Positions 1 to 64,000 of a DNA stretch of 64,000 nt are shown here, piece after piece. Each line of letters starts with the position of its first letter. Positions within the stretch are counted from its first letter, which is position 1. The notes under the pieces are model-generated. The model did no database searches. It had not been told where the DNA came from and saw nothing but the letters and a program-made list of their open reading frames with translations. Source of the stretch: Nemertoderma westbladi (taxonomy: Eukaryota > Animalia > Xenacoelomorpha); the NCBI GenBank assembly GCA_032718475.1, contig JAUCBJ010008167.1, forward strand, positions 1-64,000. Direction: 5' to 3'. Both the position numbers and the translations under genes were made by a program.

Positions 1-380
1 GAAACCGGCAATTTGCCTAGTGAGGGCCTACAAGGCCACGCAGTTGCGCAGGGAGGAATGCAGGTAAATAAACCCAGGGAGGATGGAACTGATGTGTCGA
101 CTGGATGAGAACATGGGCATGGGGCGAACTGAGAGGTGATGATTACAGTATGACTATAACATGCAGGGATACAATATATATCCAGGGGAGGGATGGGGGT
201 GGGGATAGGTGTATGGGCCCCAATATAATAACATCAACCCCAGTATCAAATATAACATCGGTGGGGGGGGGGGGGGGGGGGGGGGGGGCAGGGTGACTTT
301 CCCCCATTACAGTATCCACAATACGCACAGATCCAAACAGATCGTGTGGCACAGAGATATGGAGGGGACCACAACCACCG

Positions 381-1700
381 ATGATATATCCCACTCAGGG
401 AAAGTCGACGAACCCGAGAGGCGAAGCACACCCAACATTAAAGGAGCCTGCATACCTACCGTCGAGCGCGCTAGAAGTTCATACGATGGGAATGGCAACA
501 CTCATCAACGCGCTGAAAACTAGAATTGAGCTGCCACCAGTGGAGCCTTTCAAGTTTTATGGTAGCAAGCCGGAAGAATATCTACAGTTTCGGAGAATGT
601 ACAGTAATGAGATTTTGACAAAAAATCTCACACATGCGGAGTGCCTTAAATACCTACAAGTCTATACAAGTCTAAGGCCCTTATGACATCGTGAGGCAAT
701 GCCAAGGTATTGAAGGAGGATTCACGACTGTATGGAGAGCCCTATACAGTCGCTACCGCATGCGGCCACACAGGGGACTTCAAGTCCACAGAGCCACACC
801 GTAGCAGGGGCAGAAACAAAGTTACAACACGAACAAATACAAGCACAATACCCCCAATATCCCGAATCCAAGTAACCAAAACACTAAACCGCTAGATATG
901 AATCTAAGCGCAATACGTGAAGCGCTATATAAGGAATGCTACAATCCCGAATACAAATGTGAATTGCATAGAGATGGGACCCATAAGACCATACACTATA
1001 AGCATTGGCAGTCATTGCTTAAACAAGATCGGATAGCCTACATGGGTAAGAATGGACTATGTCATCGATGTGCAGTAGGAGGACACAGGAAGGATGAGTG
1101 CCAGGAACCACCAATAAAATATGCCGAGAGTGATGGGACTGGAGACCAAACCATGGCAACGAGCACCATGGGAGCAAGGAGGAAGAGGACAATACTACTT
1201 GGAGTAGTACCAGTGAGAATAATAGGAGAGAATGGGCTATCGGTTACGACACTAATATTGGTCGATAGTGGAGCAGCGTTCATGCTATCGGAGATTTGGG
1301 TGGCCGAGAAGATAGGATTACAAACCAGGCCAAGTAAAATGGTGGTGACCACGATCTCAAGCAAAGACAAGGTCATGAGATGATGGGGATGATGCGAGAT
1401 TGCAGCGATAACACCAGGGTGCGACTATGGGGCTACCATCGAACCCATTCAGATAATAGAGTTGATCAACATTAACTCCATGTGACCTACGAAGATTGAG
1501 ATCGAGCAGTACCAGTACCTGGCGGATGACATCGACTTCTTCATGCCCGAACTGGACGTCCAAAAAGTGTCTCTCATAGTCTGCATGGACTGTCCGACGG
1601 CCCATGAGAGCCTAAAGACCATTTTCGGTGATGACAGGGAGCGAGACCCGGTGGCCATTCTCACGCCATTCGGATGAATGCTCAGTGGCCCAATAAAGAC
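381..1700 (+). pseudogene. Disrupted Bel/Pao gag-protease region of element A
   Basis: ORFs 381..686 (gag capsid-like) and 898..1383 (CCHC knuckle; LLGVVPVRI...LVDSGA aspartic protease), then PVAILTPFG*MLSGP, a typical Pao post-protease motif. Confidence 0.8.
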
Positions 1701-1770
1701 AAGGATCCCGTTTAGCATGTCCGACACATCTGGATGCATGCTGTCCAGTACTGTTGAGGACATAGAGGAG

Positions 1771-1921
1771 AAGCCAAAGACTGGCGATGGGGAGGTCCCA
1801 TATGGGAAGTGGCCCGAGCAGAAACCAAAGATGGGTGATGATGAGGTCCCATATGGGAAGCGGCCTGAGCAGAAACCAAAGACGGGCGATGAGGAGGTCC
1901 CATATGAGAAGCAGCCCGAGG
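1771..1921 (+). repeat. 51-bp in-frame tandem repeat x3 (KPKxGDxEVPYGKxPEQ)
   Basis: ccaaaga recurs at 1774, 1825 and 1876; repeats visible in ORF 1678..2697. Confidence 0.9.
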
Positions 1922-2299
1922 AAGGATACCAGGAGACAGGGGCGGGTTTGGATCTGGAACCACATATAGTGGAAAGTGTGGAGGACGATTTCAGAGAAGT
2001 ACCGTTGGTAGAGGAGACAGGACGACAAGTAACAGCAAGGGAGTGGGCAGATGAGAATGGGTTCACCGCACAGGACCTAGAGGCGATGGGATGGAACATA
2101 CATGTTCCTGGCGAGTATCGGTATGAGGATGGAGAAGAATGGACAGTGAGATGTCCGGTAGAAACGCCAGTCCAATTAAGAAGCATACTGATAGTGAGGA
2201 GGTCGAACAAGAAGACAAGGTGGAAAGGGAGAGGATGTAAGAAGGTTAATCCAAAGAGAGAGGAGCCGATCATGAAGGGTAATGGAGATAAGAAAGTTA

Positions 2300-2430
2300 G
2301 AGGAGACGTGTTGCATACTGGGCTGGCAGAGTGCGAGGGGGCATTAAATAATAAGCCATTATGCATACCGAAAGATGACCATGGGTCATTGGGAGCTTTA
2401 ACGCCGGCACACATATTGAGGGGGAGGCCA
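2300..2430 (+). pseudogene. Bel/Pao integrase C-terminal remnant
   Basis: LAECEGALNNKPLC...ALTPAHILRG aligns with element B integrase FVEIEAILNTRPIV...ALTPAHLLMQ. Confidence 0.8.
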
Positions 2431-2699
2431 GCAGAGGTGGCATGTACCAGTGAGAATGTCATGAAGGGTAGCATTCTACCACCAAGTGATGACAAGATGA
2501 AGGGTGGCATTTTGCTGCCAGGGCATGATGAGGAGTTCCGTGAGGAGATGGAAAGATCCGATCTTAGGGTGGAGGAGAAGGGAAAGTCAAATCCCAGAGA
2601 TTTGGAATTGACAAGGAGATTGGGGCGGAGAATAAGAGGAACTACAGGGGGGCAGTGGGAGAGTTGCCTACTGGAGGAATCACCCTTAGGTAGTTGAGT

Positions 2700-4927
2700 T
2701 GTCCGATATGGTTCGGGATACCAAAGTACCTGAGGGGACCACCAGGGAAGGAGTCGAGGAGATTTGTAGATTCCATGGAGATGGGCTGATACACAGTCCT
2801 AGACGACAAAGGGACTGTGGAGGATGATGAGGGCTCGAGAAGGGGGTTGGGAATATCGGCTAGAACCATATTGCTGCTCTTAGCAGCACCGAACGGAGAT
2901 ATCTTTCTATTCGTCCTAGGGACCTATGGAGAGAAGAGCGGGCCGAAATTAAAGCAGTTGCCGAATGCGGTGCAGGAGCTAGCAAGACAGAAAACTACGG
3001 TCAAGTTGGGATCTGTGATACGCAACAACGCGGATAGAATTATTGGACCGGGCACCTCCAATCTTCTGGATATGCAGGTAGTCTACATGGCTATGACGAA
3101 ACCAGAGAGATTGGGATTGGTGGACAATACGGGACATAGTGGAGCCGTGGTGATGGGCCAACTGATGGGACTCATTTTGCCACAAGCCGATGGGGACTGG
3201 AACAAGTTCCGGGAGGAATACTGTGCGGAAATTGCGAACTCGCTCAAGTGAGGAGTGAGACCGGGGAAGGAGGAACTATATCACTTCCGAAAGGGAGTGA
3301 TAAAGATATATCACAAGAGATATATCCTACAGGAGGATTGGATAATGATAGCTTTACTAAACCTATTCATTATGGTGACTATCGGGAGGGAGCCGACGGC
3401 GTTTCTACTATCGGGATCACCACTGAATCACAGGAGAGCCTTTAAGGTGGCCCTAGAAGTTCTTGTAGACCACCCGGGGCTGAAGGGTGAGTCGGTATAT
3501 TACCACACCCGACACCTAGTGGACAGAGAGGTAGATACACCATACAAGCGATGAAGGAAACTGGAGGCGGATAGGGTTGAGGAGGGGAGACTAGATGAGG
3601 TCGCCAGGAGAGAGATAAGGGAGGCAGCAGGAAGAGAGCCGGATATAAGGGGATAGGAGTATCAGTTTGAAGTCTAGGATTTGGATGAGCTGAGGTGGGG
3701 ATCAGAGACCTCAGATGAGTTTCGGCTGGGGGACGAACTGTGTTGCATCGGAGTGGCAAAGAATGCCCATGCCAGCAGGCTCTGAGGGTGACGTTGGAAG
3801 GAAGAGACCGAGGGAGGTAGAAGGGTGAAAGGCTATGGGCAGATACCAGGGCAGAAAGGGACACAGTGGATTAACTGGGCTCCTGTGTTTGGATCCGCTC
3901 CCGGCAGGGAAAGAGGAAGAGGACGAGTCTGTGGCGATGCCACTGATAGAGAGGACTGCATACTCGGCAGGGGAAGAGGAGGACAACGAGTTCAGGGCGA
4001 TGCCGCCAATAGCAAGGATCGGCCACTCGGACACTGACTGGGTGGACGGGAGAGTGATGGCCAGCGGGGGGAGAGCCTTCTGGGACAAACCCCATAAGCG
4101 GACCTGGGAGCTGGCAATGGACTTTGCGGTGAGTACGATCCGGCTGGGCGAGCAACCGGGGACGGCACCATGAGTAGTGTTTGGAAAACGATGCCGAGGG
4201 TGGAGGAGGACATCGATATGGGTAGGGAAGACAACGTCCAGATGTTTACCTACCAGTGGCTCCACAGACCCAGGAGGCCACGTGGACCCAAGGACGACTT
4301 GGGCGGGAGACTATGATACACGGTTGCGATTACTGTGGGAGATTAACCCATCAGCAAAAGAACTGTCTATACCATTACCAGAAGGGGACGGAGTGTCTTT
4401 ACTGCCGCGAGTCTACACACAAGATGGGTGCATGTCCGAGGTTGCACAACAAATGTTCGAAGTGCAAGTTTAGAGGGCACTTTGAGTGCCAGTGCGAGTG
4501 GATGGACAATGAGGAGAAATTCCACAATTTCGAGGAGTGGGCTAACGTCGGAGTCATGACACGACAAAGGATGATGGCCCAGGAGTTCCAGTGGGGTTTC
4601 TTCAACATTAATATAGAAGCCCACCAGCAGATTACCAAGAGGAGACTACCATTCATGGCTGAACATGTGCCGCGTGCGATGAAGAAGATCTTGTGGGACG
4701 CTACCAGAGGGAGACAGGAGGGACACTCAGTGGGACCACCTGGAAAGCGATACCGGGAGTTAATAACACCCGCGCCCAAAGAACCAACAATGGGGCTTGG
4801 TAAGACGGTATCAGCAAGGATGAGTAGCCTCAAGGGTAAACAGGAAGGGAGGAAGCGGCCCAGACAGGATGACGATAGGGGCAAGGAACTTAGATGGTTC
4901 CCAGAGGGTGCGGGAGGAGCAATGTAG
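2700..4927 (+). pseudogene. Element A accessory ORF: DEDDy 3'-5' exonuclease-like domain plus triple zinc knuckle (disrupted)
   Basis: G*YTVLDDKG (ExoI position, 2802-2810), LLAAPNGDIFLF, LPNAVQELARQKTTVKLGSVIRN (ExoII region), RYILQED (ExoIII position); then CDYC..H..C, CLYC..H..C, CSKC..GH..C in ORF 4256..4927. Collinear with the element B accessory ORF. Confidence 0.75.
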
Positions 4928-5635
4928 AATTCCAAGACAGGCGATGTCAATGTGCCTGGAAGGCACCACATGGACACACCAGTACAAACTCCTAAGTGCA
5001 ATTTGACTACATGCAATTAGTATGTATGTAGGTAAATAATCAATATATACATATATATATCCAATATATATCCAATATATAATCAGTATATACCTATCAT
5101 AGTCGAATAAAACCTTTTCCAATTAGCTACTGGGACTGGGGACTAATTGACTGAAACAGGAGGACGGGACAATGACGTATCTCACTGACATGCTGTACAC
5201 ATGCGTGGGACCCGATAAGAGTGTGAGGAGAGTGACAGCGCAAACAGGTTGAGTATGGGGGAGTATGGGGAGGGGGTGTTAGGGTATGAGGAATTAAAAA
5301 TGTGCGAGACTCAAGTGTGGGGAGCGAGCATAGAGAGGGATGAGTCCCAAGGGACTGGCGAGAGAGGAAGGGACAACAAAGTCCGAGAGGTCAAATTGTG
5401 TGAGGAGTGAGGGCAATCGTCTAAAAAAGAGACGCCAGATGCCTTGGTACAGCTTAGCTCGCAGATGTACCAAGGATGGGTAGTGATAACAGACCCATGA
5501 GGGCCGGACTGGAAAGCCGACCTCGAGAAGAAAATTCCACCCCACATCCAATATTAGATTGGATTCCAGCGGAATTGAAGAGCACATAAGGTTGATGCTA
5601 TCTTCTCACCGGGAAAATAGCATGGGGGGGAGGAG

Positions 5636-6023
5636 TGTAAGCAGATTCAATTCCCTGCACTACCCACCGAAAATTGGACTAGTGGCATTTTACCAATTAT
5701 AGTTGGGAAGGTGACATTACCAATAATAATGTCACCTCATAACCAAGTAAGGCGATACACATCGCCAGCCACAGGGAAAGTTGAGAGGTCAACCATCTCA
5801 GAGGGACAAAGGGGTTAGCAAGGCTAGCACATGGGGACAGTGGCAACAGAGAGTGGCGAGGTGACAATTAATCAGGTTAAGCCAATGATTGGTGGGGAAA
5901 ACACATTGGAAGTGATTAGAGCGCATCTATTGGAGAGGCCACTCAGTAGAGTAGAGGTGATTAATATGTGTTAATAATATAACCGTTGCACTTATTGATT
6001 CTGATTCAGTTGGTTTCTATACA
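5636..6023 (+). repeat. Probable 3' LTR of element A
   Basis: Polypurine tract GGGGGGGAGGAG (5624-5635) directly followed by TGTAAG. Candidate end ...TATACA at 6023. No second copy in the window to confirm the end. Confidence 0.55.
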
Positions 6024-7071
6024 GTTGTAAGACCGGAACAGTTTTTAACCGTCGTCATTACCATGCTATTATATTTTGACTGTGCTATTATTACGTTCTT
6101 TGATTACAACTGACAGTAAGAACTCAGTTATTTCAACGGCCTTCGGCCTATTATATATATCCAGACTACAGCTTTAGCAGCCTACGGACGCGGCGACGCC
6201 TATAACACACACCAGTCGGGATCCATACTGCCAACTCCAAGATCCCGTCACAGTTTTGGTTTGAAAATCCCGCTTCTGTAACCTGCTCCTTTCCCTGATT
6301 TGGTAAAGTGACCGTTTATTGTTTGATGTCAAGAAATCAACAAATTTTGAATGTTTTGGCAAAGGCATGTTGAAGTAAACTGTCTGACAGTCCGGAAATC
6401 AGCAGTCTGACAGTTTGAAGAAATACATACATAAAAAGTCATTAAAGGGACAATAAAGTCATTATGCACAATTCGTAAAAAAGGCGGACAAAAAAAGTCA
6501 AATAAACAGACATAAAAAATCACTGCCTTTTACTTTGTAGACTATCTCTGGTATATTGAATCAGTAGAGTGGTCTTTATGCATTGACAAATAGACTATAT
6601 ATATATATATAAAATAATATGAAAATGAATATATATATATATATAAAGTTTACTATAAAATTCTAAGGAAACCAAGGTTAAATTGAAACAAAACATTGAA
6701 AGAACCAATTTAACTGCAGTAAAAATTTTAATTCATTATACATTAATTAAAATCACTGTATTTATCTTATGGCTGCATATGTTTTACTTATACTAGAACA
6801 CCAACAAGCTGGTGTTAAACAAACCACCCCTTCCATCTGAATTTAGAATTTACCATACTAAACGAGATGGTCCATAGAAAAAAAAGTAAGAGGGAAACAC
6901 CGCTTTTTTTCGCTCATTTTCAGTTTAACGAAATTCAACTATTCTGTCTGACTGATTTGAGTACACAAGTTTGAAAGTTTTTGATGCGCAATTGTAATCT
7001 AGCTAAAGGTAGATTAGGCTTCAAAATGTGTAAGATATTATACTGTATGTATAAGTTAATTTACTTTTAAG

Positions 7072-8134
7072 TGTATGGATGATTAAAAAAAATAAAATAT
7101 AGAGGGTCTTTAGCTGGTTATATTCATTAATTAAAGATAACAATAGTAAACGTTTTCGACCAACCTTTCTGCATCAGACTAATGTACTGGCAACTACAGT
7201 AACATTTCTAACATGCGCTTTAAGTAGACACCTTATAATCCTATGTAACCTACCTAATCCAATTATACCATTCAGTATGTAGACACATGGCCACTACTCC
7301 TGGGATTTCCCTATAATAATAATAATAATAATAATGATGCATTTGTATAGCGCCGAATTTACAACAATAGAAGTATGCTAAGGCGCTTACGTCACAAGCA
7401 ATATAACATTAAAACTAGCAGCGCAAGTAGTACAGAAATTAAAAAATTATAGTCGTCACTAACGATAAAACGTGCAGTTCTAAATGACTAAAACTTATTA
7501 CAATCGTTAAAAAGTGGAACAAACAGTACAAATTGATATATATACTCGCCGTAAATGAAACGTACAGTAAAAAATATGTAGTAAAAAAATCAATTAGCAT
7601 AGTTAAAAAGTGTAGTTGACGGACGTACTGAAACAATAAAAACGAGCGATGGGGTAATAAAATGAACACAAACACTAAAAAACGCATGAAGAACAAATTA
7701 AAAGAAGCTTACAGTTTTTGGAGAGTTGATTGAATATCTAGAGTTGGAATAAAATAATTAGAGAGTTCATGTTTTGGAGTTTATTTATATGCAATTTCAA
7801 AAAGATGTGCTCTATCAGCTTTTCCCAACCTTATAACCCAACCTGCAACCCTATATTTGTACTTTAGATTGACCGCTTACAACTAACTCGTGTATTTTCC
7901 CTATCACAATTACCTTACGTTATACAGTACATACATGCACGTTAACCTTTCTGGGATTCACCTATCAGGGATCACCTTTAAAACTTATATATATATATAT
8001 AGACCCCCACCTTTTCCTGTTAGTTGCCAGTACATAGTCTGATGCACGAAAACGTTTACTATTGTATCTTTATCTAATATAATATAACCAGCTAAAGACC
8101 CTCAATACTTTATATTTTTTCTATCATCTATACA
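7072..8134. mobile_element. Foldback element with ~120-bp imperfect inverted arms
   Basis: 7072..7196 (...gagggtctttagctggttatatt...tgcatcagactaatgtactggcaacta) is the reverse complement of 8021..8134 (tagttgccagtacatagtctgatgca...aatataaccagctaaagaccctc...). Confidence 0.7.
7313..7390 (-). mobile_element. 3' tail of a SINE or L2-type LINE ending in (ATT)n
   Basis: Minus strand gtaagcgccttag...ggcgctatacaaatg...(att)n resembles the tails of the SINEs at 33758 and 61665. Confidence 0.55.
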
Positions 8135-9854
8135 ATATGTTACCGCTGGTGAATGCCTACCACTTCATTCGTTCGTATACTTTTAAATTCGAGGGTTGGT
8201 CGAAATTATGGGACATTAGACAATAAGAAATCAAGAAATGGAATGAACGTGTTGTTTAATAATTTCAATACTTTCCCATAATTTCCGTGAAACTTCGCCA
8301 TTTGAAGAAATTTGAAGAACTCATATTGTCGAGTGTTAAGTCGATCGATAACTACTTTATCATATTGTTTGTAGAATAGTGTATTCCCTGTACTACCAAC
8401 ACTATGCGGAATATATTACTTTACCGCCTACTGTGTATTGTATGTACAGTACACTGCTGGAGTTATATCACAACCCATAATGCTCTGTATAATAACCAAT
8501 ACTTACTACCTATAATAATATCACCAGCTGATACCCAAAAGTTAGTGTTTCATTATTTATTGTTTGTTATTATGTTGTACTGTATATTAAAAAGACGCTT
8601 AAAAATAAATTATTACTACAAAATAAAAAATATAATTATAATAATAAAATAATAAAATATAAATGATGATAGTTAATGATAGATTAGTTAGATTAAACTA
8701 ACTAAAATAGAAATAATAGAAATAATAATGGTATAATTTTATTTATAATCAAATTATTATTATTATGTATAGATATATTCCACCACCAGCTGATGTTACT
8801 TAGGTTACAAAACATAAACAGGGTACAAACATAAAAAAGATAATAAAATAAAATATAAATAATAAAAAACGTAATTAATTTATCTTAATCACATACCATA
8901 TTTAACAAATTCGAGGTTACAATTTACAGAACACCTAAGGCAGTCCGGCTCCAAGCGGCACTTAGCACAAGAGGCACTTTAGATTTGCGAGTAGCCACTT
9001 ATAGTTCAGTCCAGTCACATTTTATGCAGCCCGCTTGCAGCTAATTCGAAATAATTCCTGACAGTCAGTCTGTCAATGTAAATGTTATCAGCTACATTCA
9101 ACGGCAGTGAAGCACACACACCCCGACTTTTGGAAAACGGCAAAAGTATAATTATAACAGTTCGCTTATGGCTTGCAGTTTTGACTCGCCCCATAGCCAT
9201 GTCTGTCTTTCTGTCTTGGAGCTCCAACAGCAAAGGTCCCATAACCTTTGCGGAATCGATTGTGATTTCCAAGTACAGTAAAAGTCTCTCAATGCGATCC
9301 CTGGTGCCATTTAATATAATTATAATTAACCTGTCTTTAGCCTAGGTACTAGGTAGTTTTTGTCTAAAGCTGAGGCCGGCAAAAACACGATGGATGTATG
9401 TATATTATGGTGTATGGATATGTGTATGTATGTATGATAACAACCAAATGGTTTCAAACTATTTGCATGTATTGGAAAATTGTATTAGCATAAATAATTA
9501 TCAAGATTAAGGAACAGGAAATTAAATAACCACAACTACTCTTTCACAGCTGAATAACATTTCACTACTTATTGTCAATTGGAGTTACGTACATTAATTA
9601 TATAGTTAATTATTATTCTATCTGTATTCAATCAGTTAGTGTAATGTCAAGCAGTACATCATTTATATACCGTATGTATCTATAGGGCCTATTGTCATCT
9701 TTATAATACTGTCATCAACTCAGGTTAAGGTCAATTGTAAAAGAAAAGGGCTTAGTATATCTGGGCTGGGACGTTTACAACAGCTGTCGATTAAACTAAC
9801 AAAACTAGAAAACTTAACCAGGGTCCCAGCCGGGTACCAACGGCTGTTGGGTAG

Positions 9855-11767
9855 TATTAGAAGAGACAGTAACAATACCTGCAATATCCTACTGTAAAGT
9901 TTGTGAATCAAATCATAAATCCGGCCTTCTCACCAAAACAGTAAACTCTAAGTAAGCGAATATATTGCAGTATCTATCTCTTATAACCGGTGAGGCAGAA
10001 AACAGTCTACGAGCAGACAAACTTCGATAAAACAAAATCCCGCGCAGCGAATCCTAAAATCAGGCTGACTCACTGACGGACTAAGGGGCTCGTATACTTT
10101 GCCGCGGTGTGATTTATATGGTTGGGCTAAAGAGACGCTAGCTAGGTACAGAGGCAGACATTTGGAGATGTCTAACTAGCGGGCAAAGCGCAGTACGGAC
10201 AAAAGTTAATTTTATATATTTTGAGGTGTAAATAATATCTAACGCGCGTGTGTGATTCTGAACAGTCAAAGCAGTTTTGCTCCTTCATATATATAATTAC
10301 TGGGTACGGTGTACATTTTACGAATATTCTAATTTTGTAACTTGTAGGTCCAATACTCACGAATGATAAGGTTCCTTCCCCTCTTGCGTATTTCCAGGAC
10401 TCAAATTCAGGCATAAGGTTAATGCTACGCCCAGAATTCGGCAATTTTAATTTACCAGGCCCCTAATACTAAGAAGAAATGTGTTAGTTTACTACAGTAG
10501 GCGTACGGTTACAAATAGCTATCCTGGCTCTTATCTAGAATTTTAGTCACCTAGGTAGGCTGGGTAACTTCCTATCAGGACGTTGGCGGGGACACGGCAG
10601 ATGTTAGTATATCCCTAATAGCCTCAATTTATTTGCGCCTAGTCGTAAACTGCCCTACCGCCTGAACGGTACAATCCTAATTTAGGTGAAACACAGCAAC
10701 CCTCCTAGCCTACAAGTTCTAATGCAATGGACACCGTTGTACTACAAATAGTCGCAGACGCACCTGTACTTAGCAAGAGTTAGGCGTACAGTTTGCTGCA
10801 CCCTACCAATGTGTATGCTTTGTACCGGTGTGCCTACGTCCTATCTGCGTACTAGTATCTGCCTGCTCTTTCCCTCCCCCCGTAGGAATATGAAGGTCTA
10901 CTGCGGTTTTTTCCTGAATTAAAACAGTACAGTCCCTAAGATGTAATTTTAGGCGTACAGCGTGTCACTACTTCTACCTTTGATCTTTGGTCTTACGCTT
11001 AGGTAGCAAGGCGTCGAACGCTGTCTAACCTTTCAGGCGATGGGCGAATAACTGAGATGGTATTGCGGGTTGTCTCCTGTCTACATTCCCTTGATGTTCC
11101 CGTTCATTGCTGCGGCCCGATCTATAGCCGGCCATCCTGTTCCTAAGTGTGTTCACCGTAGTGAATCATGGTGAAAAGAAAAGCAGGTAGCGGTATTTCT
11201 GAATTTATTGCAGATAATAATACAAAATGTAATCTGAAAACTAATGACAGAATAAACAAATATCAGATAACTCAGAATAATTGTGAGAGATAGATATACT
11301 GAAGATTGAGAAGTGAACTAATGAACGAAATCGCACCTTTTATACCAAATTTGTGCCGCAATCAATCGAGAAAATTCTCGATTGTTCTATAGGTTCTAAC
11401 AGGTTTTTAAAGATAGCTATTGGTCCAGCTAATATATAACTTGCACGACATTGGTTACAATCTAATAACTGCAGTCTCATTGGTTAATCTAGGTACAGAC
11501 AAATGCAATTTAATTTGTAGCGGTCAATTTAAATGAGTTGAAATTCTGTACAAAAAATAAATCGCACTTACTAGGATTCGAACTCAATACCTACTACACA
11601 TATAATTTCCAACGCTCTACCGACTGAGCTACTGAACCACTTGACTAAAGATCGTACAATAGATATAACAAATACAAATGAGGACTCAAAGCAATCTTTT
11701 AGCAAAGTTAATTCGAATAAAAATAAAATTTTGAAAATCCACGGCATTTAGGGAATATAATTCTATA
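9855..11767 (-). repeat. 3' LTR of element B
   Basis: Matches 26767..28679; preceded on the minus strand by purine-rich ATGGAGCGG (PPT, 11768-11776). Confidence 0.95.
11563..11638 (-). other. tRNA-like Pol III A/B-box module in LTR U3 (also 28475..28550 and 31944..32016)
   Basis: GGTTCAGTAGCTCAGTCGGTAGAGCG (A box, D-arm GCTC/GAGC) and GAGTTCGAATCC (B box); acceptor and anticodon stems do not pair. Confidence 0.75.
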
Positions 11768-11899
11768 CCGCTCCATGAAAACAGGATATTATCGTGCATA
11801 AAATATACAGTTTTCACCAATAATCAATCAAACTATAGAATACTTAGGGCGTACTTACATATTTACAATTAAATTTCACAATACTTCCTTTCTACATAA

Positions 11900-12660
11900 T
11901 GATTCGATACAAAATAATTACAAATTCAAACTTTACGTATTTAAGGCTTTACTAAGTAAGTACAATATAAATCTAAATTAAATTCACCAATATAAATCTA
12001 TTGCATCTCAATATTGCATAAATTCAAACAATTACAAATACAAATAAATGAAAATCATAAGAAAGGCTCGCGAGTCTTCCATCTACTATTGCATCTCAAA
12101 TATTGCATAAATTCAAATAATTACAAATACTTTCGTGCCTAAATGTAGATTGCATAAGTTCGGAATAATTACAAATATGAGTCTTTCTAAGCACAAAACT
12201 TTCTAACTATAAACTTTCTAAATACAAAATATAACACTGTACAAATGAAACTATAAGAAAGGCCCACGAGTCTTCCATCTACTCTTACTTTCTATTTCAC
12301 TGTAAATACAAATACTGCTTATAAGATATAAATTGCATAATATTCGGAACAATATAAATTGCATAAGTTCGGAATAATCACAAATATAAAATATAAATTC
12401 TTACAAAATATAAATCTTACTAAATATAAATCTTACTAAATATAGATATAAACTGCATAAGTTTAGAATAATATAAACTCCTTTGCATCTCAAATATGAA
12501 ACATAAATCTTTCAAATATGAGTTCCTTCTAAATATAAACTTTCTAAATTTCAAAAATTCGGAACAATACAAATTGCATAAGTTCAGATAAATATAAAAA
12601 ATATAACTCAAATAAATCACAAATTCACAAGAAAGGCTCACGAGTCTTCCGTCCACCCTT
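11900..12660 (-). repeat. AT-rich degenerate repeats in the 3' UTR of element B
   Basis: Recurring ttgcataaRttc.gaaYaat and aaatataaa units, plus three copies of the aggctcRcgagtcttcc motif. Confidence 0.65.
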
Positions 12661-12670
12661 GCCCTTCCTT

Positions 12671-14380
12671 TTATCGCTTAGTTGATCGAGCCCTGCCGCG
12701 TCCTCGAAAACTGCGCACAGGTGACTTTGCTCGCGATATGGGACTCGTGGGGCGAGTCACTGGTTTCGTTTGGACGTTGAGAGACGGTGCGACTATTTCC
12801 TCGCAAATTCGTCTATTTGGCATCCCAAAACCTCGACCGATTCCTCGTGACCGATCAGTTGTCACTACAGTTGGTAGAACGTCTGGGAACTCGCGAGAAG
12901 CGGACGACGCAGACCCAAGAGCAGCTTGCGCCCCCTTTTGATCAGCTGGTGTGTGTCCCGATCCTCCTGTTGGTTCTCTAGGAAGCGATACCGTATCCCG
13001 AGTAATTCGAATAGTCGGCTCAACTCCCTTGCGTTCTTCTATATTAATAGACTTCTTTAACTGTTGGCCCACTTTCTGGACCCGTATGATCCTACCCTGT
13101 CCGTCCTCCCGAGGGTGACGTGCAGACGGCGCAACCGGAGTGGCTGGTATATTTTTCGCCTCTAGGACCTCCTCTTCCTCGAATACGCTCGCTCGTATAC
13201 GTTTGTGGTAAAACGCGGCTCGGTACGCCCATGCGACGGTTAACCAAGCTCCTTTATTCCGCTTTTCAGTTCGGAAACGATCGAATTCACCATACGTGAT
13301 GCGATTAACGACTTTCTGAAAATTCCACGTGTTTTTGTTATCCGGGTGAATCTGTAATAGATACTCGCGCACTACTCGGAATCCACTGTCGTGGGGCAAA
13401 ATATCGACTACCTCGATAAGTTCGTCATATTGGGGCATAGCGGAGATGTATCCTTCCGACATCATCGTTTGGGGATTTACCGCCCAAAATCCAAGATGCG
13501 CCCTCATCGGAAATCGTCTTCTTTGTGCCGATACATGTTCGTCGGCTAAATCTTCCCACTCATCGAATAATTTTCTCACGAGTTTTACAGATTCGTGTTC
13601 ATAGGGTATGTCTCTCAGTTGGCATTCAGATGCTCGATGCCCTTTTATATTGCAATAAGTACATTGAGCCATAAATCTCCAGCAAGTATAAAAGGTATGA
13701 GACCCTTGATCTCCACACCATCCACAGATTAGCTGAGTCGTAGTAATGTGCTTTCCACTACACTTTGTCATATGATGTCCAGCGACGCCACATTTACCAC
13801 ACATCGTATTGGCAGGGTACCACACTCGTTCATATATAAGATCTCCAATCGGTCGAGCGCTTCCGCCCACACTATAATCGTAATCATCTGGATCTATGGG
13901 TTGGTAGGTTTCTGAGGGTTGTATACAAACTATAGCATCTGTTGCTTCAAGTTGTCGAATCTCCGTCTGAGATTTCTTCGGGAGGTTCCTTTCTATCTCA
14001 AGAAGTTCCTCTAAAGGATCGTCAGTGATCGTAGTAGTTACTTCGAAATCATCACCAAGGTGACCGATAGGAGCGCGCGTCTGCCGTGATTCATCCGTAA
14101 TCTCCACGATACGTTCTCCTTCATAGGGTAACAATGTAAACATAGATGGTCTTTCGATAAGAGATCCCGCACAGCGAAGATATACGTCTCGAAATATACT
14201 AAATCCTGCTCGAGTAAAGGCATTACGCTGAGCGTCGGAGTTGTAGAAGGGTTCAAGGAATCGTCTAAACACGTCGGTATGAATTCTCCCTTCCATGTAG
14301 AACGTATGATCTTCTCCGAGACAAAGTGGATGTCTTTTGAGAGTCCGAGACACAATGTCGGCGATTAGGCAAACATTCAC
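12671..14380 (-). CDS. Accessory protein, C-terminal part: three zinc knuckles and basic low-complexity tail (frameshifted from 14265..16379)
   Basis: CGKCGVAGHHMTKC, CGWCGDQGSHTFYTC, CTYCNIKGHRASEC (~13620-13803), followed by FDEW...QRR...GFW, which matches element A FEEW...RQR...GFF. Confidence 0.8.
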   Translation of the reverse strand: MNVCLIADIVSRTLKRHPLCLGEDHTFYMEGRIHTDVFRRFLEPFYNSDAQRNAFTRAGFSIFRDVYLRCAGSLIERPSMFTLLPYEGERIVEITDESRQTRAPIGHLGDDFEVTTTITDDPLEELLEIERNLPKKSQTEIRQLEATDAIVCIQPSETYQPIDPDDYDYSVGGSARPIGDLIYERVWYPANTMCGKCGVAGHHMTKCSGKHITTTQLICGWCGDQGSHTFYTCWRFMAQCTYCNIKGHRASECQLRDIPYEHESVKLVRKLFDEWEDLADEHVSAQRRRFPMRAHLGFWAVNPQTMMSEGYISAMPQYDELIEVVDILPHDSGFRVVREYLLQIHPDNKNTWNFQKVVNRITYGEFDRFRTEKRNKGAWLTVAWAYRAAFYHKRIRASVFEEEEVLEAKNIPATPVAPSARHPREDGQGRIIRVQKVGQQLKKSINIEERKGVEPTIRITRDTVSLPREPTGGSGHTPADQKGAQAALGSASSASREFPDVLPTVVTTDRSRGIGRGFGMPNRRICEEIVAPSLNVQTKPVTRPTSPISRAKSPVRSFRGRGRARSTKR

Positions 14381-16379
14381 TGACGACTCTTGCTAAATAA
14401 TATTGTAGGACCGCTCTTGGAGGTGACGTAATAGCCCAATACACGCATCCTCTCCATTTAAGCTGTGATTCAAACTCACTCATATCTGGAGTATCACCTT
14501 CTCCATAAGTCTCAATATACTTGGTTCTCTTACTTTCCTTATAATCCCAATTGAATAACAGGTAGGAAATGTATCCAGTTCCAGTCTTCTGAGTATTATA
14601 CTCACGAAAATATCCCTGTTCTATAGACCACAAAATAAGAGGTCGAGTGTCGACGTAAGGTGTCGGTAGTCGGTCATCGCTGTCCGTCATGCCGGCGAAG
14701 TCGCTAATTAAGTCCTCCCTTACTCCTGATCCAATCTTTACAACAGTTTTATCTAAAATCATGTTTCTTACCATCTTCGGTATCATTCTAGCGTCGATAT
14801 TACAAGCTTGGTCCATCTTCTTTACTATGTGTCGCTTTGTATTTGCTGGAGGTATCGGCATTCGTTTGTCGCTCCTCTGTCTACTGAAAACGTGCAGGAC
14901 TCCGTCCGCCGCTCTAATTTGTATAGTCTTAGAAGTCAAACTCTGTTGATGACTGCCGCCCTCGTTATCGTAAAACATGTAACCATTTTCCTGAAACGAT
15001 CTAAACGTTCTATTCCATTCATCCAACAATTCTTCCGAAGGTTGCCAAATCTTCTCTATGTCCTTATCATCTTCGAAACGAATAACCTTACCTCGCCAAT
15101 CCGCGGCAATATCTGTATCCGACTCGAAGGTTCCGGTTCCAATCCATAAACGAATCGTCTTGGTTAAATATCCTTTCAAATTACTCGGAGCTATATCGGC
15201 ACCAGCTCTATCCAGTTCCTTAAAGTCTTGAATATGAGGTGGAACGTTGTACACGACCTTTTGAGTAATATGTCTACGTAAATCATATATCTTACTCATA
15301 TCGCTGAAAACAACTGCAGGAAGAAACTCCAAGTTTGAAATGATTTCTGGATGATCCACGATGGGTATTTCGTACGTCGTATCCTGTCGGACTGGTATAC
15401 TAATAGGAAAATTGAGTGTCGTACTCAATGGTTTCGTAGTTGAAGTACTATATGGTTGCATTTCTCTTGTCCTCTCCGGGGATGCAATCTGTAGTCTCTG
15501 AATAACGTTTTGAGCAAAGTTTATGCTCTCGAAAACTTCCGGTGTCATCTCCTTAGCTGGGGTTTGATCGTGTGACGTCCAATGGTAAGGTAGGCTCGCG
15601 AGTCTTCCGCCCCATTCTTCCATCTCACATTTCTCGAAAGCCTTGTAGGCTCTGTATAGGCTAAGAGCTTCTTTCTTTTTGCGGGTTGACTGATTCGCCT
15701 CGTCCAGCGTAAGTTCAAATACATCGGGTTCAACAACCTTAGGTGGGTAAACGACAGTTTCTCCCGCCTTTGGTCCGGTCATAGCAAATGAATGATATGG
15801 ATTCGATAAAGGATACCCTCCTTCCTGGTAGCGTAGTTGTTGATGGTTCGAACACCTCGCCAGTATCGGTTCGGGATTTTCCTTATTCAAACGCATCGGA
15901 ATCGCATTTCGTTGTTCGCGCATACAAGAACCGCATTGATAATAAAGTTTATAAACTGAAAATGCTTCCTTGGTTTCTCTATCGTCCCCTCGAGTTCGTC
16001 TGTAAAGGTGCATTCCATCGAATTCATCGCGTACCGCGGGCATAGGTTCGTGCGCCTTTAGGTATTGCATGGTATGATACAAACGACTAATTTCAGTATC
16101 GGGGTCTTCGCTAATGTCTCCCGTATCACACAAAGCGTCGTACGGGTAAAGTTCATTGAAGGTTCTGCGCAAACTTTCGATTCTTTCATTTAATGCGTTT
16201 TGTCTTCTCTTTAATACATTCGAGTCATATTTAGTTCTCGCGAGTTTCGCTGTACTTTCTGATAATTCTTTTATACCAAATATAGTGTAGTCCTTGGCTC
16301 CAAATCTTTCGAATGGCGCTGCTGCCTCCTCTTGGATATCATATCCCCATCTCGGCTCTCCTTGTATCCCTTTCTCCAT
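14265..16379 (-). CDS. Accessory protein, N-terminal part: putative CxxC/CxxH finger plus DEDDy 3'-5' exonuclease domain
   Basis: GYMFYDNEG (ExoI D-x-E, 14961-14969), TIQIRAADGVLHVF, IPKMVRNMILDKTVVKIGSGVRED (ExoII; WRN/EXD2/Mut-7-like KxGxGxxxD), YVDT, LQYY. Confidence 0.8.
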   Translation of the reverse strand: MEKGIQGEPRWGYDIQEEAAAPFERFGAKDYTIFGIKELSESTAKLARTKYDSNVLKRRQNALNERIESLRRTFNELYPYDALCDTGDISEDPDTEISRLYHTMQYLKAHEPMPAVRDEFDGMHLYRRTRGDDRETKEAFSVYKLYYQCGSCMREQRNAIPMRLNKENPEPILARCSNHQQLRYQEGGYPLSNPYHSFAMTGPKAGETVVYPPKVVEPDVFELTLDEANQSTRKKKEALSLYRAYKAFEKCEMEEWGGRLASLPYHWTSHDQTPAKEMTPEVFESINFAQNVIQRLQIASPERTREMQPYSTSTTKPLSTTLNFPISIPVRQDTTYEIPIVDHPEIISNLEFLPAVVFSDMSKIYDLRRHITQKVVYNVPPHIQDFKELDRAGADIAPSNLKGYLTKTIRLWIGTGTFESDTDIAADWRGKVIRFEDDKDIEKIWQPSEELLDEWNRTFRSFQENGYMFYDNEGGSHQQSLTSKTIQIRAADGVLHVFSRQRSDKRMPIPPANTKRHIVKKMDQACNIDARMIPKMVRNMILDKTVVKIGSGVREDLISDFAGMTDSDDRLPTPYVDTRPLILWSIEQGYFREYNTQKTGTGYISYLLFNWDYKESKRTKYIETYGEGDTPDMSEFESQLKWRGCVYWAITSPPRAVLQYYLARVVSECLPNRRHCVSDSQKTSTLSRRRSYVLHGRENSYRRV

Positions 16380-17059
16380 AATTAGAGGTGTAGTTACATA
16401 ATCATTACTACTAGAGGGAATACAACAGAGTTTGTAGTTAGTTGTGAGGAGACGTGAGAGTTTCGTCTGCCCTTTGGGCTCGACAACGCTCTAACCTCCT
16501 ACCCATAGCCTAAGATCTAGGGTTTCTTTAATGACACGCTGCTTCTTATCTAAAATTTTTGCCGAAATAAAAACGAATTTGGGCTAAACTGGCTGTGAGT
16601 CTAAAATACTCACTTTTTGATCCCAAACTATTATCAGAAAATAAGCAGTCAAGAATTAGTAATAAATATAGGGGAGTCTATTTTGACGTAACTTATTGAA
16701 ACAAGACCGTGTAAAATTTAATTTTAATTTTAATTAAAATTTAATTAAAATTTTAAGAAAGGCTCGCAAGTCTTCCTCTCTTGTTTCTCTAATTTTAAGT
16801 TCCACCCGACTGTACCCTGAAATCTATTCACTGGAGAAAATTTTAAAAATTTTTCAAATCCAAATGGATTGTCTAAAATTTCGAAATGTCTCAATATTGT
16901 GAGTTCCAAGTAGAATTCCATTTCTTATACCTACAAATCCCGCTCCTATGTGACACATAAGGGTACTACCCTCAATGTTCACATATAAAGACAATGGAAT
17001 TCTACCGCTGTCCTTACTACAGTGTACAGGTACGTGGAAATCTATTTGTAAACTCCTAA

Positions 17060-19588
17060 TTATTTACTAATATTAGGTGGAGATTTGTAATCTCCAGACT
17101 CGTTACGAGTCTCTTCAAGAAGTACGAGACGTTGTGTCGGTCTGTCAACTGTACGACCGTCAATTGTCCGTACCGTAACAGTTCTTGTCACTCCATCCAT
17201 AGATGGATGTGTGGCTAAAATTACACCTGTTATCCAGAAGCGTCTTTTTAGATTCACTTCTGCTAACAGCACGTGATCTCCCGGCTTTAATGCGCGGGTG
17301 TTATTGTACCAGTTTGTTCTGGCAGAAATAGAGTGCAAATAATGGTTTTGCCATATTTCCCAGAATTTGTTAGCTAGTAGTTGCGTGATTTTCCACGCTT
17401 TTCTACCGTAGCTATCGCCTTCTATTGGAATAGAAATAGGCGTCAAAGTTGTCGGTGCCTGCATAAGCAGGTGTGCCGGTGTCAAAGCAAACTGAGATTG
17501 TTTGTCATCGGGTACTAATACTATTGGTCTAGTATTTAGTATTGCCTCGATTTCAACAAACAGTGTTGTCAGTTGGTCGTCTGTCAATATGTGGTTTACT
17601 GGAATGACCTTTGCCATGGCTGTCTTTATAGATCTAATCAATCTCTCCCAGACTCTGCCTCTCCATGGACTATCTGGAGGATTAAACTTCCAAACAATCT
17701 TGTAAGGACGTAGTTCGTTTGAGATTTGATCATGATCTAATTTCTTAAAGGCTCTAGCAATCTCATTTCGAGCACCAACAAAGTTTGTCCCTTGGTCTGA
17801 GTACAAGCATTTCACTAGTCCGCGTCTGGCGATAAATCGCCGCAATGCTAGTATAAACGCGTTGGTGGAAAGATCCATCACACGTTCAATATGAACTGCC
17901 CTACTGGACATATATGTGAAAATCAGTCCCCAGCGTTTTACTAGTATACGTCCACGTTTCGTATGTATGGGACCAAAGCAATCAATTCCAGTCTCTGTAA
18001 AAGGTGGTCTGAATGCTTGAAGTCGTGCTTGTGGAAGTTCACTCATTTCTTGGGTACCTATTCTAGAATGTACCTTTTTACAAATAATACACGTACGTGT
18101 CACTGAACTTATTGCTTTACTGGGTCTAATTAATACAAATCTTGTACGTAAGTAGGAAAGACAGTGGTGTCTTCCAGCGTGTTTCAGATGAAAATGTGCG
18201 TCCAGTATCATTGCACGTTGTAGTTCGTGATGCTGCGGTATTATTATTGGGTACCTAAAGTTTGTGTTAAAGTCAATGTTTTGAAGCCGAGATTTATGAC
18301 AAATTAAGCCATTATAAATTATCGGACTCCAACTCAATATTGGTGACGACTTGATTGGTTGACCTTGATTTATAGATGTGAATTCGCGCGCGAAATATCG
18401 CAGTTGGTAATGGCGAATTAATTTAATCTCACACCTGTCAATCTCAGTCAATGTAAGTCGACGTGTGAAGTCTCGTTTGCCTTTAACGTATTGTACAAAA
18501 CGTACAATCCACGCTAATTTTCGGCAAGCGTTTGTCCAAGAATCTGTTAGGTTTACAATACGGTCGACGTAAGTATTTGTGACGTCATCAGGTAAGTCAA
18601 TGGAGATTTTGGAAGGTTTTGATTTACTAGAAGGGCCCATGGGTCCGCCGGTAGGTATTCCCTTGTTGACTGTTGATCCGTCCGGGTCTACAAGTAATTT
18701 GTCCTTCTTCGTCTTCTTACCTTGATTGTCAGTACTTTGTAAGTCGATCGTTAATGGTGGTTTGAACTCTATGGGGTCAGTGGGTTTCGGTAAACTTATT
18801 TTTCTGCCGATATTAATCCCGGGTCTCACCATAGGTTGCAAGTTTGGTATGTCTCTTGAGCGCAGAGTAACACCTGTATTTACATTAGCGTAGGTACTAC
18901 CCACATCTGTAATACATGAGGTTTCACCGTGCTTATGGTTGCTCAAGTGCGTCAAAATTGGTAGTTTGTCAATACAAGGCCGCTCCAATAGGGAAACTGC
19001 GGCTTTACTGTTAGTGAATACATTACTAATGTCCGGTTGAACATTTTGTGACATGTCTGGTAAAATCTTTCGCGGAACATCCGGCGAAATATCTAGTGAC
19101 GTGTCTGGCAAAACGTCTGGTTGACCGTCTAGTAACGTATCTGGTTGTTTGTCAATAGAAGGCCGCTCCAATAGAGAAACTGCGGCTTTACTATTTGTCA
19201 GTATGTTACTAGTGTCTGGTAGAACATTTTGTGATATGTCTGGCAAAATGTCTGGTTGGCCGTCTAGTAACGTGTCTGTTTGACCGTCTGGTAACGTGTC
19301 TGGTTGACCGTCTGGCGATATGTCTGGTGTAGAAAGGCTCGCAAGTCTTCCGTTCTTGACCTTTGAAGTTATCGCTTTCCATTTCGCCTTCGGTTTTTTC
19401 TTGAGTTTAGCCGCCGTCTTTTTCTTTGCTTTCCCTTTCTTTGGTTTTTTAATTTCCGCGTCTTTTGGGATAGTGTTAGACTTGTTGTCGTATAGTGGCG
19501 GCCAATGTTGTATTGATCCCTGCAAGAACCGTGGTCCGTGCTGCCAAAATTCTTTGTTCTCCGGTTTACAAAATTCCTCAGGCATCAT
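17060..19588 (-). CDS. Bel/Pao pol C-terminus: repeat-rich linker plus integrase
   Basis: HFHLKHAG...CIIC (HHCC), TGIDCFGP, SDQGTNF, WERL (DDE), GPY/F-like tail. Same frame as the upstream ORF across one TAA at 19643-19645 (SIK*DWRHCPGPQNPADIASRG). Confidence 0.95.
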   Translation of the reverse strand: MMPEEFCKPENKEFWQHGPRFLQGSIQHWPPLYDNKSNTIPKDAEIKKPKKGKAKKKTAAKLKKKPKAKWKAITSKVKNGRLASLSTPDISPDGQPDTLPDGQTDTLLDGQPDILPDISQNVLPDTSNILTNSKAAVSLLERPSIDKQPDTLLDGQPDVLPDTSLDISPDVPRKILPDMSQNVQPDISNVFTNSKAAVSLLERPCIDKLPILTHLSNHKHGETSCITDVGSTYANVNTGVTLRSRDIPNLQPMVRPGINIGRKISLPKPTDPIEFKPPLTIDLQSTDNQGKKTKKDKLLVDPDGSTVNKGIPTGGPMGPSSKSKPSKISIDLPDDVTNTYVDRIVNLTDSWTNACRKLAWIVRFVQYVKGKRDFTRRLTLTEIDRCEIKLIRHYQLRYFAREFTSINQGQPIKSSPILSWSPIIYNGLICHKSRLQNIDFNTNFRYPIIIPQHHELQRAMILDAHFHLKHAGRHHCLSYLRTRFVLIRPSKAISSVTRTCIICKKVHSRIGTQEMSELPQARLQAFRPPFTETGIDCFGPIHTKRGRILVKRWGLIFTYMSSRAVHIERVMDLSTNAFILALRRFIARRGLVKCLYSDQGTNFVGARNEIARAFKKLDHDQISNELRPYKIVWKFNPPDSPWRGRVWERLIRSIKTAMAKVIPVNHILTDDQLTTLFVEIEAILNTRPIVLVPDDKQSQFALTPAHLLMQAPTTLTPISIPIEGDSYGRKAWKITQLLANKFWEIWQNHYLHSISARTNWYNNTRALKPGDHVLLAEVNLKRRFWITGVILATHPSMDGVTRTVTVRTIDGRTVDRPTQRLVLLEETRNESGDYKSPPNISK
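18960..19330 (-). repeat. In-frame degenerate repeats (PDTLLDGQ) and duplicated NSKAAVSLLERP in the RNaseH-IN linker
   Basis: Seen in the translation and in DNA (gtctggttgaccgtct units). Confidence 0.8.
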
Positions 19589-19642
19589 TCCTCGCGACGC
19601 AATATCGGCTGGGTTTTGTGGTCCGGGACAATGTCGCCAATC

Positions 19643-22600
19643 TTATTTTATTGAACGGTCTAGAATTTCCGCGCGACGGTTAGCTACGAATGTCTTGAAT
19701 TCAAGTGTGTCGTTGTTTATGTAAAATAAAACCAACGTCGCGTCAGTCCAATAAAATATCTGTAAACTTGACTGTAGTTCTGTCTGTATAAGGTTCACGA
19801 TGGTGGTTGACAGGGCTGCGGCTTGTAGCTCAGCTCGTGGTGTCGTCATATACTTAGTAGGCATTGTTTTTGCCTTAGAAGTAATGAGCGAAACATCGAA
19901 TTCTTCTGAGTCTACTTGTCTGCGCAAGTACGCTGCCACACCAAAGCCGTTGTCACTGGCGTCAGAAAAACAATGTAATTCCAAGTTGTCAGGAAATGTT
20001 GTTTGTAATGGAAAGTAGACTCTGGGTATGGAATAATCCTCTAGCGAAGATAATTCTGCTTCCCAGGTTTTCCATAAGTCCACTTGGTCTGATGAGATCG
20101 GCTCGTCCCATGTCAGTCCATCCTTCCAAATACTGCGCATATAAATGCGGGCTTGCAGTATTATTGGACTGATGAATCCTAATGGATCGAACAATCGTCT
20201 CAATTTTGACAAGCATGATCTCTTTGTCAGTGTGTTTTCTTGACTGTCCAGTCTCACCTTCACTCGAAAGTTGTCCGTGTTTGGGTCCCAAAAGAGCCCC
20301 AACACCTTGGTCGTCGGTAGTGGTTCGAACTCTAGGTCTATGTCACCACCTCCACGCTCAGTCGTTCCGAATGAGTCTACTAATTCGGCACTGTTTGAGG
20401 CGAATTTGGTGAGGTTAAAACCTCCGCCCGCTAAGCAGTCCCGTAATTGATGTGCTACTGTTGTAGCACGTTCTACTGTGTCGCAACTCTGTAAACCGTC
20501 GTCGACGTAAAAGTCACGTTCCACAATCTTAATTATCTCTGGGTCATACATGTGTTTCTGATCCCTAGCGGCTTGCTTTAGGGCGTACATTGTACAGTTT
20601 GGGCTGTCCCTGGCACCGAAAACGCGAACTTGCATTTGGTAAGTCGCCGGTGGTAGACTTAAGTCTCCTTCCGGGTACCAGAGGAACCTCAAACTGTCTC
20701 TGTCTCGCTCTAACGCTCTCACTTGGTGAAACATAGCTTCGACGTCGCAAGTAAAAGCTACTTGACGCTGACGGAAGCGCATAATCACCCCCATAAGATA
20801 ATTATTCATGTTTTGTCCATCCATCAACTCGCTATTGAGGGACATTCCCTCAAACAGAGCCGCACAGTCATTGACTACACGTACTTTGTCTGGTTTGTCG
20901 GGGTGTCTCACGTAGTGATGTGGTAAGTAGTATGTCTGGTCTGTTACTATCTCTGGGTTAGTCATTCGGATAGCGTATCCCTTGGACAAATACGTCTCCA
21001 TCTGAGTGTTGTACTGGAGATGGGCTTTCTCGTCCTTTAATAGACGTTGTCGTATTGAGTGTAGACGTCTTAAAGCTAGTGGATAGTTATTTATGAGTTT
21101 AGGACGTTGGTCACGCCATAGCATCCCTACCTCATAATGTCCGTCCTCCGTCTGGCGGATAGTATCTTCCATGATCCTCAAAGATTGTTTCTCCTGTTCC
21201 GACATACATGGTTCGTAGCTACCAGGTTCAGCTGTATCTTGTTCTAACCACCTGATAGTCTTCTCCGTTAATTCTTTGTCCAATACAGCTTGTTCCACTT
21301 GATGATTTCTCAACGCGTCATCATCGATATCGACGGGCATTGTTGAGGTTATTTGTGTAGGTAGACTCACAAGCCTTCCGGCGTTATCATCTGTCGTCGA
21401 TGGAATCTCTGGCTGACTCGTCTTCTCCCCAAGTTCTAAACTCACCTGGTGGATTAGCTGCTCCTTGTGACTTATCATGCTAGTTACACGTCTGTCATGT
21501 TTTGTCGAATGTAGTGTAGTATGGTCCACGTCGTGTGAAAAGGAATGAATTGAATTTGTAGTTAATAAACTACATGTACTTTGTACATCGTCTTCCTCGT
21601 CACTTATGTCCAGTGTGCGCACAGGCGCTCGAGTATACCACCCTATCGGCGTTCTACAGGCATATGCGTTTCCCACTATGACTGCCGATGGTCTGGTTTC
21701 CCACACTTGATGTAGGTTGAATTGGTCTGTCCCGATCAGCATTGCTACCGATCTATAATTGACAGGACATTCAGGTACACCAAGGTGTCTGAAATACTTA
21801 CGGTCCTCCAAGGATTGTTCTGGGACAGGACCTAGTAGGTTACTAAAGTCCTTGGTGGCCGCAAAAGTCAAATCCTTAAAGGGTAACAAAGACCTCTCCT
21901 TTTCGCTGTGTTGCGATTTTGGAAGAAGAGTGTCTAAGTTTAACTTAACTCGTGTCACTGGTATTGCAAGTTGTCCGTGCATACTACTTACGGTGTAACT
22001 GACGCGCTTACCTTGTCTGAGATCCGTCACGACGTCAGCTATCTGCTCATCCACGTAGCTGTGAGATGAGGCTGAATCCAGGATAGCGTAGATTCTCTTG
22101 CACCCTTTTGTGCCAGTAATCTTAATCGGAATTACGCTGAATCCCTTTAGTTGGTCAGTCGTCAGAAGCACGATCGATGGTTGTTCGTCTCCATCGGAAT
22201 ATACGTCGTCGTCTTCTGACTCTTCGTCCGACGATCCGGATTGTTCTGAGAAACAATCCTTAATATGTGTCACGAAGGTTGGAGTCGTTTTCGATTCTCG
22301 ATTCTTGTAGGCCGTATTACATTTCGCTGCTGCTTCCGGGTGTTCCCTGGCGAAGCGTTTTGTCGGCGTGTGGCTGTCTGTGTGGAGCAGACCGTCGTGG
22401 TTGCGTCCACAGGATGGACAAGTGTCGGTATTTGGGCAATCTTTGCGAACGTGTCCGTGTCGCGTACACCGCCAACAAGAGTCCAATGGCCGTATCTGCA
22501 GCCGTCGTTCTTCCGAGTTTAACTCGCGAAACTGTTGACAACCTCTCAACTTGTGACCGATATACCGCTTGCCTAAATGCTCGCAGTATTGGCAGCCGCT

Positions 22601-24418
22601 GAAGTCGGTACTGAGTTGCTGTCTAGTCTGTTTTATCCCAATGGGCGCAGATACCCTACTACCGTCCGAGAATTGTCGTGTTTCCGTCGGTGTGGCGTAA
22701 GTGGCCGTCTTGGTGGATGTTGTCTGGGGTTTTTGTCGGTTTGAGGATGGCAAGGTGATTCCTTCTGCTACGATGTGCTGGTCAGTGTAGTTGGATCGAG
22801 TTTCTACCACTGCTTCCCTGGATATCAAAAGGTACACATCTTCCAGTTTTAAGAATCCACCCCGCTCTTCCCGCTGGTATTCGATCTTCCTCCACTCCCG
22901 ACGAAGTCGATGGTGGAGTCGTCCTATGATCTTTAATAGGACTGTAGGGGTATTCCCATAGTCAAGTTGTCCAATGGATCTCAAAGTAGTGATAGCGTTC
23001 TTTATTTCGTCAGCCAGTTTCAATAAGTCGACGGGTTTAGTAATAGCCCCTCCCTTACAGAGTTCCTCTATCACTGACCTGGCCATGCTGACTGTACCTC
23101 CGTATATCGAAGTTAAACGATCGTACGCTAGTTCGAAGGCGTCCGGTACACCAACGAAGGTCTCCGCCAAACGTTTAGGTTCTCCCGACAACGTTTGAAG
23201 CAGGTAATTAAACTTCTCCCGTGATGTAAAGGCGCACACGGCGATCTGAGATTCGATATAGTCTACGAAAGTGTGCCAGTGTTTTGAGCTACCGGAAAAC
23301 TTAGGTGGTTGTTGCACCGGTAGTCCTTGTCTAGCTGCGAATTTCGCTATCTCCTCGGCAACGTTCAGAGTTTCGCGTCCTTGGTTGGTAATCTGGTTGA
23401 TGTCCCTTCTTGGCGCTTTTCCCTGATACGAAGTATTGGTCGATGGTATTTGTCTTTGCGGAATCTTTGGGTTTCTATTGTGTTCGAATTCGGAATTTCT
23501 CGGACTGTCGGTGTGAACTTCCTCCAAGCGTTCCTCGATCTGAGCCAACTTGTTAACAACTGGTCGCAGGATGTCGGCGAACTGTTGTGTACTGATTGCA
23601 TCCGTTGGTTGTAACGCCTTCTGTGTTGGTGTATTCTGTGGAGGATTGTCGATAAATGAATTATCCGAACGCTCACGTTTACATTCGTCGGCCGCTCCTG
23701 TTCTAAATACCTCGCGTTCCGGGTAATCCGACTCGCTTGAAGTACTACTGTCGCCTGGATACGGTGGTCGACGTGCTCGTGTCCGTTGCGTCGTCCGAAT
23801 TCTAACGTTTCGCTTTGGAACATCGTCCACTGGTCTCCGTTGTTCGGTAGGCTCACAAGTCTTCCTCGAAGTCGTAGATTGCGATGTAAACTGGTTGAAC
23901 GGTCGCGTATCCACTGGTCTCCGTTGTTCGGTAGGCTCACAAGTCTTCCTCGAAGTCGTAGATTGCGATGTAAACTGGTTGAACGGTCGCGTATCCACTG
24001 GTCTCCGTTGTTCGGTAGGCTCACAAGTCTTCCTCGAAGTCGTAGATTGCGATGTAAACTGGTTGAACGGTGGTCGGACGACAGCTTTTGAATCCAAAGG
24101 CCTTGTAGGCCTAAACGTCATTGGGTATTCGTAGTGCGTAACTGGTTTAGGTGTCAAAGGTGGACTCACCTGTTTTGTCGTTAGTAGTGCAGGTCCAGTC
24201 AACAAACTACTACGATCTGTAATCGGTGGGTTACTTACCTTGACTTTCAAAATAGGCGACGACGTTGCTCTTGACGGTATGAATTTGTCTGGAATAACCA
24301 ACCTGTGTTCCGTCGCACCATGGATAGGAGAAATATCACTACTACCCGCAATCGAAACAGGTTCCTTAGTCATAATTGGTGCAAACATAGGAGTTACTTG
24401 TGGGAATCGTTGACACAA
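19643..24418 (-). CDS. Bel/Pao gag-pol: gag, zinc knuckles, aspartic protease, RT, RNase H
   Basis: PPKFSG..KFNYL (DUF1759-like), CWRCTRHGHVRKDC/CPSCGRNHDGLLH, ILDSAS, YYLPHH..KVRVVND..DVEAMFHQV..FYVDD, LHCFSDAS..PRAELQA..WTDAT. Confidence 0.97.
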   Translation of the reverse strand: MCQRFPQVTPMFAPIMTKEPVSIAGSSDISPIHGATEHRLVIPDKFIPSRATSSPILKVKVSNPPITDRSSLLTGPALLTTKQVSPPLTPKPVTHYEYPMTFRPTRPLDSKAVVRPPFNQFTSQSTTSRKTCEPTEQRRPVDTRPFNQFTSQSTTSRKTCEPTEQRRPVDTRPFNQFTSQSTTSRKTCEPTEQRRPVDDVPKRNVRIRTTQRTRARRPPYPGDSSTSSESDYPEREVFRTGAADECKRERSDNSFIDNPPQNTPTQKALQPTDAISTQQFADILRPVVNKLAQIEERLEEVHTDSPRNSEFEHNRNPKIPQRQIPSTNTSYQGKAPRRDINQITNQGRETLNVAEEIAKFAARQGLPVQQPPKFSGSSKHWHTFVDYIESQIAVCAFTSREKFNYLLQTLSGEPKRLAETFVGVPDAFELAYDRLTSIYGGTVSMARSVIEELCKGGAITKPVDLLKLADEIKNAITTLRSIGQLDYGNTPTVLLKIIGRLHHRLRREWRKIEYQREERGGFLKLEDVYLLISREAVVETRSNYTDQHIVAEGITLPSSNRQKPQTTSTKTATYATPTETRQFSDGSRVSAPIGIKQTRQQLSTDFSGCQYCEHLGKRYIGHKLRGCQQFRELNSEERRLQIRPLDSCWRCTRHGHVRKDCPNTDTCPSCGRNHDGLLHTDSHTPTKRFAREHPEAAAKCNTAYKNRESKTTPTFVTHIKDCFSEQSGSSDEESEDDDVYSDGDEQPSIVLLTTDQLKGFSVIPIKITGTKGCKRIYAILDSASSHSYVDEQIADVVTDLRQGKRVSYTVSSMHGQLAIPVTRVKLNLDTLLPKSQHSEKERSLLPFKDLTFAATKDFSNLLGPVPEQSLEDRKYFRHLGVPECPVNYRSVAMLIGTDQFNLHQVWETRPSAVIVGNAYACRTPIGWYTRAPVRTLDISDEEDDVQSTCSLLTTNSIHSFSHDVDHTTLHSTKHDRRVTSMISHKEQLIHQVSLELGEKTSQPEIPSTTDDNAGRLVSLPTQITSTMPVDIDDDALRNHQVEQAVLDKELTEKTIRWLEQDTAEPGSYEPCMSEQEKQSLRIMEDTIRQTEDGHYEVGMLWRDQRPKLINNYPLALRRLHSIRQRLLKDEKAHLQYNTQMETYLSKGYAIRMTNPEIVTDQTYYLPHHYVRHPDKPDKVRVVNDCAALFEGMSLNSELMDGQNMNNYLMGVIMRFRQRQVAFTCDVEAMFHQVRALERDRDSLRFLWYPEGDLSLPPATYQMQVRVFGARDSPNCTMYALKQAARDQKHMYDPEIIKIVERDFYVDDGLQSCDTVERATTVAHQLRDCLAGGGFNLTKFASNSAELVDSFGTTERGGGDIDLEFEPLPTTKVLGLFWDPNTDNFRVKVRLDSQENTLTKRSCLSKLRRLFDPLGFISPIILQARIYMRSIWKDGLTWDEPISSDQVDLWKTWEAELSSLEDYSIPRVYFPLQTTFPDNLELHCFSDASDNGFGVAAYLRRQVDSEEFDVSLITSKAKTMPTKYMTTPRAELQAAALSTTIVNLIQTELQSSLQIFYWTDATLVLFYINNDTLEFKTFVANRRAEILDRSIK
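23826..24071 (-). repeat. 84-bp in-frame tandem repeat x3 in gag
   Basis: PFNQFTSQSTTSRKTCEPTEQRRPVD x3; period 84. Confidence 0.95.
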
Positions 24419-25650
24419 TCTTTTACTAATTGTCGTTCCCGTCCGGGTGCTCCTACGCTTCCTTCCTTCTTCCGTTCCTGAATTTGGCGATGTCTTACCT
24501 CTATCTGGTCCAAGTCATGTCCGTCTCGAGATCTCATTGATCGATCGCGGGCCTTTTGATCCAGATCTTCCTCGGCGTTCGCTAATTCTCTCGCCTTCTT
24601 CTCGAGTTCGAAATGAAGTTTAGCTGTCTTCTCTCGTTGTTCCGTTTGTTGTCGTTGCGCCTCAAACTCCGCTTGTCGTATAGCGGATTGAGCTTTTATT
24701 TGCCGTGTTTTCATTTCGGCCCGTGCTTCCGAAACTAACCTTTCTCGCTTTAATTCTGCCGTTTGTCGCTCTAATTCTGCCGCTGCCGTTTGTCGCTCTA
24801 ATTCTGCCGCTGCCGTTTGTCGCTCTAATTCTGCCGCTGCGTTTCGTTGCGCTAAATCAGCCGCTGCCGTTCGTTGGGCAATGTCTACCTCTAACCTTTC
24901 TACTTCAGCTGCTTCTAATTCAGCTTGTTCCTGTAGATGAGAGATTCTCGCTACGTTCGCAACGCGTAGCTTCTCTTCCTCTACTGCTGCCTGCATCACT
25001 AGAAGTTGAGCTTGTTCCTCCATTTCTCGTCGTTGTCGGTAGAATTCTTGCTGTTGTCGAGCAACTTCTGACGTGACCATACTTCCCTCGCCGATTTCGC
25101 TACGAATACTTACCAACGATTGATTTAGTATTCCTGGTACTAGTTCGATTTGTGCGAGTGAAGTTTCCCTCGTATATTCCGGCACGGTTTCCAAATCGCC
25201 GACGTCTTCGCCGCACATACGTAAGTGGTCCGTCAGATGTTTCAATTGTCCATCTAGTCGGTACAGTTCCTGTTCTTCCTCGGGCTGCAATAATTCGTCC
25301 GAAACTGACTCACCTAACAACTGGTCCGCTTGTTCCTGTTGTATCTGCCTAATCGTCGACTTAAACTGAATCAGTTTCTCTCTAGCGATCATTAGTTTCT
25401 CGAGGATTCTAAGTTGTGTGTCCATATCCTGTCTCTGTCTAGCTAGATCTTGTAGACTGATAAGGTTATCTACGGACTTATGTACTCTACTTTGTACTCT
25501 AACCTGGAGGGTGTAGAACTCAAACCGAGACATCGGAGCGGTCAACTCGTCTAATATGCGTTGGCCTTCTCCAATACTCCTGGTAATATGCGCCATGTAA
25601 CCGCCGACGCTTCTAACCACACTCTCCTGGCTTCCTGCTGAACTTACCAT
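24394..25650 (-). CDS. gag N-terminal coiled-coil region (frameshifted relative to the main gag-pol ORF)
   Basis: E/Q/R/A-rich helical 418 aa including 27-bp TAAAELERQ repeats (~24745-24870). Overlaps the next ORF in the -1 frame. Confidence 0.8.
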   Translation of the reverse strand: MVSSAGSQESVVRSVGGYMAHITRSIGEGQRILDELTAPMSRFEFYTLQVRVQSRVHKSVDNLISLQDLARQRQDMDTQLRILEKLMIAREKLIQFKSTIRQIQQEQADQLLGESVSDELLQPEEEQELYRLDGQLKHLTDHLRMCGEDVGDLETVPEYTRETSLAQIELVPGILNQSLVSIRSEIGEGSMVTSEVARQQQEFYRQRREMEEQAQLLVMQAAVEEEKLRVANVARISHLQEQAELEAAEVERLEVDIAQRTAAADLAQRNAAAELERQTAAAELERQTAAAELERQTAELKRERLVSEARAEMKTRQIKAQSAIRQAEFEAQRQQTEQREKTAKLHFELEKKARELANAEEDLDQKARDRSMRSRDGHDLDQIEVRHRQIQERKKEGSVGAPGRERQLVKDCVNDSHK

Positions 25651-26766
25651 GTCCGTTTCCCTGTATCTAGGTTGCGGAACAGTTAGAAAGTCCTCGGTCC
25701 TGCCGTCGCCTCGTACTACGGCATCCGGTACTCCCGTTGGATGTACTGGTGACGCACACGGTGTAGGTTCGGTAGGCTCGCGAGTCTTCCCCTGTAGATC
25801 TTCCGCTGCTGACTAATCCGCGTCACATGAGTCATAGTCGGTAGGTGTATTCTTCGTATAGTCTTGTTTGTCACTCATTTCGGTAGTTGTAAGTCAAGTA
25901 AAGTGAGTGTCAAAGTATCAAACTTACCGTATTTTATCTAAACGGTACTAATTACAGTCATATAAAATTAGCCTACCGGCCGATTTTATAGCAGATGGAT
26001 AAAATTAGCCTAAACGGCCAATTTTACAGCAAATAAATGTCACGGTATAAGTATATAATAAAATTAGCCTAGCGGCCAATTTTATAACAAATAAATCGGA
26101 TAACGATATGCGTTATCAAAAGGTAAATAAAATACAATAATACGGACTAATTCAGCAATGAACAAAGAAATCGTACGGAATGCATAAATACTTGAGACAG
26201 TGGAACCCACAATAATTTTAACTAATACGGTAATGCCTAACTTATGTATGCAACTTTTCGAATTCACCCACTCCAATAATTCTCCAGAAAAACAGATTCC
26301 CAGATACAAACCGGACGTGAACCTTTCCGTTTTTAACGTTGCGGACGAAGCGCGATTTTCCCAACCAAAGTTGTTGAGTTATCTATCTCCCAAACTTGCT
26401 AAACACGGTCTTGCTCCCGTTACAGTCTAGAAATGAGTTCTGAATCCTGAAAAACAAAAGAGTTAGGTTTTACTTTTACGAAAATTTTTGTACCGGTACA
26501 ATATGGTATTTAAACCCTTTTAAACACCGGTATTCAATTCCAAAAAATATTTTACACGCGGTTCAAATCAAATTTTATTTCAAAAAAAAATTAGCACTTA
26601 GCTAATCAAATATAAATTTTTACCTCAAAATACAAAATTTTCAAATAACTTTAGTCCTACCGAACCGTAGTTCAGTAAAACATATTCCTACTATTTTAGG
26701 AAATATGTTAAATAATACCATATTCCTACTATTATAGGAAATATGTTAAAATAATCATATTCCTAC

Positions 26767-28679
26767 TATTAGAAGAGACAGTAACAATACCTGCAATATC
26801 CTACTGTAAAGTTTGTGAATCAAATAATAAATCCGGCCTTCTCACCAAAACAGTAAACTCTAAGTAAGCGAATATATTGCAGTATCGATCTCTTATAACC
26901 GGTGAGGCAGAAAACAGTCTACGAGCAGACAAACTTCGATAAAACAAAATCCCGCGCAGCGAATCCTAAAATCAGGCTGACTCACTGACGGACTAAGGGG
27001 CTCGTATACTTTGCCGCGGTGTGATTTATATGGTTGGGCTAAAGAGACGCTAGCTAGGTACAGAGGCAGAGATTTGGAGATGTCTAACTAGCGGGCAAAG
27101 CGCAGTACGGACAAAAGTTAATTTTATATATTTTGAGGTGTAAATAATTTCTAACGCGCGTGTGTGATTCTGAACAGTCAAAGCAGTTTTGCTCCTTCAT
27201 ATATATAATTACTGGGTACGGTGTACATTTTACGAATATTCTAATTTTGTAACTTGTAGGTCCAATACTCACGAATGATAAGGTTCCTTCCCCTCTTGCG
27301 TATTTCCAGGACTCAAATTCAGGCATAAGGTTAATGCTACGCCCAGAATTCGGCAATTTTAATTTACCAGGCCCCTAATACTAAGAAGAAATGTGTTAGT
27401 TTACTACAGTAGGCGTACGGTTACAAATAGCTATCCTGGCTCTTATCTAGAATTTTAGTCACCTAGGTAGGCTGGGTAACTTCCTATCAGGACGTTGGCG
27501 GGGACACGGTAGATGTTAGTATATCCCTAATAGCCTCAATTTATTTGCGCCTAGTCGTAAACTGCCCTACCGCCTGAACGGTACAATCCTAATTCAGGTG
27601 AAACACAGCAACCCTCCTAGCCTACAAGTTCTAATGCAATGGATACCGTTGTACTACAAATAGTCGCAGACGCACCTGTACTTAGCAAGAGTTAGGCGTA
27701 CAGTTTGCTGCACCCTACCAATGTGTATGCTTTGTACCGGTGTGCCTACGTCCTATCTGCGTACTAGTATCTGCCTGCTCTTTCCCTCCCCCCGTAGGAA
27801 TATGAAGGTCTACTGCGGTTTTTTCCTGAATTAAAACAGTACAGTCCCTAAGATGTAATTTTAGGCGTACAGCGTGTCACTACTTCTACCTTTGATCTTT
27901 GGTCTTACGCTTAGGTAGCAAGGCGTCGAACGCTGTCTAACCTTTCAGGCGATGGGCGAATAACTGAGATGGTATTGCGGGTTGTCTCCTGTCTACATTC
28001 CCTTGATGTTCCCGTTCATTGCTGCGGCCCGATCTCTAGCCGGCCATCCTGTTCCTAAGTGTGTTCACCATAGTGAATCATGGTGAAAAGAAAAGCAGGT
28101 AGCGGTATTTCTGAATTTATTGCAGATAATAATACAAAATGTAATCTGAAAACTAATGACAGAATAAACAAATATCAGATAACTCAGAATAATTGTGAGA
28201 GATAGATATACTGAAGATTGAGAAGTGAACTAATGAACGAAATCGCACCTTTTATACCAAATTTGTGCCGCAATCAATCGAGAAAATTCTCGATTGTTCT
28301 ATAGGTTCTAACAGGTTTTTAAAGGTAGCTATTGGTCCAGCTAATATATAACTTGCACGACATTGGTTACAATCTAATAACTGCAGTCTCATTGGTTAAT
28401 CTAGGTACAGACAAATGCAATTTAATTTGTAGCGGTCAATTTAAATGAGTTGAAATTCTGTACAAAAAATAATTCGCACTTACTAGGATTCGAACTCAAT
28501 ACCTACTACACATATAATTTCCAACGCTCTACCGACTGAGCTACTGAACCACTTGACTAAAGATCGTACAATAGATATAACAAATACAAATGAGGACTCA
28601 AAGCAATCTTTTAGCAAAGTTAATTCGAATAAAAATAAAATTTTGAAAATCCACGGCATTTAGGGAATATAATTCTATA
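26767..28679 (-). repeat. 5' LTR of element B
   Basis: Copy of 9855..11767; begins TATAGAATT and ends CTTCTAATA on the minus strand. Confidence 0.95.
28116..28400 (-). promoter_or_regulatory. LTR Pol II promoter and polyadenylation signal
   Basis: Two CCAAT boxes, TATAAAAG (28249-28256), Inr-like TTAGTT just downstream, AATAAA (28116-28121). All are kept in the solo LTR. Confidence 0.6.
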
Positions 28680-29799
28680 GGTAGACTTAATGGAACATTT
28701 CACAAACTTTCGTTGGAGGCTTGTACGTACATTATATTGGTTTCATCCGATGTTTTTATTAGGCTAACTAAGAATTTATTCGGTAGAAATAATTAATGTT
28801 CTTTATTTTATTTATTTAATACAGTAAGACCACTTCGCAGAATAAACTGCTCTTAGTGTCCATTACCCAGGTTGCGGATAGGGATAATATTACACACATC
28901 GCAGTAATTGTGATTATGATTTGTTTGCCTAGGCGAATGTGTTTTACATTAGATGGGAGGCAGTTTGTTTGGTTGATGCAGGTCATCTTGTTCAAGCCAT
29001 CTTGTTGGCGTTCTAGTATTCTATAGTTTTTTTATTCATCAAGATCAACGAGATTCCGCGAATATATCCATAGAGACCAACTTAATTGTTTTCATTTCTT
29101 GTTGGACTCTCTTGGTTTGGTACAAGTCTACTATAAAAAGGCAGCAAGCTGGCTGGAAGTTGCCCGATCGAAGAATCCTAGCCAAGCCTATTACAAATGA
29201 ACTAAGTCAGGTTAGGCCTACCTCCACAGCAGCATACTTAGCGGTTGGCGGGTTTTTAGCTTTAAGAGGAAATGTCGTTAGTAATAACAAGAAAATATCA
29301 GAAATTGCTTTCACAGGTATTGGAGGCTCATTATTCAATGCAGGCATGTGAAATGGCGGAATCCAAACCAATATATGTTTGTCCACATCTAACTCATAAA
29401 ATAATTACATATTATAAGGTATATCTTAATTATTCTACATCTGAATAGTAATATGGGATCTGAAGTTAAGTGTAAGCTGAAGCTATTGGCTAATTTGTGA
29501 TAAAAGTGGTTTCTGGTGGCCTTTTTGTCCTTTACGTTGATGGCGGCACTTAATAATTGACATACTACAGTAAGTAATAATTGCGGTAGCCTATGCAAAT
29601 ATCGCTTATGGTCAAAGGTTCCACATGGGTCTAAAAATCCACTGGGTCAGAGCTTCAACAACTAGGTTAAAGCTTACACAAATGCATTCACAAATGCCAA
29701 AAACACATTCAGCACCTTCGTGCTACTATTGTACGTTTTCTGTTTTACAGTGACTATGTTCAACGCATGTCCTATCATCATAATGATGATGGGAGGATG

Positions 29800-30500
29800 G
29801 TAACTCCACCTACTCGCTCCAGAAGTCGAAGAAATCCTGTCAAGTACCTAACTGATCTAGACTTTGCTGATGATCTACTTTGATGCTTTACTCTCAGAAT
29901 CACTAAAGGGAGCCCAATGGCTCGTCAGCTCATTAGAACAGGCTGCCTCTAGTGCCCGTCGATTTATTAACTCCACAAAGATAAAAATTTTGACAGTTAA
30001 CTTTGAAAGTCCTCAACCAATCTCTGATCGGATAAGTATAAGCTCAAAGGATGGTATAATTGAGCATGTGGACGACTTCTGTTAGCTGGGATCATGGATC
30101 CGGAAGCATAGAATACGTAATTGAAAGGCATGGATCAGTCGCATTGAATGGGCTTTCCAGGATTTGGAAGTCCCACAGAATTCATCAGAAACTTAAGGTC
30201 CGATTATTTAGAGCAGCAGTAGTTCCAGTACTCCTCTATGAGAGTCCTTCCTTGGCTCTAAATGTTGAGGACACCAAATCTCTGTATGGCACTGTGTCAA
30301 GTACAATACACACATCCCCAACCAGAGACTACATAACATTGGAGGTATCTCATTGGTTCCATCAAGCTTCACACTAGAACAAAGTCGCCTCTGCTTTGCA
30401 GGATGAGGATCAGCCTGTGCACAAACTTGTGCTTTGGCAGCCCCATGGAGAAAATAATCATGGTGGACAGCCCTTCACTTTCGTGAAACGCCTCGTAAAG
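29800..30500 (+). pseudogene. Decayed RTE-like LINE RT C-terminal fragment
   Basis: YLTDLDFADD, KVRLFRAAVVPVLLY, LVLWQPHG; same family as 49100-49850. Confidence 0.85.
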
Positions 30501-31010
30501 AATAGTAGAGTAATATATTAGAGTAGTAGCATATTAGTAGTTTTACAGTATGTTAACTGCTTTGGTTTACACCCCGTCAGCGACTGTAAATCCAAACACC
30601 AATGTTGTAACTGCATCATGATAAGCATCATCATACACTAATGTGTTTCTCCAAGTCTTCACTTCATGATTGAACTAACAGGGGTCATTCTGTGAAACTA
30701 GCTAGTGCATATCTAACTTCACCCAGGTATACACCAGAATACCACTGGTATACACCACTGGATACCTTGATTGTGGATCCAAAATGGTTCTACATTAAAA
30801 TTATTTTGTTCATGACTACAAGTTGCCATGTCTTAAAACATGTACAATGACTGCAGATTCATTTGATGATTCAATGACCACTGAGGAACGCTTTCTGGTC
30901 CAGTTTTACTTATTCAGACAGTATTTATCAGAATCTGTTACTCTTACATCATAGAATGGACTGCAGAAAAACCTTAATGAAAATTACCATGCGACTGTCT
31001 TACCAAGTGA

Positions 31011-31285
31011 CAATAATATCTGTCCACTCTGCCTCCCACCATCGCCAACCAATAATATCTGTCCACTCTGCCTCCCACCATCATCGCCAACCAATAATAT
31101 CTGTCCACTCTGCCTCCCACCATCGCCAACCAATAATATCTGTCCACTCTGCCTCCCACCATCGCCAACCAATAATATCTGTCCACTCTGCCTCCCACCA
31201 TCACCAACCAATAATATCTGTCCACTCTGCCTCCCACCATCGCCAACCAATAATATCTGTCCACTCTGCCTCCCACCATCGCCAA
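31011..31285. repeat. 39-bp minisatellite, ~7 copies
   Basis: Unit ccaataatatctgtccactctgcctcccaccatcgccaa, head-to-tail with no spacers. Confidence 0.95.
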
Positions 31286-31814
31286 CATTGGTCACTGGGC
31301 TGATACTTTAGTTGGTGGAGAACGGGATATTGCTCTTATTATTATCCCTAAATTGACCGACCCAAATTTATCCGACCAAATTTGGAATGTTACAGATCAC
31401 ACTGTTGGTTATTCAGATTGACCTATAGTTGTTGAAATTTACTTTGATCATATTTTCCAGGACCTTATTATAGTCAACATAATGTTGTGACCTCGCTGAT
31501 CTTAAACAAACATAGGATTTTGACTCGAGTTCAGGATGTTTCCCCTCCTGAACTTCCTCTACCAACCCATTCCCCTGATCACTAACAAATTGGTTTAGAT
31601 CTGGAGTTTTCCTGCCCCATAATATTATAAAAACTGAGATTGTTGAGAATCTTATCAATATATTTCTGCTGCAAGGGCCATCCATCTTCAGTAACGAAAC
31701 AATATAAACAAATACAAAATAAAGTTATATTATTTACGTAGTTACAAATACCAAAACTAACAATTTAAATTAAATATTAATTAGGCCTGCCACAACTGCA
31801 CCAATAATGTCTGC

Positions 31815-33675
31815 TATAGAATTATATTCTCATAAATGCCGTGGATTTTCAAAATTTTATTTTGTTCGAATTAATTTGCTATAAAGATTACATTAAGTCC
31901 TCATTTGCATTTACCATATCTATTTGTATAACATTGTTCAAGTGGTTCAGTAGCTCAGTCGGTTAAGCGTTGGAAATTCGTGTAGTAGGTATCGAGTTCG
32001 AATCCTAGTAAGTGTGAATTATTTTTTGTGCTAAGTTTCAACTCATTTAAATTAACCGCTACGAATTAAATTACATTTGCTCAAGGTAGATTAACCAATA
32101 AGATTGCAGTTATTAGATAGTAACCAATGTCGTGCAAGATACGCAAGATCGCTGGACCAATGATTATCTTTAAAACCCTAGTAGAACTCATAGAACAATC
32201 TAGATTTATCTCGATTGATTGCAGCACAAATTTGCTATAAAAGGTGCGATTTGTTCATTAGTTATCACTTAATCTCAATCACTATTTCACTCTTGTTACA
32301 TTTATTGTATATTAGTTATTGTTTAATTTGTAATAAAGTTAGAAATATTTATACGTCTGTTTTTTACTATGTTTCACACGGTGAACCCAACTGAAGGACA
32401 GATGGCAGGCTAAACATCGGACAGCGGCAATAGACGGGAACATCGGAGGAATGTAGAAGGAGACAACCCGCAATACCCATTCTTAAGTTATTCGCCCATC
32501 GCCTGAAAGGTTAGACAGCGTTCGATGCCTTGCTACCTAAGTGTAAGACCTAAGATCGAAGGTAGAGGTAGTGACACGCTGTGCGCTAAAAATTACATCT
32601 AGGGACTGTACTGTCTTAATTCAGAGAAACCCGCAGTGGACCTTCACATTCCTACGGGGGGAGCGCAGGCAGAACGATACTAGTACACAGATACAGTAGG
32701 ACGCAGGCACACCAGTACAAGGCATACACATTGTAGGGTGCAGCAAGCTGTACGCCTAACTCTTGCTAAGTATAGGTGTGTCGGGGACTGTTTGTAGTAC
32801 AACGGTGTCCATTTGCGTTAGAACTTGTAGGACAGGAAGGGTTACTGTTTTTACCTGAAATAGGATTGCACCGTTCAGGCGGTAGGGTAGTTTATTACTA
32901 GGCGCAAATAAATTGAGGCTATTAGGGATACTAACATCTACCGTGTCCCCGCCGACATTCTGATAGGAAGTTGCCGTGCCCACCTAGGCAACCAAAATTC
33001 TAGATAAGAACGCCAGGCTAGCTATTTTGTAACTGTACGCCTACTGTAGTAAACTAACACATTTCTTCTTAGTATTAGGGACCTGGTAAATTAAATTGCC
33101 GAATTCTGGGCGTAGTATTAACCTTATGCCTGAATTTGAGTCCTGGAAATACACAAAAAGGGGAAGGAGCCTTATCATTCGTGAGTATTGGACCTACAAG
33201 CTATAAAATTAGAATATTTGTAAAATGTACACCGGACCCAGTAATTATATATGTGAAGGATCAAAACTGATTTCGACTGTTAGAATCAAGACACACACGC
33301 GTTAGAAATTATTTACACCTCAAAATATATAAAATAATTTTTGTCCGTACTGCACTTTGCCCGCTAGTTAGACATTTCTGCACCTAGCTAGCGTCTCTCT
33401 CGCCCAACCATATAAATCACACCGCGGCAAAGTATACGAGCGCCCTTAGTCCGTCAGTGAGTCAGCCTGATTTTAGGATTCGCTGCGCGGGATTTTGTTT
33501 TATCGAAGTTTGTCCGTTCGTAGACTGTTTTCTGCCTCACCGGTGATAAGAGACTAATACTGCAATAGTTTTGCTCACTTAGAGTTTACTGTTTTGGTGA
33601 GAAGGCCGGATTTATGATTTGATTCACAGACTTTACAGTAGGATATTGCAGGTATTAGGTACGTCTCTTCCAACA
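31815..33675 (+). mobile_element. Solo LTR of an element-B-related subfamily (opposite orientation)
   Basis: Diverged reverse-complement homolog of the B LTRs; starts TATAGAATT, ends CTTCCAACA; flanked by TSD TCTGC (31810-31814 and 33676-33680). Confidence 0.93.
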
Positions 33676-33757
33676 TCTGCATTGCAGTCAGCATGTTTCC
33701 CTAATAATATCAGGCCTACAACAGTACATCCTCTCCCCCTTTGGATTAAACATACAC

Positions 33758-34017
33758 AATAATAATAATAATAATTGGTTATTTATATAGCACTTTTCCA
33801 CTGCTCGGCATACTCAAAGCGCTTTTATTATCATTACCCCATCAAAGCCAGGTTCCCATTATACCGCTGGGTTGGCATAGGCAATAATGTCTAAAGTGTC
33901 TTGCCTAGGGACACAACAGTGAAAAATTTGTACAGCCTCTAGTCGGATTCGAACCTGCGCCACCAAACACTATTGTGTAAGCAGTTCAGGCGCCATATCC
34001 ACTCGGACACTGCGACA
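33758..34017 (-). mobile_element. tRNA-derived SINE with (ATT)n tail
   Basis: Head GTCGCAGTGTCCGAGTGG...GGTTCGAATCC, CORE-like GTGTCCCTAGGCAAGACACTT, L2-like tail; near-identical to 61665..61952. Confidence 0.85.
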
Positions 34018-34880
34018 TCCATTCTGTGATACCGGTGAGTACCCTGTCCAAAAACCCGTTTAATTGATTATTATTATTATTACTTATTGATTTCTATCTA
34101 TCCCCTCTCTCTCTAAACTACGTTTAATGCACCTCACCACTACAGGTGTCGCCACCTCTGAGAAACTCTTGGCCAGTGGAAAATAGACCGTGGTCAGACC
34201 AAAGTGCGGTCCAAAAAAAGACCAAAGTGTCGACCTACCTTCATACCAAAATATTTTGCAGAATCTGATTGAAATTTAAAAAATTAGGGGGGGGGGGGGG
34301 GGCTCCGATTTTCTAAAAATGGTTGTTGTATTAGGGGAGATGGTGTACAATTTTAGATTATATATTTTGTTAGAAATGTTGTTAAAAAATAGCGTTGCAC
34401 CTGCTGCTTTTAGGTAGTACCAATAATTGCCTTAGCGATTAAAATGAGAATAATATAATAAATAATATAATATATTATTAATTTTTCTTTAACTTTCAAT
34501 ATTAATATCATTGTAGATATATATTGTTCTAATCACCTCAAATTTTTCAGCTTATTTTACTCTAGAAGGTCGAATTTCAGTTATGACGTATTACCTAATT
34601 TTACAGTGAGTAATAATACTGAAAAGATATAGTAACTATTGAACTAAAATACCGGTACAATATTAAGAGAATGATGGAATGCCTGTCGTATTGAGAATAA
34701 TTGATCATTGAGTGACAGGTGGCAACACTAAACACCCCTGAAATATGTTGATAAAATTAAAATAATTGAATAACCGTTTTATCTATCTACAATGTTCATA
34801 TAAATTGAGGGAAATTTATATGATTCAAGAGAAGGAGCAAAGTATAGTATTTAAGAAACAAGTGCAGTGTGACAATGCCA

Positions 34881-35549
34881 TATATGCTTTATATGGTATT
34901 GTTTATGTCTCTAAGAAGAGCAACAGCAACAGCATTAACATGCGCTAATATTTCCACTGTAACATCGTGCAAAGCGGGTTTCACTTTTCAGTACACATCA
35001 GATAATGAAGAAGTCCAAGATTATTATCAAGACAGGGCCTTGGATTTGATAATGGCGAACTGGGGTGAAGCTGAAGGTGGAGGTGTCATGGAAACATACA
35101 CAAAATACAACTGCACCTGCTGCTATGTTTTATTCATCCGATTTTCTGGGTTTACCTCTGATGGAGATGAAGTCAAGATGGAGTGGGAAGATTACGGTTG
35201 CAGAGCTCCGACAGATCTTTGCTGGGACTTAGCTCCTGAGCAATGTGTTCATCTCATGGGTGAATTCGGTCTAGAGAATGCCGGCCAATCAGCGGTGCCA
35301 AATTTGGAATTGCTGCTCAACATATTAAGGTTCCTAAAGTACGGTCTAACAGTCACCTATTCCACTTGCAAAACCAAATGTTGTGATTCCACATGTTCTC
35401 CACTTGTATGGGAGTGGCCTACCGAAGCTCCAACTACCACTATGAGCACAACAACAGCCTATAGCAACGGTTACGGGACTGCCAAGGCTGTGCCTATTCT
35501 GTTCTACTTCTTTGTCTGTTTCTGGTCTGTGGTGATGGAGTCCCTTTGA
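34881..35549 (+). CDS. Intronless Cys-rich, probably secreted or GPI-anchored protein (Ly6/three-finger-like architecture)
   Basis: Hydrophobic N-terminus then LTC, about 13 Cys including CC-x3-C near the end, Thr-rich stalk, SNG followed by a hydrophobic C-terminal tail. Start codon uncertain. Confidence 0.6.
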   Translation, partial: YMLYMVLFMSLRRATATALTCANISTVTSCKAGFTFQYTSDNEEVQDYYQDRALDLIMANWGEAEGGGVMETYTKYNCTCCYVLFIRFSGFTSDGDEVKMEWEDYGCRAPTDLCWDLAPEQCVHLMGEFGLENAGQSAVPNLELLLNILRFLKYGLTVTYSTCKTKCCDSTCSPLVWEWPTEAPTTTMSTTTAYSNGYGTAKAVPILFYFFVCFWSVVMESL

Positions 35550-35832
35550 TCCTTTGAACTTACCTGCATAGTACAAAAAACATAAACAACAAACTTTATC
35601 TTCTATAATGGAAATTTTTAGAATTATTATGAGCGAAATACTTATGTGATACTGGTTGAGTATCATATCAACAACTATACAACAACAACCTCTACCAACG
35701 GTTCCAGAACCGCCATGGCTGTACCATATTATTTTGTTCTATTCCTTCGTCTGCGTTCATTGTTTGGTGAAAGAGTCCGTTTGAACTACATCCGTGTAAC
35801 TATTTCAAAAACAAATTATTTATTTTATTTAT

Positions 35833-36975
35833 TAAACCCCTTCAATATGACCCCCGTGGTTATTCTGTGTTATAACTCTGAAACAAACGCAGCTGGGAAT
35901 CTGAAATTTTACAACATTTCCTAAAAATCCATTGCCTTCCTAATATTTAAAACGGTTTTTAAGAATATTAGGAAGTTTTCTAGTTATAGTACCATTTTTA
36001 AACCCTTCTTTTGGGACTTTGTTTCAGACGTGTTTTGAAAATGACATTTCATGAAATATGATTTATAACCTATTTCCTAATCTATCAAATATATATCACT
36101 TGATTGTGTCTTCATGTTACTTGCTTTACACGGGTTTGAAAGGGTTCTTAATTCAATGGAATAAGTGAAAAGCAACCATTCGGACATGAGCAAGACTAAA
36201 AAAATAAAAAATTGTAAAAATTGTTTGTTTACGGCAATTTTTGTAAACAATGCCCGGTTTATTTTACTAAAAACTCGAAATTTCAACAACTGTTTTCTTA
36301 ATAACTTCTTAAAGAACCCAACCAAGCATAGGCCAATCGTTGTTGTGAACATTTCCTGAAAATTTCATGAGATGTCATTCAGTAGTTCCTCAGAAAAACG
36401 TACCTTTGTGTCTAAAAAATACAAAAAATACTTTTCGGGAAATGACATTCAAAGTTTTCAAAAGCTTCCCGCCATTTTTTTTATAAAACGAGGGATTCAT
36501 TCAAACTGGTTTGCATAAAAATTCCGATATAGGGAAGTTTTCCTGGTCGATGATTTCATTTCTGTTTTTTAGTTTGACCAAATCTAGATCTGTCAGTTAC
36601 GACAGACTTTTCAGACAGACCGACCGACAGACATTTCGGCACCTAAGGCTTGTCCTATACCTATAAAAACCCGATTTATGTAATCTACGAAAAATTTTGA
36701 TCTTAAATAGTCTAAAAAATTTTCAAAAATTGTTCGAATATTGTTGGGGTACCCTACACCCTTGAGCCAGCAGTGCAGTGTCAATGCAGCAGGCCGATTA
36801 TAGTAGTATACGGCTTTAATTCCCTGGTCCAAAATTTGCAACAGAAAAATACGAGTAGAGCAATAATCTAGAAAATTGAATACAATTTGAACAATTTTGG
36901 GGGGGGGGGGGTCAATATGACCCCTTTCCTGTATTTTGTACAACATTTTATAGCCCGGTATTATAATAAGGTTTT
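35833..36975. mobile_element. Degenerate non-autonomous DNA transposon related to 53927..55347
   Basis: Shares tcaatatgacccc, ctgaaacaaac.cag.tgggaatctgaaatttta and the terminal ttgtacaacattttatagcccggta with the 53927 copy. Confidence 0.7.
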
Positions 36976-39811
36976 AAATATTATAAATTCACTTACCACA
37001 TAAATTTTTCTCAAATTTATTTAATATTGTCGAATTTGAATAAGTTTTATGAGCAGTTCAATGAACATTTGCATAATCACACTTTATGATGATTTGCGGG
37101 TTTGGCTTTCAATAGTATGCAGTTCAATGTTTCTGTCGGATCATTTTTTGTGTTGAACGTTGCCCTGTTTACATGTTTAGGTGATGGGTTAGTGCACTGT
37201 TTGTGATTGAGATAGGAAAAGCAAATAATAAATATTATAATCTGAATTGGTAATATCACATTTGAGGCAAAGTGTTAAGAAATTTTTTTGTCAAATTAAG
37301 TAAAGTATTTTTCTAGAAAAGAGTGTTTTTTCATGTGCTGCGCGAAGGGCACATCGTCGTCTGCTGCAGTAAAATTTACACCACATTAAATTTACGACCT
37401 GGGGTGTCTCTCTGTAGATTTTCCGGCAAATTGAACGAAAATTGAGGAAATGGTGCACATTTAAAAACAGGCAAAAATGGACTTTTCGAGAAAAAATATT
37501 GAAAGATGATTTTCAATCGTGCTGCTCGAAGCGGAAAATCACTGTAATTTTTTTTTCTATGAAGTGACACATACACATAGGTCAGAGAGTGTATGTGTTA
37601 AATTTAAGACAAATTGGTCACAAAATGGCCACAGGGGGAAATGTGTTTGTCACTGTACCTCAAATGTGATAGAACCTCTGTATTGCTTCATAGTTGAATC
37701 AAAATAAATAAATTTTATTCTTAAATTGTCTTTAAATCTTTTTCGCTCGAATATCAGGAGAGTAAGGAATACTTGTTTGTTTCCCTACGGAACAAAAAGT
37801 GTCCCATAGGATTACTAATAACAAACTTCGATCGAATAATGATAGGCAATGGAAAAATAGGCATGGCGTATGCTAAGCTCGCAAACTATTCACTCTGCTG
37901 TAGGGGCTTCCCTCGCTCTTCCAATCCAGTTTATGGCTTTAGCGTGGGATTCCTTCGCCATATCATTCCAGCCAGGTATTGAATGAGGATTATTGGAACC
38001 TTGTCCATATACTGGGTTGGTATGATTAGCTGATTCAGAAATGGCGTTTGTTGTCACGGTAGCCGGCTGGGTCTTATAGTGTTCTGGCAGCCGGGTACCA
38101 AGCGGGGTGGTACAGTTCTACTGAGATAGGAGTCTGTATTTTCTGGTGATGTAGGTGACGCGTGAGACCTGGACGTTATTGGGGAAAACTAGCTTCTTGT
38201 CTTGGCTTCAATAATATAATATAACATCATAGGTAGTAAAAGTTACCAGTAAAAGCACAAGGTCTGAGCCCGGTGTGATTGCACAAAGATCTCTGGGGCA
38301 ATGATGAAACACTGTCAGTAATACAACTACCGTAAAAAACTAAACCAGCCTCTCAGCATATGAGATGCCTGAACACTGAAGTATAAATTCTGGTTGAAAA
38401 ACATGTTGGCCCAATGGCATATGGAGTCGGGGCGCATCTGGCCCCGACTCTTTGCCTGAAAGGCGAAGCCACGAGAAACGAATTTCCCAACTCTAGCATG
38501 GGAAACCAAAAGCCCATTACTCACTGTGGGACGATCCGAATCGAAATCTATGGTGTAAGTGAATGCGTTCAGATGAGCGAGTACGGTATGAAGGAGACAC
38601 TTTCACGCGCCGAAAAGCACATCATTCGAAAGCTACGGACGCGAAAAGTTGGTTTGCACCAAAAATTTTTGAATTTCGTCCAAGCGTTCTCGAGTTATAA
38701 GCGTAAACGCGACCGCGTGGGCGTTTTTGGCACCTCTCAAAATAATTTCTAGCCTCGTGATTGGTCAACAAAACATTTTAAGCCTTCCCATTGGTCAACA
38801 AAATTTTTGAGCTCTAAATAACATCTGGTATTCCACTCAACTCGAGTGAGAGTAGGTCGTATTATTTGCACAAGACAAACAAAGTATGTCTGACATAGAC
38901 AGAGTAAGCCATAGAACAATAATCACACCATCTGGTTTGGCAACTAAATACCATTGTTCCTACCTAGCGCATAGCCCAGCATTAGTTGAATGGTCACAAC
39001 TTTCACACCATCTGGTATGTCAACTAAAATACATTGAGTCAACCTACTACGTTGTTTATCATTACTTGAATGGGCCCCATAGGAACAATGATAAACGGCA
39101 TTTTTGAAGTCTTAAAATTTCGTAATGGTTCGAAAAGATGTGGATATGTTTTATTTTTTCAAAAGCCGTTTGAAAGTGAAAGTTTCTTTGTTACGCAGTG
39201 TACGAAATGTGCCGACCGTTTCACAATACTACATATTTTCAAATAAATTCAAATTAAATAATTTTGGCAATTTAATAATTTATTTACGAATTTAAATGAC
39301 TACATGTAAAAAATAATTCCATTCACGAAGCGGAATAGAAGAGTGGTTAGCGAGCTGGCATTCAACCTACGAGTTAGCAGTTCGATCCCAGATGACGGCA
39401 ATGTTGATGAATGAAAGTGAAATATAGTAATAAAAGAAAGCCGAATTGCGCCGATGTTTTTTGAAACGCAACTTTTTTTTGAAAAGTCGTATGAATGTGA
39501 AAATAGGCGTGTTGCGTAGAGCGTGAAAAATTACGTTAGTTTGAATTTTACAAAATTTCATTTCAACCAGCAGTTCAAAAGTTATATCCAAAAGAAACAT
39601 CATGCCAAACATGGCATTACCAAAAACGCTCATCCCTTTTCAAAAGTACTGTAAATGTGCCGGTTGCGTAGAGTGCCAAAGGTTACGTTTGTTTCTATTT
39701 TTCATAATGAAATTTAAGATAACTTTTCAAAACTTTTAACCAAAACAACAAACCGAATGCGATAAAATTTCACCAACTTATATACGCTCTTACTTGAAAA
39801 TTTTTCCAATG

Positions 39812-40227
39812 TTATGTAGGGGAGGCATAGTTTGACCCCCCCATTCTAAACGGTAATCTACGATGCTGAACGATACTCTACCGTTAGTAGCCTGCCTTAG
39901 GACGGTCTGCTTTAGTGAAGCCTTAGGACGGTCTGCTTTAGTGAAGCCAAACTTCCCGATGCCTTCTAAGGTTTGATCCCAACTGCCACGGTGTTTAAAC
40001 GGTATGCTGTTCTACTATGCCGATGAGTATAAGCTTTGCTCTAGATTCCCAACGCCTCATACCGATCATTTGCTTGCAAGGTAGGTAAATTTTATCGGTA
40101 AAAACCGTTAGCCATCCTATAATACCGATCAGAAATGCTTGGTGTACCGTTTAACTTGAAGCAATTACCGTTAACCACTGTAGGGTACCGTTTAGAATAG
40201 ATGACAGATCACCCCTACCCTACATAA
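39812..40227. mobile_element. MITE-like element with imperfect TIRs
   Basis: ttatgtaggg...attctaaacggta versus taccgtttagaat...ccctacataa; internal 26-bp tandem duplication at ~39894-39948. Confidence 0.5.
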
Positions 40228-43155
40228 TACTCAATGCAAACATAGACATGGTATTTTTTTAAAAATACCTTTTTTGAAGTTTTTTTTTCTGACCAAAAAT
40301 TAAAAAAAAAATTTTTTTGTAGCCAGTACTGCCAATCGATTCGTCATCAAAAATAACGCAAAAAATTTTTTTTTTCAAAATTTTAAGTTACTGTAAATTT
40401 TTGGCGACTGGGGGGGGTAAATTTTTTTCAATCCGCTATAACTCCGGAACGGTTGGTCCAAATTCGATGGGGTTTTCAATTTTCAACTCAATTCGATGTC
40501 CTCTATCCGACTGTCCATGTTTCAAAACACCAAACATCGCCGTTCAAAAAATAATTTTTTTCAGTTCTAGAATTTTATCAATTTCAAAAAAGTTGCAATA
40601 TTTTATTAACGCCTTTACGTAATTTGATGGGGTTTTCGATTTTTATACTAAACGCAATGTCCTGAATCGCAATAGGCTATTTTCGAGTCACCAATGCTAA
40701 GACGTCATACTTTTTGAGAAATTTTTTTCTAGAATAATATGTGTTTATTTACATTTATTGCGGTTTCTTATTACTGGGCGCACATAAATTGATGGAGTTT
40801 TCAATTTATTAACTAAACTCGATATCGCGCATCCAACTAGCATGGTTTCGAAATTCCAAAATAAATTCTTCAATATTTGCAGGTCGATTTTGTTCTAGAA
40901 TTAAGCAATTATTAAAAGATCGCATTTCTTAGTAATAATTGCATGCGATATTAGTGTACTTTTATATGATAAGATATATACATCGAAGCACAATATATAA
41001 AACTGTAAAATGAATGTTTAATCATGAACCACTTTTATTATTTATTAAACAGAAGGACAAATAATTTCTGCCTAAAACAATGGTGGTTCGTGCTGCGTAG
41101 CAGCACGAACCACCCCCCAAAGTGAAGTATTTGAAACAAATTAAATTTTATTTTCGTTAAGTTGGGTGGGTGGGTGGCATATTACATTTTATTTTATTTA
41201 AACATCCGATATTTGCTCTTTATGTTATTGTTTGTATAAAACAACTCACAGCTACTGTAATATCATAAATAGAGGTTGGGCATTGTATACTATTTGCTTT
41301 CGCTAAGGTATATGGTAGCATGAATGTTCTATAATATATAATACAGCAATCGAACTGTTTACATAAAATGGATGACATTTTAAGGGGTGTGATAACAGGG
41401 CTGGACTGTACTTTTATGTTATTATCCCTTTTCATCAATGTGTTGAACTGTAGTACATTTTCTTCTGTTTGGAGAATCAAACAACAAGCTGCATCATAAT
41501 TATAATATTGCATTCTATAAGTGTGGGGTGCAGTTCAATGACAGGAATAATATTCTTCAGAATTAAATACATCATTAGCAGGCTTGTGTGAATTACTTAC
41601 TGTGTTAGTTTAATATGTGAAATCGCCACATAGACAACAGATGGTGAACTATGTAAATAATAGCATGGCTATCAATATTTATGAGGCCTTAAATTATAAT
41701 TGCAAATAATTTGTAGTTGTTTCAGCTGTTTGATTTTTAGCGCAGCTGAATGTTTCTGGGCCTTTATAATCGTGACATGTAGAGTTGGTATATATGGGAA
41801 ATAATATAAAAGTCTAATTGTAAAATCTGTCGCAGTAATGTTCTGAATTCTGATGCAGATTTCTGCTTCTACATATTACAATAAAGTAAAAACTACATCT
41901 TTCTTCAGCTTGAGCTTGAGAACTTTCTAAGACCAACTAACCCACATTGATGCCGCCATTGGGTCTACAACTAGTTACATTAGCACAACCTACAGTTAGA
42001 AGGAGAGAGAAGGCTAATAGGTTTTATCCTGACCAATCGGTGTCAGGATAGTGCTTTGCTATTGGCTGCGGCCTGTGGATTAATCAGTTTATTGTTTAAT
42101 CGGTTTGTTTAATCGGTTTAATTAATCTCTCTCTCACTCTCCATCTATTGTCGGCTGCATAATATTAGGATGTTGTGTCGCCATGTACAGTAGGTATGTA
42201 ATTACAATGCACTGGGCCCATCTGAAGAATACCAGAATTTCTGTCGTTATATTTCACTTGGCAGTTACCCCCATGTGAGAAATACCAGGTTTTCACCAAA
42301 AACACAGGTTACAGAAAGGCTGAATCTAATCAAAACAATAAACGAATTAGTATATGTACAGGTTATAAGACAGAAATAAGCGATATAAAACACTTAATAA
42401 AGATAAATGAAAAAAAATAAAAATCTTCATATATAAAATTTCAATCAAAAGTCGACCGAAAAGTGAAATCCTGTTATATTTCACATGGGCGATGCTCTGT
42501 ACCAATAAATATACTAAACACAATAAATAGTCCTACACTAATAAATGTAGTAGATTGCGCGGTCAGGTGACTTCCAATTTGGTTCTATTGGCAAGGCTCC
42601 CTCCTTGTAAGCTTGAACTTTGTAGCTTACAAGCTGGGGTGTTAATCGTTTCCCATTTTTGGCTAATAACTGTTTAAGGTGACATTGATTTTCTGGATGG
42701 TGGAGTGCTCTCAGGGCTCGCTCCCGTAACACCCACCCCCCCCCCCCCCCCCCCCCCCTATACAATATTTCAGGGAACCTGGAATTTCTATCTCAAAAAA
42801 TGGTCTTCGTCATCTGGCAAGTGATTGTTTTAATCACTATGAGGACGGTTTCTTTTCTAGAATACGACCTTCCTGGTTCGTATTATTATTATTATTATTA
42901 TCGTTCTCATAGGAACAGAATACTTATGACCGGTAAGAGACGACAGCAAACACAATTGTTGAAATAGTAGAACACAAGCACAAAAAAAGAAAATAGATAA
43001 GTAAACACATGGATATTAATTAATCAAGATCAAGTACTAGATACGTATAGTAAAATATCCTGAATTAAATTTCTACTGGACCCATTTATTTCTAGCCCAA
43101 ACTTTAAGACACCTGATAATTCCCTGCACATAGCTACCCTCGTACTACTACTACT

Positions 43156-44411
43156 TTTTGCTGCAAATGCTAACTGTATACAGAAATGTTATATTTTTAT
43201 CAGATGATCGTTCAATTTCAGTGCATCTAATATTTGTACTTCACGTGTATTGAATAGCCCATAAAGTTGTTTATATATGGCCTAACAACAGTTGTGGTAT
43301 TACTGAACTCTCAATGGTAACTACCGAAGCCGGTATTCTTGGGTCTTATTGGCTGTTCTATTTCACTGAGCCTTGTTTGTACCCTTATATAATCAGTGTC
43401 CACCCTGACACTATAGGCTTAACCTGATGCCATCTTCAGGTACTTTACATCAATTTTATAGCCTAGCAAGTCATGTTAGTTACAACGGCTTGCATTATTT
43501 TACCTTATTACTTGCAATTTGTCACTTGTCATTTGCAATTTAACATCTTATTGCTTATTATTTGCGTTTACTATTATTGCATTACTTGTTAATGAATATA
43601 CTGGACCAGAGATCAAACCAACTCGATTTCCACACGGTGAGTGCATATTGCGCCCTGTCAGTAATAGATTCGGTTCAATTAATGCGAGTGTGTGTGTCTA
43701 TAGTACTGCAATATTATTCCCAACTAGTAAACATCATCTACCAACTATGCAAGTGATACGAGTAAACTGTGCGCTTATCACGCACTAAGCCAATGTAGTG
43801 TCCTACCTGTGATATATATAAGTCATACGTACATTTACTATTACTAGCCAACAACACAATATAATGGAATGGTTTACACGTAACTATCGCGCCCCCTTGA
43901 AGCAGTTTGTAAGTGCTGAGGCTTTATACTTACAGTAACTAATTCTAGATCCCGTTAAGATATATATATTAGATAATATATATATACCCCCACACTTTCG
44001 TGAGTGTTCCTGCTGTGCGGCAGGTATCCCAAGGCATTGATAGCACTCATAAGAACTACATAAAGACTTGCTGTGGCATCTTTACGTTAGCCTCCCATAA
44101 ACGCCTTGACACTACTACTATGATCGGCATGCTGCATTGCAGCTGCATTTTTAAGAATGCTGTGCCGGCTTATCGACAAAATTGCACCACCACAACTCCC
44201 TATCACCCATGACATTTGCTAGATCATCCGCATCTTCAAGGCCAGTGTCCTTTAAGATGCGTCTCTAGAAAGTCATGGGCTGTCCACCATGCTTAGTCAC
44301 TCCATGGGGCTGCCAAAGTACAAGATTATGCACTGGCTGGCCCTCATGGCGAAAGCAATGTCCTGCAAAGCGGAGGCGATTTTGTTCTAGCGTCAAGCTT
44401 GGGGGAACCAA
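43156..44411 (-). mobile_element. RTE-like LINE 3' end (ORF tail plus ~1-kb 3' UTR), direct-repeat copy 1
   Basis: Highly similar to 47994..49252; minus strand encodes RFAGHCFRH..LVLWQPHG. Confidence 0.85.
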
Positions 44412-47400
44412 ATTCCAGACTCAAACCAAACGCATTTGCCTAGGCATACTCAGCGCTTATTTCGACCCCATAGGATTCAGCAGCCCAGTTATATTGCGGG
44501 CTCGAGACCTCGTTCCACGTATGTGGATGGAGAATGATAGTAGAAATACGCGTCAGCGCGGATGGCCTGCAAAACGACTTGCCTGCTAGAAATCGCACAA
44601 GAAGAATCTGGCAGATACGGCAAGCAAGAAGTCAAGCTGGTCTTGACTTACTTTTATTTTAATGGTTAACTCCTAAGTGACATTTGAGTGCGCTGCATAT
44701 CACACTCAAGCGTGGGAATGGGTTATGTGAAGTTAACCACTGACCCCCCTTTTTCAAAAATATGCCATATATTCAGCTTGACAGGCTAACAAAATTTATC
44801 CCTATATCGCTTCGTCCCCAAAAACAATAGGACTATGGGATATTTCATGATAAATCGTTTTATACATGGTGCATGAAACTTGATCTTAGTCCTAGAGCAA
44901 CTATGGACAAAATGACATAAACCATAGGACTGTGGGATGTTTCATGATAAACAATTCTATACACAGTGCATGAAACTTGATCTCAGTTCTAGAACATTTT
45001 AGAATATTACGAATGGGAGGTTCATGATAAGCCGTTATACACACGACGCATGAAACCTGAACCCAACTTCAATAACATGTTGCGATAAGTCATTATTAAA
45101 CATGACGCGCAGCCAACCAAAACCCTTTAACTGTATGATGACGGTGATAATACAATTGAATGCGGAATCCATATCCTTTATTTCGGTTAAACCAAACTCT
45201 GGGTAAATTCTGGAGACGGCACGCCACTTCTTGTATAACCCGAGTATAAAGGGAGTAACAAATAAAATTATAATAAACCGTAATAGTCATGATAAGTGAT
45301 TATTAAACATTGCGCATGACAATAACAAACCTTGGTCTTGCTGTATTATGACGGCCCAATCCCACTTGAATGCCGAGTCTTAATTATTACTCCCGCTTCT
45401 TGTCAATTGCCAGAGTACAGTAAGAGATGTCAATTATTAGTTGGCTTGACACTTCAAGAACCAACATAGCTCGATATTGATTAATACAATATCACATCCA
45501 TATAAATCCGTTCAAGTCACTGTAATAATGAGCATTACGGGAACGGTCGCGGTCCATTTGTGAATTTCTCCCAAGGGATGACTAAACTTAGTTTAAGTCA
45601 CCAGATCACGTAAATATTTATTATGTTATTTATTAATAGCCTAATACCACCAACCCTTAATTATGACATTAATACTACAATAGTATAAACACCAATACTA
45701 TACAGACAAACACTACATTCAAATAATAAAAAATTAGTGAGTATCCATGGAAACTAATATCAACATTCGGGAAATAGTAGGTTTGTGATAAACATTTGTG
45801 TGTATTGTAATATTGTGTGCTTTAGTTTGCATGACAGCATGAATAGCAACTGTTCTACGTGTGTTTACTGTAGCGAACCGAAACCCTATTGCTGACTAAT
45901 TGCAATTGCACTACAATACTAGATACCCCGACAAATAGCCCTTGGATAAGACCGGCCTCGAGCTTTCCCTGCGCGTTAGCCGTTGCGTCATCCACCCGTT
46001 CTTCCACGCCTTTTGGATAGGGAATTGACGTAGCGCGCGCTAATGTGGCCAGGGGAGGGCTTGGGTCCGTGTCGGGCGGGGGATGGAGGGCGGCTCAGCA
46101 TCGCCGGCCCTATACAAACTCAAGTTGTCATAACAATTATATCGACTCATTGGTTTGCTTTGTTGAATTATCAATATATTTATACATTGTTGATAACAAT
46201 TATGGATATTTCTAATGATGACTCAATATATAATATTGATACACAGCGACCACGACTCTCGGAGGAATATAACCGGTATATAAAACTGGTATATAAAACA
46301 TTTATGGATAACCGTCGCCTCATCTATTGGAACTTGGATGTACCCTACCTTGAAGATAATTTAAGATATGTCGAACAAACACAAATATATGTGACACGCC
46401 TCATTATGGATTTATAAGAATAACACATGGAGAACCCGATTCATTGGATACTTCATGGACACCAGTAGAACTGACCACCGAAGTGGCTAACGCTGAATGG
46501 TTACATACAGTTAATGCTATTCACAGTTATGGTGTTACGATCTATGATAACGAAGACTCCATACTGGATCCTGAGCTCAGTTCAACTCGGTTGATTCATA
46601 TCAGCGGCCTCACTGGAGCCACACACGTTTTTTTACGTATACTTGTCATGGCACCAATAGCGTTTTCCCTGCCTTGACTGCCTATCAACGCCGTGCGAGA
46701 CATCAACAGTTTGTTAAAGCGGAGGCTTATGTCAATGACGCGAATCGACACCCAGTCGTGGGAATAGATGCAGCATTATTGCCGCAACCCGTACTGGACA
46801 TTTTCTCGGACGAACCAGTTTATAAACTCGGTTTAGCCATATATCGGGACTTGAATGATGATTTACCTATCGTCCATGACATACCATTAACATTTAACAT
46901 TAACATTTCTTAAAACCACCCTTGCCAATATTGACAGTCAGTTCTATGTGAAATCACTGTCTCAGCGAGAGCTACGTCGCACCGCAGCGGATGAGCTAGC
47001 CAGCGGTTACTTTGCTATATTCCGATACGCATGTATTTCAAATCTCCATCAATCGGTGATCGAGAGAAGCCTGTTACCAAACCTGGTTTCTCGGTTGGAC
47101 AAATGTAAACTGACGCCCCCAACTAAACGGAGGAACCAATCCACCTAGAAGCGACCTCAGTAGCCGCCTCTGTCGTGCTCACCCGGTCTGGTGTCGTTAC
47201 CCAAACTATCCACTCTGGATCAGTTGCTGTGCGCAAGCTCTTAGCCGCTCCTCTGGAACCGGAAATCCGTCGACCGGCTGTCGTCTCGCGCGCCACGAAA
47301 CCGGCTGAGTTCCCGTCCTTACCTGGCACCTCCACTGGAACATACACTGATCGTCCGAGTTCTCCAATGCCTGACGCGGTGGATATACATCCAGACATGT

Positions 47401-47993
47401 CCCAACGAGACGCTTTCGAGCGACGACCTGACATTACCCGTGCCCGACGCCCGCAAAGAAGAGGAAACGACTCTTTATGCGTATTACACCCAAACACCCC
47501 AAACGAAAGCGATAATATAAGATTATTATTAGTTAGCCTGTCAAACTTTATAAAATCCCCGTAACTGTTCGCAAACTATCATATTTGTAAATAATGAACA
47601 ATATGTACTTCTTATAGTGAGATTGAAATTCAGTACATTAGTACCTAAAGAGATAATATGACTCATTACTTATTTACGTACCTAAAGAGTATCTGTAAAT
47701 ACATCAAACTCTAGTATTATTTGAAAGATTGTTTAATACTTACATAGTTTCACCGGAAGTGACTTAACGAAATTTATTGTTTATATATGAGTAAGCTGAC
47801 CTACCTTAATTAACTTCGTTTAATTTAGTTGGATTGTTTATCACATTTAATTGTATGTAGCGAGTATTTGATATCAACATGATTTGATTGCTGAAGGTTC
47901 GTATATACCTCTTTCGATGTAATTTTAGAAAAAACTCAACATTGTGTCATTAACACATTGTGTTGTGAACTTGTACGTGATTTTAGGGAACGG
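44412..47993 (+). mobile_element. Element C: fragmentary Bel/Pao-derived segment
   Basis: Pao pol remnant TKRICLGILSAYFDPIGFSSPVILRAR (~44420-44530), which matches B TKRSCLSKLRRLFDPLGFISPIILQAR. Then spacer repeats, an exonuclease pseudogene, an AT-rich UTR and PPT-like AGGGAACGG. Confidence 0.65.
46202..47564 (+). pseudogene. Element C accessory DEDDy exonuclease-like ORF (frameshifted)
   Basis: EWLHTVNAIHSYGVTIYDNED (DNE at 46546-46554), LIHISGLTGATHVF, IDAALLPQPVLDIFSDEPVYKLGLAIYRD, NIDSQ, ASGY; collinear with B EWNRTF..GYMFYDNEG, IQIRAADGVLHVF, IDARMIP..VVKIGSGVRED, YVDT, TGY. Confidence 0.75.
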
Positions 47994-49850
47994 TTTTGCT
48001 GCAAATGCTAACTGTATCAGAAATCTTATATTTTTATCAGATTATCGTTCAATTTCAGTGCATCTAATATTTGTACTTCACGTGTATTGAATAGCCCATA
48101 AAGTTGTTTATATATGGCCTAATAACAGTTGTGGTATTACTGAACTCTCAATGGTAACTACCAAAGCTGGTATTCTTGGGTCTTATTGGCTGTTCTATTT
48201 CACTGAGCCTTGTTTGTACCATTATATAATCAGTGTCCACCCTGACACTATAGGCTTAACCTGATACCATCTTCAGGTACTTTACATCAATTTTATAGCC
48301 TAGCAAGTCACGTTAGTTACAACGGCTTTGCAATATTTTACCTTATTACTACTTGCAACTTGTCACTTGTCATTTGCAATTTAACATCTTATTGCTTATT
48401 ATTTGCATTTACTATTATTGCATTACTTGTTAATGAATATACTGGACCAGAGATCAAACCAACTCTATTTCCACACAGTGAGTGCATATTGCGCCCTGTC
48501 AGTAATAGATTCGGTTCAATTAATGCGAGTGTGTGTGTCTATAGTACTGCAATATTATTCCCAACTAGTAAACATCATCTACCAACTATGCAAGTGATAC
48601 AGGTAAACTGTGCGCTTATCACGCACTAAGCCAACGTAGTGTCCTACCTGTGATATATATAAGTCATACGTACATTTACTATTACTAGCCAACAACACAA
48701 TATAACGGAATGGTTTACACGTAACTATCGCGCCCCCTTGAAACAGTTTGTAAGTGCTGAGGCTTTATACTTACAGTAACTAATTCTAGATCCCGTTAAG
48801 ATATATATATTAGATAATATATATATACCCCCACACTTTCGTGAGTGTTCCTGCTGTGCGGCAGGTATCCCAAGGCATTGATAGCACTCATAAGAACTAC
48901 ATAAAGACTTGCTGTGGCATCTTCAGGTTAGCCTCCCATAAACGCCTTGACACTACTACTATGATCGGCATGCTGCATTGCAGCTGCATTTTTAAGAATG
49001 CTGTGCCGGCTTATCGACAAAATTGCACCGCCACAACTCCCTATCACCCATGACATTTGCTAGATCATCCGCATCTTCAAGGCCAGTGTCCTTTAAGATG
49101 CTTCTCTAGAAAGTCATGGGCTGTCCACCATGCTTAGTCACTCCATGAGGCTGCCAAAGTACAAGATTATGCACTGGCTGGTCCTCATGGCGAAAGCAAT
49201 GTCCTGCAAAGCGGAGGCGATTTTGTTCTAGTGTCAAGCTTGGGGGAACCAATGAGACACCTCCAATGTTTATAGTGTCTGGTTGGAGATATGTGCATTG
49301 TACTTGACACAATGAACGCGGTGTAGCATTCTTGTGACTGTGCCATCCAGAGATTTGGTGTCCTCAGCAGTTAGAGCCCAGCATGGACTCCCATAGAGGA
49401 GTACTGGAACTACTGCTGCTCTAAATAATCGGATCTTAAGTTTCCGATTAATTCTCGTTGACTTCCAAATCCTGGAAAGCCTATTCAAGGCTGCCCATGC
49501 CTTTCCCTTACGTATTCGAAGGTCCTCACCTGACTTCCGGATCCATGATCCCAGGTAACAGAAGTCATCCACATGCTCAAGCATACCATCTTTTGAGCTT
49601 TTGCTCATCCGATCAGAGACTTGCTGAGGACTTTCAAAGTTAACTGTCAAAATTTTGGTCTTTCTGGAGTTAATAAAAAGACCAACACTAGAAGCAGCAT
49701 GTTCTAATGATCTGAGGAGCCGTTGGGCTCCCTCTAGTGATTCTGAGAGTACTCCTAATTCATCAGCAAAGTCTAGGTCAGTTAGGTACTTGGCAGGATT
49801 TCCTCGACTTCTGGAGCCAGTAGGTGGAGTTATCATCACCCCGAATCCAG
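47994..49850 (-). mobile_element. 5'-truncated RTE-like LINE (RT C-terminus plus 3' UTR)
   Basis: ORF 49270..49965: YLTDLDFADE, VGLFINSRKTK, FCYLGSWI, KIRLFRAAVVPVLLYG; continues LWQPHG..DTG; long 3' UTR shared with the other copies. Confidence 0.9.
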
Positions 49851-52800
49851 CACCCGTGAACCGGACACTGGGACCGGGCTGCCACCGGGCTGCCACCATT
49901 GCCGAAACCCGGCTCCTCCATAAATATTGCCATTCGGACATTCCCTTGTCCGGAACTGCCGCCACCTGTTGCGGGACACCTCCGCCATATTGGACACCAT
50001 GAGCTCGGGAATCGCCACCAGGGACACCATGCCGGGCACGGAACCCTCACCCAAGTGTGTCCGTTGGTCCACCACCTTGGTGACCACCAAACCCATCACC
50101 ACACGCGCCACTCCCACTCCTGATCGCTACCAACGGCGACAACGGCACCCCCCAGCGGCTCTGGAGTACAACCCATAATTCACGGACTGAAACTGAAACT
50201 GAATGTAATTTGAGCCTTGCTCGTGCTGTGCGATGGACCGACCACGCCAGCACCCGGACTTTCGGACACTTACGGACATTATGATAGCCCCAGAAAATAT
50301 TCCTGGGACTCGAAAGGGGATGGGGGCTATTATACATACAGTAGTTTATTACGCCTTGCGACCCATAGATAGCGCTAGGCTAGCATTATTATTATCTTTA
50401 GGTTTCTTGCTGTAGTACTGTACACCTAAGCCTATATGAAGCCACGGCCCTACTGTAGTTGGTGTAGTGGTACCATATATTATATGCGATATATGCATGA
50501 TACACTAAGGAATGAAACAGGAAATTGAAGGCCTATGTCATATTATATTTTTATCCCATACGGATAAAAAATTCGGACAAAAAAATAGTACTTACTTTTT
50601 GTAATAGAAATAGTTATTATTATTTGGTATGAATTAATATTCTAGAAGACCATGACAATGATATGTAGCACTCTAATTAATTGGGCACTCCCAGGCAAAA
50701 GGGTCCCTACTACGCCCTGAAGACACCCCCTACAATTTTTTTCTACCAGTGCTTTTCTAGTGTTTTCAAATTTTTTTTTTTTTTTTTTTTTTCCTAGATA
50801 AATATATATTGGGCTATAAATTTAACAACATACGAATATAATTATTCACTAATAACTAACTATTCCATAAATTCAACTACCTAATCTACTAGTTCTAGAA
50901 ATAACGGCTGATTGAATAGAGTTTGTAAAGGTTTCATCTAGTATTCCTCCTCTCCTTCCTCTCTTTCTTCTCTTTCTAGTGTTTTCAATAATTTTTTGGT
51001 ATTGGTGAATGTTCTGTGTTTTGCGAACAATACTGTGTTTTGGGCATAACCTCTACAAAATTTTCTAAATCTAGCTAGATTTTGTTACTTTTTTTTAAAT
51101 GTTCTAGAACATAATGTCTAAATAAAATACTTTAAAAATTTTGTTCTATAATAAATAAATAATTTATCTAATAATCTATAATAAATGTCTAATAAATATA
51201 TTTAAAAAAAATAATAATAATCAAAAGAAATAGGGTTGGTGGCTCCATGACATACTAAATATAATAATATCAGACATTGATGAAGTAAGAGTAAGGACAA
51301 GTTAGATGATACCGGTAATTACTATTGATTCTAATTAAATTTAAGAAAGTTATAGTTGGAAGAAGAATGGATGGAGGGAGATAGAGAATCCCAACGAAGG
51401 CGACTCAACCCTGTTGTCTAAAATGTCTAATAAATTACTTTAAAAATTTTGTTCTATAATAAATAAATTGTTGTTCTAGAACATTTCATAAAAAATCAAG
51501 CCTATTTGTTAAATTTTTAACATTTAATTTTCATTATTTTTTATGTTATCTTTGTTTCCATAAAGAATAGTCAATCAGTTTTGCTAGCTATTCTAATCGA
51601 AAACAATTTATAGAACTTGATACTTTCCGTGCATAAGACAACAATATTTCATGTTAATTTATAACACATAGCCAATATTATTCATTAAATTATATTTATT
51701 AAATATAAATACTTAACATAAAATATTTTAACTAGCTAATAATAACTAGTAGCTAATAATTATAAACAGCAAAAAACAACTTTTTTTAAATGTTCTACAA
51801 CTAAAAATATTTGTTCTAGAACATTCTTTAAAAAAATAAATAGACTATTTTTCTAACACATTTTTAAAAAAAATAACAAAAAATAGCTAGGAAAACAACA
51901 AAAAACCTAATTAATTAAAAATGTTCTAGAACAACAATTATTTGTTCTAGAAAAAAATTAATAGACAATATGTTTTAGAACAAGCTAGCATACAAAAAAT
52001 TGGAGGGGGGTGTGCCCTAAACACAGTAGTACCATATGTTCTATAACATTATTAGATAGATGTGTATTTCATGGTAGCTTGTGTATTTTTACTAGCTTGT
52101 AAAGGATTTCTCGTGCCTTCAGCACGATAAGCTCCTAAACGGCTTTTAAATGTATCTCAAAAATGATTCCAAGTCCTAACACACTTCGTTTACTGCTTTA
52201 GTTTTTCTTGGTCGAGATGACTGACTTGAAATAGCTCGCATAACACACGTTCCTACAACTGCTTATACTTTACGGACGTCCACAACCCTTTCAAGATAGT
52301 GCAAAAAAACGGAGATTTCTATTTTCCAGATGTTATTAATGTCTTCCTTGGATAAAAAATAGTGTATGGTACACCGTAACACCATAGAAAACCCTCTGGG
52401 AAGAGGAAAAAAGAGAAACCAGGTGAGGGGTGGTTTGGGTCCGTTAGGAACCACAGTATAGCCTCGAAAAATAATCCCAGTCTATAGTCCTATAGTCTAT
52501 CTATCAAGCAAACAGTCGGCCGAAGCCGGAGGCGAAGGCTCCTCTTTCGATAGCTGCTACCCGAGGGTAGGGGTGGGCGCTACTCCTATAGTCTATATAG
52601 GTTGCTAAAAAATAGTCCGAAAAGTTTTAATATAGAAAATTTGTCGTAAAATAATTGGTGCGGCTTCATCCTATTGGAAAACTTGGCAATATTGCAAACA
52701 CCAGGTTACTTTCTATTTCCAAATGGGGGTGGGAGTGATTGGACGCAGGAAGTTCGCTGATACCTTGTCCTACGACTCAAAGGTATGACCGAGGTCGCGC

Positions 52801-53926
52801 CAATGTTGCTGGCAGAGTGTGCAAGCACTAGAGGGCTGGTTGGCCCAGAGCTCTTTCTCTGTAGGAACTAACCAACCCACGCTCCTAAGCCCCACCAACA
52901 CTAAGCGAAGTAAAGGTGGGTATAGGAACAGTCCAACCCGGCTGCTGAGAACTGAGCCAAGATAGCGTGCCAAGGGCTGCCATCTACAAGGCCGAGTGAT
53001 ACTGACTGCTGAAATAGTGAAATGTGGCCCCTTATAAACCCGGTGTTTGGGGTCAATAAGGAGTTGACCCCTAATTATCACTTGCTAAGGATAGTGGTCT
53101 TTCCTTAACAAGAATTTGTTAATACACGTTAAAGTTATAATTGAAATTGACAGGTGAACTATTCCCATTATTATTTAACATAGCTTCCCAGGGATAATGT
53201 GTGTAAGCCAATCATAATATGTTTAGGCAGGCTATAATGAGAGTGATGCTCTCCCATTGGGTGGAGGTAATTGGGAGAGATGCTAGGAAGATATTACTGA
53301 CTGGTGGGTTTATTGGGTGTTTGAAGCAAAGAGCAAAGGCGGCCCTTCAAAGGCGGCTATTCCCTCTCTCTCAGGGGTGTAACCCTTGACCCCTATTGTG
53401 TGTGTGTTCTCTGGGGTTTCTCCTTCCCACTTTGTTGGGGTGACACGAGGTTGATTGATAGTCATCCTCGTGTTCCCCAATATTGCTTAAACCTCACTTT
53501 ATGGGGTGGTTAGCGGAATTGAATAAGCTAACATCCCTTGATAATGGTGAATGTTCTATAACCCAGTAGGTATTTTTTTTATGGTAGCTAGTGTTTTTTT
53601 TACTTGCTAATATTTTTTGAAAATAAATGATTTTACTTTTTTTGTTAACAATTGATAAGTCCAGTAGTATACCGCTTACCGCATCCTAGTAACGAAGCAC
53701 CTTACTGTAGAATCCAGCAGTGCATACGGGCTCGTACACAGTGCTGTTCAACAGTCATTTGGTGTTATTTAGTTAAAGTGGTTTTAGTTAATTTGTCGCG
53801 ACGAATTTAGTTAGTTAAAGCGTTTTTTAAAGAAAAATAGTTGAACTTTCAACTAAATTCTAACTAAATTCCAAACCTTAGCCATACCACCATTACCGAT
53901 CACACTGTACTATTCGGCCTTCTTAA

Positions 53927-55347
53927 CCCTATTAAACCCGGGGGGGGGGGGGTCAATATGACCCCCCCCCCCGTGGTTTTTTTATTATAATTCTGAAACA
54001 AACACAGTTGGGAATCTGAAATTTTATGACTTTTCCTAAAAATCTATTGTCTTCCTAGTAGTGAAAACCGTTTTGAAAAATGTTGGGTAGTTTTCGAGTT
54101 ATAGCACCATTTTTTAACCCTACTTTTGGCACTTTTTTTGTGACGTTTTTTGAAAATTACATTTCATTAAATATTAATTGTAACATCTCTATTTTTGATT
54201 TACACCGGTTTTTTGGTGTTAGCAATTGGATAGAATTTATATAAATTGATTTAGAAATTTCAAACTTGTTTTTTTCGGCGGGTGCCAAATTTTGGTGCCA
54301 GCACCAAATTTTGAAATATTTCAATTTTGTAAATTGATTGTTTGAAACTTGTTTTTTACGCAATTGGGGTTTTTGGAGTTCTGGTTTCGATGAAATATAT
54401 ACGAGTTGCACCAAGCGTATCAAACTTGTATTTTTCAGTGCTGTGTGCAAATTTTGGTGCTAGCACGAAATTTTGAAAATCCATTCAATAGATAAAATTG
54501 CTTGTGACAATTTATTTCTTGCATTTTAGAGGTTTATGGCTGTTCTGAATTCAATGGAATATATAATTATCGAACTAGACATCTCAATCTTGTATTTTTC
54601 GGAAGTGAGTGCAAAATGTGGTGCTAGCACCAAATTTTGAAAACCATCAAATATATCAATTGATTGTGTCATCTTGTTTCTTGCGTAATACGGGTGCGTA
54701 ATACGGGTTTGTTAGGGTTCTGAATTCAATGGAATCAATAAAAACAGCACTGGACATCGCAAACTTGTACTTTTTGGTGATGGGTACGAAATTTGGTGCT
54801 AGCACCAAAATTTGCCAAATTACGCCGAAAAATACTAGTAGCAATGATCTGGCATATTTGAAATGTATTCCATTAGAATCAGCGCCCTAGAAAACCTGAA
54901 AATGTGAATTTATAGCATCGTATAAGTGAATTAAAAATTTTGTGTTCTAACTGAAAAGTGCTGGTTACTTGTTCTTTTCATTTTTTTCCTACGCATAGAG
55001 GACTAAACAGCCATTTATGGTAATCAAATCATTTTTAAATATTTTCCAATGTATTTTGCGCCCCAGAAAACCTGTATTGAAAAACAATTAGCCGAAAAAT
55101 GTAACTTACAAATTTTGTGAAAATTGTGCACTACTTGTAATTTTGGTGCTGCAATATTACCACCCCAGTACATATTTTAGAAATTTTTTTTTCGGTCCGA
55201 TCCATACTAGTGATACCTACGTACAAACAAAAAATCAGACGTTTTCGTCAATATTTGTAGATTTTAGAGGGAGGGGTCAATATGACCCCCCCCCCCCCCC
55301 CACCCCCCGGTATTTGTACAACATTTTATAGCCCGGTACTAATAGGG
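53927..55347. mobile_element. piggyBac-type non-autonomous element
   Basis: TTAA|CCCTATTA...TAATAGGG|TTAA; subterminal palindrome ggggtcaatatgacccc near both ends; internal tggtgctagcacca repeats. Confidence 0.85.
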
Positions 55348-55957
55348 TTAAATATTGGATGGCAATGAGCAATGAGGATGTCAAGAGGTTTGGATGAGAG
55401 ATGTGGATGGGAATAATATGGGAATTTATATACTGTATCTAAAGTGGTATAGTGCTGCCTACGAAGGCGTGAAAAATATATTACATAGCTGTTGGTACTT
55501 TTTGAAATTATAAAAAAAAATGGGAAAACATTGAGATTTCAGGTTTAAACTGTTACAGAATATATTAATGACCAAAAATATTAATGATATTATAACAGTT
55601 TTACAGCTTATATTAATTTTTTTCAAAAATTACTTGCTAGTAAAAAATACACTAGCTACCACAAAAAAATATCTGCTAAGATTCTAGAACATTCACCAAT
55701 ATCAAAACAAACACTCAAAAACACAAAAAAAGGTTAAAAAAAATAACAGGGGGAAGTTCATTTTTGGATAGTTTACCTTAGATTGTAGGATTCAGGCTAA
55801 AAACAAAACACTGGGAACTTTAAAAATATATAAATACCTTGATAATAATTATTGTAACTAATAGATTTGTACACTAATGAAGTTGAAAAAGTAGTAACTT
55901 CCACTAATTGTAAAAAGGTTTGCACTAATACAGAAATTATAATATAATAAAGAAAGG

Positions 55958-57571
55958 ATGTATAAAATACCAACGATTATACTAAATCATAATTGCCGAT
56001 TATTAACATTAAGAGAAATAGGTATTGTGAATGTAACTCGGGCTTTGGCAACAGGAATAGTGAATGCAGAATGTCGGAGATGGAAACTGCAGGCAGTTCG
56101 AAATGATAATCAATGCAATGTCCTCTGTAAGTGGCTGAAAGAACTACCAAATGTCCTTCGCATTGATCTACGGAAGTTCATTCTACATGCTTATATTATG
56201 GCATTTAAACAGTTGAGGAAGAAGTTCAATAAATTATATCCGCCATATAATGCTAATAATGATATACATTTCAGGAGAATAGGGAGATGGCTTCAGAGAC
56301 ATGTATTGCGAAAGAAACCAACTTTGGGCGGCATTATGGAAACCTACAGAAATCTTTACATCAATCAACGTTTTTGTACAATTGATATAATTGTTAATAA
56401 AGATTTTCACAAAGAATTTCAATATAGGGCAATTGTTGTCCGTCTATTAAGTTGGCTGCCAAAAATGGCAGATGCACTGACGTCAATAGATGTGCTATAT
56501 TTGTCCCGAGACCTGTTGTCCCGCACACTGAATACTATATTTATAGGCAAATTTATGTTTCCTTTGCTCGTATCTATAAAAATTCCACACATAACTGAAG
56601 ACATTCTCAAAGGTATCATATGCAGCTGCCCCAATCTCAGAGTTCTACATATTCCTTGTTCTGATGTCACCATCGACACCTCTACACTACAGAGTCTAGC
56701 ACAACTGGAAAGTTTGCAGGTGTTAAATATTCAGATGTGTGATGAGATATCAATTGATAAAATAATTGAAATGCAAAAAATGCTGCCAAAGATCGACATT
56801 ATTACATATAAATCTAGGGAGATACTTGAGAGAAACATAAGTAACTTTCGTTTCCGCTATTTCAGTGTTTTTAACAGTAATGATACTGATCAATCTATCA
56901 CTGACTACCTCAAGGAAACTGTAATTCCTCATTGCCGAGATGATATCGAAGAGCTTGTGTTTAAAGTTTATTTATATCAGGATCTCCAATTATTCGACCA
57001 ACTTAAAGCATTTCCAAACTTGTCTAAGTTGATTTTCAAAGTGAACGGTGAAATGTCTCCAGAAATTATAATGGAAACAGCTCATAGAGGTATTACTCTC
57101 CCAAATGTCACAGAATTGTTTTTAAGTGTGTTAATGTCTGAACCAGTCATTTTGGCTGATTTAGGCTACATATTTCCAAATGTAAAGAAATTGAAATTAA
57201 ACAGGATTCTATTTCTTGAAAACCCCGCTAACAATATTATAATGAGATTTCTTCGAATGATCGATATACAAATATATAACTACCAAAGTCTAATAATGTT
57301 ACTAAGAGCTTTGCAACCATCATTAACTAAAATATCCATTAGCTTTGCTCATAGCTATTCCCATTTTGGTGTGCCACAACCTACCCAATCAGAAGTAAAG
57401 GAAGATATCAAGGCAATCATAGATTCTGGGACTTTTGATGATTTAGAGTCTATCAGCTTGTATCACAGCATATTTGTTAATGATTTATCTAAGGAATTTG
57501 TGGAAATATTAGCTGAATCAGTATGGAAACGATGTAAGAAGTTGCACCGTTTCACAAAATCAATGTATTGA
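55958..57571 (+). CDS. Intronless 537-aa leucine-rich-repeat protein, possible cullin-adaptor type
   Basis: Uninterrupted ATG ORF in AT-rich DNA; LRR units CPNLRVLHI, LESLQVLNI, FPNLSKL, LPNVTEL, FPNVKKLKL; N-terminal TLREIGIVNV and LPNVLRIDL resemble BC-box and Cul2-box motifs. Confidence 0.7.
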   Translation: MYKIPTIILNHNCRLLTLREIGIVNVTRALATGIVNAECRRWKLQAVRNDNQCNVLCKWLKELPNVLRIDLRKFILHAYIMAFKQLRKKFNKLYPPYNANNDIHFRRIGRWLQRHVLRKKPTLGGIMETYRNLYINQRFCTIDIIVNKDFHKEFQYRAIVVRLLSWLPKMADALTSIDVLYLSRDLLSRTLNTIFIGKFMFPLLVSIKIPHITEDILKGIICSCPNLRVLHIPCSDVTIDTSTLQSLAQLESLQVLNIQMCDEISIDKIIEMQKMLPKIDIITYKSREILERNISNFRFRYFSVFNSNDTDQSITDYLKETVIPHCRDDIEELVFKVYLYQDLQLFDQLKAFPNLSKLIFKVNGEMSPEIIMETAHRGITLPNVTELFLSVLMSEPVILADLGYIFPNVKKLKLNRILFLENPANNIIMRFLRMIDIQIYNYQSLIMLLRALQPSLTKISISFAHSYSHFGVPQPTQSEVKEDIKAIIDSGTFDDLESISLYHSIFVNDLSKEFVEILAESVWKRCKKLHRFTKSMY

Positions 57572-58604
57572 TGAACTACAATCAACACGTGGCATCTAGT
57601 GAATAATGGTGCCGTCGATGAACTATTTCTTTAAATGTTAGAACAAACTTAACTGTAATAGACTTTGATTAACTCTGACAAGATTAACTGTAGGATCTAT
57701 GATTAACTCTGGGGGGCACCTTTATTAATAATGTAATATATATATAATAATAAAATGTAATATAACTTTTAACCTTCTATCTCCCAGTGTTCCCAATTGG
57801 GAGCAGTTTTTTAAATTCAACTGGAAGAAATTTAATTTAGGCTTATATTACTTTTTTTAATGTTAATATGTTTAGGAAGAGTGGAATATTGTTTTTAATT
57901 TTCAACTTCAAGTGTTTTCAAAGTCCAAGTTGGTCTTTTGGCATGCCAAATTATGCTGATTTTCATTTTTTTCGATTTTTGGGACATGCAAAAAATATTA
58001 ATCAAAAATGACAAATATGATATTCAAACCAGTGGCGACATTAAAATTAGGTTTTTAAATAATATGACATTATTATTTGAAAAAAAAAATCAGAAAAACG
58101 ACTTATCTTATGCAAAATTGATGTTCCCATTTGGCAACACTGGTGAGAAAATAGAATATCAAAAATGAGAAAATAATTTTACTCGATGTATTACTCAATA
58201 CGATGTAAAAATCATTTAAAATTACATAACGAATATGTTGGCCCTATTTATTTGTGTCCTGCTGTATCAAAAACGACCAGCTATTGTCCCATTTGGGAAC
58301 ACTATGGGAACGTATTTCTGCTGCAAAGTTATATAGTAAAATTGAACCAAATACTGTTTGACTATTGATGTAGGTAGGACGAATGCAATATAATATAATA
58401 CATATATAATGTATATATAATAACATATAATGTTATAATAATGTACATATAATAATATATAATGTAAAATATAAAATATAGTAAAATTGAACCAAATACT
58501 GTTTGACTATTGATGTAGGTAGGTAGGACGAATGCAATATGTATAGCTGAAATAAACCTTATTATGCATTTTTTGTCCCAGTTGGGAACAATTTTTGGTG
58601 TATA

Positions 58605-59215
58605 GGCTCGGCTCGGGACGCGAGAATAGGTCTAATTGAGCACAGTAAGGCGTGTTTACTCGGATCTGGACTCGAAATTAAAACTAATGGAGCACAGTAG
58701 GACGTGTTGGCTCGGTTCTGGACTCGAAAACATATCTAATGGAGCGCAGTAGGGTATGTTGGATCGGTTCTGGACTCGAAAATATATCTAATGGAGCGCA
58801 GTAGGGTATGTTGGATCGGCTCGGGATGCAAGAATAGATCTAATGGAGCGCAGTAGGGTATGTTGGATTGGATCGGGACGTGAGAACAGATCTAATTAAA
58901 GGCAGTAGGGCATTTTGGCTCGGGTCAAGACGCGAGAATATATCTAATGGAGCGCAGTGGGTATGTTGCATCGGTTCGGGATGCAAGAGTGATCTAATGG
59001 AGCATAATAGGGCGTGTTAGCTCAGTTCAGGGCTCGAAAATAGATCTAATGGAGCGTGCTGTAGGGCAATTTGGATCGGCTCAGGACGCGAATATAGATC
59101 TAATGGAGTGCAGTAGGGCGTGTTGGCTCAGTTCAGGGCTCAAAATAGATCGAATGGAGCGATGTAGAGCGTGTTGGCTCAGCTCAGGACTCGAAAATAG
59201 ATCTAAGGGAGCACA
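58605..59215. repeat. ~52-bp minisatellite, ~12 diverged copies
   Basis: Unit atctaatggagcgcagtagggtatgttggatcggttctggactcgaaaatat. Confidence 0.9.
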
Positions 59216-60002
59216 GTGTTCCCAAATGGGACTGACCTGGTTCTTAATAGTAGAATATAATTTCAACCAAAGCATCTCCCTAAGTTGTTTACTAAATCAA
59301 ATCAAACAAAATCCGTCACCATCGTTTACTAATTCAAATCACCCAAAAAACATCACCAGTGTTCCCAAATGGGACATGAAAGTCGGCCCCAAGACCAATA
59401 AAATTTTATAAAAGTCTATAAAATTGGAATCTGTTTGTGGTTTTTAATGTTTTGAATCATAACTTTTTACTTTTGTTATTATATAAAATATATTGGATTT
59501 GCTGTGCTGCCAGTGTTCCTAAATGGGAACAGGTCTTTTTTGAGAAAACTAACAGGCGCAATTAAAAATTTTTTTTTTTGCAATGTTTATTTTGCTGCCA
59601 ATGCTAACTGTATACAGAAATCTTATATTTTTATCAGATTATTATTCGGTTTCAGTGCATATAATATTTGTGCTTCGTGTGTATTGAATAGCCCATAAAG
59701 TTGTGTATATTGTTGCCTAACAACAGTTGTGGTATTACTGAACTCTCATTGGTAACTACCGAAGCCGGTATTCTTGCGTGTTATTGGCTGTTCTATTTTT
59801 ACTGAGCATTGTGTTGTGTATCCGTATATAATCGGTGTCCATCTCGACACGATAGGCTTAACCTTGATAACATCTCAGGTAATTTACATCGATTTTATAG
59901 CCTAGCGAGCCACGTTAGTTACAGTGGCCTGCAATATTTTACCTAGTCACTTGCGCTAGTCACTTGCAATTTGTAACTAATCATTTGCAATTTGCAACTT
60001 AA

Positions 60003-61004
60003 CCCTTTGAGCCCTAAGGACGTATATATACGTCCTCAACAGTGTCCTAAGGACGTATATATACGTCCTGGTGTTAATTGCTGCTAATGGGGATGATTCA
60101 AGTTTAGGTTATTCTAGCAGTGTTTATCCATCGCTTAGGACACTATACTATCCGTTTTAGTTAAAAAATAGTGATCTGGTGTTTGAGTTAGAGGTTGGAA
60201 TTCAACCAATCAGTGATGAGCTCCTTTTCAGAGAAAGCAGGCTGCTTATTGAAAGCAGATTGATTGTACCTTTTACTGTACAGTAGGATATGGCAGAGGT
60301 TTGAATGAGTAGCCCTTGAGAATTCCAACCAATCAGAGTTTATTTCCCTGTCAAGCTTTCCACTGTAATAATCTACTTTGTAAATAAATAAATACATGAC
60401 TGAAAAGTGAAAAGTGAAAACCTGGTATTCTTCATATTGGTGAATTACGTAATTGTATTTCGTAAATAGAATAATGGGTATGATGATTGTTCCTGTACTA
60501 GCATCCTGGTGGATTATTGTGGTAATTCTGCAATAATGATGCTATATTGCATTTTAGTATTACAATAATTATTCATTTATATTTATCATTCATTCACAGT
60601 TTAGGGCTCCAGGGCTCTGCCTTGATAAATGCTTTGCAGATTATCATAAATAAGTAATATAGATTATACCGGTACCATAAATAGACCATGAAATATAATA
60701 ATATATATGATATAGTTCAGAAAAATAAATATTTTTTTCATTTTTTAATTTTCAAAAATTATTTTTTTTTAAATTAAAAAAAATTTTAATTAAATTTTTT
60801 TTTTTAATTTTTAAAAATTTAATTTTTTTTAATTAAAAAAATATGAAGAATATCAATCATGACACCTTTTAAGATAAAAGTCAAATCATTTTAAAAATGT
60901 GTCATAACTTCTAGATGATTGGCATTGCCTTAACTGTGTTTTAAAGTTTGCTTAATTTTTAGGTTCTGGGGGGCTATTTAAAAAAGGGCCTAGTAACCAA
61001 AGGG
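60003..61004. mobile_element. piggyBac-type MITE
   Basis: TTAA|CCCTTTG...CAAAGGG|TTAA; palindrome aggacgtatatatacgtcct x2; the empty site (aacttaagtt) is visible in the sister copy at ~62081. Confidence 0.9.
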
Positions 61005-61664
61005 TTAAGTTTGCATTTACTATTATTGCATTACTTGTTGATGAATATATTGGACCAGAGATCAAACCAACTCGATTTCCACACGGTGAGTGTATTTGCG
61101 CCCTGTCAGTAATAAGATACGGTTCATTTAATGCGAATGTGTGAGTCCATAGTATTGTTATATTATTCCCAACTAGTAACTATTATTTACCAGCAATGCA
61201 AGTGATTCGAGTAAACCGTGCGCTTATCACGCACCAGGCCAATGTAGTGTCCTACCTGTGATATATGTAAGTCATACGTACATTTACTAGCCAACAACAC
61301 AATATAACGGAACGGTCTAAATGGGAACAGGTCTTTTTTGAGAAAACTAACAGGCGCAATTATTTTTTTTGCAATGTTTATTTTGCTGCCAATGCTAACT
61401 GTATACAGAAATCTTATATTTTTATCAGATTATTATTCGGTTTCAGTGCATATAATATTTGTGCTTCGTGTGTATCGAATAGCCCATAAAGTTGTGTATA
61501 TTGTTGCCTAACAACAGTTGTGGTATTACTGAACTCTCATTGGTAACTACCGAAGCCGGTATTCTTGCGTGTTATTGGCTGTTCTATTTTTACTGAACAT
61601 TGTGTTGTGTATCCGTATATAATCGGTGTCCATCTCGACACGATAGGCTTAACCTTGATAACAT

Positions 61665-61952
61665 GTCTCAGTGTCCGAGTGGATATGTCGCAGTGTCCGA
61701 GTGGATACGGCGCCTGAACTGCTTACACAATAGTGTTTGGTGGCGCAGGTTCGAATCCGACTAAAGGCTGTAGAAATTTCGCATTGTTGTGTCCCTAGGC
61801 AAGACACTTTAGACATTAGTGCCTACGCCAACCCAGCGGTATAATGGGAACCTAGCTTTGCTGGGGTAATGATAATAAAAGCGCTTTGAGTATGCCAAGC
61901 ATAATAAAGCGCTATATAAATAACCAATATTATTATTATTATTATTTATTAT
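61665..61952 (+). mobile_element. tRNA-derived SINE with duplicated 5' head
   Basis: A/B boxes, CORE-like segment, (ATT)n tail, TSD (T)AACAT; empty site at ~59865 in the sister copy. Confidence 0.9.
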
Positions 61953-64000
61953 TAACATCTCAGGTAATTTACATCGATTTTATAGCCTAGCGAGCCACGT
62001 TAGTTACAGTGGCCTGCAATATTTTACCTAGTCACTTGCGCTAGTCACTTGCAATTTGTAACTAATAATTTGCAATTTTCAACTTAAGTTTGCATTTACT
62101 ATTATTGCATTACTTGTTGATGAATATATTGGACCAGAGATCAAACCAACTCGATTTCCACACGGTGAGTGTATTTGCGCCCTGTCAGTAATAAGATTCG
62201 GTTCATTTAATACGAATGTGTGAGTCCATAGTATTGTTATATTATTCCCAACTAGTAACTATTATTTACCAGCAATGCAAGTGATTCGAGTAAACCGTGC
62301 GCTTATCACGCACCAGGCCAATGTAGTGTCCTACCTGTGATATATGTAAGTCATACGTACATTTACTAGCCAACAACACAATATAACGGAACGGTTTACA
62401 CGTAACTATCATACCCCTTTGAAGCAGTTTATAAGTGCTGAGGCCTTATACTTACAGTAACTAATTCTAGATCTCGTTAAGATATATATATTAGATAATA
62501 TATATATATACCCCCATACTTTCGTGAGTGTTCCTGCTATGAGGCAGGTATCCCGAGGCATTGATAACACTCATAAGAACTACATAATGGCTTGCTAGAC
62601 ATTTTCAGGTTAGCCTCCCATAAACGCCTCGACAGTTTAAGATGACTCGATTTGAAATAGTTTCAAAAATTTCAACGAAGTTGATCAGATTTAAAGAGGG
62701 TTGGGAAATAGAAGGTTAATTTGTTTGAATGCTTTGTCAAAACAAGTAAAATCAAAATATGGAATTGTATTGGTAATTTTATCATTGAACAAATCGCAAA
62801 GCAGGTATTAATTATTTTGTCTTTATTTTTGGCATTGGTGATGGGATTTGTAGGACACTTTCTTTGAATTAGCAAGTTGTCATATGCATACAGCAGGTGA
62901 GATTCCAGTTACCAAGATGAATAGTTAGCAAACGCTGTGCGGTAAACCCCCCTAATCCTACCGTGGTGCACAATTTCTTCTGACAGTCTATCAATTAACC
63001 TGCTTGATCAATATGGATTGAGGATATGTGTAGTTGAAGCCAATGAGTTACAATTCAGTGCCTTCTTCTGGCTGTAAAGAAAAGCCTGTTTCCTAATGAA
63101 ATTTATTAATCTTATTGTAGGTTTTCTCAATGAAACAATCACATATGAACTGTGTCACTACAGAGATATATGCTCTGCTCTGTTTGTGAAGATAATATTT
63201 AACACTGTGGCAAACACATGACTAGTAGTTGTGAAGATAATTGAAAACAGATGTAAAGGATACTGATTCATTAATTTTAATTACTTCCCACGAATTTGGA
63301 ATCCATAATAATTTAACGTAGCATTTTTCAAACAATAATAACATTCTTCATGCAAATCAAATGCTGTCGAGGATTGGGGGCATTTACGGTAATGTCTTGA
63401 GGAATGTTAACCCTATGTTTTGCGATGTGTTTCGTTGGGAAAAGAAATGTTAATTCTCTTCATACAGTCATATAAAACATACATTTAAAATAATAATAGG
63501 TAGCAACATTAAGAAGTGTACAGAATACATGCAGACTGACTAACATTGTCAACTGTCCAACAGCAGAAGAGGCACTTCCGGTGCATAATTACGGCAGCAA
63601 CTTACAGATAACTGCTTACGTCATGGTACTAGTAGTTGGTATACAGTATTACACGATTAAAGTTATACATACAGTATAAATTTTACGACACACTCCCGCC
63701 ACTAAGTTGACAATGGCATAACATTTACTTGTTACAATGTAAACTAATTAACAATATTTCACCAAAATAAAGCATATAAAAAATAATATCACCATATAAC
63801 GTATAATATATTTGATATTACAGATAAACAACAACAAAAAATAATCCCAAATTAAATTTTCAAAATAATTTTATTCTTGTTAATTTTATATTTTATCTCA
63901 ATCACTTTCGGTTTCGCTCTCATCATCGTAATATTTGGTAATACATTCTTTCGCACGAATCGCACTTTCACGTTTACTTACTATAGGTTTACTTTCAGTT

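Follow-up and report, generated by a model that had tools for sequence, protein, structure and literature searches.

Organization of a Bel/Pao-type retrotransposon

The window (the whole stretch analysed, 64,000 nucleotides of Nemertoderma westbladi DNA) holds a full-length LTR retrotransposon, element B, together with two further elements, A and C, and a solo LTR.

9855..28679, minus strand: element B, Bel/Pao-type LTR retrotransposon, full-length, 18,825 bp
26767..28679, minus strand: 5' LTR of element B, 1,913 bp
24394..25878, minus strand: 5' gag frame, with an in-frame stop at 25813-25815
17060..24514, minus strand: gag-pol frame, with an in-frame stop at 19643-19645
11768..11776, minus strand: weak PPT, a short purine-rich tract 5' of the 3' LTR
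9855..11767, minus strand: 3' LTR, paired with the 5' LTR
31815..33675, plus strand: sister-family solo LTR (85% identity), with its own 5-bp TSD

Element B is a recent insertion of a young Bel/Pao-type element: it is flanked by a 5-bp target-site duplication (9850-9854 = 28680-28684), and its LTRs are 99.4% identical, with 11 mismatches between the 5' and 3' copies. The LTR termini are TA...TA, not TG...CA, and AATAAA lies at LTR position 1135. The gag-pol content comprises DUF1759, a triple Cys-His box, protease, RT (YVDD), RNase H, integrase DD(49)E and DUF5641. Both the Gag hallmarks of Bel/Pao (DUF1759 and the triple Cys-His box) and the Pol order PR-RT-RH-IN, taken from PMC554778, are present, and the Pfam matches (DUF1759, Peptidase_A17, Integrase_H2C2 and DUF5641) agree with the Bel/Pao host assigned by the first-pass annotation.

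According to the ICTV profile, Belpaoviridae measure 4.2-10 kb, with LTRs of 0.2-1.2 kb, an env-like third gene and a primer site of 18 nt complementary to tRNA-Arg or tRNA-Gly (PMC8742986). Element B has Gag and Pol domains of the same content and order; however, at 18.8 kb with LTRs of 1.9 kb it lies outside the described size ranges, it lacks the usual tRNA primer site, and its third gene is nuclease-like. By its predicted proteins, element B is classed as Bel/Pao-type, but not as a typical semotivirus.

Structure of the third gene

The third gene, ORF3, has the following parts.

16411..16441, minus strand: predicted splice acceptor with a CTAAC branch, a pyrimidine tract and TAG; it ends 32 nt 5' of the ORF3 ATG
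15111..16379, minus strand: N-terminal region, 423 residues, without recognised domain
14394..15110, minus strand: DEDDy-like exonuclease domain, with D471, E473 (ExoI) and D556 (ExoII)
14265..14392, minus strand: overlap of both frames, containing the frame break
13622..13801, minus strand: three CCHC zinc knuckles, in the second frame

ORF3 occupies two minus-strand frames (16490-14265 and 14392-12671) of 663 and 573 residues, giving about 1,236 in all, where roughly 1230 had been predicted after frame repair. The N-terminal region has one CxxC...CxxH motif, about 200 residues separate nuclease from knuckles, and 3' of the knuckles a motif common to element A is followed by a basic, proline-rich tail and the stop at 12671. 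No TM segment was found in ORF3, hydropathy being at most 1.07 in every 19-residue window, in line with the earlier view that the gene is not env-like. The predicted acceptor is among three such sites in 15 kb versus 0.9 expected (1.4% of local shuffles), and its place before the ATG is consistent with a sub-genomic ORF3 RNA.

Homologues in elements A and C

2700..3365, plus strand: decayed exonuclease homologue of element A, with ExoI D-D-E, without the ExoII Asp, and with Y-x-x-x-E-D at the ExoIII position
3423..3587, plus strand: integrase-C-terminus-like segment of element A, in the exonuclease frame, without Pfam match
4226..4927, plus strand: three CCHC knuckles of element A and the downstream motif common to B
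43156..48952, plus strand: element C, non-autonomous, with a 5-bp TSD and a short pol remnant at 44404-44532
46393..46910, plus strand: exonuclease homologue of element C, in two frames, with ExoI Y-D-N-E-D and the ExoII Asp

Diverged homologues had been claimed in both elements. The claim held for element C, whose two pieces match B at scores attained by 0/500 shuffles and which a B+A profile recovers at E 1e-4, and for the knuckle region of element A (0/500 shuffles); the exonuclease core of A, however, was marginal by alignment (2/500 shuffles; E 0.08 with a B+C profile). That core matches PF01612 clusters by itself. Element A is decayed, with 10 stops in 500 codons, and the LTRs of element C, about 957 bp long, are identical at 935/955 aligned bases. 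The three exonuclease copies are only 21-36% identical, yet all keep D-x-E, and the columns conserved among them correspond to ExoI and ExoII, in the correct order.

The further claim that these homologues lie downstream of pol remnants, in the same layout, fared less well. The integrase-C-terminus-like segment of element A (score 68; 0/500 shuffles; best non-self match among 2,130 chunks) follows the exonuclease in frame, so that the A exonuclease is not simply downstream of pol, and no zinc knuckles were found in element C.

Identity of the exonuclease domain and knuckles

The ExoI and ExoII motifs, the Tyr at the ExoIII position and the three CCHC knuckles reported earlier were all found in place on the minus strand. 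Counted from the ATG at 16379, FYDNEG is at residue 469, IQIRAADG at 486, IPKMV at 533, KIGSGVRED at 548, YVDTR at 575 and LQYY at 658. The ExoI D-x-E (D471/E473 in element B) aligns in A, B and C, and the ExoII Asp after the K-x-G strand is present in B (D556) and C but absent from the decayed A. The ExoIII acid is unreadable in B because the frame break falls in the Y-x-x-x-D motif, which in A reads Y-x-x-x-E-D; in C no ExoIII motif was identified.

In the Atlas language-model feature search, the element B domain reached a cosine of 0.94 with 180/256 features, and 25/30 matches carried PF01612; the top cluster, 38% of whose members carry PF01612, was 'Werner syndrome-like exonuclease'. The element A domain, 21% identical to B, on its own gave 0.91 and likewise 25/30 with PF01612. 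A Pfam search of the ORF3 domain returned no match at E 0.1 or at E 10, and the domain is termed DEDDy-like because it falls below the Pfam cut-off. In a PDB profile search EXD2, at E 1.5, was the sole such match among four weak ones. When hhalign was run against nine bacterial DEDDy domains, it gave E 0.14, with 4/60 shuffles equally good, and lined ExoII up in register with RNase D. HMMER and AlphaFold left the DEDD fold unconfirmed, and fold searches on the models, at pLDDT 30 and 38, were given no weight. The proposed DnaQ/RNase H-like fold is therefore supported by motifs and language-model features, but not by Pfam, HMMER, profile or structure comparisons.

Like WRN-exo, EXD2, Mut-7 and plant WEX (PF01612), which are also its Atlas neighbours, the ORF3 domain has ExoI, the next two strands and the LP...K-x-G...D ExoII in the same order and spacing; unlike them, it lies below every profile cut-off and has insertions before ExoII and before ExoIII. 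The missing HMM and structural matches, and an Atlas score of 0.9 that shuffled proteins attain in 4-10% of cases, would fit convergent motifs in an accessory protein of another kind, without a DEDD fold. This is highly improbable, since two divergent copies (B and A) independently give the same family, the conserved columns of A, B and C are ExoI and ExoII in order, and the register with RNase D is kept. On these motifs and features, the ORF3 domain is likely a WRN-type DEDDy 3'-5' exonuclease.

The knuckle region gave weak matches to TbRND (7C45, E 0.007), Air2, HIV NC and Lin28, in keeping with the annotated combination of DEDDy-like nuclease and knuckles. TbRND, the Trypanosoma brucei RNase D (PDB 7C42, 7C45), likewise has a DEDDy exonuclease followed by CCHC knuckles, which provide RNA binding and raise trimming (PMC7797062). 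It is, however, a gRNA-trimming enzyme of the cell whose four fingers follow the nuclease immediately, whereas ORF3 has three knuckles some 200 residues off and is a mobile gene.

Selection on ORF3

ORF3 is under purifying selection because variants of the element B family in public runs are mostly silent: 19/23 and 24/40 were silent, and the 19/23, like 10/16, compares with 31% expected. In the exonuclease core, 17/25 were silent versus 25% expected; D471, E473 and D556 carried 0/16 replacement variants, and the variant in the D556 codon was silent. This silent excess within the element B family upholds the earlier description of an old, selected module, and because the family variants are mostly silent, the frame break is probably damage confined to this copy. 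Three DNA runs hold the family in abundance, and derivatives with the exonuclease deleted are present in 3/3 of them, which indicates that the exonuclease is dispensable in cis.

EXD1 and Egalitarian are catalytically dead DEDD folds that serve as binding modules, and ORF3 might similarly be an inactive RNA- or protein-binding module for RNA transport or particle assembly. The unreadable ExoIII acid in B, the Glu/Asp at shifted spacing and missing ExoII Asp in A, and the occurrence of inactive DEDD derivatives in piRNA biogenesis (PMC5408684) are compatible with this reading. It is nevertheless improbable given that D-x-E is kept in three copies so divergent, the ExoII Asp in two, that the D556 variant is silent, and that A is a decayed copy.

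Self-priming signature of element B

27794..27805, minus strand: predicted self-primer in the 5' LTR (LTR 875-886), complementary at 12/12 positions to the bases that follow the LTR
26680..26766, minus strand: primer-binding site (26755-26766) with two 11/12 tandem copies, without tRNA character

At the edge of its 5' LTR, element B has no tRNA primer site of the Bel/Pao type; instead, the LTR-edge bases complement the LTR. The primer site adjoins the 5' LTR directly, without a TGG start, and the predicted self-primer also occurs in the 3' LTR at 10882-10893. Among 14,987 internal 12-mers of element B, the one at the LTR edge alone has its complement in the LTR (5/20,000 shuffles). The predicted self-primer sits on what we take to be an initiator-like motif, upstream of the conserved AATAAA, and the sister-family solo LTR retains 11/12 of its bases together with AATAAA. 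No primer site was readable in elements A and C.

The published self-priming criterion asks for LTR complementarity over at least 10 bp, starting 0-5 bp past the 5' LTR (PMC6317226); element B has 12 bp at offset 0. Tf1/sushi, Tcn1 and TAR share with element B the lack of a tRNA site and the complementarity of LTR-edge bases to the LTR (PMC7175516, PMC6317226). They differ in being Ty3/gypsy or copia elements, whereas element B is Bel/Pao, its loop would be about 1 kb, and its primer site is triplicated. As read from the sequence, the new feature is that the 12 LTR-edge bases of element B form a Tf1-type self-priming signature, not a tRNA site, and element B likely starts copying by its own RNA.

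The predicted leader fold is ambivalent for this reading and for trimming of the primer: pairing of the 5' end with the first primer site reaches 0.85-1.0 only with the RNA cut 12 nt past the LTR; it falls to 0.35 with 40 nt and to 0.1 with 130 nt, a length at which the other primer-site copies take over.

Comparison with rotifer ORF3s

Hardly any work exists on the accessory enzymes that LTR retrotransposons encode. DEDDy third ORFs, called RNase D-like with DEED, were described in 2017 in the bdelloid rotifer Juno, Vesta and Athena/Terminon retroelements, with the same two functional guesses as in the first-pass annotation (PMC5408684), and this non-Bel/Pao precedent lowers the novelty of the element B gene. 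Compared by description, both sets of ORFs are sense, downstream of pol, DEDDy-type and without TM, with function predicted; in contrast to the rotifer genes, ORF3 of element B has a Bel/Pao host by its pol domains, about 1,236 residues, three CCHC knuckles and WRN-like nearest clusters. The rotifer DEDDy case came without evidence of selection or function, and the resequenced rotifer env and GDSL ORF3s vary mostly neutrally (PMC5408684), unlike ORF3 of element B. Here, in a different superfamily, a probable WRN-type version, carried by an abundant family, is clearly under purifying selection and stands beside a precise self-priming signature, which together offer a concrete substrate to test.

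Possible function of ORF3

We tentatively propose that ORF3 is a knuckle-tethered 3'-5' exonuclease that trims intermediates of its own element's replication, the self-primer possibly among them. It would be translated from a spliced sub-genomic RNA, as for env genes, and its knuckles would bind element RNA and carry the protein into the particle. By analogy with Tf1, element B RNA would begin near LTR position 877, with the first 10-12 bases annealing to the primer site. Once this RNA has been cut, or if a short 5' RNA serves as donor, the exonuclease would strip the unpaired 3' tail to the duplex, giving a 3'-OH for RT. Alternative substrates, cDNA ends and the PPT primer, are equally possible. 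The enzyme-primer link is co-occurrence in one element, B. A link to the particle is suggested by the element A domain, in frame with the integrase-C-terminus-like segment, and this position and the self-priming signature favour a replication role. Against it stand the fold unconfirmed by profile or structure, the unread fourth catalytic acid in B, the ExoII Asp absent from A and the derivatives that have deleted the exonuclease; against primer trimming, RNase H alone suffices to form the primer of Tf1, so that no exonuclease is needed in the known case (PMC7175516). If true, a primer-trimming factor would be an added step in the reverse-transcription cycle.

Anti-silencing is the main rival: ORF3 would act in the cytoplasm on host piRNA/siRNA or on precursors of these, degrading or over-trimming them and so protecting the family in trans, and would be a rare transposon-encoded silencing suppressor in animals. 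Small-RNA pathways employ WRN-type DEDDy relatives such as Mut-7/Nibbler and plant WEX; mut-7 was also raised for the rotifer genes (PMC5408684). A separately expressed gene expendable to deletion derivatives, in a family abundant in three DNA runs, fits such a shared function. We consider it somewhat unlikely, because selection, as seen in within-family variants, is strong at the likely core without the fast change of an arms race, and because the integrase-like segment in A suggests a particle role. The earlier proposal of counter-silencing found nothing specific in its favour.

A DNA-directed role, in cDNA proofreading or end-trimming before integration, agrees with the WRN-like Atlas clusters, the integrase-linked position in A and the non-canonical TA...TA ends, and recessed DNA ends are a substrate of the WRN exonuclease. 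It is quite improbable, as the three nucleocapsid-like knuckles point to single-stranded RNA and the family variants are mostly transitions.

Extending the trimming proposal, an unlikely but specific scenario is a giant Bel/Pao lineage in which self-priming replaced tRNA priming and the knuckle-tethered DEDDy exonuclease became a primer-maturation enzyme. The literature searched describes no dedicated priming factor for any LTR retroelement. The proposed enzyme would be a separate third gene in element B and embedded in Pol in element A.

Element B and its third gene

Two of the retrotransposons considered here are delimited by their own termini:
9855-28679, minus strand: element B, with an LTR pair and a 5-bp target-site duplication
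43156-48952, plus strand: element C, 5.8 kb, non-autonomous, with its own LTR pair and target-site duplication

Element B, at 18.8 kb, is roughly double the maximum length given by the ICTV profile (PMC8742986), and its LTRs (1,913 bp each) have 11 differences between them. Pfam matches to DUF1759, Peptidase_A17 and DUF5641 were found, with Integrase_H2C2 slightly below its cut-off; a triple Cys-His box, an LDSAS protease motif, YVDD, FSDAS and DD(49)E agree with the Pao hallmarks in PMC554778. The range of the family suggests an animal host. The frame changes between gag and pol near 24450. This copy is dead: gag and pol each have an in-frame stop (at 25813 and 19643, respectively), and the third gene, ORF3, has a frame break. 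From the LTR divergence, ~36 coding substitutions and 1.8 stops are predicted to have accumulated since the element inserted, and the lesions thus fit decay after insertion. In-frame tandem repeats in gag (23826-24077, minus strand; 3 x 84 bp) and acidic 8-residue in-frame repeats between RNase H and integrase (18959-19330, minus strand) add to the inflated size. No LTR starts with TG: element B has TA...TA, a solo LTR of a sister family (31815-33675, plus strand) TA...CA and element C TT...CA. Elements B and C alike carry a purine tract ending in CGG ahead of the 3' LTR.

ORF3 starts at the ATG at 16379 and occupies two frames, which overlap at 14265-14392 (minus strand). All of the motifs cited in the first-pass annotation are present, and a hydropathy scan revealed no hydrophobic segment, in line with its description of a protein lacking a TM segment. 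A CxxC...CxxH motif at 15850-15935 (minus strand), in the unannotated N-terminal region, may bind an additional zinc. A predicted splice acceptor, made up of a branch-point, a pyrimidine tract and TAG, finishes 32 nt upstream of the ATG; three acceptor-like sites of this kind occur in 15 kb, where 0.9 would be expected, and shuffling the local sequence places one before the ATG in 1.4% of cases. It is therefore plausible that the ORF3 message is a spliced sub-genomic RNA. A second strong predicted acceptor lies in the 5' leader (26447-26466, minus strand), and GTAAGT at 25922-25927 (minus strand), 50 nt ahead of the gag ATG, may supply the donor site of the ORF3 transcript.

Selection on ORF3

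Five of the nine public sequencing runs listed contain the stretch, one of which may be the source of the window, and four were compared with ORF3. Among the best-supported 40 of 195 substitutions, which are not a random sample, 39 fall within ORF3. In its first frame 19 of 23 are silent, where 31% would be expected (ratio about 0.10); for the second frame the figure is 10 of 16 (ratio about 0.27). For the nuclease alone, the best-supported 40 of 67 substitutions, a set that overlaps the former, include 24 silent changes (26% expected). Of these, 17 are among the 25 core substitutions and 7 among the 15 in the linker, where the excess is not significant; none of the 40 creates a stop or replaces D471, E473 or D556. 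The dN/dS-type comparison proposed in the first-pass annotation, made here on variants within the family, yielded a silent excess, with neither ratio near 1. The ORF3 observation is real, under selection and well delimited.

Where the frame breaks, each of the three DNA runs (X1, X3 and X4) has contigs whose length departs slightly from that of the window; these account for all depth in X3 and X4 and at least one third in X1. No slippery site was found, and the break is therefore likely a lesion of the window copy or of its assembly. Out-of-frame joints deleting the N-terminal region and nuclease also occur in X1, X3 and X4, and X4 contig depth, which does not equal copy number, is greater 3' of these joints.

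Nature of the ORF3 domain

Profile methods, part of the check suggested for the DEDDy assignment, were uninformative. A Pfam search of the nuclease domain gave no match, to PF01612 or otherwise; PDB sequence searches gave only EXD2, at E 1.5, among four weak matches; and the sole match among 1.84 billion representative sequences was dismissed as false. Alignment with hhalign to nine bacterial RNase D, NrnC-like and PolA domains reached E 0.14, equalled by 4 of 60 shuffles, and set the ExoII stretch in register. The AlphaFold models were unusable, so fold searches on them count neither way. In the ESM Atlas feature search, by contrast, the element B domain falls beside clusters of WRN-like exonucleases (0.94, 180/256 features), with PF01612 in 25 of 30 matches; the family is carried by 11-38% of members in the clusters shown. 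The domain of element A, a diverged copy queried separately, gave 0.91 with 141-149 features and again 25 of 30 matches with PF01612. Columns kept among copies A, B and C (21-36% identical) comprise the ExoI D-x-E and an LP...K-x-G...D stretch. These placements and columns argue that the domain very probably has a DEDDy fold, and intact copies would likely be catalytically competent. A domain outside the DEDD fold, for which the empty profile searches would speak, is very improbable beside the Atlas placement; a dead fold that binds RNA, to be weighed against the unreplaced acidic residues, is improbable.

Malik et al. are said, perhaps, to have noted in 2000 that a nematode Cer element carries an exonuclease, which, if true, would reduce the novelty of ORF3. 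A DEDDy third gene is already described in the rotifer LTR retrotransposons Juno and Vesta and in Terminons (PMC5408684; repeated in PMC6431247 and PMC5718144), and the Bel/Pao host is a variant. No exonuclease in Bel/Pao was found in the papers searched (by a search that may miss the slash spelling), and the word is absent from the main text of PMC3118150, PMC2774666 and PMC13524379.

The knuckle region weakly matches TbRND (PDB 7C45; E 0.007) and, also weakly, Air2, HIV NC and Lin28; RSC8, ranked above all of these, was taken as a chance match. According to PMC7797062, the TbRND fingers provide binding and enhance trimming, a solved precedent for a single-strand 3'-5' exonuclease kept on RNA by CCHC knuckles.

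Elements A and C

The homologous versions of ORF3 claimed for both elements were recovered in part. Both exonuclease pieces of element C match element B (0/500 shuffles each), but element C lacks CCHC knuckles; in element A the knuckle region matches (0/500) and the nuclease is marginal (2/500). Element A has lost its RT, and little of its integrase is left: residues 689-737 alone match. Directly after its nuclease and in the same frame, 3423-3587 aligns ungapped over 55 residues with the element B integrase C-terminus (score 68; shuffles 24 +/- 4), the best non-self match of 2,130 chunks (next best 45); Pfam DUF5641 gives no score on this segment. The in-frame segment suggests that the nuclease of element A was probably once inside Pol, or next to a duplicated integrase tail.

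Element C is inserted in an RTE-like LINE (48953-50046), within the (ACT)n tail. The 300 bp after its 5' LTR (44112-44411) copy the LINE tail flanking the 3' LTR and take the place of a primer site. C-type LTR copies at 59519-62634 (plus strand) are fragmented, partly duplicated, ~86% identical and split by other insertions.

A self-priming signature and the proposed role of ORF3

The bases after the element B 5' LTR lack a TGG start, and LTR positions 875-886 are perfectly complementary to the first 12 of them. Among 14,987 internal 12-mers, no other is complementary to any part of the LTR, and 5 of 20,000 shuffles contain such a complement. The predicted self-primer site lies 260 nt upstream of AATAAA and begins with a motif like the initiator consensus YYANWYY; the solo LTR (85% identical) retains AATAAA and 11 of the 12 self-primer bases. 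A G-rich PPT-like purine run directly after the predicted self-primer (27778-27793, minus strand) is also kept there. Complementarity of this kind is the mark of self-priming in PMC6317226. In Tf1, whose arrangement the element B signature parallels, the primer site pairs with the first 11 bases and RNase H makes a cut (PMC7175516). No Bel/Pao self-priming was found in the literature searched, including the available parts of PMC3601003 and PMC5443660. Predicted pairing of the RNA 5' end to the first primer-site copy falls from about 1.0 to 0.1 as downstream sequence is added; priming from the RNA's 3' side would be an alternative geometry. The primer site (26680-26766, minus strand) consists of three repeats of 37-38 bp units, each after an LTR-end-like pentamer and each able to form a local hairpin hiding the primer site.

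Element B would need its own RNA to yield a flush 3'-OH, which trimming would serve, and the predicted ORF3 exonuclease, held on RNA by its knuckles, would trim replication intermediates inside the particle. Given the TbRND precedent, this need and a nuclease that seems to travel with Pol in a relative, such trimming would be the simplest use; we hold it tentatively, as possible rather than probable. Should it apply, the chances would be roughly even that the self-primer itself is a substrate. The link between enzyme and primer rests on co-occurrence in one element. A counter-silencing role, raised in the first-pass annotation, is rather unlikely, though less so than the dead fold; end-trimming of DNA by the same nuclease is slightly more doubtful than the dead fold. 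Trimming in the particle is a testable mechanism.

Other features of the window

Elsewhere in the window, the following were observed:
55943-57571, plus strand: 542-residue single-exon ORF with weak LRR matches, probably an F-box/LRR-like gene, either the host's own or captured
34848-35549, plus strand: 233-residue cysteine-rich ORF with hydrophobic ends and no Pfam match, like a secreted GPI-anchored protein
58590-59240 and 30997-31290: minisatellites of 52-bp and 39-bp units, respectively
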